Source of the DNA: Macrostomum lignano
Lineage: Eukaryota
Length of the DNA: 64,000 bases
Reading direction: 5' to 3'
NCBI GenBank assembly: GCA_002269645.1
Contig: NIVC01003531.1
Coordinates: 28,643-92,642 of the forward strand
Below are positions 1 through 64,000 of the stretch, piece by piece; the first letter of the stretch is position 1; every line of letters begins with the position of its first letter. Both the position numbers and the translations under genes were made by a program. The notes under the pieces are model-generated. The model was not told the origin of the DNA and ran no database searches. It saw nothing but the letters and a program-made list of their open reading frames with translations.

Positions 1-9
1 TCACAAATT

Positions 10-351
10 ATGAGGACTACATGTAGATGCGCTGCCGCAAAACCGAGTCATTCATTCGGCAGCGAATGCTCATCGTACCGCTTGGACCCCAGCCGGCCCC
101 AGCTGGTGGTGAGCAGCTCCTACTCGAAAAGCACCTACTGGGCTGAAGCCAGTCCGGATGTGATCAGCTGCTTTCTAAAGTGCGACACCGCCGCTAGCAA
201 CTGCCTGGCGGTGCTCTTGAGCCGACAGACTCGGCTCTGCTACCTGCTGAAGTTCGCCCTGGTGCCGCAGGCTCTGAGCACCGTCGAGGGAGTTTTATGC
301 TCGTGGCTAAAACGGTTTCTCATTGAACAAAATGTCGAAAGTTTTTTTTAA
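10..351 (+). CDS. possible terminal exon of an upstream host gene, product unknown
   Basis: GC-rich open frame followed by AT-rich sequence; possible acceptor ATGTAG near 26; no recognisable motif. Confidence 0.25.
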   Translation: MRTTCRCAAAKPSHSFGSECSSYRLDPSRPQLVVSSSYSKSTYWAEASPDVISCFLKCDTAASNCLAVLLSRQTRLCYLLKFALVPQALSTVEGVLCSWLKRFLIEQNVESFF

Positions 352-1052
352 TTCTATTTTTCTGAAAAACTTTTGAAAAATCGTACATCAGCGTAGAACG
401 TGTGCTTAAAGTAGTTAATTTTTATTATCTTATATGTTATGAGCTGACTCAAGTTCTCAGCCTCTTATAACGTTACTAACGGTTAATATATAGAGCTCCT
501 TTCTGACCAACTATATGAACATAACAGCATCCCAAACAGAATTAGTTTGAGTTCAAACAATCGTGAGTTCATTCACTAGTGAGGCAGGTGGCAGAGGGGC
601 TCTTGATTAAGTGATTAAGTTGGTTAAACGCTTGAAATCCTTTTTTTAAAATTTAAAAAAAATTAAATCTTTATTATTGTTGTCTCCTACGGGGGGGCTA
701 AGATTGCTAGTCCAATATACTAAAATTTGTACGCAAATGCTAAGAAACTGAAATATTGCTATCTCGCTAGTGCGAATTGAAGAACACTTCAAGTCATACT
801 CTGAATTGTACAGCATTGCTGCACTGCCTACAAACTACGCAGCAACAGGCCAGGGGGTGCTCAGTTGTACAGCTAAAATATCTGCTCAAGTACTCAGCCG
901 ACCAAACAAAAGTAAGAGAGACGAACCAACCAGAGCAAATGAGGGGTCGGCGAGACCAGATGCGCAGCAATAAATGCAAGAGCAGGGAGCGGAGGAGGGT
1001 GACAGCTCAGCTCAGAACCCGGACTGCTCCAGGAGAGACTAGTACTGTTGCC

Positions 1053-1129
1053 ATGGAGACTAAAATTGCAGAGGCCCTGCAGAACGAAGACAGCGAGAGG
1101 CTGCAGCAGCTGTGCCGGCAGCTTGACAG
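1053..1129 (+). CDS. ankyrin gene coding exon 1 (METKIAEALQ...)
   Basis: ATG 1053, donor GTGAGA 1130, phase 2 joins exon 2 in frame. Confidence 0.65.
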
Positions 1130-4100
1130 GTGAGAGACTGCAGTCAGGCGTCAGCTGAAACTTATTATGGCATTTCCCGCTCAGGTTAGGAGCCTTAAAT
1201 TTGATCACAGATAGGAAATTCAAGCTTGAAAGTCGACAAAAACTTTAGTCTATGGTCGAAACCCATGCCAATGTAATCTGCGCTGTCATAAACTCGGCGA
1301 CACGGGTTGAGAACGAGGATGCGCAGTTGTGTTAGAGGAGGAGGTGAGTCCTCAGCACTCCACCAGCTCAGCTGTCAGTTCAGGTTGCATGACAGGAGCT
1401 CAGATGTCTTTAATAAACGACTCATCGCCACTCATTTGCTCGTGCCAAAGTCCTGCACAAGCCCTGAGGCGATTAAAAACTTTGTCTATGTCTAAAACTC
1501 CTTACGTGATCAAGATCAGTCAGTGGCAAAAACGCTTTGCTCTTAGTGATTGAACTCGCCCTCCGATGACCGAATTGCTGGCTTGATGGCATGGGTTTCG
1601 GCCATAGACTAAAGTTTTTCAACTTTCAGGTTTAATCAGCTTTTAGCCTTTTAACTTTCAGCTTTTCTCTATTATTAGAGGCAAACAAACCATGCCCATT
1701 CGATTTGGACAACCGGTTTCCCCCTGTTTGATTAAAATCAAATTAAAAATTGCCATCTGGATGGCAAAAGTCTGCATTCAATCGCGAAATGCAACGCTGC
1801 GCACTGGCAACCATATTGGGCCATAAAATACAGCAAGCAACTCAAGGAAGCGATTGTAAAGCTAGCTATAAGGCCAGGTACGACAAAGCAGGTACTGCAA
1901 CGCGCAGCCAGTGTACACTGAGCATTTGTATGCAGCTCTAGTGGCCACTCCTGCGTGAAAGGCGGTGCACTCTTATTGACAAGTAGGGCAGTTCGCGAGG
2001 CGCCCTGAGGCAGAGTCTGAGTAGTCCCTCTGCCCCGAGTTAGGGCAGCCACCCCCCTCTTAGCCTGCATTTCAAAGCTATTTTCTAAGAAAGCTACGCG
2101 GCGAGTTTCGAGTTTCGAATTTCGTCAGCGGGTGCTCTGCTTTTAACCGCGAGAAGAAAAATGCTAATGAAGCTTTTGGAAGAACTCTAAAAATATCGAA
2201 AAATGAGTCTGAAACTCACCCCCGAAATCTGAGATCCGAAAACATTAGGTATAAAATTCTAACACTGGTTATCCCACACTGGTTATCCCACAATGGTTAT
2301 CCCACACTGGTTATCCCACAATGGTTATCCCACACTGGTTATCCCACAATGGTTATCCCACACTGGTTATCCCACAATGGTTATCCCACACTGGTTATCC
2401 CACACTGGTTATTCCACAATGGTTATCCCACACTGGTTATCCCACACTGGTTATCTCACAATGGTTATCCCACACTGGTTATCCCACACTGGTTATTCCA
2501 CACTGGTTATCCCTCACTGACAATCCCACAATGGTTATCCCACACTGGTTATCCCACAATGGTTATCCCACACTGGTTATCCCACAATGGTTATCCCACA
2601 CTGGTTATCCCACACTGGTTATCACACAATGGTTATCCCACACTGGTTATCCCACAATGGTTATCCCACACTGGTTATCCCACACTGGTTATCCCTCACT
2701 GACAATCCCACACCATCTCCTTTGCATCCAGCAACCCGACGGTAACTCTCGAAGGCTTCGACGCGGACGCGGAGCCGCCGGCGCAGTCGGTGGCGCACCA
2801 GCTGGCCTGCCGGTCGCGCAGCGCCAAGGCGCTCTCGGCGCTGCTCCGCCAGGTCGGGCCGGGCTGTCTGGCCAGCAGGAACGCCTGTGGCGACACGCCG
2901 CTGCACTGCGCCGCCCGGTACCAGACCGACGCCTGGCTGCAGCTCATCTGCGACCGGCTCCAGCTCGATGACGTCGACTTCGACGTCGCCGCCGCCTTCC
3001 GCCAGCCCGGCCGGTCGAGGCGAACCCCGGCGCACAGCGCGGCGCAAAACCGGCGGAGCAACTCGGCGCTACGGTGGCTGGTGCGGCACTGCGGCAGCGG
3101 CTGCCTCGCCGACACTGACGAGTTTGGCTTCACCGCGGTGCACCTGGCCGCCTGGCACCAGGGCGTCAACTCAATGGAGCTGCTCAGAGATGTTCTGGGA
3201 GGCACCGCCTGCTTTCTGCAGCAGGGCCGTTGCGGCCGGACCGCCGTGCACTGCGCCGCCGTCAACCCGGTAGCTGCTGGGGGCCTTGCGGGGAGCGGGT
3301 TGCCATGGATACGGCCTCTGATTAGTGCTTGTGGCGCATACTGATAGTCATAAAGGATTGCTAATCTAGCCTATCATGGATGCAGGAATAGAATGGATTG
3401 CTAATCTAGCCTATCATGGATGCAGGAATAGAATGGATTGCTAATCTAGCCTATCATGGGTGCAGGAATAGAATGGATTGCTAATCCAGCCTATCATGGA
3501 TGCAGGAATAGAATGGATTGCTAATCTAGCCTATCATGGATGCAGGAATAGAATGGATTGCTAATCTAGCCTATCATGGATGCAGGAATAGAATGGATTG
3601 CTAATCTAGCCTATCATGGGTGCAGGAATAGAATGGATTGCTAATCTAGCCTATCATGGGTGCAGGAATAGAATGGATTGCTAATCTAGCCTATCATGGG
3701 TGCAGGAATAGAATGGATTGCTAATCTAGCCTATCATGGGTGCAGGAATAGAATGGATTGCTAATCTAGCCTATCATGGGTGCAGGAATAGAATGGATTG
3801 CTAATCTAGCCTATCATGGGTGCAGGAATAGAATGGATTGCTAATCTAGCCTATCATGGGTGCAGGAATAGAATGGATTGCTAATCTAGCCTATCATGGG
3901 TGCAGGAATAGAATGGATTGCTAATCTAGCCTATCATGGGTGCAGGAATAGAATGGATTGCTAATCTAGCCTACCGACACCTGCAGAATGGCAACTCTAC
4001 CCTGAAGTGGCTGATCAAGGAATGCGGCCGGGCCTGCCTGGAGATCGAGGACAGCTACGGCGACACGGTGCTGCACTTGGCCGCGAGGCACCAGCCGGGC

Positions 4101-5144
4101 ACCGAGGCCATGCGGCTGGCCCAGCGGGAACTCGGAACTGCCGGCAGCTTTGCCTGCTTCCGGCGCAGGGGCCGCTGGAAGCGGACGGTGGTCCACTCGG
4201 CGGCCACGAATCCCAAGGACAACTTGGCGCTGAAGTGGCTGGCCAGGCAGAGCGGCCGAGACTGCCTCGCCGCTGTCGACAAGTTTGGCAACTCGCCGGT
4301 GCACCTGGCCGCCTGGAAGCAAGGCACCGACTCCATGGAGCTGATGACGCGGAGTTTGGGACCCGACTGCTTCCTCCAGCAGGACCAGTGGGACCGCACG
4401 GCGGTGCACTGGGCCGCCATGAACCGCGGCGGGAACTCCGTCCTCAGGTGGCTGGTGGCGCAGCTCGGGCCGGACTGCCTGAAGCAGCCGAACAGCTTCG
4501 GGAACACCCCGGTGCACCTGGCCGCCTGGAAGCAGGGCGCCGACTCCATGGAGCTGATGAAGAACGAGCTGGGATCCGAGTGTTTCTCCTGGCTTGGCCA
4601 GTGCGGCCGCTCCGTGGTGCACAAGGCGGCTCTCAACCAGGCCAGCTGCGAGGCACTCAAGTGGCTGGTGGAGCAGCTCGGCAGCGACCGCCTCAGGGAG
4701 AAGGACAACCAGGGAAACAGCGCCGCGCACCTCGCCGCCTGGAAGCAGGGCGAAGAATCGCTAAGCTTCATCGTCGACAAGATCGGCACGAAGATGTTCA
4801 AGGAGCGCGGCAACTTCGACTGGACGGCGGCGCACATGGCGGCACAGAACAGCGGCTCCGCCCTCGCCTGGTGCATCAACGAGCTCGGGCCCGACTGCCT
4901 AAAGGCGAAGGACTTGCGAGGTCGAACCCCGGCCCACCTGGCTGCCCGGCATTTGGGCGCGGCCTCGCTGAGCCTCATCAAGGACAGCCTGGGCGCGGCC
5001 GCGTTCGACAACCTCAAGGACTTTGATGGCCGGACGGTGGCGGACTACGCGGCTGAGAGCGGTGATGAGGCAGAGTGGATGCTGGGCTGGATCGTGGAGC
5101 AGCAGGAGGAGGAGGAGCAGACTCGAAAGTCGCATTCCGAGTGA
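1053..5144 (+). CDS. ankyrin-repeat protein, ~590 aa, 3 coding exons (1053-1129, 2732-3269, 3987-5144)
   Basis: All introns GT-AG with consistent phases (AG|GTGAGA 1130; CATCCAG|C 2731; CCG|GTAGCT 3270; CTGCAG|AAT 3986); about 15 ANK-type motifs (GDTPLHCAA, GNSPVHLAA, GRTPAHLAA); the junction AAVNP|NGNSTLKWL matches the internal repeat pattern. Confidence 0.85.
1226..1630. mobile_element. MITE-like element (~400 bp) bounded by ~45-bp imperfect inverted repeats, in ankyrin intron 1
   Basis: CTTGAAAGTCGACAAAAACTTTAGTCTATGGTCGAAACCCATGCCA (1226-1270) is the imperfect reverse complement of ~1587-1630; no TSD resolved. Confidence 0.55.
2262..2711. repeat. 14-bp minisatellite CACA(C/A)TGGTTATCC
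   Basis: Direct tandem copies in ankyrin intron 1. Confidence 0.95.
2732..3269 (+). CDS. ankyrin gene exon 2
   Basis: In frame with ORF 2790-3344; ANK motifs; flanking splice sites. Confidence 0.85.
3355..3973. repeat. 40-bp minisatellite ATGGATTGCTAATCTAGCCTATCATGG(A/G)TGCAGGAATAGA, ~15 copies
   Basis: Near-identical tandem units filling ankyrin intron 2. Confidence 0.95.
3987..5144 (+). CDS. ankyrin gene exon 3 (terminal)
   Basis: ANK motifs; stop TGA 5142-5144. Confidence 0.9.
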   Translation, partial: NGNSTLKWLIKECGRACLEIEDSYGDTVLHLAARHQPGTEAMRLAQRELGTAGSFACFRRRGRWKRTVVHSAATNPKDNLALKWLARQSGRDCLAAVDKFGNSPVHLAAWKQGTDSMELMTRSLGPDCFLQQDQWDRTAVHWAAMNRGGNSVLRWLVAQLGPDCLKQPNSFGNTPVHLAAWKQGADSMELMKNELGSECFSWLGQCGRSVVHKAALNQASCEALKWLVEQLGSDRLREKDNQGNSAAHLAAWKQGEESLSFIVDKIGTKMFKERGNFDWTAAHMAAQNSGSALAWCINELGPDCLKAKDLRGRTPAHLAARHLGAASLSLIKDSLGAAAFDNLKDFDGRTVADYAAESGDEAEWMLGWIVEQQEEEEQTRKSHSE

Positions 5145-5793
5145 ACAAGGCGACAGGCAGTCTTGCCATTGAGGCATTTGAGAGCACAGAACTCAAAACT
5201 TCCGCCTCAACCGATGCGATCAATGCAACACTTGAAGGTCAATGTCGACAAGACGCCATTAAAAAGCAACAGCAAAAGCAGACGAAAAAGCAGACGAAAA
5301 AGCAGATCTTCCATTTTAAAAAATTCATCCCAAAACTGAGCAGCAGCCCCTGCCAAACTTTTTATTGATGCGTGTTTTTTTAGCCAGCAAAAATAATTGT
5401 AAAAAAATATGTTTATACTAAGCAAATGCCAATTTGCAGGAATTGGTGCGCAGCAACACCTGGGGAAATAACATTCTTGCTGGGAGACATTTTAGCTAAT
5501 AAAATAAACCAATTGTGACTGAAGAATTAAATGACAATTAAATGCCAAAAAATGATAAAATTTTAAACGACTGTCCGAACTCAACAGAGCCTGCAGTACA
5601 CAGTATTTACACTGGCATATAGCTAATAGGAGTACAGATTTGTTGCCAGAACATATGCCTTGAATAATTAGTTAATAATTACCTATGGCTGCCGATAGAA
5701 ATGCACCTGTGATTTTGTTAAGAAGCTTGCATGCTATAGCTAGTAGACTTTAGTACTAATTCGTAAATAACTAGATAAATATACACAAACGGG

Positions 5794-6046
<253 letters not shown>

Positions 6047-6060
6047 GCAGTCCAAGGCTG

Positions 6061-6681
6061 TCACTCGCTCTCGCTGTCACTAAAAACCGCTGTTCTCCTC
6101 CTGGCGGCAGCCGCTGCTCGCCGTTTGCTGCCGCCGCGTGCGGCGCCCGACGGTCCGGCGCCATCAGCTGCCGGAGCGGCCGCAGCAGCAGCAGCCGCGT
6201 TGGCGCCACTGGCCGCCGCGCTGGACCGCTTGCGCCGGTGGTGCGCCTTCTTGGCGGCCTTCTCGGCGGCTTTCTCGGCCCGCTCCATGGCCTCCTCGTT
6301 GTCCACCTGCTTGAGGTGAAACTCCTCGATCTTGGCGTTCAGCTCAGCCAGGCAGCCGGCGAGGTCACCAGGGCCTCCGCCGGCGGCAGCGGCTGCGGCA
6401 GCGGCGGCGGGGCCCTGAGGCGCGGCTCGGCCAGCGTTGGCGGCGATGGCCTTGAAGCAGTTGTACACCTCGGTCTCGTGCAGCTTGTCAGCCAGAGTGC
6501 AGATGTGCTCCAGCAGCTTGCGCAGCATCCGCTCGCTGTAGGTCATCAGGTTCAGGCAGTAGGCGAAGTCGCGCCACTGCCGGGGCTGCTCGGCGCTGCG
6601 CAGGCGGATGCACAGCTTCTCCACCAGCTGCTCGCAGTGGCGGTCGCCCCGGATCAGGGGGAACAGGAAGTCGCAGATTTC
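6061..6681 (-). CDS. NCAPD2: NCAPD2 exon 11 (terminal)
   Basis: CAG|GAA acceptor; LVEKLCIRL..QWRDFAYCL; stop 6061-6063. Confidence 0.9.
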   Translation of the reverse strand, partial: EICDFLFPLIRGDRHCEQLVEKLCIRLRSAEQPRQWRDFAYCLNLMTYSERMLRKLLEHICTLADKLHETEVYNCFKAIAANAGRAAPQGPAAAAAAAAAGGGPGDLAGCLAELNAKIEEFHLKQVDNEEAMERAEKAAEKAAKKAHHRRKRSSAAASGANAAAAAAAAPAADGAGPSGAARGGSKRRAAAAARRRTAVFSDSESE

Positions 6682-9600
6682 CTGCGCGGGTTCCACGGTT
6701 GACGGCGATTTACAATGGAGCTTTGTGGCCACTATGGGCTTGCTTCAGGGCCACTATGGGCTTGCTTCAGGGCGACTATGGGCTTGCTTCAGGGCGACTA
6801 TGGGCTTGCTTCAGGGCGACTATGGGCTTGCTTCAGGGAGACTATGGGCTTGCTACAGGACCACTATGGGCTTGCTTCAGGGCGACTATCGGCTTGCTTC
6901 AGGGCCACTATGGGCTTGCTTCAGGGCGACTATGGGCTTGCTTCAGGGCGACTATGGGCTTGCTTCAGGGCGACTATGGGCTTGCTTCAGGGCGACTATG
7001 GGCTTGCTTCAGGGCGACTATGGGCTTGCTTCAGGGCGACTATGGGCTTGCTTCAGGGGTGACTATGGGCTTGCTTCAGGGGTGACTATGGGCTTGCTTC
7101 AGGGCGACTATGGGCTTGCTTCAGGGCGACTATCGGCTTGCTTCAGGGCGACTATGGGCTTGCTTCAGGGCGACTATCGGCTTGCTTCAGGGGTGACTAT
7201 GGGCTTGCTTCAGGGGTGACTATGGGCTTGCTTCAGGGCGACTATGGGCTTGCTTCAGGGCGACTATGGGCTTGCTTCAGGGGTGACTATGGGCTTGCTT
7301 CAGGGGTGACTATGGGCTTGCTTCAGGGCCACTATGGGCTTGCTTCAGGGGTGACTATGGGCTTGCTTCAGGGGATACTATGGGCTTGCTTCAGGGGATA
7401 CTATGGGCTTGCTTCAGTGAGACTATGGGCTTGCTACAGGACCACTATGGGCTTGCTTCAGTGCCACTATGGGCTTGCTTCAGGGCCACTATGGGCTTGC
7501 TTCAGGGGTGACTATGGGCTTGCTTTAGGAGTGACTATGGGCTTGCTTCAGGGCGACTATGGGCTTGCTTCAGGAGTGACTATGGGCTTGCTTCAGGGGT
7601 GACTATGGGCTTGCTTCAGGGGTGACTATGGGCTTGCTTCAGGGCGACTATGAGCTGGCTTCAGTGAGACTATGGGCTTGCTTCAGGGGACACTATGGGC
7701 TGCCTGAGGGGACATTATGGGCTGCCTCAGAGGATATTAAGTGCTGCCTCAGGGAGGTTATGGGGTTGCTTTAAATATGACTTGTGCGGCAGTTGATTTC
7801 CGGAGCATCGCGTGTTACCTTGAAGTGATCCTCATGGGTCTCGGCATCGCTCAGTCTGTTAATGATATCCGGCAGCACATTGTACAGCGCGTTGCCCTTG
7901 TTAGACAGCTCGGAGAAGAACAGCTTGGCCAGGTGGGCAATGCGGGACTGCGAGTCGCAGATGCAGGTGGTCATCTCGCTGATCTGGCCTTTCACCTTGA
8001 TCATGTCGTTCAGGATGAGGTGGCTCAGGGTGTTCAGCGCGTTTAGCCGGACCCTGGCGCTGGAGTCCCGCAGGCGGCCGTAGAGGCTGGCGGTCCAGGG
8101 CTCCACCAGGTTGGGGAACCGCTTGGCCAGGTCGCCAAGGGCAACGATGAGGTTGGCGCGGATCACCTCCGATTGGCTCTTCTCGGCCAGGGTGAACAGC
8201 AGGCCGAGGTGCTGCTCGCAGAACTTGCCGGACACCAGCATGAGCTTGGCCAGGGCCAGGCTGGCCGCGGCTTGCAACTGCTCGGACTGGAAGCTGGCCG
8301 GCTGCTCGCACACGTGCACAATCAGCGGGGCCAGGTGGCTCAGCAGGTGGCGCTCGTCGTACAGCAGCACGTCGTCGAGCAGGCGGCGGATCTGCTCAGC
8401 CTCCTGGTCGTCCGCCGAGGCACCTTCCAGGCCGAGCTCGTCCTCAGCTGAGGCCGGCTGGACGCTCTGTGGGAGTGAAACCGGAGTGAGTGAAGAGTGA
8501 GTGAACAGGAGTGAGTGAAGAGTGAGTGAACAGGAGTGAGTGAAGAGTGAGTGAACCGGAGTGAGTGAAGAGTGAGTGAACCGGAGTGAGTGAAGAGTGA
8601 GTGAACCGGAGTGAGTGAAGAGTGAGTGAACAGGAGTGAGTGAAGAGTGAGTGAACCGGAGTGAGTGAAGAGTGAGTGAACCGGAGTGAGTGAAGAGTGA
8701 GTGAACCGGAGTGAGTGAAGAGTGAGTGAACAGGAGTGAGTGAAGAGTGAGTGAACAGGAGTGAGTGAAGAGTGAGTGAACCGGAGTGAGTGAAGAGTGA
8801 GTGAACAGGAGTGAGTGAAGAGTGAGTGAACAGGAGTGAGTGAAGAGTGAGTGAAACGGAGTGAGTGAAGAGTGAGTGAACAGGAGTGAGTGAAGAGTGA
8901 GTGAACAGGAGTGAGTGAAGAGTGAGTGAACCGGAGTGAGTGAAGAGTGAGCGAACAGGAGTGAGTGAAGAGTGAGTGAACAGGAGTGAGTGAAGAGTGA
9001 GTGAACCGGAGTGAGTGAAGAGTGAGTGAACAGGAGTGAGTGAAGAGCGAGTGAACCGGAGTGAGTGAAGAGTGAGTGCACAGGAGTGAGTGAAGAGTGA
9101 GTGAACCTGAGTGAGTGAAGAGTGAGTGAACAGGGGTGAGTGAAGAGAATTTCAAAGGAGTGACTCAAAAGTGAGCAGGAACACAAATTCCGAATCCCAG
9201 CTTCCAACCCCCAGTGAAAACCTTCCGCTTCGAGGCCTTCACAGCCGACGCCCGGCCGGTCTCCCCGCCTTTGTTGGCTTCCTTCAGCGCCGTCCGGCGT
9301 TTCAGCTCGGCCAGCACAGCCACCTCCAGGTGCACCAGCACCTTCAGGGCCACGTGACCGACCAGGGCCACGAACTTGGCCAGCATGCTGGACGCCAGGG
9401 TCAGCGACGGTTGCGGCGCTTCTGGACCATCGTCCGACATCTCGACAGCAGCGTCCGCGGCCTCGGCGTCGGCGTCGTCCAATTGAATGGCATCCGCAGG
9501 TTCCGCGGTCGCAGCCGCCGCCGCCGCCGTGACAGATTTCCTGCGGCTGCAGTCAAGCAGCAGGCGGGCCATGCGGCGGATCAGCGAGGCGGCCAGCTGG

Positions 9601-12600
9601 TCCGGACTGTCGGCCAGGGTGTAGATCACCGACACCGCCTGAGGACAGTGATTGGGCTGGCTGGACTGCGCTTTTGCTTGGCTTTGCTACTCATAGTAGG
9701 ATGCGGCTATATGTAGCGTCATTCTGCTCGGGGCTCAGGCTGCTGAGGGACTGGAGAGGGCAGAGCACAGGCTGCTGAGGGACTGGAGAGGGCAGAGCAC
9801 AGGCTGCTGAGGGACTGGAGGGGGCAGAGCACAGGCTGCTGAGGGACTGGAGGGGGCAGAGCACAGGTTGCTGAGGGACTGGAGAGGGCAGAGCACAGGC
9901 TGCTGAGGAACTGGAGGGGGCAGAGCACAGGCTGCTGAGGGACTGGAGGGGGCAGAGCACAGGCTGCTGAGGAACTGGAGGGGGCAGAGCACAGGCTGCT
10001 GAGGGACTCGAGGGGCAGAGCACAGACTGCTGAAGGACTGGAGAGGGCAGGGCACTCTGCTGAAGGAAATGATTCAATGGAAACAAAGGAAAGAAGCTGA
10101 GTCAGGCCAGCAGAGAATCCGGACCTGCTCCATCATGGGCATCCAGAACCGGCTCTCCCCAGACGCGGACGACACAATGATGTCCAGCAGTCGCTGGAAC
10201 AGGTCGCTTTCTGTCGGCATCCGGCAGGACTCGGGCGCGGCAGCGACGCCGGAGCCAGCGGCGGCATTGGCGGCAGATTTGGCTTTGGCCGGCGTGGCGG
10301 CCATCCGCTGGAGGGCCACGCAGGTGTACTGCACCAGCTGCAGGTCGGTGCAGTCGGCGCAGAGGCCCTCGCTGACCAACAGCTGGGTGTTCGCCCGCAC
10401 GATGCCGGGCTCCTCGGCGGCCATCATGCCGAGCAGAATGACGGCGGCGCGCCGGTCCTGGCTGGAGTTTCCGGCCCGACGGGCGAACTTGTCCCAGGCT
10501 CCCTGTGCAGAATGGGATTATTATGGCGCTTGAAGTGGCTTCATGTGTCGGTGAATGTGTCGGTAAAACTGTCGGTAAGTGTGACAGTAAAATTGTCGGT
10601 GAATGTGTCGGTAAAATTGTCGGTAAGTGTGTCAGTAAAATTGTCGGTGAATGTGTCGGTAAAATTGTCGGTAAGTGTGTCAGTAAAATTGTCGGTGAAT
10701 GTGTCGGTAAAATTGTCGGTGAATGTGTCGGTAAAATTGTCGGTAAGTGTGTTAGTAAAATTGTCGGTGAATGTGTCGGTAAAATTGTCGGTAAATGTGT
10801 CGGTAAAATTGTCGGTGAATGTGTCGGTAAAATTGTCGGTGAATGTGTCGGTGAATGTGTCAGTAAAATTGTCGGTAAGTGTGTCAGTAAAATTGTCGGT
10901 GAATGTGTCGGTAAAATTGTCGGTGAATGTGTCGGTAAAATTGTCGGTGAATGTGTCGGTAAAATTGTCGGTGAATGTGTCGGTGAATGTGTCAGTAAAA
11001 TTGTCGGTAAGTGTGTCAGTAAAATTGTCGGTGAATGTGTCAGTAAAATTGTCGGTGAATGTGTCAGTAAAATTGTCGGTGAATGTGTCGGTAAAATTGT
11101 CGGTGAATGTGTCGGTGAATGTGTCAGTAAAATTGTCGTAAGTGTGTCAGTAAAATTGTCGATGAATGCGTCGGTAAAATTGTCGGTAAATGTGTCGGTA
11201 AAATTGTCGGTGAATGTGTCGGTAAAATTGTCGGTAAGTGTGTCAGTAAAATTGTCGGTGAATGTGTCGGTAAAATTGTCGGTAAGTGTGTCAGTAAAAT
11301 TGTCGGTGAATGTGTCGGTAAAATTGTCGGTGAATGTGTCGGTAAAATTGTCGGTGAATGTGTCGGTGAATGTGTCAGTAAAATTGTCGGTGAATGTGTC
11401 AGTAAAATTGTCGGTGAATGTGTCGGTAAAATTGTCGGTGAATGTGTCGGTAAAATTGTCGGTGAATGTGTCGGTGAATGTGTCGGTAAAATTGTCGGTG
11501 AATGTGTCAGTAAAATTGTCGGTGAATGTGTCAGTAAAATTGTCGGTGAATGTGTCAGTAAAATTGTCGGTGAATGTGTCAGTAAAATTGTCGGTGAATG
11601 TGTCGGTAAAATTGTCGGTGAATGTGTCGGTGAATGTGTCAGTAAAATTGTCGTAAGTGTGTCAGTAAAATTGTCGATGAATGTGTCGGTAAAATTGTCG
11701 GTAAATGTGTCGGTAAAATTGTCGGTGAATGTGTCGGTAAAATTGTCGGTGAATGTGTCGGTAAAATTGTCGGTGAATGTGTCGGTGAATGTGTCAGTAA
11801 AATTGTCGGTAAGTGTGTCAGTAAAATTGTCGGTGAATGTGTCGGTAAAATTGTCGGTGAATGTGTCGGTGAATGTGTCAGTAAAATTGTCGTAAGTGTG
11901 TCAGTAAAATTGTCGATGAATGCGTCGGTAAAATTGTCGGTAAATGTGTCGGTAAAATTGTCGGTGAATGTGTCGGTAAAATTGTCGGTAAGTGTGTCAG
12001 TAAAATTGTCGGTGAATGTGTCGGTAAAATTGTCGGTAAGTGTGTCAGTAAAATTGTCGGTGAATGTGTCGGTAAAATTGTCGGTGAATGTGTCGGTAAA
12101 ATTGTCGGTGAATGTGTCGGTGAATGTGTCAGTAAAATTGTCGGTGAATGTGTCAGTAAAATTGTCGGTGAATGTGTCGGTAAAATTGTCGGTGAATGTG
12201 TCGGTAAAATTGTCGGTGAATGTGTCGGTGAATGTGTCAGTAAAATTGTCGGTGAATGTGTCAGTAAAATTGTCGGTGAATGTGTCAGTAAAATTGTCGG
12301 TGAATGTGTCAGTAAAATTGTCGGTGAATGTGTCAGTAAAATTGTCGGTGAATGTGTCGGTAAAATTGTCGGTGAATGTGTCGGTGAATGTGTCAGTAAA
12401 ATTGTCGTAAGTGTGTCAGTAAAATTGTCGATGAATGTGTCGGTAAAATTGTCGGTAAATGTGTCGGTAAAATTGTCGGTGAATGTGTCGGTAAAATTGT
12501 CGGTGAATGTGTCGGTAAAATTGTCGGTGAATGTGTCGGTGAATGTGTCAGTAAAATTGTCGGTAAGTGTGTCAGTAAAATTGTCGGTGAATGTGTCAGT

Positions 12601-15600
12601 AAAATTGTCGGTAAATGTGTCGGTAAAATTGTCGGTGAATGTGTCGGTAAAATTGTCGGTGAATGTGTCGGTAAAATTGTCGGTGAATGTGTCGGTGAAT
12701 GTGCCAGTAAAATTGTCGGTAAGTGTGTCAGTAAAATTGTCGGTGAATGTGTCGGTAAAATTGTCGGTAAATGTGTCGGTAAAATTTTCGGTGAATGTGT
12801 CGGTAAAATTGTCGGTGAATGTGTCGGTAAAATTGTCGGTGAATGTGTCGGTGAATGTGTCGGTAAAATTGTCGGTGAATGTGTCGGTAAAATTGTCGGT
12901 GAATGTGTCGGTGAATGTGTCAGTAAAATTGTCGGTAAGTGTGTCGGTAAAATTGTCGGTGAATGTGTCGGTAAAATTGTCGGTGAATGTGTCGGTGAAT
13001 GTGTCAGTAAAATTGTCGGTAAATGTGTCGGTAAAATTGTCGGTGAATGTGTCGGTAAAATTGTCGGTGAATGTGTCGGTGAATGTGTCAGTAAAATTGT
13101 CGGTAAATGTGTCGGTAAAATTGTCGGTGAATGTGTCGGTAAAATTGTCGGTGAATGTGTCGGTGAATGTGTCGGTAAAATTGTCGGTGAATGTGTCGGT
13201 AAAATTGTCGGTGAATGTGTCGGTGAATGTGCCAGTAAAATTGTCGGTAAGTGTGTCAGTAAAATTGTCGATGAATGCGTCGGTAAAATTGTCGGTGAAT
13301 GTGTCGGTAAAATTGTCGGTAAGTGTGTCAGTAAAATTGTCGGTGAATGTGTCGGTGAATGTGTCAGTAAAATTGTCGGTAGGTGTGTCAGTAAAATTGT
13401 CGGTGAATGTGTCGGTAAAATTGTCGGTAAATGTGTCGGTAAAATTGTCGGTGAATGTGTCGGTAAAATTGTCGGTGAATGTGTCGGTGAATGTGTCAGT
13501 AAATTTGTCGGTAAAATTGTGGGTGAATGTGTCGGTAAAATTGTCGGTAAGTGTGTCAGTAAAATTGTCGGTGAATGTGTCGGTAAAACTGTCGGTAAGT
13601 GTGTCAGTAAAATTGTCGGTAAGTGTGTCAGTAAAATTGTCGGTGAATGTGTCGGTAAAACTGTCGGTGAGGCGCACCTGAACCACAGGCTTGTCGATGA
13701 CGCCGGAGCGCACGAACTCGCAGACGAGTTTCTCCAGGGACAGCAGGTCGCCCAAGGTTGCGGAGCAGATCAGCTGGCTCAGGCTGCCTACGATGGCGGA
13801 CACGCGCAGCTTCTCGGCTTCATCCGGCCCGATGCCGGCGTCCTGGTCGACGAACACCTCGGTGTACATCTTCTCATAGGCGGAGACCACGGCCTGCTTG
13901 ATGGCGGCCTCCTTGGACCAGACCAGGCCCAGCATCTTCTTGAAGCCGGGCGCGCACTCGGCCATGCCCTGCTGGTGGCCGGCCAGCAGGAAGGCCACAG
14001 CCTCGAGGATGTCGCTCTGAGTTGACGAGCCCAGCATGGCAACAACGAACGGTATGGCGGACTTGACCTGCTCCACAAACTGCAGGCTCTGCCGCAGGCA
14101 GGCGATGAGGGTCTGCTGCTTGGCAATCTGGGCGCAGGCCTCCGACTGGCGCGAGTTAGCGGCGTAGGCCTCGCCTGCGGTTGCCGCAAAATAAGGGGGG
14201 TGGGTGTCGTAATCTTAATTGATGATTGATTTATGACTGTCATGGAAGTTGGGGAATGTGCTGAGGTGCTCTGTTTGCTTTCAAATTAGTAATTTTCCAT
14301 TCTAACAAAAAATCCTGATAATGTCCTTAACTGGCTACTGACCAGAGCAGCCAACAGTAGTATTCACTAAACATTTTACAACGACTTCTAACCGAATGTC
14401 ATCCCGAAAATGCTGATTCCATGACCTAAGCATAGAACTGAGAACCGACAAGACAACAGGAAACAAGCTGGAATTTCACAACAATAAGAAATAAAAAATA
14501 GGTAAACTAACGAATTGAGTATAAAATAATATGACACAAGCATATCGCAGATTTTTTACAGCACGACTTGGACACCTGACTGACTAGCTTTACCTTCTCC
14601 ATCCGCCGCAGTTAAGTGGCGCTCTTCAAGACGGGTTTTGCGGAGGGAATTTATCAATTGATTAGCTGGCAGTGAAATATTGGCTGAGTTAGAGATTCGG
14701 CTGAAGGAAGCTCATGGATTAATCATATAAGCACTGGAGCACTGTCTATTATGTATACTAGAAAGCGAGAATGGATGCATAACCCATGACCTACGCATGA
14801 TCCAGAAAGTAGCCCATGACCCACGCATGACCCAGAAAGTATCTCATGACCTACGCATGACCCAGAAAGTAGCCCATGACCCATGCATGACCCAGAAAGT
14901 AGCCCATGACCCATGCATGACCCAGAAAGTGTCCCGTGACCTACGCATGACCCAGAAAGTGTCCCGTAACCTACGCATGACCCAGAAAGTAGACCATGAC
15001 CTACGCATGACCCAGAAAGTAGACCATGACCCATGCATGACCCAGAAAGTGTCCCGTGACCTACGCATGGCCCAGAAAGTGTCCCGTGACCTACGCATGG
15101 CCCAGAAAGTGTCCCGTGACTTACGCATGACCCAAATAGTGTCCCGTGACCTACGCATGGCCCAGAAAGTGTCCCGTGACCTACGCATGGCCCAGAAAGT
15201 GTCCCGTGACTTACGCATGACCCAAATAGTGTCCCGTGACCTACGCATGGCCCAGAAAGTGTCCCGTGACCTACGCATGGCCCAGAAAGTGTCCCGTGAC
15301 CTACGCATGACACAGAAAGTGTCCCGTGACCTACGCATGACACAGAAAGTGTCCCGTGACCTACGCATGACACAGAAAGTGTCCCGTGACCTACGCATGA
15401 CACAGAAGTAGCCTATGATCTACAAATAAGCTGGCCAGGTATCCAAGACCTGCATATGACGATCAAAGAGTCAAAGACTTATCCAGAAGGGCCTGACTTC
15501 CTGCTATCATTTAGACTACCGAAACGAAAGATTTAAAAAGTGTAGCACAGATGAAGATTGCAGGAGCAGGTGCAGACACAAAAACCTGGTTCATGGACAC

Positions 15601-18600
15601 ATTCAACACTCACTCACCCATATAAATGTCTTTCAGCCGGTCTGTCCAGGCCTGAACACGCAACTTCTGCGACTGGGCCTCCGCCTGCGACGCTGAAGCC
15701 GGCTGGCTGTCGCTGTTGGGCACTTCTTCACTGATTTGAGGATGGGAGAGGGGAGATGCGGCAGACATCGTGAGGCTGGTGCAATTGCAGATGTGCGAAT
15801 ATATAGACGACTCTAAAACAATGAGATGTCACGGTACAAGTCGCCAAAGAGTCGAATAAGAGTTAATTTAAAGCGTTTTATTGTCTGCGACCCTGAACTG
15901 ACTTCGGGGCCGTAGATACGCAGCTGAGACGTGCTGGAGTCGCTGTAGAATTTCGTCTAAAGTGCATCTAAAGATGTCACTTAGAGTGACTCTATAGCGA
16001 TTCTTGTCACGGTAACGCTTTCAACAACGGGTATTGTCCATTTTAATGTGCTCTTTAATGTGCTCCATTTTAAAGTTTTTATTTAAAAACGGCCTTTTTC
16101 GGGGCCACCAATCTATTGGGTTTAGTAGGTCATTATGGACAAGCAAGCATACAAACAAACCTTAGAGATTTAGTATATTTAGAAGATCAAGATAACAAAT
16201 AGTGAGACCTACTTATAGTAGTTTGGTTAAATAAAAATTATATCCTGTACGGCTTGCCAATCGCGCGGCACTCACATCCGGGTGGAGAAGATCGGATTAT
16301 CCGTGAAGGCGTCGTGCGCGAGTGCGAACAGCCGAATAGCTCGGGACACTCGGTTCCGCTGGAAATTGTCGTAGATTCGCCTGGCAACCGCCTCGGCCGT
16401 CTCCTCCTCGCCGATGCCCTCTTCCTCCTCGTCTTCGGCGGCTGCGTCGCCCTCGGAGTCGTCGCCGTCGGCTGCCCGAGCGGCGGCGGGGGCTTCGGCA
16501 GCATCGGTGGCTGAAGCGGCGGCCGCCGACCGAACCTGCTGGCTGAGCAGCTGCAGCACCTTGGGAATGATGCGGCGTCGCCAGGTGAGCTCCTTCTGCA
16601 CCAGCTCCGGGTCCTGCGACGCCTCCAGCTCCTGCAGGATCTGGTAGGGAAGCGGAGGGGCGAGTGAGCACCAGTAAAGCTTAATGAGCCTCGGGAGTCT
16701 CATGAGCATTGAATACTTCCAATGATCATCAGGAGTGACTCAAAAGCATCAGGAGTGACTCAAAAGCATCAGGGGTGACTCATAAGCATCAGGAGTGACT
16801 CATAACCATCAGGAGTGAGTCATAAGCATCAAGAGTGACTCAAAAGCATCAGGAGTGACTCAAAAGCATCAGGAGTGACTCAAAAGCATCAGGAGTGACT
16901 CATAAGCATCAGGAGTGAGTCATAAGCATCAGGAGTGACTCAAAAGCATCAGGAGTGACTCATAAGCATCAGGAGTGACTCAAAAGCATCAGGAGTGACT
17001 CAAAAGCATCAGGAGTGAGTCATAAGCATCAGGAGTGACTCATAAGCATCAGGAGTGACTCAAAAGCATCAGGAGTGAGTCATAAGCATCAGGAGTGACT
17101 CATAAGCATCAGGAGTGAGTCATAAGCATCAGGAGTGACTCATAAGCATCAGGAGTGACTCATAAGCATCAGGGGTGACTCAAAAGCATCAGGAGTGACT
17201 CATAAGCATCAGGAGTGAGTCATAAGCATCACAGATGACGCATAATCAACAGAAGAATTGTCGCAAAAGCGCCAGGACTGACCCAACAGCTAAGCCAGCA
17301 TCCTACCTTGACTTCTCTCTCGAAGTCGGCATTGAGCTGGTCAGTGGGCACCCGCACAGCCGGGTTGCACTCCAGCATGGCGGCCAGGATCTTCATGCTG
17401 TGCTTCCTGGCCATGGCGGAGGTGTCCAGCAGCGAGCCCTGCGGCCCGGCGATCAGCTCAACCAGGCGGCCCATTCGCTCGTACGGCAGCGACTTGGCCT
17501 CGACAATCTGCAGCCAGATCTGCAGGCAGCGGGAGCGGACGAATCCGTTCAGATCGTGCACGTGCTCCTCCAGGGTGTCCAGGTAGCGGTCCACCTTGGC
17601 CCGCTGCTTGGAGTCCAGCTCAGAGTTGGATAGGTAGCGCTTGCTCAGGATAGAGGAGATCATGCTCAGCACGCAATTGCGCAGGGAGTACGGATCGCAG
17701 GCAAGGCGCTCCTGCGGATCAAGGCAACCAAAATATGCAATTATGTTTCTAATGCTAATCAGAGTACGCGGATAAAGGATGACGGCACACATCAAAGAGA
17801 GTGGGATGGGGATGGCGGCAGACATCAAAAAGAGAGCGGCGATTGGGATGGCAGCAGACATCAGAGAGTGGGAACTATGATGGCGGCAGACATAGAGTGG
17901 GATGGGGAAGGCGGCAGACATCAAAGAGTGGGATGGGGAAGGCGGCAGACATCAAAGAGTGGGATGGAATGGCGGCAGACATCAAAGAGTGGGATGGAAT
18001 GGCGGCAGACATCAAAGAGTGGGATGGGATGGCGGCAGACATCAAAGAGAGTGGGATGGGGATGGCGGCAGACATCAAAGAGAGCGGCGATTGGGATGGC
18101 AGCAGACATAGAGTGGGATGGGGATGGCGGGAGACATCAAAGAGTGGGATGGGGAAGGCGGCAGACATCAAAGAGTGGGATGGGGAAGGCGGCAGACATC
18201 AAAGAGTGGGATGGGGAAGGCGGCAGACATCAAAGAGTAGGATGGATGGCGGCAGACATTAAAGAGTGGGATGGGGAAGGCGGCAGACATCAAAGAGTGG
18301 GATTGGGATGGCGGCAGACATCAAAGAGTGGGATGGGATGGCGGCAGACATTAGAGAATTATACAAAAAACAAACCTTGAAGTGCGGCAGGCTCTGCTCG
18401 GCAATATCCGGGTGCAGCTGGGTGAACTCAACCAGAAAAGTGCACAGCGCCCCAGTTCCCGCCGTGTTCTTCTCCAAGTCGGCGGATGAGTAGCTGGCCA
18501 GCTCCTGCGGCAGGTGGAGTGAGGCGATTCAGTGTGGAGTTCTGGGTTGGGGGGATTCTCTCAGCGGGTTGGGGGCGATTCTCTCAGAGTGGATTGGGAG

Positions 18601-21371
18601 CGATTCTCTCAGAGTGGATTGGGGGCGATTCTCTCAGAGTGGATTGGGGGCGATTCTCTCAGAGTGGATTGGGGGCGATTCTCTCAGAGTGGATTGGGGG
18701 CGATTCTCTCAGAGTGGATTGGGGGCGATTCTCTCAGAGTGGGTTGGGGGCGATTCTCTCAGAGTGGATTGGGGGCGATTCTCTCAGAGTGGGTTGGGGG
18801 CGATTCTCTCAGAGTGGGTTGGGGTGATTCTCTCAGAGTGGGTTGGGGCGATTCTCTCAGAGTGGGTTGGGGGCGATTCTCTCAGAGTGGGTTGGGGACG
18901 ATTCTCTCAGAGTGGATTGGGGGCGATTCTCTCAGAGTGGGTTGGGGCGATTCTCTCAGAGTGGGTTGGGGTGATTCTCTCAGAGTGGGTTGGGGCGATT
19001 CTCTCAGAGTGGGTTGGGGCGATTCTCTCAGAGTGGGTTGGGGCGATTCTCTTAGAGTGGATTGGGGGCGATTCTCTCAGAGTGGGTTGGGGGCGATTCT
19101 CTCAGAGTGGGTTGGGGACGATTCTCTCAGAGTGGATTGGGGGCGATTCTCTCAGAGTGGGTTGGGGGCGATTCTCTCAGAGTGGATGGGGGCGATTCTC
19201 TCAGAGTGGATGGGGGCGATTCTCTCAGGGTGTGTTGGAGGTGGTTCGGCATTGAAGCGCTAGTTCGCACCTGCAGGAAGGCGGACACGAAGCAGCGCAT
19301 ATCGTTCTGCTGGCCAGCCAGAAAGCCGTTAACCAGGTGCACGACCTGATTGGGCTGAGGCTGCTCGCACATGACCAGCAGCTGGCTCAGCTTGATGGCG
19401 CCCGTCCGGCTGTAGTTGTAGCTGCGCACCAGCCTGGTCAGGATGCTGGTCACGGGTTCGCGCACCTCCTGGATGCGGATGAAGCTAGGGTTGTCCAGCA
19501 CCCGGAAGCACAGGTCTCCAATGAGGTTGACGAAGTCCTCCTCAATGACTGGCGGCTCCCACAGCATGTGCAGCTGCAGCAGGCACAGCTGCTTCACCTG
19601 TTCGACCAGGCCGGAGACTTCGTCGTCCCAGCGCAGGCGGATCATCTCGGCGCAGGCGGCGCTTGACGCCTTCTTCTTGCGGCCCTTCTTGGTGCCCGGG
19701 ATCGGCTTGCCGCTGCCCAGGTCCGCCTCAAACAGCTCCAGCTGCTGCGTCACCAGGAACATCTGGGAGGGGGAGGGTGGCTTGTGTCGCCTGCTAGCTG
19801 GATGTTGGGGGCCTGGCTGCACCTTCAGTGCTTCAGGGTGTCCTGAGTCTGCCTTCAGTGCTTCAGGGTGCCCTGAGTCTGTCTTCAGTGCTTCAGGGTG
19901 TCCTAAGTTTGCCTTCAGTGCTTCAGGGTGCCCTGAGTCTGCCTTCAGTGCTCCAGGGTGCCCTGAGTCTGCCTTCAGTGCTTCAGGGTGTCCTAAGTTT
20001 GCCTTCAGTGCTTCAGGGTGTCCTGAGTCTGCCTTCAGTGCTCCAGGGTGTCCTGGGTCTGCCTTTAGTGCTCCAGGGTGCCCTGAGTCTGCCTTCAGTG
20101 CTTCAGGGTGTCCTGAGTCTGCCTTCAGTGCTCCAGGGTGCCCTGGGTCTGCCTTCAGTGCTTCAGGGTGTCCTAAGTTTGCCTTCAGTGCTTCAGGGTG
20201 TCCTGAGTCTGCCTTCAGTGCTCCAGGGTGCCCTGAGTCTGACTTCAGTGCTTCAGGGTGTCCTAAGTTTGCCTTCAGTGCTTCAGGGTGTCCTAAGTTT
20301 GCCTTCAGTGCTCCAGGGTGTCCTGAGTCTGCCTTCAGTGCTTCAGGGTGTCCTAAGTTTGCCTTCAGTGCTCCAGGGTGTCCTGAGTCTGCCTTCAGTG
20401 CTCTGGGGTGTCCTGAGTCTGCCTTCAGTGCTCTGGGGTGTCCTGAGTCTGCCTTCAGTGCTCCAGGGTGTCCTGAGTCTGCCTTCAGTACTTCAGGGTG
20501 TCCTGAGTCTGCCTTCAGTGCTTCAGGATGTCCTAAGTGCCTTCAGTGCTCCAGGGTGTCCTGAGTCTGCCTTCAGTGCTCTGGGGTGTCCTGAGTCTGC
20601 CTTCAGTGCTCTGGGGTGTCCTGAGTCTGCCTTCAGTGCTCTGGGGTGTTATAAGTCTGCCACACTAAGTCTGTCTTGGAGTGCTTAATGATCTCAAAGT
20701 TTATCTTCAGCGCCTGCGCCAGGGTCTTCAGTGGTCCCTGGTTCCCTTTGTGTGTCCAGTGACGCCAGGGTCTTCAGTGGTCCCTGGTTCCCTTTGTGTG
20801 TCCAGTGACGCCAGGGTCTTCAGTGGTCCCTGGTTCCCTTTGTGTGTCCAGTGACGCCAGGGTCTTCAGTGGTCCCTGGCTCCCTTTGTGTGTCCAGTGA
20901 CGCCAGGGTCTTCAGTGGTCCCTGGCTCCCTTAGTGTGTCCAGTGAACCAAAGCCAGAAATAAATCTGCCTGACTGCCAGACCAACCCACCAGCATCTTC
21001 AGCGCATTCCTGGCGTGGCAGCGCTCATCAGACGACATTCCGGGCGAGTCGCCAGTGACGTCACCGAGCGACTTGGCCAGGCTGACAACGGTGAAGTGAC
21101 AGCACTCGGCCAGGATGTCCCAGGCGTCCTCCTTGGCGGACTGGGCAATGTCCTGCCAGTGGCAGAGCAGGCTGTAGAGCGCATTGAAGCCGTGCAGGGG
21201 GAACAGGGACCGGTGCGACTGCAGCAGGCCGCGGCACTCCTTCAGGCGAGCTGGCAGGCTGTGGGCCCCAAACAGTTCGCTAACATAGAACTGGCGGGGC
21301 GCTCGCTTCTGCAAATCCTCGCGAGCAACTGGGAAGAAAAATTCTGGCACTGACTGACTGCTTGAGCTCAT
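6061..21371 (-). CDS. NCAPD2: condensin I complex subunit 1 (CAP-D2/Cnd1), ~1481 aa, 11 exons: 21371-20991, 19762-19271, 18504-18376, 17711-17307, 16640-16276, 15730-15618, 14174-13678, 10502-10125, 9638-9222, 8466-7819, 6681-6061
   Basis: All 10 introns are GT-AG and phases are consistent (4446 nt in total). Recognised CAP-D2 segments: RNALKMLMFLVTQQLELFE, HVHDLNGFVRSRCLQIW, IRANLIVALGDLAKRFPNLVEPWT..LYGRLRD..VR.NAL..LSHLILNDMIKVKGQISEM, GNALYNVLPDII..LSD, LVEKLC.R. Confidence 0.95.
6729..7700. repeat. 22/23-bp minisatellite GACTATGGGCTTGCTTCAGGGC
   Basis: Tandem array in NCAPD2 intron 10. Confidence 0.95.
7819..8466 (-). CDS. NCAPD2: NCAPD2 exon 10 (Cnd1 domain)
   Basis: Cnd1 HEAT motifs; splice sites. 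Confidence 0.95.
8480..9147. repeat. 25-bp minisatellite GGAGTGAGTGAAGAGTGAGTGAAC(A/C)
   Basis: Tandem array in intron 9. Confidence 0.95.
9222..9638 (-). CDS. NCAPD2: NCAPD2 exon 9
   Basis: AVSVIYTLADSPD..VGHVALKVLVHLE; splice sites. Confidence 0.9.
9735..10065. repeat. 32/33-bp minisatellite GCTGCTGAGGGACTGGAG(A/G)GGGCAGAGCACAG
   Basis: Tandem array in intron 8. Confidence 0.9.
10125..10502 (-). CDS. NCAPD2: NCAPD2 exon 8
   Basis: WDKFA..RAAVILLGMMA; splice sites. Confidence 0.9.
10545..13668. repeat. ~3.1-kb array of 12-bp subunits (TCGGTGAATGTG / TCGGTAAAATTG) with higher-order blocks
   Basis: Fills intron 7; variant units such as TCGTAAG and GATGAATGCG recur at longer spacing. Confidence 0.95.
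13678..14174 (-). CDS. NCAPD2: NCAPD2 exon 7
   Basis: SDILEAVAFL..KKMLGLVWSKE..SLEKLVCEFV; splice sites. Confidence 0.9.
14780..15410. repeat. 30-bp minisatellite CATGACCCAGAAAGTGTCCCGTGACCTACG
   Basis: Tandem array in intron 6. Confidence 0.95.
15618..15730 (-). CDS. NCAPD2: NCAPD2 exon 6
   Basis: ATCAG|T acceptor, G|GTGAGT donor; phases 2/1 match its neighbours. Confidence 0.8.
16276..16640 (-). CDS. NCAPD2: NCAPD2 exon 5
   Basis: Splice sites; phase consistent. Confidence 0.85.
16726..17228. repeat. 20-bp minisatellite AGCATCAGGAGTGA(C/G)TCA(T/A)A
   Basis: Tandem array in intron 4. Confidence 0.95.
17307..17711 (-). CDS. NCAPD2: NCAPD2 exon 4
   Basis: YSLRNCVL..HVHDLNGFVRSRCLQ; splice sites. 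Confidence 0.95.
17782..18352. repeat. ~30-bp minisatellite GGCGGCAGACATCAAAGAGTGGGATGGGGAA
   Basis: Tandem array in intron 3. Confidence 0.9.
18376..18504 (-). CDS. NCAPD2: NCAPD2 exon 3
   Basis: ELASYSSADLEKNTAG..FLVEF; splice sites. Confidence 0.9.
18550..19228. repeat. 24/25-bp minisatellite GGGGGCGATTCTCTCAGAGTGG(A/G)TT
   Basis: Tandem array in intron 2. Confidence 0.95.
19271..19762 (-). CDS. NCAPD2: NCAPD2 exon 2
   Basis: LWEPPVIEEDFVNL motif; splice sites. Confidence 0.95.
19821..20660. repeat. 30-bp minisatellite CCTTCAGTGCTTCAGGGTGTCCTGAGTCTG
   Basis: Tandem array in intron 1. Confidence 0.95.
20717..20945. repeat. 46-bp minisatellite, ~5 copies
   Basis: GCCAGGGTCTTCAGTGG...CCAGTGAC recurs at 20718, 20764 and onward. 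Confidence 0.9.
20991..21371 (-). CDS. NCAPD2: NCAPD2 exon 1
   Basis: ATG 21371; EFFFP..DL; RNALKML|GTGGGT donor. Confidence 0.9.
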
Positions 21372-22219
21372 AGTAGGGCATAAAAATTCAGTAATAAACT
21401 TGAGTAGCACTGCTCATCAAGACTGTGTATTTAGTCTACTAACTTAATTTTAGCCAAAAAAGGTCGTCTGGAAATAAAGTTTATTGTAATTTTTGCAATC
21501 AACTTATGAACTAAATTACTTTGACATTTATACTTAGAAATAGTATGATCAGTAAAAGATAATCTATTATATATTATCAATATTGATATTTATTGATATT
21601 TAAATCTAATCTAATCTAGTTATTAATCTTATGGCTTAGGCCCACAAATACTAGAAAAATTGGATAGGCCAATCAGCACATTTGCATGCAAAGTACTTTC
21701 AGTTCAGTAGTAAGTTAAACTAATGTATTTTAATATATTTTTTAAAGACGAGGCTTATTTATTGGCTATTACCTTCCCCAAAGCTTCAATGCTTAAACTC
21801 CACAGAACCTCTATCCCTGCCCTGCCACCAAAATTTTATTATCTTCCTTGGTTGTTCCAGCCTAAATCTGCCTTGTACATTTCAGTGGCCAATGTACATT
21901 ATGGTTGAACCAATTAGCAAGCTATTTACATCTGCAAGCTTGGGCTTATAAACTTATCAAAGATATCTTAGCTGTTTTTCTTTATAAAATAGCTTTGGTC
22001 TTCTTTTTTGCTACTGAACTTAAAATAGAAAGCTTTTTGCAAAGTATATATGCATGAGTGGCTTATCTAATTATTCTAGTATTTGTGCTTAGGCCTAAGC
22101 ATGAATGAAACAATATATATTAGTTGAACATTTAAATATTTATGTTTATAATTTAGTATAAACTTTTATCAATAAGCCCTATAATATAAAAAACTAGATT
22201 AGCTACTATCTATATATAT

Positions 22220-24580
22220 AATGAGACCAACTCCTCTGCTAGAGAAAGGGAAAAAACACCCATCACTGGAAATCTATTTCCTGAAATCCATCAGCTGAAT
22301 TCCATGACCCAAATCCCATCATCCAACACCTTTCAAAAACAGAAATCCTCTCTGTGAAACCAGACTCAATGGCAATTTTCTCCATCAAACAGAACTCTCA
22401 GGATTCATTAATTAGGGTTAGGATTAGGGTTAGAGCTATTCACAGCTGCCTGTTAAAAGGCGCCACTAAAAACATTGAACCAATTGAATCAATTGATTAT
22501 GCAACTGATTTCTCAGACAATCAGTATCAGTCTTGGTTAAAGTTAATAAAATGATTGCACACCTAAATCAACCCCCCCCCAATACACAGCAACAGACCCC
22601 TTCCAATATGCAGTACAGCTAGAAATTGAACCTCCAAACTCTTGCGGGGTTTTTTGAACCTTCATTGAAGCCCAAAATGGGTACAATCTTTGCAGAAAGT
22701 TAAAAGTATGAAAATTGTTTTTTGAATGTTGTGCTTTTCAATTTCATATTTAAAGAAAACAACTTATATCCCTGAATTCAGCATTTCAAGATCTTTTTAG
22801 AAATATAAGTCTCTCCTCTCAAATTTTAAAATTTGAGGAACAGTTAATGTTTGAACTTCCCAATTTAAAGCATTGAAGTATCTCGTGTACATTCACTTGC
22901 CTGCTAGCTAGTAAAAAGAGGCTTGCAATTTTATTCATTGAATTTCACTGCCTAGCTAATACACAGCCTTTTGAAAAATTCCAATAATAAAACCAATTGA
23001 ATCTCAACACAGTCCTATCTATCTGTTTACACTGTACATTGCTATGTACACTCAGCCCAAACCAACCCCCCTATTCTGCAGGAATCATTAAATTTTACTG
23101 CACCCTAACACGCGGGGGTTTTATTTGCATTGAACCCAGAACACACATCACCTACCCTTCCAATACACAGCAACCTGTGGGAGGAGATTGGGGTGGTTGT
23201 TTTTATAAATATGCCATTACTCCTCCACTGAAGAGGCAAAGTGGCCAAAGAAAGAAGGTTAAAAACAGTTTTCTGCTTTTTTAAGACTTAATTTAAAAAA
23301 ATTCAACATTAAAATAGCCTATTTGTTACATAGGAAACTTTTGCATTGATATATACAAGTCCCGCATTTGAGTTGGTAGCCATCTAGGAGGAGATATGCA
23401 TTAAACCCGGTTAATTTGACCAGTCCACTCAGCTTTAGATATAAGAGAGGCCAACTCCACTGCTGGAGGAGAAAAAGGAAGAACTCCTATCACTGGAATT
23501 CTATTCCCTGAAATCCATCAGCTGAATCCCTCAACCTGAATCCTATCATTCAACTCATCTCCAAAGAATCTCCAAAAAATCCTCTTTGTGAAACTGAACA
23601 TCATCAAAATCCTCTCCACAAAATAGAAATCCTTTTTGTGAGACAAAAAAATTTTTATAAAGCCTCTCCATCAAACAGAAATCAACTCTCTGGACTTAGT
23701 GGCTAGGGTTAGGGTTAGAGTTTGAGCTGCTCAGAGCTGGGCATTCAAATGTGCCGATACTATAAAAATTAAAACAAGTAAAACAATTGATTTCTCCATC
23801 AGTCAGTATCAGTCTCAATTAAAGTTAAAAAATGATTACGCAATCTAAATCAACCCTCCAATACATAGCAACCAACCCCTTCTACTACAGTGGCAGTTAA
23901 AAATTGAAACCCCCAACTAGTGGGGGTCGGTTGAAACCCCATTCAACCCCAAAATGAGTACAATCTTAGCAGAAATTTAAAAGTACAGAAATCATTTTTT
24001 TGAATGTTGTGCTTTTAGATTTTATACTTAAAGCAAAAAACTTATATCCTTGAACTTAGCATTGAAAGATCTTTCTAGCAATAAAGTCTTTTCTCACAAA
24101 GTTCAAAACTCAAGGAACAGTGTTTATGTCTGAAATTGCCCAGTTTAAAGCATTGAATTTTTTTAGTGTACATTCACTGTCTGCTACAGTGAGAGACTTG
24201 CAAGTTTATGCATTGAATTTTACTGTTTGCCAGTTAGCAAGGGTCCAGGTATACACACATAGCCACTTAGAATGCCCCAAAACCCCTACTAGAGAGAAAA
24301 TACACTGCCAAGATAGGAAAAAGTTATGGCATAATCATTCAAAATTGATGCAACTTCAGTTCAGAGCAGGAAAAGTGGCCAAAGAAGGTTAAGAAAACAG
24401 TTTTCTGCTTTTTAACAGACTTAATTTTAAAAAGTTAAACATTAAAATAGTCTATTTGTTGCATAGGAAAATTCTGCATTGATATATATAAATCCCACAT
24501 TTAAGTTGGCAGCCATCTAGGAAGAGATATGCATTAAACCTAGTCAATCAACTAGTCCACTCAGCTTTAGATATGAGATG
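22220..24580. repeat. diverged tandem duplication of a ~1.15-1.2-kb AT-rich unit
   Basis: Matching blocks at 22261/23487 (ATCACTGGAA..CCTGAAATCCATCAGCTGAA) and 23263/24396 (AAACAGTTTTCTGCTTTTT..GATATGCATTAAACC). Confidence 0.8.
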
Positions 24581-24985
24581 AAAAATAGAAGCCTAATTTG
24601 AAAATAATAGAAATCACAAAAATTTAATTTTAATAAGGTCTATATACTTAACTTAAAATGGTTAGGCCCCATAAAAATAATAACTTTGACATATATTGAC
24701 CTAAGAATAAACCTAATTTTAATAGCTTTTTGTTTTTATAAGAAGTTTTAAACCCAAAACACCCTAATCCTAACTATTCCAAAAGTAGTTTAAAAGTAAT
24801 ATCCAAAAAGACCTTATTACTATCATAGTTGCAATACCTTTTTATGAACATATATTTAAACAAAGGAAAGAATCACTAAATAATGGTTTTATATAGCAAG
24901 AAATATTGCCAAAACTTTTAAAATTAGAAAAATAAAAAAATTAAGCCAAAGACAGTTTTATATAACTATTCAACCTTATCTATGG

Positions 24986-26434
24986 TGTAGTGAGTTGCTA
25001 GTTTAGTTAGGCGCTGCACTAGTCAGCTGTTGCCCTCGCCCTCACTCTAGGCTCCTGTCTGCCGCTGGGCAGTTGCCTGTCTCTTCTCGCCTGTCCTCTG
25101 GCCTATCCCTTGCCCATTTGCCTATCTGTCTGTTTGTCCTTGTTTGCCCCCGTTTGCCTCCTGTTCTTGTTTTGCAGTGCCCAGACAGCTTGGTCTGGCC
25201 TGCCTTTGTTTTTTTCTCTGTCTGGCATCTCCAAATTTGGAAGTGCTATTCTGTTTTCTGGTCCCATAGTCACGAGTGCCTTCACTTGTAGGCCTTTTCC
25301 CCTTTGTCATGTGAGCCAGTCACATGACAAGGCCTTCTTCCTTCTTTAGTCCAAAGTGCAATGATTTCATCATTGTACGCTGGGCTCATGTTTATAGGAG
25401 ATCACGTGCGCCTGGACCTCCTTGCCTCCTCTAAGGCAGGACCCGCTTGTTTGTTGCTAAAAATAGCAATAGTCACTCATGACTCTCAGTGGGGGCTGGG
25501 TTTTTTTTCGTCCATAACTTGGGTGCGATTTCGCACCCTGTGCTAGATTTCAGGGTGCGATTTTCAAGACCAGGATGCGCTGCACTGCTGCAAACAAAAA
25601 CTGGTCTAATACTAATAGTAACTGCAGGAGTGTACTATTCAGTATTCAATTCATCAGGTTGTGCTTACCAATACCAAAATCTAATTGATAGTTGACAATT
25701 TCTTTACATTAATTCAAGATTCAAAAAATTACTGGCTAATTCTAAGAATACGAAGTTATGGACTTAAGATGTCCATAACAGTAAAACACTAAATTGTAGT
25801 GGTAAAACCCGCATCACATCCTTGCAAAAATTTGGGTGCGCTTTTCGCACCCTGAGTCAAATTTCAGGGTGCGATTTTTAAGACCAGGATGCTATTCGCA
25901 CCCATTCGCACAAAAAAACCCAGAGTGGGGGTCTTTCGTGCTATGGTGCAATTGATCCTCCCTATAAATGCAGCCCCTCTCATGGCTTGGTTCAGACAAG
26001 CCCATTTTCCCGAGTAACCATTCTCTTCGTCCAGCGAATACTCTAATTTTGTGTGCCAAGTTTGCGTCTAAGTCTGAACTCCCAAGACTCCCGACTTTGC
26101 ATGTGACTGCCTCTGATTGCTCCTGCTATCAATTAGCAGGCCAGCTTGGATCGCCCAAAGCTAGCACTTTTGCTCTCATCCACACCAGCCTAGCAGGGAC
26201 TGCTGACGGTGGGCACCTCTGCGCAAGAACTGCTAAATCTGCACGAAGTGCGAGTCTCTTTCTCTTGTCTTAGTTATTTGCATCTACGAGCTCAGAACCT
26301 CACCGAAGGGTGCAACTCTGCAAAGCTGGTGGCAGCATTACCAATGCTAAAAGATCAACTTGAGGACTTTACAGGAGATCTCAAGATAGGCAGCTCTTGC
26401 GATTGACGGGGAAGTAACCAAAGCAAACACTTCA
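24986..26434 (+). repeat. 5' LTR (contains a MITE insertion)
   Basis: Aligns to the 3' LTR once 25496-25931 is removed. Confidence 0.9.
25496..25923. mobile_element. 428-bp non-autonomous DNA transposon, 8-bp TSD (hAT/P-type)
   Basis: TIR CTGGGTTTTTTT / AAAAAAACCCAG; TSD AGTGGGGG at 25488-95 and 25924-31; absent from the 3' LTR; internal ~60-bp direct repeats with GGGTGCG/CGCACCC motifs. Confidence 0.9.
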
Positions 26435-26811
26435 TTGGTGACTTAGCAGTGGGATTTGACGAGTCAATGACACGACTATCTGGGATTCAAGCGACAAGTC
26501 AAGGATCCAACTTTGAAACACCCAAGACAACCACTCTTTCGAGTAAGAATTCGGCTATTCTACTAATTTGAAATGTTTAACAAGAGAGAAGAGAGCCGGT
26601 GCGCAGCAGCTAGTTGAGTCAGCACGAGCATATTAGCAGTTCAAGGCCTGCAGCAGCAGTCAACGACCTTGGTCAGCAAATGCTGCGGCAAAGTGCGAGA
26701 AGCGAAGTGTCCGAAAACACGCCAGACAAGCTTCTGCCAGGTTTGGACGACCTTGGCTAGAACATCAGGCCCCAGGATATGAGAATGATGATGGTAGCTC
26801 TGCAGTAGCAG

Positions 26812-27736
26812 ATGGAATGGACAGTAAGCAAGTCTGTTAAGATTGTAAAGTACACGCCCAGCCAGGACATCCATGTCTGGCTCGCCACGATCGAGCAACA
26901 CTGCAAGATGGAGCGTATCGAAGACCCGATCGAGATGAAGCAGCACCTCGTTGTGAGTCTAGATCTGGTGACTGCTTACCCGGCTCTGCTCAGTATGCAC
27001 CTCCCATGCTATGCTAGCTACGAGGAGGTCAAGCAGTGATTGATCGAGAGATTCGCCTGCCACGGCAGCGCTGATGAATCGCTCGTATTGAGAGCTGCTG
27101 AGGCGCCATTAGCAAGGTAAGAATGAGTCAGCGGAGGAGTACACTGATGCCCTGCGCACCTTGGGAGAGCAAGTATACCCTTGAATGCACCCTGAGGATC
27201 GAGAGCGGGAGCTGGCTGATCAGTTCCTAGCTGGCATCAGGACAACACCAGATCTGCGCAAGTGGCTTTATTGGGTCCGCCCGAACAATCTGCTGGCTGC
27301 TATTTGAGAACTCCATTGTCTGGAAGGCGCCAAGGAACTGGCGCAGCACTCTGCTCAACCCCCGGTTCGCATGCTGAATGGGGAGCGCGATGGTGACCCA
27401 ACGCCTGACGCCACCGCTTAAGCTCTCCTAGCTCTGATTGATCTGCTAGAGAAACAGTAGCGACTGCTAGACAACTTGGTGCAGCGTGACTAGCAGCAGA
27501 AGACGAGTCTGCCTGCGAAAGCCATGATCTGCTATGGCTGTGGTCAGCCTAGTCATCGCAATGCACAGTGCCTGTTACACCAGAACAAGGGAAACGGTGA
27601 GACGGAGAGCGCCCACGGCAACGCCCTCTGTAGAGCCCAAGCCCCGGCTACTTGGCAGACTCCGAACGCTCACCAGAAGAAGAGGATGTCGGCTGCGCAG
27701 GCGCCAATGCCCAGTCCGACAGTCGCTTATCAGTAA
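26812..27736 (+). pseudogene. gag: gag remnant
   Basis: CCHC knuckle CYGCGQPSHRNAQC; in-frame stops. Confidence 0.75.
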
Positions 27737-27799
27737 GTGAGGCTGAGTGTAGAGGTTTTGTGGATTTGATGATCAAAAAATCCATGCGCGTGAGGCTGA

Positions 27800-30700
27800 T
27801 CCGTACGTCAACGGCCAATTGGCGGGCCGAGAAGTCCCTTTCCTACTAGACAGTGGCAGTCGGAATAGCGGCAGTCGGACCGCGCCTTCTCGCTGTGTCC
27901 CCTCTGGGATAGCCCTGCAGCTAAGTCAAAGGCAGTCGGAAAAACTTTTTTGGAGCATTGACCTGGGCCAATGTTAGATGTAGGATGCCTTGTTGTATTA
28001 TATCGCATGCTATCCCAGATTGCGTGACCATGTACAACGGTATGCAGCTACCCCTTGCTTGTAAGGTGATCATCCCGGTGGAGTTTGGTGATGTCATTGC
28101 GGACACCAAATTCCTGGTCACGGTCACCGATTGTGAAAATTTGCTTGGTATTAATTTCATATGTGAGCACTGCCAGAACTTGGACTTTGCTCAAGGAATG
28201 CTAAAGTTCAACAATGGCATGTGCATTCCCGTTTGCTTTTCGCGCCATGAGCTTCAATCATGCCAGGTATACACCTCCAAGAAGTGCACTTTGCCACCAA
28301 GAAGCTCAGCGCTGTTGGCCGTCCAGTTGGATGTCGGCCACCCTAAGAATCGAGGATCACCATCAATCGTCGAGCTAGTGAAGTCGAGACTGCACCCCAG
28401 TTGCAACACTCTGGAAGCAGCTCCAGCTCTGATGACGATGCCTGAAGGTCGAGGCTACATTGAGGTCATCAACACTGCTGACTGTGAGGTGTTCCTGCAG
28501 TTGGGCATCCGCATTGGTGTTGCGACACCACTCAGAACTGCCGACCTGATTTACCTAGAAGAGACGCCGGAACCTGAAGTGCGACATTTGCCAAGGAACC
28601 CTGAAGACTCCAGCACAGCTTGGCTAGAGGAAGTTGAGATCAACAGCGAACTGTCCGAAGCTCAACGACAGAGAGTGCAAGATCTACTAGTTGAGTGTCA
28701 AGTAGCCTTCTTGAAGCACCTGCTAGACGCTGGCCTGACACACCTGGTGACCCACGAGATCATCCTGAAGGATTGGACACCAGTTGCGCTACCACTGCGC
28801 AGGATCCCGCCTCATCTGAAGGACAAGCTTGATGCCTTGCTAGATGAGATGTTGGCTAAGCACGTCATTCACCCAGCCTATTCTAGCTACAACTTGCCAA
28901 TGCTGATAGTGCCCAAGAAGGATGGCAATATCAGGCTAGTGCATGACTTTAGAGCTCTCAACGACAAGTGCGTGTACCACCAGTACCCACTGCCGCACAT
29001 TCAAGAGACCTTCGCAAAGCTGCGTGGTGCCCAGTGGTACTCTAGCTTGGATCTCGCTCAAGGATTCTGGCAGATCCCGCTGCGCGACTGCGATTAGCAC
29101 CTGATGACGTTCTCTGTGATTGACCACAGACAATTCTGTTTCAATGTTCTACCGATGGGTCTCTACAATAGTCCCGGCAGCTTTTAGCGTTGCATCAATA
29201 AGCTCCTGGATGGCCTGACGCCAAAGACTACGCTGGCTACATGGATGACATCATGGTGCACTTAGTGACCTTTGAGGAGCAGCTAGACAACCTGCAGACT
29301 GTACTCTAGTGGATAATTGCAGCCAACCTCAAGGTCAAGCCGAAGAAGTGCCAAGATTGTGCAGATCCATGATTGGCCCATGCCACAGTCCATTACTCAA
29401 CTGAGACAATTCCTAGGCCTGGCCAATTACTACCACAAGTTTGTCAATGGCTACGCTGGATTTGCTGCGCCGCTGCATGCCCTGACTCGAAAGGACATCG
29501 GCAGCCTGTGGCAGCATTGGACTGATGAGCACCAGGTAGCATTTGACACGTTGAAGAAGAAGTTGTATTTGACTGAAGTTCTCACTCTGCCTGAGTTTAA
29601 CTCAGATCTTGATATGAAGTTTGTCCTAGACACTGATGCCTCAGACATTCGCATAGGCGCTTGTCTTGGATAATGGCAATCTGACAGCATCAAGCGCCCA
29701 ATTGCATTCTTTAGCTGGAAGCTTTGTGATCCTAAGAAGCGCTACATGGTCACGAAGAAAGAGCTGCTTGCAATTGTGGATGCAATGCAACATTTCCGTC
29801 ATTATTTAATCAGCAAGAAGTTTGAAGTTCATTCTGACCATCGGGCCTTGCTGTGGCTGCTAAACCAGACACAGGTCACAGGCATCTTGGGCCGTTGGAT
29901 TGAGCGATTAAGCGAGTTCCGCTTCCAGCTTCACTATCGCAAAGGCAAGGACCACGCCAATGCTGACGCCTTGTCAAGATGCCTAGAGACACCACCGGTT
30001 GACTTTGAACATGGCCAACTGCTGGAGCACCCCGGTTCTGCAGCCCAACCCGGTGATGACACCAGCCTGGAGCCAGACTTGGACACCACACGTGGGGCCA
30101 CTGCGAGAGCAGCCCGCACGAAGAAGGTCTACACTTGCAACAAGGAGGCCAAAACTGCCCTGGCTGAAGACCTAGAGGCCACTGCGCCAGCAGCCCTTCA
30201 GAATGACGACCATCGCTGCAGTCAATGCCTGGAGACTGGTTTGGACAGTAGCCTGGAGGCCACTGATACCTCAGCCCTCCGCAGTGATGCCCACGCTGAC
30301 TGCCATTACTTGGAGATTCGCCCGGACAAAACCTTGGAGGCCACTGCCGATGTAGACCTCCTTGATAATGTCTAAGACTGCGGGTCTCCAAACCTAGAGA
30401 TGCCCATAGACTACAACTCAGAGGCCACTAAACAAGCAGCCCTCCTGATGACAGCCCACAACGCAAATCCAAACCAGCAATATAAGTTCAACTCCCCGGA
30501 GTTTTGCGCTGAGAGTTCTCGCCGTGTTGACAGAGGTCAGACTCTCGCAACGGCTGCAAGGTCAACACTCTGTCCCCCAAGCCGACAGACAGTTGCTTAT
30601 TGCCTGTGCAGAAAGTCGAGTCCCCCTTCGCAACACCGCCTAGTGCTGGAGAAGACTCACCCAATGACGACGATGATCGAGCCGACGGCTACAGCTGCCT

Positions 30701-32320
30701 GCAACGAGGCGTGCTTCACATGTTGCGTCCCACCCTACAGCCAAGAGTCGCCTGGGCTGTGCAGTGGAGGCAAGTGCACTGCTCCAGCTGCAGAAATTCC
30801 TGTCAAGAGAGCAACAATGAGAACTTTGAAACGAGATCAGCAATTACACGCCAACGTGTTAGACAAAGTCCCTCGGAGCGACCTAATCCTGATGCCGACA
30901 AGATGGAGTCGCGTGATCAACTGCGAGCCACAGAAGTGGAGACTGCAGGAGTCATGAACCCTCAGCCATGCTGCGCCGTGCTCACTGATTTTCTGAGGTT
31001 GCCAATGACGCGGCAACAGTTTGTCGACGCGCAGCGCGCCGACCGAGCAATCAGCTACTCGTATGTGCTCAACTTGGTCGAAAACAAAGCCCCAAAGCCG
31101 CCCAGTTGCAGCTGACGAAGGAGTAGCGGAATCTGCTTGGCTATCACAAGAGCCTACGAGAAGACAACGGCCTGCTGCTGATTGATCTGACTGACGGCCA
31201 GCAGTCCCTGAAGGTTGTCCTGCCTGAGTCTCCTGATGCCTAGGTGCTCCGGGAACTCCACAGTTCGCCTCTATGTGGACACCTCAGCTAGACAAAGACG
31301 TTGAAGCGGCTACGTGAACGATTCTAGAGGCCCAGACTAGCCCATGTCACCAAGAACTTTATCAGTAAGTGCCACGCCTGTCTTGAAAGTAAATCTCGAA
31401 GACAAGACCAAGTACCTGTACAGAGCTTCCCTGTGTGCGAAGTCCTAGGAAGAGTACATTGCGACGTAGTAGGCCCTATTGCCCAGAAGAGCAAGAGTGG
31501 GAACCGCTACATCTTGATGCTATGCGACGCGACGTCGAAGTACCCATTTGCCCATCTAATGAGGAACCAAAAAGCCAAGACAGTCATCAAGATCATGCAG
31601 GAGCGCTTGATCCCTGACTTTGGTGTACCATGCTCGATACACACTAATCAAGGAACCAATTTCACTGGCTCAGCTTTCAAGAAGTTTTGCCACCTGTTTG
31701 GCATCCGGCATACAACCACAACGCCGTACAACCCAGCTTCAAATGGGCAAGTCGAGAACCTCAACAAGCAGCTGAAGAGTGTCCTCACCTGCCTCTTCGA
31801 GCGCAACCATAACGACTGGGACACCTTTCTCCCAGCCTGTCTGATGGCTCTCCACTCTAGTGTACACCCAGTGACAGGTTTTACACCTCACTACCTAGTG
31901 TTTGGTCAAGACTTCCGACTTCCAATCGACAATGCGATCAAGAAGCTGCCGGAGTATGCCAATCTGCCTGACTATGTCAAGGACTTCCAGCGCCGTCTAT
32001 CTAGACAAAGTGATTGAGCTAGCTAAAGAATGCCTGCATCTGCATCAGCAACTGCGCGACGAGCACTATTTGAATCTGCCTGCTGCCAAGAAGCTCCAAC
32101 CTGGTGACCTGGTTTTCCTCAACAACCCGGTGCTCGAACCGGATGAAGCGGCAAAGTTCCATCGACCTCGCAAAGCGCTGTACGAGGTAGTCAAACCCAA
32201 GGGCGAGGTCGTCTACAAGATTCGCCGTAGAGTGCCAAATTTGCGGGCTAGGCGCGACGAGCTAGTAGTCCATCGCCGGAATCTGCTACTCGTACCTGAT
32301 GCCAACTACCAGCTGACTTT
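27800..32320 (+). pseudogene. pol: pol remnant (PR, RT, RNase H, integrase)
   Basis: FLLDSG; RLVHDFRALN, LDLAQGFWQI, YMDD; LDTDAS; HCDVVGP, YNPASNGQVE; multiple stops and frameshifts. Confidence 0.9.
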
Positions 32321-33682
32321 GGATCCAGAAGTCGAGAAGGCCAAGAAGCGCCGCAGGTTGACTGATGTCCCGGACGGTGCAGGACCCGCGACCCTGACAC
32401 CAATCCCGGAGGACAATCCCGATGACGATGATGATGATGACGATGATGCATGGCTGGCCTTCCAGTGGCACTTCTGGCCATTGGCGATCCTGGATGTGTG
32501 GCCAGGAGATGGACTGGTCACGACACCAGCGAACCAGGCAAGTGCATTTCGGCGTGAGCCACTGCCGTATGGTGATTGCCATGATGGTAAGCCTGGTTTG
32601 AATGCGTCTGCACCTGCTGCTTCTTTTTCACCTGTCCATGCGTCCCCCTTTCCCGAACCTTTTTCTGCGGTGCAGTCTCCTGCGCCACCTTATTGCACCA
32701 CTTGGTAGAAGCATCTCCCATACTGGTAGATGTAGGTAGGCCAGTTAGGGATCGAAGGCCACCTGAGAGGCTTCTGATTAGCGATCCTAGGGCCAAGATG
32801 TACGTTAGTCCCACCGCCCGCATGCGTGCGCACAAATTAAAACCTTGCAACGCAGAAATGCACAAGCGCCTGCACCAAGCTAGCTCCAGCTCCTTGTCCA
32901 ATGCAAAGCAAGGGAGGCCTAGCTGTAGCCGGCGCCGGCCCAGTACCCCGGTCTTGCCGGAGACCATGGGGATACCGCGGCGCCTGCTGGAGACAATCAA
33001 CCGGCGACTCATGGCCGAAGGCGACAGTTTAGTGAGGCCGATACGCCAGGCTGATTGGCGCCCACGCCGCCGCACGCCGTCACCCGAGCCCCAAAGACGG
33101 AATGAGCGGCCAGTCCAATCATTGGCGCCCAGGCAAAGCCCATCGCCCGCTCGAGAGAACCATGTGGCTCAGCGCCCTACTCATGTTCGCTGACACTCGC
33201 CCGAAGTCATCAACTTCACGGGCAACTCGCCATCGCTAGATGTGGCAATGTGGCAACTCACGGCCAATTGGCTTGCAGCTGCTTTGGCATACATGCAGCT
33301 TGAACAGCAAGTGATGTGAGGCTTGGCGGGTATTCGCCTCCAAGTCCGCAATTCTTTTCCAGATATCGATGGGACTTGGCCTGCGGCCAGTAAGCAAGTC
33401 GGGTGGGAGCACCACAGCGAGCCCGGCGGAACCGGTCAACGCGGAGAGGACCCCGAGGGCCCCAGGCATCTTGATGTGGCCCCGTCCCCAATGTCCTGGG
33501 CTGACGACACTCAGGGAGCCACCGTGTGCGCTGCGAATGTTTGGACCAACCTGGCCACATCACTGCACCGCACCTTGCCGAGAGCCCCGCCTCTATCGCC
33601 AGGATGTCTGGCAGATATGCACTCAAATGGAATCGCCAATCCCGGAATTTTGAGCTACCATCATCTCCGCCGGTGCCAACCT

Positions 33683-33982
33683 CATACATGCGCAACCTCC
33701 AAAATTCGGTTGGCTATGCGACTTAGTTTTAACAAAAATGCGACATAGTTTTTGGCTAAAAATGCAACTTACATGTAAAAAATCCTAAAGCAAAATTAAC
33801 GCAACTTTGGGTAAATGGCAGAAGTAACTATGACTGTCTTCTTATTAAGCCAAAATGCCTCATCAGCTGCTTAGTACTACTACTTGGGTGTTTTTTCGGG
33901 TGGGCATTTTTGCGACTTCCTTGGTTGACTGCCAAATCGATCGGCCAGATCGGCCGACTTGGCCGACTGTTGCACATGTATG
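33683..33982. mobile_element. 300-bp MITE, copy 1
   Basis: TIR CATACATGCGCAAC / GTTGCACATGTATG; perfect 8-bp TSD GCCAACCT (33675-82, 33983-90). Confidence 0.9.
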
Positions 33983-34689
33983 GCCAACCTGTTGGCGGCT
34001 GTGCTTGTCAAGGCGGCTTGGCAAGGCAGAGAAATCGTTGACCTTGGTGGCCCAATCTGGGTGGAGCTCCACCAGACCACGGCCAAGGAGAGGAGTTGGT
34101 TATTCGAGGAGGCAATCGGCCTGGCCAGCCCTGACCTGGAGTGGCCGAACTGGCCATACGCTCTCCATCTGGCGGCCGTCCGCGTTGCCCGATTCATGGG
34201 CAGCAGCAAAGAAGACCTGCCGGTGCTCTTGATGACTCCACGTCTGCATTATTTTGACTGATTGGTGGTCTTACACTGACGTACGCCCTGTTGACAATGA
34301 AGTTGCCTCATTTTGCCGCGCTAATTAAGTGCCCTTATGCAGGAATCTTTGAGCCAGTTGGCTTGTTTTATTCAGGTATCGCCCATGGTAGGCATAGCTG
34401 GGCCCGAGATCTGGAGTATTCAGGGACCCTCCATTATATTTAGGCGCCACTTCTATGGTAGGCCGGCGCCCCCACACAATATTTAGGCGCCATCACTCCT
34501 GTGGGCCGGCGCCCCTGCAGTTACCGGGCAACAATCTTTATGGCCTGCCCAGCCAAGCAGTTTTAAGACTGCATTTTCAGCCTTTTACACTCAAGTTGTT
34601 TCCTTTTTTATTGTCATTAAATCCATGTTTAATTGTTTTAAATAAAGCGCGTGCCGCTTTACTCCACCTCTTTATTTGAACGGGGAGAG

Positions 34690-35690
34690 TGTAGTGAGTC
34701 GCTAGTTTAGTTAGGCGCCGCACTAGTCAGCTGTTGCCCTTGCCCTTGCCCCAGGCTCCTGTCTGCCGCTAGGCAGTTGCCTGTCCCTTCCTGCCTGTCC
34801 TCTGGCCTGTCCCTTGCCCATTTGCCTGTCTGTCTGTTTGTCCTCGTTTGCCCCCATTTGCCTCCTGTTCTCATTTTGCAGTGCCCAGACAGCTTCTGTT
34901 TTGTTCTCTGTCTGGCATCTCCAAATTTGGAAGTGCTATTCTGTTTTCCAGTCCCATGGTCACGAGTGCCTTCACTTATGGGCCTTTTCCCCCTTGTCAT
35001 GTGAGCCAGTCATATGACAAGGCCTTCTTCCTTCTTTAGTCCAAAGTGCAATGATTTCATCACTGTACACTGGGCTTGTGTTTATGGGAGATCACGTGCG
35101 CCTAGACCCCCTTGCCTCCTCTGAGGTAGGACCCGCTTGTTTGTTGCTAAAAATAGCAACAGAGTCACTCATGACTCTCAGCGGGGGTCTTTTGTGCTAT
35201 GGTGCAATTGATCCTCCCTATAAATGCAGCCCCTTTTATGGCTTGGTTCAGGCAAGCCCATTTTCCCGAGTAACCATTCTCTTTGTCCAGCGAATACTCT
35301 AAGTTTGTGTGCCAAGTTTGCATCTGAGTCTGAACTTCCAAGACTCCCGACTTTGCGCGTGACTGTTTCTGATTGCTTCTGCTATCAATTAGCAGGCCAG
35401 CTTGGATTGCCCAAAGCTAGCACTTTCACTCTCACCCGCACTAGCCCGGCAGGGACTGCTAACGGTGGGCACCTCTGCGCGAGAACTGCTAAATCTGCAC
35501 AAAGTGTGAGTCTCTTTCTCTTGTCTTAGTTATTTGCATTTACGAGCTCAGAACCTCACCAAAGGGTGCAACTCTGCGAAGCTGGTGGCAGCATTACCAA
35601 TGCTAAAAGATCAACTTGAGGACTTCCTAGGAGAGCTCAAGGTAGGCAGCTCTCGCGACTAACAGGGAAGTAACCGAAGCAAACACTTCA
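34690..35690 (+). repeat. 3' LTR (1001 bp)
   Basis: TG...CA; homologous to the 5' LTR. Confidence 0.9.
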
Positions 35691-35704
35691 ATGGGCATTG
35701 TTAT

Positions 35705-36001
35705 CATATATGTGCAACCTCCAAAATTCAATTGGCCATGCAACTTAGTTTTAACAAAAAATGTGACATAGTTTTCAGCAAAAAATGCAACTTATATATA
35801 ATAGAAACCCTAAAGCAAAATTAATGCAACTTTGGGTAAATGGCAAGAATAACTATAACAGTCTTATTAAATAAAAATGCCTCATTATCTACTCAGTACT
35901 ACTTGGGTATTTATTTAGGAGGGCATTTTTGTGATTGACCTTGGTTGGCCACATATCAGTCAGCTGGATCGGCCAACTTGGCCAACTATTGCACATATAT
36001 G
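35705..36001. mobile_element. 297-bp MITE, copy 2 of the same family
   Basis: Colinear with 33683-33982; TIR CATATATGTGCAA; TSD ATTGTTAT/ATTTTTAT (1 mismatch). Confidence 0.85.
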
Positions 36002-37216
36002 ATTTTTATCTTAACATAGTCTCTATGTAGCTAGCCCTTATTGTAGCCAAGGTTTAAAATACACTAGATATCCCTTTTCTTATACTAGACTGTTTTAGCA
36101 CAAAGTTCCAGTGGCATATATAGGATTTTCCATTGGGAGCTACTATCAAGTTGCCACAATAAAGGATCTTTTTGGGGCTGCATTAATAAAGACCTTTTTT
36201 GGCTTGTCTTTTTAAGTTTCTTTGAAATATAGAAGCAACAATTTCAAAATTATATAATTGTTATTGTGACAATATGGCAGAAACAAAGATTTATTATCAA
36301 TAAAAAATAATAAAAATAAAATAAATAACAGAAAATATTAATGATCTAAAACTCTATATTCTGTCTCAAAATGACAACTATATTTCTCTTATGCACAATG
36401 ATTCTAGGACTGCTGCTTATTAATTGCAATGTACTATGACATATAATCCTAGATGGAATTCTTGCAGAAAAATCACAATGTGTTATGCGATTGCGCAAAA
36501 AAATGCGATTTTGTGTCAAAAAAATTCAGAAAAAATGCATTGCAGAATTTCAGACAAATTGCTAATTCTTAATATATGCAAAAGTGCGCTTGAGATATTG
36601 GATTTTGCAAAAGATAATCCTACTAGCTAAGATCACGAAGAAAAAAGAATAAAAAGTAAAAACTAAATAAGGCACAAAAGTAAAAATTCAAAAAATTCTA
36701 TAAAAAGTAGAAACTCATAACATTCTCTAACATATGTATTTGGACGAAAATTCAAATCACTACATTTTCTTAGAATGCATTTTTTGTTAATGAGGCTTTT
36801 TATATTACCAATTCTAGAATCAGAATCGGTTTGGATCTTCCAAGAAAAACAGCAGTATAAGTATTTAATTCTGTTGAATGTTTGACTGCCTTAACAACCT
36901 CACTTAGCACAATTTTTCACTTTCTTCTTGGCGATTGTCATTCAATAATAAAAACTTTATAGCACATATCTTCCTCTAGTTATAGAGACAAAAAGTTATA
37001 CTTTACAAATTGGTTCTGGTTCTGGAACTAGAACAAGCAATATGAAAAGGCCCATTGTCTTATTTACCATTTTGCAATGTGCTAAGTACCAAAATAAAAA
37101 ATGCGACCAATAAAAAATATTTTGCGCACCATAAAAAAATCGCATAATTCTATTTGACTTAAGAAATACAAGAATTCCATCCTGGCATATAATATTACTT
37201 TGCTCTTTAACTCTAC

Positions 37217-40200
37217 TGTAAAGACTTCACTTAGTTTGCGTGGCAGAAAGATGCTTATGCGATAACATGATAAAATCATTCATATATGTATTTGTTGAAA
37301 TAGTATTTTAACCGATCAATAATTTGGGGACTGTAAAATAGACATATTAGTCACGTGCACGTACGCACAAAAGAACAAGCGAAGGAGAGAGTTAAAGGGC
37401 ACAATGGTAAAGTGTACGCAGCAACCCCCAGCACCCCACACAACACAAACAAAGTCACTACACTCCTCCCCAACAACTGCAGAAGCAGGGAACAGGAATT
37501 AAAAGAAACTATTTAGTCCGCAACTCAAAGAGCACTAAATAACGGAATCACAGTCACTGGTAACACAGTCGATTAGGCTCAGTTCGGATCCTGGTCGAGC
37601 GCCACGGCAATGCTAAATCGCTCGCATTCGTGGCGTCGCAGGCGACCGCCAGGCCGGGGGCAACAGCTGCGCCGGCCGCTGCTGGCGGATCTTCCGGCGG
37701 ATCAGTGACCGGCTCAGCCTCAGGAACTTCGCCAGCCGGTACAGCATCCGCGGGTCTGCGAACTTGGTCGATGTGCCGTTGGACCTCCCGGCCGTCATCA
37801 AAGTGGCACGAGAACGACGCTGCTCCAGAGCTGGCAGTCACCACCGCCGGCTTCCATCTGCCATCATCAGCGAAATCCCTGGCAACCACGGCATCGCCGA
37901 CCTCAATGCGGCGATCGTGAGCGTTGGCGTCGTGATGCTGCTTCTGCATCGCTTGCTGCACTGCAACCCTGGCCGGCACGTCGGGACGCACTCGATCGAG
38001 CAGAGAGCGCAGTCGCCTTCCCATCAGCAGCTCGCACGGCGGCGTGCCAGTCGTGGCATGTGGCGTCACGCGGTATGTCAGCAGGAACCGCGCTACTCGG
38101 TCTTCGAGCGAGCCGCCCTTCTGCTTGGCCAACGACTTCTTCAGCGTTTGCACCGCGCGCTCCGCCTGGCCGTTGGATGCTGGGTGATATGGTGCAGTTC
38201 GCACGTGCCGAATGCCGTTTTTCCGTAGAAATTCGCTCATCTCTTCGCTGACTAGATTTGGCCCGTTGTCCGTAACGACGATGTCTGGCAGACCGTGAGT
38301 AGCGAAACTCTGCCGCAGTCTCTGAATCGTGGCCGTTGAAGTCGTCGACATCATTACATGAACTTCCATCCACTTCGAATGAGCGTCCACAATCACCAGA
38401 AGCATTTTTCGTTCTACCGGACCAGCAAAGTCGAGATGAAGACGCGACCAGGGTCTGTCCGGCCATGCCCATGGGTGCAGCGGAACCGGCGCCGGTGACT
38501 TCAGCAGCTCACGGCACTCGGAGCACGCACTGGACAGGTGCTCAATGGATTCATCCAGCTTTGGCCACCAGAAAAAACTGCGGGCGAGCGCCTTCATTCT
38601 AGAGGCGCCCTGATGTCCTTGGTGCAGGCACTGCAGAAGCGCCGAGCGGCCAGCTTGCGGTATCACCACTCTTGTGCCCCAGAGGAGACAGCCATCTTGG
38701 ACACTCAGCTGATTAGCCCGATTTTTGAACGGCTGTAGCTCTTGAGTTACTCGCTCGGGCCAGTAGCCAGACTCTGTGAACTGCAGCACCTTGGACAGGA
38801 TCAGGTCCGTTCTAGTCAAAGCTCGAATGTCTCCGGCAGTCACTGGTCCCTCATCAAGCGTGTCCATGACTAGCACCACATCGGCTGGTGTCGGTGCCTT
38901 TGCTGGTCTCTCTGGCAGCGGCAGTCGACTCAGCGCGTCCGCACGGAGCAGCGACCGACCTGATCGGTGCTCCATCGTGTAGCTGTAGCCTGCCAGGATG
39001 AGCGCCCACCTTTGAATTCGACCGGATGCCATTGCTGGAATCGGCTTGGACTCGTGTAGCAGACCCAATAGCGGTTTGTGGTCGCTGATCAGTGTAAACT
39101 TCCGGCCGCACAGATACGCATGAAACCGCTTCACTCCGAAAATGACCGCCAGAGCCTCTTTGTCCAACTGGGAGTACCTGGTCTCAGCATCGTGCAAAGA
39201 GCGCGAAGCGAACGCGATCGGCTGATCGATACCATCAATCCGATGACTGATGACCGCTCCGACGCCGTAAGGCGACGCGTCGCACTCCAGGATCAGCGGC
39301 TTACTTTCGTCGAAGTGCGCGAGGACCGGCGCTTTGCTGAGAAGCGACTTGCACTTCCTAAATGCGGTCTCCTGTTGAGTGCCCCAGCGCCACTGGGCAC
39401 CTTGGTTGAGCAGACGATGCAGCGGCGACAGCTCCGCGGACAAGTTGGGCATGAACTTCCCGTAATAGTTGACAAGTCCAAGAAAACTGCGAAGCTGTGT
39501 CACGTCTCGTGGTGCTGGAGCGTCGGCGATGGCACGAACCTTGTCCGGTAGCGGATGCAGACCGTCAGCGTCTATCCGGTGGCCCAGATAGCTGACACTG
39601 TCCTGCATGAAGTCGCACTTGCTCAGGCCGCAGCGCAGTCCGCTTTGGTGCAATTTCTTGAGCACTGACTCTAGTGAGCGCAAGTGACTTTCGTCGTCAA
39701 CACCGGTGATGATCAGATCGTCGATAAAACAGGCGACATGCGGAATCGACTGCAGCAGATTGTCCATGTGTCGTTGGAAAATACCGACGGCCGGAGCAAC
39801 TCCAAAAGGCAGACGGGTGTAGCGCAGAAGGCCTTTGGACGTATTAATTGTACAAATCTCTTGGGCTGCTTCGTCCAGTGGCAGTTGAGAATAGGCTTCC
39901 GCCAAGTCGAGCTTCGTAAATTTTTTCCCACCTGCCAGCTTAGCAAAAAGCTCTTCGATTCTCGGTAGCGGATATTTGTCAGGTTCAACACAGAGATTTA
40001 CCGTTTGTTTGAAGTCGGCACAGATGCGTATTGAACCGTCCGACTTGAGCACTGGCACAATCAGCGAAGCGTAGTCCGAGTTGTTGACTGGCCTGAGCAC
40101 ACCTTGCTCAATTTCCTTGTCGAGCTGAGCCTCCACCTTAGTCTTAAGAGCAAACGGGACGTTGCGTGCCTTGAAAAATCGAGGCCGGGCCCCGGCTTTC

Positions 40201-41676
40201 AGATGCAGCTGCACAGACGGTCCGTTGTACTTGCCGAGTCCCGGCTCGAAAACCTCGGCATACTGATCCAGCAGGGCGCGGATTCCAGGGTGCTCACTGT
40301 CTTTTTGCACCTGGTTGATGCTGCGCCAGTCCAGCGGCAAGCATGCCAGCCAGTCACGGCCGATCAGGTTCGAACCAGAGCCCTCGACTACGAGCAGTGG
40401 AAGCTCCTTGGCAGCTCCGGCAGCTTGCACTCGGACGGTAATTTTACCTAGCAGGGGGACCGGCTCTCCTGAGTAGGTGCGCAGCTTAGTGTTGGCAGGT
40501 TCTAGCTTTGGTCCTTCCCGCAGCTCTGAGCGAAATGTTTCTGAAGATATGAGCGAGACAGATGCACCCGTGTCGACCTCCATCCGAACTGGCGTGCCTT
40601 CGATGATGACCGTGGTCTCGATCGGTGGAATCTTCCCACACCGTTCAGCCATCACGTGCAGCGAATGTGCCTCTTCTTCATCGACCTCAACCTCTCTCAC
40701 ATTATGGTCCATGCGACGATTCGAACCCGCAGGAGACTTACAGGCAGCAGCCGTATGGCCCACCTTCGAACAGTTGAAGCACTTCTTGTCAGCAAACGGG
40801 CACTTTGCCGCGACGTGCCGCTGCGACCGGCAACGAAAGCAGCGTCTAGTGGACTGTGGCTGGTGTGCTATCTGAAAGGCGTCCTGACTCGCAGATTTCA
40901 TCACGAGAAGATTGCCCTCAGTGGCCGACGCTTGAGCTTGCGCCAGAGATATTGCGGTTTCGAGAGTTAGCTTCTTCTCCGAAAGAAGCCTTCGCTGGAT
41001 GTTGTCGTCAGCGATGCCAAGCACAAGCCGGTCTCTGATCATGTCATTCAGGCTGCCGCCGAAGTTGCAGTCCCGTGCCAGTCTGCGAAGATCCGCGAGA
41101 AAATCCACAATTGATTCACCAACTTGGCGACTCCTGGAGTAGAAACGGTAACGTAGCACGATCTCAGGGGGCTCAGGGTCGAAATGCTCTTTCAGCTTAG
41201 TGCAGATCGCTGTGTAGCTGGACTGGGCAGGCGACTCTGGAGACAGCAGGCTGGCAAGCAACTGATACGTCTTCTTGCCGCAGACGCTAAGGAGAACGGC
41301 ACGCTTCTTCTCTTCTTTGATATCATTGGCCTCAAAATACTGCTCCAGTCTTTCTTGGTACTGAATCCACTTTTCAGTGCCCTCTTCATAGGGTTCTATT
41401 GAGCCAACCAAGCTCATGCCTCGTCGTCACTGTAAAGACTTCACTTAGTTTGCGTGGCAGAAAGATGCTTATGCGATAACATGATAAAATCATTCATATA
41501 TGTATTTGTCGAAATACTATTTTAACCGATCAATAATTTGGGGACTGTAAAATAGACATATTAGTCACGTGCACATACGCACAAAAGAACAAGCGAAGGA
41601 GAGAGTTAAAGGGCACGATGGTAAAGTGTACGCAGCAACCCCCAGCACCCCACACAACACAAACAAAGTCACTACA
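37217..41676 (-). mobile_element. intact young Ty3/Gypsy LTR retrotransposon (Mag/K02A2.6-like)
   Basis: 246-bp LTRs at 37217-37462 and 41431-41676 (4 differences seen); 5-bp TSD TCTAC; PPT GGGGAGGAG; PBS-like TGACGACGAG. Confidence 0.97.
37554..41417 (-). CDS. gag-pol polyprotein, 1287 aa
   Basis: Two CCHC knuckles, VDTGAS protease, FIDD RT, ECDAS RNase H, HQGH..CSEC zinc finger, LDFAGP/TDNG/SNGQAER integrase. Confidence 0.97.
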   Translation of the reverse strand: MSLVGSIEPYEEGTEKWIQYQERLEQYFEANDIKEEKKRAVLLSVCGKKTYQLLASLLSPESPAQSSYTAICTKLKEHFDPEPPEIVLRYRFYSRSRQVGESIVDFLADLRRLARDCNFGGSLNDMIRDRLVLGIADDNIQRRLLSEKKLTLETAISLAQAQASATEGNLLVMKSASQDAFQIAHQPQSTRRCFRCRSQRHVAAKCPFADKKCFNCSKVGHTAAACKSPAGSNRRMDHNVREVEVDEEEAHSLHVMAERCGKIPPIETTVIIEGTPVRMEVDTGASVSLISSETFRSELREGPKLEPANTKLRTYSGEPVPLLGKITVRVQAAGAAKELPLLVVEGSGSNLIGRDWLACLPLDWRSINQVQKDSEHPGIRALLDQYAEVFEPGLGKYNGPSVQLHLKAGARPRFFKARNVPFALKTKVEAQLDKEIEQGVLRPVNNSDYASLIVPVLKSDGSIRICADFKQTVNLCVEPDKYPLPRIEELFAKLAGGKKFTKLDLAEAYSQLPLDEAAQEICTINTSKGLLRYTRLPFGVAPAVGIFQRHMDNLLQSIPHVACFIDDLIITGVDDESHLRSLESVLKKLHQSGLRCGLSKCDFMQDSVSYLGHRIDADGLHPLPDKVRAIADAPAPRDVTQLRSFLGLVNYYGKFMPNLSAELSPLHRLLNQGAQWRWGTQQETAFRKCKSLLSKAPVLAHFDESKPLILECDASPYGVGAVISHRIDGIDQPIAFASRSLHDAETRYSQLDKEALAVIFGVKRFHAYLCGRKFTLISDHKPLLGLLHESKPIPAMASGRIQRWALILAGYSYTMEHRSGRSLLRADALSRLPLPERPAKAPTPADVVLVMDTLDEGPVTAGDIRALTRTDLILSKVLQFTESGYWPERVTQELQPFKNRANQLSVQDGCLLWGTRVVIPQAGRSALLQCLHQGHQGASRMKALARSFFWWPKLDESIEHLSSACSECRELLKSPAPVPLHPWAWPDRPWSRLHLDFAGPVERKMLLVIVDAHSKWMEVHVMMSTTSTATIQRLRQSFATHGLPDIVVTDNGPNLVSEEMSEFLRKNGIRHVRTAPYHPASNGQAERAVQTLKKSLAKQKGGSLEDRVARFLLTYRVTPHATTGTPPCELLMGRRLRSLLDRVRPDVPARVAVQQAMQKQHHDANAHDRRIEVGDAVVARDFADDGRWKPAVVTASSGAASFSCHFDDGREVQRHIDQVRRPADAVPAGEVPEAEPVTDPPEDPPAAAGAAVAPGLAVACDATNASDLALPWRSTRIRTEPNRLCYQ

Positions 41677-42911
41677 TCTACTATATGATAAACCTGCCTT
41701 TTTAAAATCTGCAATCTTGATAATGATAGAACATTGGAAAATATTGAAAATATGATAAATGACTATCTAAGATTTGTTAATTTAATAATTTGATAGGGTA
41801 ATTTGCTATACTAAAACCCTTTTTTGTGCCTTTATCCCTATATGCATCCCCCTTCCTATGCCCCTCCCCCAACCTTGTGTTATTGCTATGCACCACACTA
41901 CCAATACACACTGTACTGCCACTAGAGGCTAACTCTATATCTGTGCTAGATGCTATCTGCAATAATGGCCTGTTTTGGCTATAGTATAATAAGGGTAGCT
42001 AGATAGACACACTTCTACCATTTAGAGGTAGAATGCATTGATTGGTCATACTTTGGCAACTAGCTTAAAACTGTTTCACATAGGCCTACCATACCATTTT
42101 TCTACTGATTGTTTTGGCACCATGGATATAGATCTTAGGTTCTCATAGAGTCATATATATCTTAGTCTAGGTGTTTTACACTAATATTAATAATCTAAAA
42201 GGTAAATATGGGATGTTGTTGCCCTTATCTAGAGTTGTGTTCATGACATTAACAAATCTTAGTTGTCTATATTCTGAAAGTCTGCATTGCCCTAGCTCTA
42301 CTGATGCTTGCTTTTACCCAAGTTGGAATAGATAATTTTTAGCACCCTATTAGAATCATGAATCATTACTTTCACTTTAATTAGAAGTTTAGGACACCTT
42401 TTATATACTAGGATAAATTTATGTGAAATGTCAAGTCCATCAAGCCACACAAAACAGAATGGTAAGAGGGTAGTGAGGACGCCCAGGTTGGCGTCAAAAT
42501 TATTTTTGAGGCGGCTCGATCGTCGAGCCGGAGATTTCGGTTTTTGTAGTAGTAGTAGTAAATTTGGCTCAGGCTTAAGGAGCCTGTTTTGCCAGTATAA
42601 TCCGATGTATTTAGTATTTGTTCAAAAGGTTAAATTTTTACACGAGTTACGATGCGAGTTACGATATTTGCAAAATTATTAAGGTATTTGAAAGAGCGTC
42701 TAGGGTTTTTTTGTAAAAAGATGTAGTATTTTTGAAAGCGCGTGATATTTCAAAGCGTGAAAAACGAACATAAACATACTTCGAACGAACTTTACGTTTA
42801 ACGAATAACGACGATTTAAATAGGAAATTAAAAAAGACAGTAAATGAATAAACAACTGAAAAGCGGATTTGTTACACTGCTAATGTATCTGATTCAGTTT
42901 GTTTAACTGTT

Positions 42912-43200
42912 TCAGCTATTCATGACTTCATATATTTTAGCTACACCAGTGAGTTCTTTTCTGACTCTTTTTTCATTTATAGCATATCCTATCTTGTGTA
43001 TTTGATTGCTATTTAAGAGGTATTGACAGAAGTATTTTTTCCTGATCTCTTCAGTTTGTGGACATTCGGTCAAGTAGTGTAGAATGTCAGAACCATTTCG
43101 CGCTCCACACATTTTACATGGTTCTTGAGAAAAAAGTTGGGTGTAATCTCGCCATTTCAGTTTTAGGAGTGTAAAGTATTTTATGTATCAATTGAATCTC
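42912..43200 (-). pseudogene. possible 3' remnant of a non-LTR retrotransposon ORF2
   Basis: CKMC-x9-H-YLTE-C knuckle near the end of a short disrupted frame. Confidence 0.35.
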
Positions 43201-44471
43201 CGCACTTTTTATGATATCCGGCGTTCTTGAATATTGTTGTTATTATTTAGTCAGTATTTATTCAATAGTTAGTTTCCTATTTCCGCGATACCTACTGTAC
43301 GTACTTACTTTACTACTATTGTTTTACTGTATGTTAATTCCTATCGTATTTGAAACGCGAATGCGCTGTGTTTGGTGTTAGGGTTTTTTTCTAGGCGCTG
43401 TAGTTGTTGTTGAGTAGCGTAGTCTCCAGAATTCAAGTCCATCCAGTTTAAATAATAAATCTAATTACTTTTATTACAAATAGATTATACAAATAAATAT
43501 GAATTAAATTAAGGCGCATTGCACCCACCAAGCAAGGACGCATTCATCATCCGTCTGTCATCACAACGAATATTCTTTTTGAATTGTTTGACTTCAAGAA
43601 GTTTATTTTACATTTTGGCCATTCGAATCGGCGCTGGTCTTGCGATTTAAACAAACGCGAATGAGTCGCGGGTGCGAAATAAAGGGGAGCTCCGGCTGCT
43701 GAGTTCCACAGGCTCAGGGGAGGGTAGCTGTGGTCGTGACTGAGCGGTCTAGTTAATGCCGTCTCTCAGAATGCCGAATGTAGAAAATGTAGCCGCTACG
43801 GATCGAGAACTGAAAATAAACTGAAATTTGCTGCAGAGTTGTACTAAGAGTATAGTAAGGTCGCTGCCACAAACCGCGGTAATTCGCGGAGAAAAGCTCT
43901 AAAGCTCAAATTTGCTCGACTCAGCCCTAGAGCTTCTCTTGAGTACACCCGAGGGTCAAATAAATGCTTCCGAGGTCACAGGCTTAAGACACCGTTTAAC
44001 ACAAGTTAACCACTTAATTGATTGGCATGCACTAGACTGAATATTATTATTATTAGTTAGCGAGGTAAAAAAGAAATGACTATTATAATTATTATTATTG
44101 AGCATATTAATTAGATGGCTAGTTGGAGAGGGTCTGGTCGAGTCTGGAGAACTGCGATGGGCTTACACCGGGTCCACTTGAATATTTGGAACTTGTAGTC
44201 TGCTGGGATGGGGAGAATTGGTGGGTACACTGGGTGTGGTAACGACTAAACACCGGGTGTAACCCTGTTCAAAGTAACAGTAAAACAAAATTACAGGGAG
44301 TGGGCACTCGAATTACACTAAGAGGAAAAGGGGATTTCCATACGCAGGGAAATGACGTCAATATACGTAACGCAATTTCACTTTGGTGAGCACATCCACA
44401 CAAAGAAAAAATACGAGTAAAAATTTCATTTGTTGGGAATAGTGGGAGGCCTTGCGCCTACCACAGTAGCA

Positions 44472-44545
44472 AGTTGATTCGCCGATGGTTGATTCGCCGA
44501 AACTCGATTCGCCAAAAGCAGGTTTTTTCGCCGAAAGTTGTTTTG
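44472..44545. repeat. short GATTCGCC(G) repeats, possibly transposon subterminal repeats
   Basis: GATTCGCC three times plus TTTTCGCC/TTTTGCC variants. Confidence 0.4.
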
Positions 44546-44807
44546 CCAAACAAACAATACAACTAAACAATTATCAATGTGCAAATAAACAACGAACGAT
44601 ATGTTTTTATCTTGCATACAATATGTTTGTTAATTGTCTGTGTATTTAAAAAAGAAAACAAGTGAAATGTTTTTTAATGTTATAACGTAAAACGTTAAAA
44701 TCAATCAATGACCCCATCCATGACCATACGAATATCTATGGTGAAACTAGATCATACGTAGCTCGCTCGTATTTAATAGAACTTGTTACAACCAGAGAGT
44801 AGGTATT

Positions 44808-45113
44808 AGTAGTATAGAAAAAGACGCTTCTAGACCCAGAGCACTTTTTTAATGACCGTTTTAAGGGTCTAGAGGGGGGACACGGGGGGGTAAATAAAAA
44901 AACACATCTAAACACCCTTAACACATCTAATCACCCATAATCACCCCTAACAATAAAAATCACTTCCCAACACTTCCAAACACTCCCCAACACCCCCCTC
45001 GCGTCCCCCCTCTTAAGACCTTACAAACGGCCATTAAAATAAGGTCTGATCTAGAAGCGTCTTTTTCTATACTACTACTCTATAACCCCCTGCCCGCGCC
45101 GCAGGCGCGAAGG
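44808..45113 (+). repeat. left TIR (~306 bp)
   Basis: Reverse complement of the right end with a few differences; the exact outer boundary (44808 vs 44794) cannot be checked without the right terminus. Confidence 0.85.
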
Positions 45114-45485
45114 GGCACAGTCTGACCCAAACTGAGTCATAGAAAAGGAACAGTGTTTAACTATCTTAAAGCAGCTCACAAAAAGAAAAACTTTGCATGA
45201 TCACCCCAAAGGGTCGCAGACAGTCTAATGACTAACGCGGGAATTCGGGGTTTCTATTATACTCATCATTTACCGAAGCGCAAACCTCAGACTCAAACTG
45301 GCTACAACGGGAAGGTGAGTTGCTTACTCATGAAAAGCGCTTTTATTATTTTCAGCACTCCACCCCAAGCTTTAATTGTGTGTATAAGAATGATGAAATC
45401 TAAAAAACTAGCCACAGCAAATAGTCTCTTATTTATGCACAACTCCTAATATCTGTCTTTTACAAGAACTAACAAACGTATTATC

Positions 45486-46373
45486 ATGGCATCATCGAAA
45501 GAAGCAAGGATATCATCTATTGTCGAGATTGCTACGAATTTATCAAGGAAGGATAAGTCATTAATTGGTTGCCGACTTAAAGACTTCTCGGAGAAGGAAT
45601 TGGAGGCCTTACATGATAGTTTAGAAAAGTTGGATGGGGTGAGTGAAAAGAAGCCGACCACCCAAAAGAGGAAAGAGAAAGGTTATGTGGAGAATGTGCT
45701 AGAGACAATCTATCAGAAGTTAGAGGAGAACGAAGATAGAGGAGTTAGTGTGTGCGTGGAAGCGATTACACAAGGCCTATCCCACGTTGGTCTCAAGCTT
45801 GAAGGTACGACCAAACATGATTTGATTGAAAGATTTAAGAAAATAAAGTCATCTATTGAAGCTCTATCGATTGCTAAGGCAATGATGCAATTTGAGCAGG
45901 GTAGACTTATCTACTATTTAAGCACGAAGTATCGAATGACAGAGCGAGAGCTGGCCGACTCATTCAACATAACCAGCCGGAAGGTTGAGGATTATAACAA
46001 ATACTATCAACTCTGCCTTGACTACCCAGGTTTAATTTTTTCTACCTATTCAATGGGCATAGTAATTAATTATAGTGCTGCGATTTGCAAGAAGGCAAAC
46101 AACGATGCCAGGTTTAAGGAACTTCTCAAGATGCAACACGAGACAGTTGCTTTGGTTTTGAAAGATGGCAGTCCTGAAGAAAAGCAAGTTCACCAGTGGT
46201 ATGAAGACAGTAAGTGATTGCTTCACTATTGTGGTAATGTAAGTAAGTTCATATTTTTTAAAGCTTGCTTTTATATTGTAGCTTTCAACGAAGATCCTGA
46301 CGCGGAAGACAAAGCTGAGAGCGCCGCCGAAGTCCGAGAGATGTTCGAAGGAGGAAAATGGGTTAAGAAGTAA
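45486..46373 (+). CDS. uncharacterised Polinton protein with an HTH-like segment; probably spliced (exons 45486-46209, 46282-46373)
   Basis: 243-aa ORF; MTERELADSFNITSRKVEDY resembles an HTH; GTAAGT donor at 46210 and TTTTATATTGTAG acceptor at 46281 join an in-frame 30-aa tail. Confidence 0.6.
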
Positions 46374-46817
46374 ATAATTTGCGTGCTATTTCCATAACTG
46401 TTAAACTGACAATCTTTTTAGTGCATACATGAATTTTTCTCATAGCTTAGAAAAAATCATGTGTGTGTGTGCACCAAACCCTTTTAGTGTATACATGATT
46501 TTTTCTAAGCTATGAGAAAAATTCATGTGCTGTTATAGACACAATGCACCGAGGATAGAGAGAAAAATGGCCATTCATCGAATAAAAAGCGTCCATTGTG
46601 CTCCAGCGGAGCAGGCCATTTGTGCCATCGGGCACAGCCCGCGAACCATAGGTTCATTTTTGGATAGAGAATCTTTTGTGTTTGCGTCTTCTTTATTTTC
46701 TATACAAAAAAGAGTAAAAAAGAGCTATAAAATAAAACCGCTCGAGATGCTTGCACACTACCCTTTTCTTTAGTGTCTGCAACTTAATTTTTCTGTTACT
46801 AAAAATAGAACAAAAAA

Positions 46818-47227
46818 TGACACACGTTACACATATGCAAAATCTGAACGAATTGCAGGTAGGAGACCCAGTTGAATACCGAGGTGAGGGGCTTTTTGAT
46901 GTGGTTGGTACAGCAGCGAATTTCGTTAAAGACAATATGGGTCTTATAGGCCAAGCAGGCTCTGCAGCAGGTTCTATAACAAACGCTGTAAAGGGCGGAA
47001 TCGAAGCAGCGAGGGCAGTAGAAGAACTAAAGAAATTGAGAGAATTTAACGACACCCTCTCACAAATAAAAGCAATAAAAGATTTGAAACTAGCGCAGGA
47101 AACAACTCAAGCTGCACAACCAACAGAAACCCCCACGAAAAGCACACCAATAAGTAATAAAGATATTCAGGATTTTAATAAAATGTTAACCACAATTAAA
47201 GGCGGAAAAGGATTAAAGAAATTTTAA
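46818..47227 (+). CDS. small virion/core-like protein with GxG motifs
   Basis: AAAAATG start; YRGEGL and IKGGKGL resemble adenain cleavage motifs. Confidence 0.6.
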
Positions 47228-47237
47228 CAATATAAAA

Positions 47238-48197
47238 ATGGACTCAGTTAATGACGAAAAACGGCTATATTTTATAGGAGAAATTGTAGATACTTTAAAT
47301 CTAGACGATAATAAACATAGTCACGCAATGTTAAAAAGATTGGATCGCTTAGGTAAAAAATTTGACTACGACATCAATACATTTAAACTTGCTGCGAAAT
47401 ATGCACAAGAAGGAAGACCAATATCCTTTAAGAATCATGGTAGAAATTATAGGCTGACAGACTCCGATGTAAAATTTTTATTGGAGACTCACACTAAAAA
47501 GGACGGCGGGTTGTTACCCATTTTACCAATTCTTTTAGGACTTGGGGCAGCTGGAGCAGCTGGTTTAGCAGGAAAAAGAATTCATGATAACATAAAACAG
47601 TTAGGAGAATTAAAAGCAAAAGAAGGGGGTATATTACCCCTCGCAACTTTGCTCCCAATAATTTTTGCAGGAATTGGAGCAGCTGGAGGAGTCGCTGGAG
47701 GAGCGGCTGGAATTGCAAAAGCAGTAAATGACAAAAAAGCCGCGGATGAAAAAGCCAAAAGAGAGGCCGAATTTCAAAGACAGCAAATAACACAGGACGC
47801 ACAATTCAAACAAAAACTTATAGATACAATTAATAGTAGCTCAGCAACAGCAGAACAAAAAAGAAATGCAGAAGCTAAATTAGCAGCTGGAAAAGGTTTA
47901 ATTTTAAAAGGAACAACCCAAGGAAGTGGAGTTGTCGCAGATAAACTACATGAATTTGGCCAAACTTTAGAAAAAACGGGTGAGAAAGCTAAAGGATTTT
48001 TTGACAATATTGGATCCAATTTTAGGCCAGCAGTTCAGAAGATTTTTACTAAGTTAGGAAAAGATTTTAATATCATTGAAAAACACGACGGAAGCGGATT
48101 ATATCTCGAAATGCGACCAAAAGCAGGTTCAGGAATTTTCTTAAATTCAAACGTTATGGGAAATGGATTGCTATTACCAAAAGCAGATCTCGAATAG
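47238..48197 (+). CDS. core/membrane-active protein with two adenovirus pX(mu)-like hydrophobic motifs
   Basis: KDGGLLPILPILLGLGAAG and KEGGILPLATLLPIIFAGIGAAG resemble adenovirus pX GGILPLLIPLIAAAIGA; several GxGL/I motifs. Confidence 0.65.
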   Translation: MDSVNDEKRLYFIGEIVDTLNLDDNKHSHAMLKRLDRLGKKFDYDINTFKLAAKYAQEGRPISFKNHGRNYRLTDSDVKFLLETHTKKDGGLLPILPILLGLGAAGAAGLAGKRIHDNIKQLGELKAKEGGILPLATLLPIIFAGIGAAGGVAGGAAGIAKAVNDKKAADEKAKREAEFQRQQITQDAQFKQKLIDTINSSSATAEQKRNAEAKLAAGKGLILKGTTQGSGVVADKLHEFGQTLEKTGEKAKGFFDNIGSNFRPAVQKIFTKLGKDFNIIEKHDGSGLYLEMRPKAGSGIFLNSNVMGNGLLLPKADLE

Positions 48198-48280
48198 GCT
48201 CCTGGGGGAGGGTCTGGACACCAAAAACACAAAATTAAAAAATCAATAATTCAAACATTATATAAATTTTATTCTATAAA

Positions 48281-51200
48281 ATGGAAGCAATTTTAGCTCA
48301 AATCGACAACCCTGAACTTAGAGCACAATTAATAGCTCAAATCGATGCACAACGAATTGCCGATAGGGCTGAAATAGAAGCAAGAATTAGGGCAGAAAAT
48401 GAGATACGTTTAGAAAGACAATTAAATGATATTAATAACCCCCAACCACAAGGACAAAATGGAGCTGAAGTAATATATATAGATATAGATATAAATACAA
48501 ATTATAAAGAATATTTTAAACAAATGAAAGATAAATTAAAGACCATATTAAACAATTATACTATAAGGCCAAATAACAAACGACAGCCAATTAAGTATAA
48601 AATAGAAGTTGAAACAGAATTTAAAAAACCAAATATTCTTAATGCAAATTCAGAAATTGAAGTAATAAATAACTTTTCACAAGAATCATATAAAACATTA
48701 TTATCAATGGGAAATTACAACAATCAATTCGATCAAATAGAAGCTGAGTTTGATGAATGGATAGATAAGATGACAGAAAACGGATCTGGGTTTATATTTG
48801 TTCATGTAATTCAGCAACAGTAAAGATTGCACCATAGAAATTCTTAAAGGACGATCACATATGAAGCTCAAATTTAAATCACCTATGATTATAAATCCAG
48901 ACAATAAAGATAATAAATGTTTATTATGGTGTTTATTAATTCATAAATATCACAATCAAGTAGAATCACACATTAATAAAATATATAATTATAGACAATA
49001 TGAGGATGAAATAATAATGAAAAACATATCATACCCAGTAGCAATAGATGATATATATAAGATTGAAAAAATGAATGGTTTAAATATTAATGTGTTTACA
49101 ATTGAAGAACCAAAAGATCTAGAAGAAATTTTAACCGATCCAGAATGGTATAAGAAAAGGTGTTATCTTGTTAAGCCAGCAACTGATATAACAGCACCAG
49201 ATCAAATCGATCTTTTGTACATGCAGCGCGAAAATGAAACACATTATATATACATAAAAGATATTAGTTCTTTTTTAAGAGAAAATAGAAATAGATATCC
49301 ACTATGTAGAAATTGTTTTACATTTAAAAAGGATGAAACAGCTCTTAAAAACCACCAACGATTTTGTTTAGATCACAAATTTACTAATGCTATAATGCCA
49401 GCATCTGAAGATGCAACCCTAAAGTTCCAACAACATTATATGGCAGTTAAAAAACCAATAGTAATATATGCTGATTTTGAAGCAACAAATGTTCCCTTAA
49501 AAGAATCACAGACGGTATCTGATGACGGTGAATGCAATGCACAAAAAAATTGGCACAACAGTTTCCGAATAGTTATTGTATATATGTACACTCTGTAGCT
49601 GATCATATATTTAAATCAAGGATGATTACTTACCACGGTAATGATGCAGCTAAGCACATGGCAGAATCATTAGTAAATGTATTTGAATATATTCAAAATC
49701 AATATGATAAATTATCAAAAAATATTAATATGACAAATAAGGATAGAGACAATTATAAAAATGCAACAAATTGTTTTATGTGCAAAAGACATTTAAGTAA
49801 GAATAATAAGATACGAGAACATTGTCATCTAACAGGAAATTATCGAGGGGCAGCATGTAGATCATGTAATGCAAAAGAAGGAAAAGGATGTAAGGAAATA
49901 CCAGTATTTTTTCATAATGGTTCCGGATATGATTTTCATTTCTTAGTTCGAGAATTGCTTCATTTAGGAAAGGATGAATATGAAATAAATATATTACCTA
50001 AAACATCAGAAAATTACATATCAATAACATATGGTAAGAAATACTCCCATCTAGTTTTTCTAGATTCCTTGAGATTCTTATCAACATCTTTAGCAAATGT
50101 TGTTTCATCATTAGTTCCAAAACCATGGGATTTAGAAATAGTAAAGAAAAACTTTCCAATCTATTGAATCGTTTCAAAAAAGAAAAACTATCCGAGGAAG
50201 AACTAATGCTATTAACTCGTAAGGGCATCTACCCATATGAATATGTAACATCTGAAGACGTATTTTTCATACCGAATTACCCCCAATTGAAAAGTTTTAT
50301 TCAACATTATCACAAACAAACATAAGTGAATCGGATTATGAACACGCTCAAAAAGTATGGAAATACTTTAATTGTAAAACATTTAAAGATTATCATAATC
50401 TATATCTTAAAGCAGATGTTCTCCTATTAGCTGATGCATTTGAAAACTTTAGGAATCATACATATGAGAATTTTAAAATTGATCCCGCATATTGTTTCAG
50501 TGCACCGGGATTAACATGGGCTTGTGGTTTGAAATACACAGATGTTAAGATTGATTTACTAACTGATCATGATATGTTGTTAATGATTGAGAGAGGAATT
50601 CGCGGCGGATTCTCGGGTGTACTAGGAGATAGATATACTAAAGTAAATAATAAATATCTACCAAATTATAATAAAAAAGAAAAATCATCATATGTATTAT
50701 ATCTAGATGCAAACAATTTATACGGTGGTTGTATGAAACAAAAATTACCAATAGCTGATTTCCAATGGGAAGATGACCCCGATTATTACAAAAATATTCC
50801 CGAAGGAAGGGGCTGTATCGTAGAAGTGGATTTGCAATATACTCGGGAAGCAAAAGCAAAAACATATAAATATCCTTTAGCTCCAGAGCATTGTTCAGTT
50901 AATGAAGATGATTTATCACAAACACAAAAAGATTATCTTAAAGCAGATAATGCAAAACATCTAGCAACAAAAAAATTAATATTAAATTTACATGATAAGA
51001 AAAACTATGTAGTGCATTATAAGCTTCTACAATTTTATGAAAAGCAGGGATTAAAAGTGTCTAAAGTACATCGAACAATATCGTTTATTGAGGAAGATTG
51101 GTTAGCTAAATATATTGACTTTAATTCAAATCAGAGACAGATGTCAAAAACAAATTTTGAGAAAGATTATTGGAAATTAATGAATAATGCTTTTTATGGA

Positions 51201-52245
51201 AAAACGGTTGAAAATATTAGAGATAGAACCCAATTCCATTTAGAAAAGGATATTGATAAAGCAAAGAAATATTTCTCAAAACCTAACTTTAAAGACTTTA
51301 TAAAATTTGATGATAACTTTATGGGTATTCATATGAGAAATAAAACAACAAAATTTCTTAAACCAATATTTATTGGAATGGTTGTTTTAGATTATGCAAA
51401 GCTGGTAATGTATGAATATTATTATGATGTTATAAATAAAACATGGCCAGATAACTATCCAATATATGCAGACACCGACAGTTTGGTATTTAAGGTTGAA
51501 ACAGAGGATCGGGCAAAGCCGCGAACCAAAGGTTCGATGTCTATAAAGATATGGAAAAAATTAAGGATACATTGGATACCTCCGACTATCCGGATAACCA
51601 TCCTTTAAAATCAGATCAAAATAAAAAAGTTGTACTTAAAATGAAAGATGAATTAAATAGCAAAATCATAACCGAGTTTATAGCAATAAGATCAAAATGC
51701 TATGCATTTAAGTTTTAGGACAGGAGGGAGAGGTAAAAAAAATAAAAGGGGTATCAAGAGCAGCAGTAAAAAAGATAACATTTGATGATTATAAAAACGT
51801 ACTTTTAGATTACCTTAATACAATTGAAAATTATCATGCTCCACAATATCGATTAAATTCAGATAAGCATCAGATGTTTGTCATCGAGACAGATAAAAAA
51901 ACATTAAGTCCATTTGATGATAAAAGATATTTAGATGATAAAATTAAAACATATCCATATGGTTTAAAAGAAGAGATAAAAAATATGATAAAAGATAAAA
52001 AACAAAAAGAAGATATAATAAGTAAATATAATGAATACAAAGCGGCAATAAATAATTATTATTACGATTGTGATTGTGAATCCGAATGTGATTGTGAATA
52101 TAATACATTTCTAGAATATGAAAAAGATATAGATAATTATTATTCAACATTTCCAAAAGAACTTAAAAAATTAAATAAGGAAAAAGTCTTGAATAACTGG
52201 AAGAGATTAACAGAAAAATTACTTATCGGGTCTGTAAAAAACTAA
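48281..52245 (+). pseudogene. polB: protein-primed family B DNA polymerase (pPolB), frameshifted in this assembly
   Basis: REHCHLTGNYRGAACRSCN, FHNGSGYDFHF, FLDS, RKGIYPYEY, YLDANNLYG, KLMNNAFYGKT, YADTDSL, FDDKR found in order across several frames. Confidence 0.95.
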
Positions 52246-52578
52246 AGCATGTAATTGTTTGAGCAAATCATTAACTTCAATTTCATATATTATTGAGCAC
52301 CAATTATCCTCACAGTCGGCAGGGTAACTTAAACAATCCTTTATTTTTTTCCTAAGTTTTTTTATTTTTCTAACCAATCTATCTATTTCAATTTCAATTA
52401 CTATTTCAGCATAAACAATATCTTGTCTTAAAAAACGTTTTCTTTTATCTATCTCATATCGGATGGGAAACATATCGTCCCCATACTCATGATATTTCTG
52501 AGATATAATTATATTTATTTTTTTATTAATATCATTAAGTTCACGCTCTTTAGTGATAAGGATTTTTATCGTATCCAT
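52219..52578 (-). CDS. hypothetical protein, 119 aa
   Basis: ATG ORF with AAAAATG context. Confidence 0.55.
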   Translation of the reverse strand: MDTIKILITKERELNDINKKINIIISQKYHEYGDDMFPIRYEIDKRKRFLRQDIVYAEIVIEIEIDRLVRKIKKLRKKIKDCLSYPADCEDNWCSIIYEIEVNDLLKQLHALVFYRPDK

Positions 52579-52593
52579 TTTCTTATAAAAAAT

Positions 52594-52926
52594 TTAGTCT
52601 TCGTCGTCATCCTCCCAAACAGCCGCCAATTTTACAGTCCTATCACTCTTTTTATTATTTGTTTGTTTTAGTTTAAATTGCAATCCACCCTCGTTGCAGT
52701 ATTTCATAACAAACGCTTTAGGTTTATTAATAACTAAAACAGGAAAATTTTTAACATCATCTCCGCTTAGACATAAAATTTTTTGCCCATCTAATTGTAA
52801 AAATATTGATTGAAGCCCAATAAATTTAACCTGTCTCAAACATATAATATTATATTCTTTATTCTCCAACATATTGGGTGTGAGATAATTAATCACATTA
52901 GAATCGGTTTTGAACCAGCTCTCCAT
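52594..52926 (-). CDS. hypothetical protein, 110 aa
   Basis: AAAAATG context; acidic tail. Confidence 0.55.
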   Translation of the reverse strand: MESWFKTDSNVINYLTPNMLENKEYNIICLRQVKFIGLQSIFLQLDGQKILCLSGDDVKNFPVLVINKPKAFVMKYCNEGGLQFKLKQTNNKKSDRTVKLAAVWEDDDED

Positions 52927-52952
52927 TTTTAATCTAAAAAAATAACAAAAAA

Positions 52953-53435
52953 ATGAAAGACATTTATGTTTGTAATAAATGTAATGTGACTATGCACAGA
53001 GGGCAAACAGCAAACGGAGATATATATCATATGTGTTATTCATGTTCTAAAATATATCAATTTGAAAAAACAAAAAAGATTGAAAACTCATATTACTATT
53101 TTAAAAACACAATTTTAAGAAATCTTACAAGAGACATTTCTGATCCAATTTTAATTCCCGGAAATAATGTTTATTTATATAATAACTTTTTCCATTTAAA
53201 TAAAGGAAAGGGATTAAGTTCGAAAGACTCCGAAAGGATTTTAATTTTAGTTGGATATTATTTCAATTTTCTTATTCGAGAGAATACAAAGTTTATAAGG
53301 ATAGGTAACATACCTAACGAAATGTTACTGAAAAAGTCATTGGAATTTTTATGTATTGATAAAAAATTTAAACCTAGGATCAGAAGAGAGTTACCACTTT
53401 GGGAAGAATATATAACATATGCATTAAAAAACTAA
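52953..53435 (+). CDS. hypothetical protein with an N-terminal CxxC..CxxC zinc ribbon
   Basis: CNKC..CYSC; AAAAAATG start. Confidence 0.55.
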   Translation: MKDIYVCNKCNVTMHRGQTANGDIYHMCYSCSKIYQFEKTKKIENSYYYFKNTILRNLTRDISDPILIPGNNVYLYNNFFHLNKGKGLSSKDSERILILVGYYFNFLIRENTKFIRIGNIPNEMLLKKSLEFLCIDKKFKPRIRRELPLWEEYITYALKN

Positions 53436-53495
53436 ACAACCTGAAGTTCTACAGCACTTCCTGACCGCGGGCTTTGTGCCCCAGTAGCAATAGTT

Positions 53496-54081
53496 TCAGG
53501 TTCGTAAATGCCTAATGTTTCTATCGGTGGAGCTTTGGGTTTGTCCAAACTCTTTTAATTCCATATCGGTAAAAGTTTCAACATCTAAAATTCTATTTCT
53601 ATCTTTTAAATATTTTTCATATAATTCAACCGCGGTTGATAATTCATGAATCGTTATCTCTCCGTCATCCAATATTTTTTGCACATATAAATATAATTGA
53701 TTTTTATATTGTTGCAACATCTCTTAATGATTTATATTTTTCCTTTCTTTTTTTAAGATATAATTTAATTGCTAAAAGTATTGATAAGTTTCTGATCAAT
53801 TCAAAACCTGATATTGAGCCAATTGAAATACCTAAAAATAATTGAGATAAATTAAGAGTTGGAATAGATTGTAAAATACCTAAAACGATTACACATAACA
53901 TTGATAAGCTTCCAAATCCAATATTGAAAAAATCCATATTTCTTATATGGTTTGAAACTCTTCTTACTTTTTTAGTATATAAATCATAATCATAATTTAT
54001 TCGATCAACATTACTTAACATCTGACCTTTACGTTGGTTGAACCGGTCGCGTTCCCATTTATCTGCTTCAGATACCGACAT
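53496..54081 (-). CDS. two-TM membrane protein (53704-54081), possibly continuing into 53496-53720 through a frameshift
   Basis: Two hydrophobic stretches, FFNIGFGSLSMLCVIVLGIL and LFLGISIGSISGFELI. Confidence 0.5.
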
Positions 54082-54394
54082 TCTCGTCTATTTTTAATAG
54101 CACCAAAATGAATTCCCCACGCTCTTTGGGGATTTGTCCCGAGCTCAATAGGTATTGTATTGGAGTTATTCTTTCTTTTTTCTCCCATTTAAATCCTATT
54201 TTCCAAAACTCTTGAAGTATAATATGATTTTTTAATAACTTAATTAATTCTTGAAGCTTCTTATTATCCTGAACATTTACAGTACTAAATAAAAATTTGG
54301 TATGAGATTTGAATGTTTTTATATTTGATTCTTGTTTAGGAATAGGAATAATAACATTATTTTGCCGCATCGATGGAGTTCTACTAAAAGCCAT
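54068..54394 (-). CDS. hypothetical protein, 108 aa
   Basis: ATG ORF. Confidence 0.55.
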   Translation of the reverse strand: MAFSRTPSMRQNNVIIPIPKQESNIKTFKSHTKFLFSTVNVQDNKKLQELIKLLKNHIILQEFWKIGFKWEKKERITPIQYLLSSGQIPKERGEFILVLLKIDENVGI

Positions 54395-54409
54395 TTTATA
54401 TATAAATAT

Positions 54410-56451
54410 TTAAGTTATTTCGGTTTGTGGCCGTTCCAAATATGCGGTCGCAGCAAAATCATATCCTGCTGATGTGCTACCACAAACGGCTGCACCACGA
54501 ATAAAATGTGCAGCATCCGATCCTCCAGTTCGAGCACCAAAACCCATAAGAGTTCCCGTTTTATCTAAATCTCCCCAAGTTCCGCTATCATATGTAAAAA
54601 AGTTTTGCCCAATTAGCGTATATGTATTAGCTGATACATTGTATGTGCTTATTTGATACCAAACTCTTTGATTTAAAATATTAATTTCAAAAAGATGCCA
54701 ATCGCCGTTATCAATATTAGCATAGGTTATAGTTTGATCTGCGTCATTAAGAACATCATTACGAACTGTTGCTCCGTCTGATTTTATATTGCTCCAAACA
54801 ACCCCAACTCTATCATGCCATTCACTCGCAAACACAATCAAGCCGGCGCGGGTTGTTAACCCGGATCCAAATTCACTTGTTGGACGTTCGTGACAATATG
54901 CATAAAACCAAACAGCGTCAGCACCATCTCCTGTAGCATTAGCAACTCGGAAATAGAAGGAGGCGGAGATATTACGAAAATGGGTGAAATTAAATTGCAA
55001 CGCTCCAGACTGACCACTTGCTTCATCAGTAATTCTAGCTCCATTTTGATAATCAATATAAGTAGCGTTACCAACAAAACTTCCAGTTGGAAAAATATCA
55101 CCGGCTGTGGTTGGGTTTTGATATCCAGTCCAATTGCAAATTACAGGCTCGTACAAAGCGGCATCGATTGCAGGTATTCCATCCAATTTTATTTTATCGT
55201 TAAAAGACATTCGGCCATCCGCCGTTTGTGTTACTCGCGTATCAACATAACCTTTAGTAACAACAGAACTGTTATTGTTTATAGTAGAGATATTAGTAAT
55301 TGTATTACCTCCCATATCAATTGATTGATTAACCACTCCCAAATTTAAATCAAGAATTGTAAACGTCTGTCTATAAATCTGGAAGGTTGACAGACCCGGG
55401 TTGGTTGAACCCGAGTTGATGTAAGACAGAACAATCTGAAATATGAATATGTTTTATCAAAATTTTGTGTGACATTAATTGTTTGAGTTGAGTTATTTAT
55501 TGCTACAGAACTATCCGCAGGTATTAATACGTCCCAACTTGTATTGTCATTACTTCCCTCAAATCGCCATGATGCTGGGTGCTCGGTTGAAGGTGATGGC
55601 CTACCACGTAAATCAATTTTATAACACATTATTGCGGAAGGGCATTGGACTTGAATCCAATAATCGGTTTGAGTATTATTTGTTGCCCAATCTGTTGAAT
55701 CATTTCCATCAAACGCTTTCCAACTTGCAAAATCAGTTGTATTAAATGCAGTGCTTGCGGTTATTGCAAAACCATTTCCACTCCAATCTGCCATGGTAGG
55801 TATGTGACCAGTTTCAACCGTTTGGAATCGATCCTGCTTTAAGGCTCCACCCCAACTAAATTATCAACCTCCGTTTTGGTATAGGAATCAGTTATATCTC
55901 TTTTTAAATTTAAGGAATTATCAACTTCAGTTTTGCTATAAGAATCAGTTATATCTCTTTTTAAATTTAGGGAATTATCAACTTCGGTTTTGGTATAGGA
56001 ATCAGTTATATCTCTTTTTAAATTTAGGGAATTATCAACTTCAGTTTTGGTATAGGAATCAGCAACATTCTTTTAAATTTAGGGAATTATCAACTTCAGT
56101 TTTGGTATAAGAATCGGCCGTATTGCGTTTTAAATTTAATGAATCATCTATTTGAGTTCGAGAATAAGAATCAGTTATATCTCTTTTTAAATTTAACCCA
56201 TTGTCAACCTCTGTTTTTGTATATGAATCGGCTACGTTCCGTTTTAAATTTAGGGAATTATCTATTTGAGTTTTGGTATAGGAATCTGCAACATTTCTTT
56301 TTAAATTTAGTTTAGTATCAACTTCACTTTTTTTATAACCTTCATCTTCATTAATATATCGGTTATCTCCGAATGTAACACTTATTCCACCAGAAGTACC
56401 ACCACCAGTACTTGATGTTCCGTTCCATGAGGGTGTTCCAGAAAATAACAT
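54410..56451 (-). CDS. fibre-like protein (~680 aa reconstructed): 19-aa repeats, F5/8-C discoidin domain, shaft motif, L-type lectin-like domain; three frame breaks
   Basis: YTKTEVDNSLNLKRN repeats; ASWKAFDGNDSTDW..WIQVQ..WRFEGSNDNTSW; IDMGGNTITNI..VTKGYVD; GQSGAL..GDGADAVWF..GDWHLFEI. Confidence 0.8.
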
Positions 56452-56461
56452 TTTTTACTGT

Positions 56462-57112
56462 CTATTTTATAGAGTCTAAAATCATCTTAAATACTTCGGG
56501 GTTTACACGAGCTTCATTCGAAAGTCGATATAAAAAATACAACGCCGCCTGCCCGCAATAACTTTTATCAAATGTTTGAAATTGTTCGTGATGATCTCCA
56601 CATAAACGATTTTTAGTATGATTAAATTTATCTTTTATTTCCTGTAACGGAGGAAGCGCGTATGAATCAAAAAAATAAACAAGTTTTGGTTTTGAATAAA
56701 CTGCTGACCAATGAACACCATTTTCTTTTGTTGTTTCAATATTAACAATGAAAGATCCATATTGTGGTAAGTCTTTTATCTCATCTCGCATAACACATCT
56801 GAATGGTTTTATTTTTAACTGCCGCGCCCAATTTGTTAATTCGATATTGCTTGTTGTGTCTGTTCCATATCTTTGTTTAAAATCATCCCACGTCATGGTC
56901 ATTTTATGTTCCTGAAAAACTTTGGTTTTAGTTAGTTTCGTAGGTGTGGGTTTTAACAATTCCTTTCTTATTTTATCAGCTTGTAACTGCCTTAATTTTG
57001 CTAGTTCTAGTTCGTAATTATCTTCAGCTTTTTTAACTTTTTCTGATTGTTTTTTTAGTAAATTATTATTATTATCGTGCTTTGCACGCGAACATGTTGT
57101 TCGATTACCCAT
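56462..57112 (-). CDS. adenain-like maturation cysteine protease (PRO)
   Basis: GVHWSAV, YFFDSY, QFQ..SYCG catalytic H/D/Q/C order; protease domain begins near MTMTWDDF. Confidence 0.9.
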   Translation of the reverse strand: MGNRTTCSRAKHDNNNNLLKKQSEKVKKAEDNYELELAKLRQLQADKIRKELLKPTPTKLTKTKVFQEHKMTMTWDDFKQRYGTDTTSNIELTNWARQLKIKPFRCVMRDEIKDLPQYGSFIVNIETTKENGVHWSAVYSKPKLVYFFDSYALPPLQEIKDKFNHTKNRLCGDHHEQFQTFDKSYCGQAALYFLYRLSNEARVNPEVFKMILDSIK

Positions 57113-57153
57113 TTTTACTATAGGAAACGGACAAAGTCCGCGAACCTTCGGTT

Positions 57154-57934
57154 CTAAACCTGTTTTATACGTAAAATTACTGTTATTGATTGCCCACCAA
57201 AACTTATTAATCTATCGCTTTCATCTACAATCCTAATATAAATTGATTGAACATTATATTGATTTAATGGGTAATATATTGGGGTTTGAGGTGAACAATC
57301 ATTTTCTCTCCAATTGGAACAGCAAGAAATGGGATTGAATAAATAATTCCACGTTGAACCAAAACTCCATTATTATCTGTTATATAACCACCGTTTGAAT
57401 GTCGGTTGTTATATTAATTGTATTACTCCACCCTCATATTTCCAACTGTATCACCGGTGCTTGATGTGGTAACTATTCGGGAATTAAATCCAAGTATGGT
57501 TCTGAGTGAATTTGCAATTGTGAAATCAACCTGATATCCGGATCCTAGTGATAGTGTGAATCTGCCAGACGGTAAATCAACACCTATAACAATTGCTCCT
57601 GCTACCCAATCACCATTAGTTGTTAATTCTCCTTCTATATAAGCATTCAAATCAGTATAGCTATACGCTCCTGGGTTAACGCTAAATGTTGTCCAATTGG
57701 CTCCGGAATCTTTAGAATATCTAAATTGATTATTTGTTGCATTAATTAATTGAGGCATGTTAAAACCGAAAATAGTATTAAACCTATTTGATAACTTAGG
57801 CTTTGATCAAGTTGTAATGGATCGCGCAATTGAATCCGTTGCTCGCTGGTTGTCATTATAAACTGTAATGTTGTACTAAATTTTGAATTAGTTCGATCTA
57901 CCAATTGTTTTATAGTATCTAAATTTGTAGTCAT
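57154..57934 (-). CDS. minor capsid protein (penton-like), frameshifted
   Basis: NNQFRYS..PGAYSYTDLN, NSLRTILGF and C-terminal IRIVDESDRLISFGG; position between ATPase and PRO. Confidence 0.8.
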
Positions 57935-57936
57935 TT

Positions 57937-58746
57937 TTATAGTGGGAAATTATTGCTATGTCTCTCTTCCTCATTATCTTCTTTTATCAAATTTGTTAAA
58001 ATTCTATGTTTCCTTTCTAACCTCGGATTGATATAAATATGTTTGTATTGGCTATCATCCCAAATTTTTTTACACATACTTTTAAATGGTTTTGCATCCA
58101 ACCGGGATTAAATCTAGCGTGTATATTTTGTAAATCATAATTATCTAAATCAAACATTACACAACAACTAGCATTCTTTTTTATAATCGATTCTAATTCT
58201 CTAAAGGATTGAGTAAGATAAAAAGCTCCAATTCCATCTCCTCTACCACTAACAAAAATTTCCTTTTGCAATTCTTGATCACCGTCATTAATACAATCAT
58301 CAAAAATAATTAGTGTTTTATCATGTTTTGGAATTTGATCATAGGCTAATCGGGTTGATACTCTAACAGTTGGGGCTCGATCGGACGAAGTCCGCGACCC
58401 TTCGGGCGATCGTGATGTTTTCTGGCTGTTGTGCCATTGTTTTACATAAATCCTCAATGTCTGCTAGATTAAATCGCGGTTCGTCATCATCCTCATATTG
58501 CTCATATGCTCTTAACATTCTAAACAAGACATCTTTTTTTAATTTGTTTTTTAATCCATGTTTAAGAAATTCATAATATTTTATTCTAGGTTTATTAGTA
58601 TAAATTATTAAATTATTATAGTCTAACATTCCATCTGTTGTTAATAAATCGTAAACAAAGTGTGTTTTTCCTTTACCTGATCCTCCGATTACTAAACAAA
58701 GAAAAGGATCATTTGGAAATATCTTATCGTGTTTTGCCTTTACCAT
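57937..58746 (-). CDS. A32/FtsK-like packaging ATPase, frameshifted
   Basis: Walker A GGSGKGKT, Walker B LIIFDD, SGR..YLTQS. Confidence 0.9.
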
Positions 58747-58797
58747 TTTTAAAGAAATAATTTAAATAGGCGCGACGGTCGGAGACCTGCACTCATT

Positions 58798-60266
58798 TTA
58801 CAATGGCGCGTCCCGAACAATCGTGCCATCAGCTTTAGCAATTGACATATATTCCTCTAGAAACAATACGTGGGCGTCAAGTGCCTGATTACCGGTTTTA
58901 TTAATCTCTAACATATAATTAAGTCCAATATTGGCTACGTTTTCTTTCTGTGCCGTTAGATCATAAACAACCACTGGATGAATGTTTAGAAACTCTGTGG
59001 GTGTGTACTGAGGGACGGCATACGCTTCATTTTTGGCATAATCTTGATAATATTTTATAAAATCATTAACATTATTATTTGCTATATTTAATTAGGGTCT
59101 TTAACCGGATAATATTGATCATCAACCTGCAGGCGGATATTCTGAACATTAAACTCGTTAATAGCTGCAGCCGCATTGTCTGTTGCGGTGGCTGCTTGTT
59201 CTGCTATGGCACCGGATTGAAGCCAATATAAATCCCCATTTGCTCTTTTACTCCTTCTATTTGTTATCTTAAACCAAACAAAAATATATCTCACCCGACG
59301 TTTTGATGTCAGTATTTGCCACTGGAATGAATCCTGGTTATTATTAATGGTTCGCATAAAATGTCGACGATTCAAATAAAATATTTCCTGATCATGCGTT
59401 AACTGATTATCGATGTGTTTTAAAAGTGGGGCTGTTACCTCAATAGTTGGTACGACTAATTGAATTGAATCTATACGAACTGCTATATCGGTTGAAATTG
59501 AGGTTCCATAAAGTATCCTAGGCTGATATCCACCAGATATTTGCAACTGTATCCCAAATTTTAATCCTTTCCATACCCGATTTGGTGAGAAAAACCCAAA
59601 TAGTGGAAAGATTGAAAAGTCCTGCTCATATGCTGTTGCTGTGGTTAAAACCGCGACTGGGAATTTATTCTGACGATCTATAAAACCAGTATTAATATCT
59701 TTTGTATTAGTCATAGTGGTTACAACTGGAACTATGTTTGTATTAAGGTAAACAATTAGCGCTGCAGTATCTGCACCGGCTGCGTTTTGTACATTAGGGA
59801 AAACTACTGCTTGACCGTTACCTTTATCCGGCATCCACCCAACATTATCACCAACTTGTTTTGATAAATAAGTATAATTTAAATGTTTCAAAACTCCATT
59901 AATCTCTGCGGGGTTTGATGATGTCTCAACCTCAGCACCATTAACAGTTAGTTGAGCTTGGGAAAAACATTTATAAAACCAATCATTTTCTATTATTATT
60001 CCGGATCGATCTGCGATATCTCCGGCTGCAAGAGCAGTTCCATCATTTCTAGTATACAACCATCTAACGCGGAAAAACGCATTTTTCATATCCAATATAG
60101 TGTTGGTTGCGCCGATGTCAAAAGTTACCGTTCCAGTAGTAAAGTTATTTGAATTATCACTTGTTGGTAGGGTATAATTTAAATCTCTTGCTCTGACCTC
60201 ATTAATATACTGTCGGTGCTTTTTGAAATGAAATTTATCACTCCACATAGTTTTTGTTTCAGCCAT
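58798..60266 (-). CDS. major capsid protein (double jelly-roll, hexon-like), ~490 aa; one frame break near 59086
   Basis: ILDMKNAFFRVR, FSQAQLTVNGAEVE, RVRYIFVWF, IRLQVDDQYYP, then FLNIHPVVVYDLT in the next frame. Confidence 0.85.
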
Positions 60267-60300
60267 TTTTTTAAGTTAAAAAAGTTTTTTATGTTAAAAA

Positions 60301-60969
60301 ATGAGTCAATTTATGGACGTTGATGGAGAGTTAGCGATTTATAAAGAGAAGCAAAGATATTCTGATTTTGTTAGAAATTTACAAAAAAGAAAGTTAGGAA
60401 TACAATTAGCTGGTGAAAGATTTGCTGCTCCTTTTGTTAATCCTATTACTGGGAAAATTAGTGAACTAGAAAAAACAGATAAAGATCTTCTGGAAAAAAT
60501 TGCTAAAAATACTGAGCCAAAAGAGGATGAAATTTTGGATGAGCCGCCTGCTTATGATGTTGATCAAGCTCAATTGAGAGTTGCAGAGATTAGGGCTGCA
60601 GAAAGGGGTGGAGTTGATGAATATCCGAGAGCTGCACCAACTAGTATTGCTGTGACAGATTTAGGTAATAATAATTATCGAATTGGTGGAGTTGATAAAA
60701 ATCGAAATGAACTATATAGAGAATTGGGCGGAGCATATAATATTGTTATGAACCCTAGGGTAAAATTTAACCCTGATTATATACTAGGGATGAATTAGTA
60801 AGTGCAAAAATTTTTTATGATGAGTTAGGAGTAAGAGCTGTAAAAATACCAGCTTGTATAAAAGGATTGTTAATTCTATAAATAACAAACCAGCTGTTGG
60901 AGAAGGATTTAAAACACCGCGAAAACTTGTTTTAGCTGCTGCGAAAGCTGCTGGACATACTGGAGTTTA
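60301..60969 (+). CDS. conserved uncharacterised Polinton protein, frameshifted near 60790
   Basis: 165-aa ORF plus a downstream frame ending VGEGFKTPRKLVLAAAKAAGHTGV. Confidence 0.55.
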
Positions 60970-60997
60970 ATTAATTGTTAAATTTATTTTTTATAAA

Positions 60998-61542
60998 ATG
61001 GAAACTAAAAAGATTTGTAGTCGATGTAAAGAAGAGAAACCAATGACTAAAGATTTTTTTAGATGGAGAAATGATTCAAAAAAATTTAGAAATGATTGTC
61101 GATCTTGTGAGAAAGTTATATCAAAACTGTGGAATAAAAACAATAAAGAATATATAAAAAATAAATATCACACTGATGAAAATTACAAACTTATTATCAC
61201 CTCACGAAATAGAATAAATCAACTATTAAAATCAAATAATGCTCGAAAAAATAATCATACTATTGATTACCTTGGTTGCTCAATTGAATTCTTTATTGAT
61301 TGGTTAAATTTCACAAAACATTATTATGTTCAAAAGACTATGGTGGTGCTTTACATATTGATCATTTTATTCCTGCTTCTTCATTTAATTACAAAGACGA
61401 AGATCATATGAAAAAGTCTGAACATTGGACAAATAAAAGATACTTAGCTGCTATTGATAATAAAACTAAATTTGTTAAACAACCAACAATTGAAGAATTT
61501 GCAAAACAATTGGTGCTATCATGTATTTTTAAGGCTATAAAA
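60998..61542 (+). CDS. HNH-family endonuclease (NCLDV/phage type), one frame break near 61330
   Basis: N-terminal CSRC..CRSC, YLGCS..F, HIDHFIP..F..EHWTN....DN..K. Confidence 0.8.
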
Positions 61543-62368
61543 ATGAGCAATCATGCGACGCATGCGAACCAAAGGTTCGATCGACGAAGTCCGCGTTCCT
61601 TCGAACGATCAATTAGTATTTGAAGGAGGATTTTAGATGTTCAAAAAGGATTAACAAGCTTACCACCAATATTTACTACTGGGAGGTATACGGGTGAGCT
61701 ACACCTACCATCAATGAACTTCACAGGTTATCCCGTGGCCTGAGTGAGGAAGGCAATGTCCTTGCTAGTCACTATTTGTGGCGACATCTCCAAATTGCGT
61801 GAAACCCGTCATACAGCTTCAAGTACCACTTCAATTGAGAAATCTTTTGAAGGAACAGAGGTAACTCCTCTTCCCAAAGGTAAAAAGCTTGAAGACATGG
61901 TGGCAATGCGCAGCCAAGCTCCTAAGTATTTTAAATATAAGGAGAAGGTTCAGAGAGCAGACGGAGATGGGCGGTAATTATCGCCGCTTAAGGTGTGCTC
62001 CAGCCTCTTTCGAAAGATTGAGGGTAAACTACCCGGCACTCGCTTAGATTTGAGATTAAATCCTGACAATACTCCAAAATCTGATTCAATTCCAATAAAT
62101 GGGATTGATTGGTTAGCATACTATCACGACTTAGCATATAGAGATGCTGACAAGAACCCGCCGAGGAAGCATTAAGATTAAAACATGAAGCCGATCAAAA
62201 AATGATTCAAGGATTAGATAACTTGCAGGGATTATCGGTAGGTCAAAGATTAACTAGGTGGATGGTTAAAAAGATTTGCAGTCTAAAGTTAAATTTGGTT
62301 TGGGAATTAATTATAATCAACATGGAAATAATTGTGTCGAGTGTTTATTATTAAGTGGTTGTTGTTAA
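61543..62368 (+). CDS. parvovirus-type phospholipase A2 protein (PLA2X-like), interrupted by a group I intron (exons 61543-61728, 62032-62368), with frame breaks
   Basis: Spliced sequence reads GELHLPSMNFTG|PGT..PINGIDWLAYYHDLAY: Ca-binding GPG loop and catalytic HD..Y. Confidence 0.85.
61729..62031 (+). ncRNA. group I intron, subgroup IC1-like, ORF-less, 303 nt
   Basis: P1 CAGGU/GCCUG with U.G at the 5' splice site; P3 CATCTCC/GGAGATG; P AAATTGCGTGAA and Q AATGCGCAGC; P5abc with GAAA tetraloop and A-rich bulge; P7 G(A)GAGCA/TGCTCC; P8; P9.0 AG/CT. Confidence 0.9.
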
Positions 62369-62379
62369 GTGGGGAGGTT

Positions 62380-63178
62380 ATGTTCATGATTCTTCATAAA
62401 GAATATCGAAAACCTAAATTTTATAGAAAAATCATGAACTTCAAAAAGAATGAAATTTGGTATGCTGATTTAATGTCGATGCCGAACGAAAGAGGATATA
62501 AATATATCTTAACCATATTAGATGGTTTTACTCGATACGCGTGGGCTGTTCCTTTAAAATCCAAAAAGGGAGAGGAGGTTGCTGCTGCTTTTAGAAGTCT
62601 TGGAGAAAAAAGCGAAAGTTGTGTGTTGATGAAGGAAAAGAATTTTACAATCCTCATATGTATAAATTGTATCATTTTGAAAAAGGAAAAGAAAGGAAAA
62701 AAGACGCGAATGGGGAGTATATTAATAAAATTTATTCTATTTATGGAGAGAGTAAAAACGCATTAATAGAAAGATTTAATCGAACTTTAGGTAAGAAATT
62801 ATGGTTTCAGTTTAGTCTTAATGGTAACCAAAAGTGGGTAAAAATATTACCAGACGTAGTGAAAGATTATAACAATTCATATCATTCGGCGATAAAGATG
62901 ACTCCTCAACAAGCTTATAACAATCCTGAAAACGTTAAAGTTACTTTTGGAAAATTTGAAAAAAATAAAAAGAAATCTTTTAAGGTTGGTGATTCTGTTT
63001 ATATCTATAAATGGAAAGATAAGTTTGAAAAGGAAGAAAAGGATATTGGAAGATAAGTGAGAAATTTACTATCAGTAAAGTTTTAAATACCAATCCTACA
63101 ACCTATATAATTGCTGATAAGGACGGTGAAGAAATATTGGGTTCGTTTTATGAGAACCAACTAATATCAGCGAACTAA
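62380..63178 (+). CDS. retroviral-like (rve) integrase, two frame breaks
   Basis: WYADL..YKYILTILDGFTRYAWAVPLKSK, VDEGKEF, IERFNRTL, YNNSYHSAIKMTP, FKVGDSV. Confidence 0.95.
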
Positions 63179-63217
63179 GTTCGAAAAGTTACTTGAGACA
63201 ACATGGTAGTAAATTTT

Positions 63218-63412
63218 TTATACAAACAAAAACAATATTATTACTATAATTGTTACTAATATTATTATTGACATTTGTTCAACTGTTATCAAACTTAAAT
63301 TTTCATTAAGTTCATTAATTGGAACATTTCCGATGTAGGAATAGTTTACCTTCATTTTTTTATATATATTTTTCACAATAAATGTCGTTTCTGTTATAGA
63401 ATAATAGTTCAT
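63218..63412 (-). CDS. small protein with a C-terminal TM helix
   Basis: 64 aa ending MSIIILVTIIVIILFLFV. Confidence 0.5.
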   Translation of the reverse strand: MNYYSITETTFIVKNIYKKMKVNYSYIGNVPINELNENLSLITVEQMSIIILVTIIVIILFLFV

Positions 63413-63428
63413 TTTTTAAATATTTTTT

Positions 63429-63743
63429 TCACATAAAAATTTCACTTTCATTCTCTGAATCGCTGGTTTCATATGAACTATTTGTTGATTCGGAATCTGT
63501 TGATCTAACCTCCCAATCATCCGAATTTAAATAATCTCCAAGTTGAAATATTAACTCACCCTCTTGTTCTAAATCATACATCTCATCTAGCTCTAATGGA
63601 TAAAGTTTTAGGTCGTGCTTGTCGTCATATTTTAAATAAACTTCATCAATTATTCCATTCAAAATATGTTGTTTTATTATCTCTGCATTTTTAGCAACAG
63701 TCTCAAAAGTATCACTAACAGAAAAGGTGTAAACTCGGGTCAT
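63429..63743 (-). CDS. hypothetical acidic protein, 104 aa
   Basis: AAAAATG start; Ser/Glu/Asp-rich tail. Confidence 0.55.
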   Translation of the reverse strand: MTRVYTFSVSDTFETVAKNAEIIKQHILNGIIDEVYLKYDDKHDLKLYPLELDEMYDLEQEGELIFQLGDYLNSDDWEVRSTDSESTNSSYETSDSENESEIFM

Positions 63744-63762
63744 TTTTAGTAACAGAAAAAGA

Positions 63763-64000
63763 CCTTCGCGCCTGCGGCGCGGGCAAGGGGTTATAGAGTA
63801 GTAGTATAGAAAAGACGCTTCTAGATCAGACCTTATTTTAATGGCCGTTTGTAAGGTCTTAAGAGGGGGGACGCGAGGGGGGTGTTGGGGAGTGTTTGGA
63901 AGTGTTGGGAAGTGATTTTTATTGTTAGGGGTGATTATGGGTGATTAGATGTTTTAAGGTGTTTAGATGTGTTTTTTTATTTACCCCCCGTGTCCCCCTC
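63763..64000 (-). repeat. right TIR (truncated by the window end)
   Basis: Reverse complement of 44872-45113. Confidence 0.95.

Follow-up and report, generated by a model that had tools for sequence, protein, structure and literature searches.

A GGNCC-depleted Polinton family with a group I intron in its PLA2-integrase gene and a candidate restriction-type homing nuclease beside it

The closest described system is that of cyanophage S-PM2, in which the free-standing nuclease F-CphI adjoins a conserved gene, psbA, that carries a group I intron without an ORF. According to the accessible parts of the two accounts, this intron breaks up the presumed nuclease target and prevents self-cleavage, and free and intron-borne nucleases both have a place in a proposed route to mobile introns (PMC6083498, PMC3984707). 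The Polinton family reported here likewise has a free-standing nuclease gene next to a conserved gene, a group I intron that has no ORF and breaks the presumed target, and, together with its relatives, both free and intron-borne nuclease forms. Unlike the S-PM2 pair, it is a eukaryotic virus-like element in which two unrelated nucleases alternate in one slot, and the free and intron-borne forms are present in one host genome. The enzyme implicated here further differs from F-CphI in its type IIP restriction fold and in an apparent 5-bp site that a genome-wide purge has made unique. With the type IIP enzymes Eco47II, EcoO109I and AvaII it shares a fold, an E..D..ELK motif and a weak match to PF09553. 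In contrast to these enzymes, it is 167 aa long, is often intron-encoded and has no recognizable cognate methyltransferase: a motif scan of frames of at least 80 aa in 42 partial stretches, including the window element, revealed no C5 or N6 motif set. Protection here seems to come from site loss and the intron.

Other systems resemble single parts of this arrangement. Polinton-like viruses of protists also carry ORF-less introns (309-376 bp there) and free or fused HNH genes; in the available text of that report the gene that holds the intron is short, unannotated and placed before MCP, and a nuclease partner is not described, whereas here the intron splits a PLA2-integrase gene at a defined, predicted nuclease site (PMC12220804). 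Collaborative homing has been raised for such viruses, in the accessible part of one paper, as an analogy only (PMC11296320). Adintoviruses with PLA2X share the Polinton gene set and a parvovirus-type PLA2 domain, but, as far as the accessible account goes, the PLA2 of our element differs in being fused to an integrase rather than to pX and in being intron-split (PMC8502044). In the part available of a 2013 review, the nuclear group I introns known at the time are said to lie in rRNA genes (PMC3679873). Searches of the openly accessible main-text literature turned up no account in which an intron is paired with a GGNCC-type nuclease.

The locus is situated close to the right-hand end of a 19.1-kb Polinton within the window, by which we mean the whole 64,000-nt stretch of Macrostomum lignano contig NIVC01003531.1 that was analyzed. 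Its features, in window coordinates, are as follows.

44875..63998, no strand assigned: Polinton/adintovirus-like element, 19.1 kb, with terminal inverted repeat (TIR) arms at 44875-45113 and 63763-63998 (about 240 nt)
60301..60970, + strand: conserved upstream gene (223 aa in other copies), the left flank of the swap slot
60998..61623, + strand: slot gene, here HNH/endonuclease VII-like, with N-terminal CxxC..CxxC and C-terminal DH..N..N
61543..61728, + strand: PLA2-integrase exon 1, whose terminal codon is the Gly codon GGT of the G-P-G loop
61547..61611, no strand assigned: a pair of hairpin units, each about 30 nt long, that form a polymorphic insert where HNH and PLA2 overlap
61729..62031, + strand: ORF-less group I intron, type A, 303 nt, final base A, between the Gly and Pro codons GGT and CCC
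62032..63178, + strand: PLA2-integrase exon 2, encoding Pro-Gly-Thr.., the HD catalytic motif and then the rve integrase core

The element has the TIRs, protein-primed PolB, rve integrase and A32-like ATPase that define Polintons and adintoviruses, with Pfam matches to PF03175, PF00665 (under cut-off) and PF04665 (weak). When we checked for capsid and protease genes, ORFs of 392 and 216 aa had no informative Pfam match; both are kept in a sister family. The intron-interrupted gene is a PLA2-integrase fusion (PF08398 and PF00665). In the window copy, the upstream gene, which has no Pfam match, is broken, exon 1 is frameshifted near 61540 and 61630, and exon 2 contains several frameshifts. The same PLA2-integrase gene is a single open frame in the intron-less copy L061. 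Elsewhere in the window, a PolB fragment (49532-50167) contains an Endonuclease_7 domain (PF02945, E 6.8e-8) that resembles the HNH insertion described for nematode and oomycete Polinton polymerases; for nematodes, HNH domains are reported in the accessible part of 10.1101/2023.08.22.554363. A fibre-like ORF holds 57-nt tandem repeats (55802-56414) and adjoins a discoidin (F5/8 type C) gene (55345-55794), and the host flank contains an intact Ty3/gypsy gag-pol ORF of 1287 aa (37554-41417).

To sample the family, we searched one genome assembly (G000, 764 Mb), in which a PLA2 exon-2 pattern identified 143 copies. We took the 127 exact matches and further loci found with intron and HNH patterns. 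Dropping 17 duplicate fetches left 148 loci, and the junction was readable in 142. The pooled counts that follow are not independent, because the copies are related to one another, possibly with haplotype duplicates among them. Three loci (L001, L003, L004) have the 5′ part of HNH and the upstream genes swapped for another part of the element, an internal deletion or rearrangement. In three others (L166, L173, L178) a different large polymerase-like ORF of 850-890 aa, without a match to the window PolB, suggests a swap of the replication module.

The sequence-only reading of this DNA had pointed to an ORF-less intron, and this is borne out. The window matches RF00028 at 61719-62022 with 64.2 bits (gathering threshold 50), and comparison with L061 sets the intron ends at 61729 and 62031, between the Gly and Pro of the G-P-G loop. 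The final five bases of exon 1 pair with 61738-61742 to form P1 (CAGGT/GCCTG, 5/5 pairs), and the U-G pair at the 5′ splice site and the G-C guanosine-binding pair in P7 (located from the Rfam alignment) are both present. In place of the terminal omega-G, the window copy ends in A. Among 115 copies of this type A intron, 83 end in A and 30 in G, with 2 unread. A natural group I intron lacking the terminal G is known from corallimorpharian mitochondria, where, according to the accessible account, the exons of ND5-717 are ligated in vivo (PMC6545197); unlike that case, A- and G-ending forms segregate here within one family. The two forms have the same P7, and each is found with either slot nuclease. 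Because L061 and the G-ending alleles define it, the type A 3′ site is fixed. Other nearby G-ending 3′ splice sites were rejected, as they would give a stop codon, a frameshift or a three-residue insert in G-P-G.

A second intron, type B (24 copies; L064-L071, L080 and others), has the same 5′ site and a different core. It shares peripheral parts with type A and forms P1 (5/5 pairs) and P3 (7/7 pairs); Rfam misses it in L065 and L080 and also misses the type A copy L078. Its 3′ end, placed by likeness to the metagenomic copy L205 described below, gives G-A-G-L-T instead of G-P-G-T in 24/24 copies, so that Gly-Pro is gone. Intron type is linked to the nearest exon sequence only (r2 0.18 and 0.24, about 0.01 beyond), as expected after short co-conversion, although part of this linkage is forced by P1/P10 pairing. 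The P7 of the window copy (61950-62000) shows compensatory changes (GAGCA/UGCUC against the consensus GACUA/UAGUC), and L205 and the sister-family copy L236 keep the usual form. The intron also contains a 77-codon open frame (61744-61977), which is the frame entered by the intron-borne nucleases of relatives and may be due to chance; a search from it for longer proteins retrieved none and was insensitive, as such proteins exist.

The A ending, found in 83 of the 113 scored type A introns, could impair splicing. The PLA2 exons are conserved to a like degree (dN/dS 0.23-0.28 and 0.06-0.07) whether the intron before them is A-ending, G-ending or type B; this fits function and may also reflect recent shared history. 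None of the public runs in which the locus turned up is registered as RNA. Contigs of runs X1, X5 and X6, which we guess to be RNA, contain no exon joint, although contigs cannot show absence, and one X1 contig passes unspliced across the 3′ site. The sole intron-less joint in public runs (X16, for which the kind of run is not recorded) has a different exon 1 and is probably a DNA allele.

Different copies carry different genes in the slot that separates PLA2 from the 223-aa upstream gene. Of 142 copies, 100 carry HNH, 37 carry a 167-aa nuclease resembling Eco47II, 2 carry an acidic ORF and 3 are disrupted. The acidic ORF (153-155 aa; L097 1202-1669, and L098) is followed by a 3′ remnant of HNH and resembles the middle of the upstream gene of divergent copies. 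The slot allele is almost unlinked to its flanks (r2 at most 0.09); thus, there is no visible co-conversion footprint of a free nuclease.

We characterized the 167-aa protein by sequence and by fold. It matches PF09553 (Eco47II) at E 4e-4 and 20.6 bits, under the cut-off of 25.9; precomputed PF09553 assignments are present in 3 of its 9 homologues, and it matches Eco47II and EcoO109I clusters in the Atlas. A search of PDB sequences gave no match. The predicted structure (pLDDT 89) has EcoO109I as its best fold match (Z 9.9, rmsd 3.4, 163 of 167 residues aligned; next match Z 6.7), and the top Foldseek hits are DdmD, EcoO109I and AvaII. Four residues are invariant (E49, D65, E76 and K78) and form the E..D..ELK motif. 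The slot nuclease thus has the PD-(D/E)XK fold of the EcoO109I class, at 13% identity to EcoO109I. In the accessible parts of the sources, Eco47II recognizes GGNCC (PMC10305163) and EcoO109I recognizes RGGNCCY (PMC3089450). Because the PF09553 match is below cut-off and identity to EcoO109I is low, we read specificity from fold and site loss together, by which the Eco47II-like nuclease most likely cuts GGNCC.

In the genetic code, Gly-Pro is always written GGN CCN. Therefore, the empty insertion site is always GGNCC, and the prediction that this sequence marks the insertion site was set down before any counting. The window element contains no GGNCC, compared to 22 expected from dinucleotides and 12.9 from a third-order estimate. 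GGNCC is the most depleted of all XYNZW words in the element, and apart from its four variants no 5-mer is absent from both strands. The 26 ORFs of the element encode no Gly-Pro (6.9 expected), and under a synonymous null the mean number of GGNCC was 4.7, with zero in 13 of 1000 cases. The loss extends across the family. Element-aligned DNA totalling 200 kb, taken from 39 stretches that represent 21 copies, contained 3 GGNCC against 231 expected, compared to 163 against 204 in unaligned DNA. From upstream gene to integrase in 113 loci, GGNCC is absent from all 110 intron-bearing copies and occurs once in each of the 3 intron-less copies, at the insertion point. Thus, the target predicted from fold and site loss is the intron insertion site and is elsewhere absent from the element. 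One stretch of the sister family, whose PLA2-integrase is about 60% identical, is similarly depleted (0 against 8.5 expected). Controls were near expectation, with 125 GGNCC against 150 expected in the host part of the window (44.9 kb), 15 against 14 in the gypsy ORF and 19 against 19.5 in an unrelated PLA2-bearing family. Six loci (L208, L216, L217, L221, L230, L232) belong to unrelated GC-rich intron-less elements with a dUTPase, a stand-alone PLA2 and an ATPase, in which GGNCC is at the expected level.

A model that we consider probable is that the Eco47II-like enzyme cuts GGNCC, that the family has shed its sites and that the intron hides the one that is unavoidable. The main partner of the intron would then be this PD-(D/E)XK nuclease, alternating with HNH in the slot. 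The family has lost GGNCC wherever possible, the sole exception being the Gly-Pro of the PLA2 G-P-G loop, which cannot be purged because its codons always spell the site. The intron breaks up GGNCC in DNA and would restore it in RNA, and would thus confer immunity in place of a methylase. In an intron-less relative the insertion site would be the single place cut, and the intron would spread when an intron-bearing template is used for repair. With all other sites purged from the family, a 5-bp cutter could serve as a homing endonuclease, and its pairing with the intron may work like the collaborative homing of F-CphI. Host DNA is rich in GGNCC (the 125 sites counted above), and harm to the host is therefore expected of a free 5-bp cutter that is not limited to a lytic stage. 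On the broader reading, a eukaryotic DNA virus family would possess a restriction system that needs no methylase, consisting of a GGNCC cutter that doubles as the homing enzyme, genome-wide site loss and a shielding intron, with free-standing, intron-borne, ORF-less and empty states and a rival HNH segregating in one host genome. We hold this reading to be evenly poised between right and wrong.

The location of the nuclease differs between families, being free upstream of PLA2 in the window family and intron-borne in the sister family. A metagenome contig (Ga0224502_10072777; L205) has the same PLA2-integrase gene and an intron at the same site, with the nuclease ORF inside; this intron matches RF00028 at 80.6 bits and ends in G. 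L236, a sister-family copy from G000, has the same layout (84.6 bits), with the ORF frameshifted near its end. Nuclease motifs of the sister type lie 257-302 nt behind an intron start in 23 of 26 cases. Three such motifs about 1.5 kb apart (G000:C954 75631, 77215 and 78718) represent tandem amplification of the intron region, and L218 (643-808), also of the sister family, has a complete gene without an intron, with a second PLA2 exon 1 and the 5′ stub of an intron lying upstream of it. Nineteen sister-family loci are empty alleles, and no Eco47II-like nuclease was present within 1.5 kb of 28 intron-less PLA2 sites. Among the nine clusters of Eco47II-like homologues, reading into the intron core is seen for the representatives of five and for one member of a further cluster. 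In a nuclease tree (midpoint root, deep support 86), the free copies form one clade among intron-borne sequences. Searches of viral contigs with the PLA2-integrase, the Eco47II-like alignment and the intron pattern, and of prokaryote genomes with the Eco47II-like alignment, gave no matches.

These data also bear on whether the GGNCC cutter is mainly a weapon against host DNA or co-infecting viruses, with the intron providing self-immunity kept by addiction and homing being incidental. We regard this as unlikely. A complete purge does imply that the whole 5-bp site is cut, a weapon would find GGNCC at expected levels in host DNA and the unrelated family, and no methylase motif accompanies the enzyme. 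Moreover, purifying selection on the nuclease lasts (dN/dS 0.23) though 139 of 142 copies are without a target. Against this stand the intron-borne nucleases of L205, L236 and about 23 sister copies, which have the layout of a mobile intron, and the 19 empty loci, which are as in a homing cycle.

The earlier reading had instead assigned the intron to HNH, as a free-standing nuclease that cuts intron-less PLA2 alleles. Its description of the gene proved correct: an HNH gene with CxxC/CxxC and HIDHFIP..HWTN..DN does lie beside the intron. In the window copy it is split into two overlapping frames (60998-61411 with CxxC..CxxC, and 61300-61623 with HIDHFIP..HWTN..DN; break near 61330). In other copies it is a single open frame of 189-209 aa, open through the catalytic motif in 71 of the 99 scored. 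The L007 protein matches phrog_1035, "endonuclease VII", at E 1.6e-11, and 2458 relatives were retrieved at E 0.001; a Pfam search with the HNH alignment gave no informative match. Among 29 aligned proteins the H of D-H..N..N is invariant and the D and both N occur in at least 90%. The model (pLDDT 92) has hits to the HNH domains of Hpy99I, Cap5, Cas9 and GVE2 only at Z 5.8 or less, and dN/dS is 0.49 overall and 0.35 in the catalytic half, indicating purifying selection. HNH remains plausible as a predicted homing-type nuclease. The gene does adjoin the insertion site, but the reported distance of about 190 bp is that from the PLA2 ATG; its stop lies 105 bp upstream of the intron in the window and, in 78 of the 88 copies scored, 106 bp upstream. 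In the window copy the second frame does continue across the PLA2 ATG at 61543, but this is a peculiarity of few copies: of the 71 HNH copies that are open, 67 extend over the ATG in a different frame and then stop. An HNH-PLA2 fusion was therefore rejected, as read-through into the PLA2 frame is copy-specific (4/71).

We then asked if HNH and the intron occur together. The intron is present in 139 of 142 copies, and this limits the power of the comparison. HNH copies comprise 81 with type A, 16 with type B and 3 with no intron, compared to 30, 7 and 0 for Eco47II-like copies, and the slot gene is independent of whether an intron is present (Fisher p 0.56), of its type (p 0.80) and of its terminal base (p 0.32). 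All three intron-less copies carry HNH with an intact catalytic motif, although the HNH of L093 is broken near its start. HNH lies outside but adjoining the intron-bearing gene, as in collaborative homing, but a second defining feature, absence of the nuclease beside the uninterrupted target, is seen for the Eco47II-like gene (0 of 37, which at p 0.56 is not significant alone) and not for HNH. We therefore do not class HNH as a member of a collaborative-homing pair. The proposal of a free-standing nuclease serving the intron thus has support, mainly for the Eco47II-like allele, and the co-occurrence comparison goes against its assignment to HNH.

That HNH is nevertheless the main collaborator of the intron seems quite improbable, since this would also leave the GGNCC purge unexplained. 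Some data point toward HNH. Besides its proximity and its purifying selection, its PHROG label places it in the motif class of F-CphI, as given in the accessible part of PMC6083498. HNH subtype 8 occurs solely with type B introns, in 9/9 haplotypes compared to 2/57 for other HNH, and on several flank backgrounds; shared descent inflates the p-value of this association. The tail of one HNH relative, P0012, matches intron nt 40-174 (62%, E 3e-14) and is the same as the tail of the Eco47II-like P0175; thus, both nucleases appear to enter the same intron loop elsewhere. From these protein sequences, HNH and the Eco47II-like nuclease appear to alternate inside an intron there as they do in the free slot here. 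Because HNH relatives also appear to occur inside a homologous intron, HNH may collaborate as well. The tail is confined to the P0012 cluster (one of seven) among the 150 listed relatives, and the metagenome and viral contigs searched supplied no DNA context for P0012. In the best explanation, HNH is an interchangeable occupant of the slot, exchanged by recombination in the flanks, and would represent a second free-standing homing-type nuclease recombined into it.

The two hairpin units noted at the HNH/PLA2 junction were also found, at 61547-61611. This insert varies in steps of about 30 nt and is missing from many copies; it is present in 6 of 35 Eco47II-like copies and 41 of 98 HNH copies (p 0.013, copies not independent). 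The hairpin family consists of GC-rich units of about 30 nt, located in the window at 46629, 51509, 57128, 58382, 61552 and 61583 and in L236 at 2440-2630. Besides this junction, the element has five further places with such units, and the intron of the sister family has them as well. They lie in coding regions and introns and mostly preserve the frame. Given this wide distribution, which includes Eco47II-like copies, the suggestion that HNH moves the hairpins was rejected as unsupported.

It is very improbable that GGNCC loss was imposed from outside, by an enzyme of a co-infecting virus or microbe that thereby fixed the intron with both slot nucleases as passengers: giant viruses do carry restriction systems, according to the accessible part of PMC12220804, and the purge is as complete in elements that bear HNH or lack the intron as in those that bear the nuclease, but free recombination among copies accounts for a shared purge, unrelated PLA2-bearing families in the same genome are unpurged and the site itself encodes a nuclease whose fold is of the GGNCC class.

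Our results support the reading in which the Eco47II-like nuclease and the intron form a pair and bear on how such pairs gain specificity. Homing endonucleases obtain uniqueness from long sites. Here uniqueness seems to be made by the genome, through removal of a short site everywhere except where the genetic code forces it at Gly-Pro. The intron lies in a protein-coding gene carried by host chromosomes, and expression of the integrase and PLA2 may require the splicing of an intron whose last base is mostly A. If the model is true, the intron would clearly benefit its carrier, and a restriction-type enzyme would work without a methylase in a eukaryotic virus.

Follow-up and report, generated by a model that had tools for sequence, protein, structure and literature searches.

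A group I intron in the PLA2-integrase gene of animal nuclear Polintons and its candidate homing nuclease

We describe a group I intron that interrupts a PLA2-integrase gene of Polintons in animal nuclear DNA, where it is probably part of a spliced, mobile intron system. We identified the intron in a 64-kb stretch of DNA (the window, meaning the whole stretch analyzed), in which it forms a plus-strand insert of 303 nt at positions 61729-62031 that is ORF-less and has A as its last base. The PLA2-integrase site is occupied by an intron in at least 122 places, spanning two distant Polinton families. The window features that support this description are as follows.

44795-64000 (left end approximate), no strand assigned: host Polinton, which runs on to the contig end
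60998-61620 (end approximate), plus strand: nuclease slot, with an HNH-like gene in pieces in the window and a PD-(D/E)XK gene with the same boundaries elsewhere
61543-61728, plus strand: exon 1 of the PLA2-integrase gene, broken by a stop at 61621-61623
61724-61742, plus strand: P1, in which exon CAGGU pairs with guide GCCUG (61738-61742), with U.G at the 5' splice site
61795-61948, plus strand: P4-P5-P5abc-P6ab scaffold, with an A-rich bulge (61882-61886), a GAAA loop (61839-61842), and a receptor-like P6a/b
61953-62001, plus strand: P7 (61953-61959 with 61996-62001, including G61955-C62000), the 3' strand of P3, and P8
62002-62031, plus strand: P9.0 and one P9 hairpin with a GAAA loop, followed by the terminal A
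62032-63180 (end approximate), plus strand: exon 2, with the remaining PLA2-like domain and the rve integrase, frameshifted, first stop at 62173-62175

The insert is almost certainly a genuine group I intron. In a covariance-model search, it matched RF00028 over the whole model with 64.2 bits (cut-off 50; E = 3.6e-15), and it was the sole group I match in the window. Helices P1, P2, P2.1, P3, P4, P5, P5abc, P6ab, P7, P8, P9.0, and P9 were defined by hand on the window copy, where all of them consist of standard pairs only, and the intron had a folding z score of -2.4 against 100 shuffles. The initial annotation had called the insert from its sequence at these coordinates, named its helices, and pointed to RF00028 as a check; the length, the model match, and the pairing all bear it out. 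Its proposed P1, with U.G at the 5' splice site, is present in the window and preserved in 16 of 18 aligned introns.

The P4-P6 domain of the window intron is of IC type. We take the IC1 class to be defined by a P5abc with A-rich bulge, a GAAA loop, and a P6a/b receptor, all of which the intron has, the receptor in a variant form. Across the alignment, the 3' strand of this receptor reads UAUGG in 10 of 18 introns and UAAGG in 7, the window among them, and it is damaged in 1. The likeness to the layout of the Tetrahymena LSU IC1 intron that had been claimed holds for this domain and fails elsewhere: the terminal base is A, J8/7 reads AAGGUG and not AAGAUA, and only P9.0 and one P9 hairpin lie between P7 and the intron end, with no P9.1 or P9.2. 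P9.1/P9.2 and P13, which we regard as features of Tetrahymena-type IC1 introns, are absent from the window intron. Five of seven P10 pairs form in the window copy.

The splice sites are supported independently of the fold. An intron-less homologue, P0001, which is 74% identical to exon 2, has an uninterrupted NFTG-PGT, and tblastn alignments with P0001 split at residue 32/33 in the intron-bearing copies, as expected if excision rejoins NFTG-PGT in the way first proposed. When the intron is read through unspliced, the frame hits a stop 4-5 codons into it.

The interrupted gene had been described as a PLA2 gene, with its rejoined sequence read from an ATG at 61714. It is indeed a Polinton gene with a PLA2 calcium loop, but the PLA2 is fused to an rve integrase rather than standing alone, and that ATG is internal to a reading frame that begins at 61543. 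Exon 2 is open for 382 codons in many other copies and contains PF08398 and PF00665 domains, with pieces of rve also found in the window itself. Because exon 2 joins the remainder of the PLA2-like domain to the rve integrase, the intron interrupts an integrase gene. PLA2-like and rve domains also occur in a single protein in 4 of 6 outside homologues. Only 3 of 30 copies have an open frame for an HNH-PLA2-integrase triple fusion, which we rejected as the usual form of the gene. In the window, exon 1 has a stop and exon 2 ends after 47 codons, so excision alone yields no full protein from this copy. Among the 30 nearest copies fetched, both exon frames are open in 18. Exon 2 has an internal Met near codon 57, ahead of the integrase domain; judging from its position, this Met could start the integrase without splicing.

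The host element is a Polinton/Maverick. It has pPolB pieces (PF03175, E = 5.8e-6), an rve integrase (PF00665, E = 2.6e-7), a packaging ATPase, and terminal inverted repeats at 44916-45113 and 63763-63959, about 19 kb apart. Capsid and protease genes are presumably present as well, which we assume from position and characteristic motifs, no Pfam family matching them. Within the element, we also observed a gene with an F5/8 type C (discoidin) domain at 55345-55794 on the minus strand (E = 1.5e-12), a 57-nt repeat at 55802-56414 in the probable fibre region, and a long hairpin at 46428-46527 that fell under the cut-off for two microRNA models. A special promoter motif ahead of the Polinton ORFs was discarded as a candidate, with 9 matches against a shuffle mean of 4.1 and maximum of 10. 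Elsewhere in the window lie a gag-pol retrotransposon ORF of 1287 codons (37554-41417, minus strand), pieces of another at 27985-30375, and many minisatellite arrays across 2000-21000.

We are highly confident that the intron-bearing elements lie in animal nuclear DNA, as had been claimed for the window. The 764 Mb assembly contains 86 Wnt matches and 35 Prospero-domain matches, in each case split up as animal genes with introns should be, and we take Prospero to point to a bilaterian. The bilaterian microRNA markers give this no confirmation: let-7 scored under its cut-off (42.4 against 53.5 bits) and miR-124 gave no match. The contrary possibility, that the elements come from a co-sequenced protist or virus or from a mis-join, draws on the many copies that sit on short contigs and on the window's own element, which runs off the contig end without a readable target-site duplication. 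We judge it highly improbable: other copies sit on contigs of 0.4-1.1 Mb, and three contigs (C952, C506, and C67) each hold a Wnt gene and an intron copy, about 23.5 kb apart on C952. Moreover, the window stretch is present in 20 sequencing runs from 6 studies, all of which bear one organism label. No RNA run was listed among those that contain it.

Of 4 runs (4 studies) examined, two had contigs that bridge the boundary between intron and exon 2. Four contig sets (X1, X10, X13, and X19, of 23 listed; none recorded as RNA) cover 29-30 of 30 bins, and their contigs show 10 joints, none at 61728/62032; a missing exon-exon joint is uninformative either way because contigs drop rare forms. One contig in run X13 skips 158 nt within 61895-62054 (depth 20.4), at positions that fit neither splice site.

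The count of at least 122 occupied places comprises 56 A-ending introns, 43 G-ending introns, and 23 copies with a second core. The 3'-end motif of the A-ending introns gave 62 exact matches (control 11), and 56 of these fall at a known intron end or exon 2 start. The G-ending motif gave 43 (control 0), divided by motif into 20 in the window's family (family A) and 23 in family B. Independent insertions are fewer than 122 because many Wnt genes also occur in 2-4 near-identical copies. Family B is a distinct Polinton, with a capsid about 25% identical to that of the window, another gene order, and a homologous intron at the same site that matches RF00028 with up to 91 bits. Two terminal-A motif matches 312 nt apart on C2757, which we had considered as a tandem intron, proved to be unrelated repeats.

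Uninterrupted PLA2-integrase matches made up 7 of the 117 scored. Five of the seven were fetched and all are intron-less, three in family A and two in family B, so that the intron-plus and intron-minus alleles that the initial annotation had suggested looking for in other Polinton copies exist in both families. For the exon variant carried by the window, a search for the exact junction without the intron gave 0 matches.

A second ribozyme occupies the same site in L052 (232-567, minus strand). Among 40 scored matches, it has 23 near-full copies at 93-100% identity. Over 133 nt, the L052 intron is 77% identical to the window intron, with P2, P2.1, and P5abc in common. Its core differs: P3, P4, P7, and P9 pair, yet RF00028 misses the intron at E = 0.1. 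The L052 core is one we take to be IE-like, and its 3' splice site is ambiguous. Further diverged relatives of this second core, at 74-75%, occur on C45, C114, and C2521.

We aligned 18 introns (the window, 7 others from family A, and 10 from family B), excluding L038 and L040, whose 3' boundaries were unmapped, and L052 for its different core. Among 96 pairs, 57 are invariant, 17 show two-sided change, 12 show one-sided change, and 15 fail to form in one or more copies. Pairing is retained in 95.3% of 1620 cells, compared with 35-45% when the partners are slid, a control that flatters the result, since the helix definitions come from the window copy and the aligned introns share ancestry. With two-sided change, 17 of 18 pair types stay paired, among them three each in P7 and P2, although these changes are not independent since the aligned sequences are related. 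The longer P8 of family B failed to align. The compensatory changes that had been noted in P7 around an intact G-C pair are evident between the families, with three compensatory pairs flanking the unchanged guanosine-site G-C (G61955-C62000 in the window), which 17 of 18 introns keep.

The guide and its exon also correspond. In 12 of 13 intron-bearing copies, exon 1 ends in CAGGU and the guide is GCCUG; in the thirteenth, L052, they are CGGGU and GCCCG. The end of exon 1 therefore matches its own guide in all 13, whereas a CAGGU end is found in only 2 of 5 intron-less copies. From pairs with at least 3 differences, pN/pS among intron-bearing lineages was 0-0.12 for the 52 exon 2 codons before the first Met; over the final 32 codons of exon 1, it was 0-0.51. 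Covariation and low pN/pS may, for their part, be older than the presence of the introns in this animal or stem from recombination with copies that lack the intron.

These data bear on whether the integrated introns are passengers that were active only during viral replication or in another host, and are now silent or unspliced, with integrase made from intron-less copies or from the internal Met. That Met, the open intron-less frames in both families, the broken window copy, and the nearest intron relatives found, which among the matches listed are in giant viruses, would all suit such a history. We nonetheless consider it unlikely. Intron-bearing copies dominate, many of the nearest ones keep both exon frames open, and the guide follows a synonymous change in its own exon. 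Groups of identical intron-bearing copies are spread across many contigs, from which it follows that these copies multiplied recently.

The terminal A sets the window intron apart from the terminal G expected of a group I intron. It occurs with three different exon 2 starts and in introns diverged by 6-7%, which show compensatory changes in P2, P5b, and P6b; for both reasons, the terminal A is not private damage to the window copy. The A-ending lineage could still be dead for splicing and non-autonomous, with proteins supplied in trans and only the G-ending introns functional. In favor of this reading, group I introns normally end in G, the G-C pair of P7 has not changed, P10 is imperfect, and J8/7 deviates in all 8 aligned introns of family A. 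Against this stand the spread of the terminal A to 56 places with several exon 2 starts and the compensatory changes just described. Among near copies, 12 of 22 that end in A and 6 of 8 that end in G have open frames in both exons, and Diderma L2066 ends in A and yet splices completely in vitro (PMC3679873). We therefore hold a dead lineage to be doubtful, though not negligible, and lean slightly toward the reading that the A-ending lineage of the window splices. The window copy itself is a decayed member of this ORF-less, A-ending lineage. Natural pairs of A- and G-ending introns at about 98% identity permit a clean test of 3' splice-site choice.

The introns of family B are 836-895 nt long, apart from one of 4065 nt in L042, where a 3.2 kb insertion without long ORFs lies inside the nuclease gene of the intron. 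Their ORF sits in the loop after the first arm of P2.1, extends into the core, and reaches 228-233 codons in only 4 of 10 introns. It matches PF09553 (E = 1e-6, above the cut-off). Its predicted model (pLDDT 90) has EcoO109I as the best structural match (Foldseek E = 8.8e-5; VIA Z 9.7, rmsd 3.7, 164 aligned), and the PD-(D/E)XK motif (E49, D65, E76, and K78) is invariant in 9 of 9 aligned sequences. The ORF encodes a restriction-enzyme-like PD-(D/E)XK nuclease with a putative homing role.

Free-standing homologues of this nuclease, 61-68% identical, lie directly upstream of the PLA2-integrase gene in family A. In the upstream slot, HNH-like and PD-(D/E)XK genes replace one another between identical endpoints (the window and L047, L048, L049, and L052-L056). 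Among the eight additional family A loci fetched, four have the free-standing PD-(D/E)XK gene and all four bear the intron; the other four, like the window, have the HNH-like gene, and three of them are intron-less. Because the HNH-like gene adjoins all three family A intron-less alleles, an HNH-like slot has no fixed link to the intron. The HNH-like gene has no Pfam match and reaches Atlas HNH clusters only at 0.87-0.89. By tblastn, it resembles giant-virus intron ORFs (E of about 1e-6 to 1e-9), with a weak match to an HNH_4-like intron ORF. In a nuclease tree, the free-standing and intron-borne copies form separate supported clades, with a midpoint root only, which gives no direction.

Outside this genome, 296 cluster representatives match the nuclease profile at E 0.001, and among the best 150 of these, a motif identifies 2 whose tails derive from the same intron core. 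The nuclease also reads into the same intron core in P0007, P0008 (a 30-member cluster, contigs up to 65 kb), P0009, P0039, and P0040. The intron therefore exists in other data sets. The outside sequences searched yielded no loci for the nuclease or for P0001.

The nuclease might instead be a free selfish enzyme, or one directed at competitors such as other elements or a helper virus, with the intron spread by reverse splicing or through recombination among copies. The nuclease folds like type II restriction enzymes, the slot exchanges two unrelated nucleases at the same boundaries, and the HNH-like gene adjoins intron-less alleles too. This account has a minority chance in our estimate. It leaves aside the placement of the PD-(D/E)XK gene inside the intron in family B and the outside homologues (P0007-P0009, P0039, and P0040) that continue into the same core. 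In addition, an upstream PD-(D/E)XK gene is found at 4 of 4 intron-bearing and 0 of 3 intron-less family A loci, a small sample. A nuclease inside the intron (family B) or just upstream of the interrupted gene (family A) is, by analogy, the layout of collaborative homing, with homing itself putative here.

Next to the insertion site, the last 10 codons of exon 1 (61699-61728 in the window) are densely recoded across copies, and some family A copies have an exon 1 end like that of family B. The recoding fits co-conversion or escape from the nuclease.

Taken as a spliced and mobile system, the intron is a mobile group I ribozyme that has colonized the conserved calcium-loop codons of PLA2-integrase in integrated animal Polintons. 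When an element is expressed, the guide would pair with the end of exon 1 to form P1, a guanosine bound in P7 would cut the 5' site, and ligation of the exons would restore the PLA2-integrase frame. The intron would home between Polinton copies, driven by the PD-(D/E)XK nuclease that it encodes in family B or, alternatively, spread in collaboration with the nuclease of the upstream slot in family A. We extend this only tentatively, at somewhat short of an even chance, to a live ribozyme-nuclease system in animal cells. In such a system, splicing would gate PLA2-integrase, introns with two cores and swappable nucleases would compete for one site, and the most numerous lineage would splice with a terminal A and a remodeled guanosine-site neighborhood. 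If the live system is real, a group I intron acts on a protein-coding transcript of an animal nuclear genome.

Nuclear group I introns are limited, according to two reviews, to rDNA (PMC3679873, PMC10964413), and animal group I introns are given in reviews only from non-bilaterian mitochondria and from a report on shark rDNA spacers (PMC10964413, PMC8393795). In a single animal assembly, more than 100 intron-bearing places within Polinton protein genes are exceptions in location to the rDNA-only rule. The Polinton introns provide a natural test for ribozyme splicing of protein-coding transcripts in animal cells, and both proposed stages in the birth of a mobile intron, with the nuclease beside it and inside it, are found in one genome with one nuclease family. 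The ribozyme is of a known kind; its setting is one that we did not find described. The literature searched, mostly open-access, with preprints and few subscription papers, contained no report of a group I intron in animal Polintons.

The nearest relatives found, among the matches listed, are giant-virus introns with 69-72% identity over 170-190 nt of the core. At least 122 viral loci have one core motif. The best viral matches listed sit in giant-virus genes for RNA polymerase, VLTF3, and capsid, where a nuclease ORF often precedes them. Searches with three intron motifs in viral contigs and with one in metagenome contigs returned 0 close relatives. Like the Polinton introns, giant-virus introns (IMG/VR L075, L106, L127, L103, and L058) have a nuclease ORF in their 5' part, and the HNH-like gene of the Polinton resembles some of these ORFs. 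They differ in their host genes and sites, encode GIY-YIG- or HNH-like rather than PD-(D/E)XK ORFs, and are too distant to be a direct donor. An exchange with protists or their viruses had been suggested. Sequence likeness to giant-virus introns fits such an exchange with the viruses of protists, or a pool shared with giant viruses, and names no donor.

The Tetrahymena rDNA IC1 intron Tth.L1925 (PMC3679873) shares with the window intron P1, P3-P8, P2/P2.1, an extended P5abc with A-rich bulge, a GAAA loop, and a receptor-like P6a/b. The Polinton intron, unlike Tth.L1925, lies in a protein-coding gene and is without P9.1/P9.2, and the window lineage has a terminal A and an altered P7 and J8/7. 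As for the host gene, adintovirus PLA2X likewise places a parvovirus-like PLA2 domain in an animal Polinton (PMC8502044). PLA2X has a pX-like tail, whereas here the PLA2 is fused to an integrase and split by an intron (PMC8502044).

The initial annotation had called an intron in an animal Polinton highly unusual. We found no animal report, but protist cases are already in print: one study reports group I introns in Polinton-like viruses of Rhodomonas lacustris, Paulinella micropora, and Desmodesmus armatus (PMC12220804). As here, those introns match RF00028, are of comparable size (309-376 bp), and reside in small integrated DNA viruses; the study describes them as confined to a handful of protist groups, and they lie in a short gene without annotation that precedes the capsid gene (PMC12220804). 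In our case, by contrast, the host is an animal, the gene is PLA2-integrase, and intron-less alleles and a candidate nuclease are present. Collaborative homing in phages, in which a free-standing endonuclease lies beside an ORF-less intron, is the closest parallel found to the nuclease layout (PMC3984707, PMC11296320). The phage systems likewise have a nuclease gene adjoining the interrupted gene, and a gene inside the intron is their proposed later state. Unlike in phages, both states of one nuclease family, with cleavage putative here, coexist in one animal genome.
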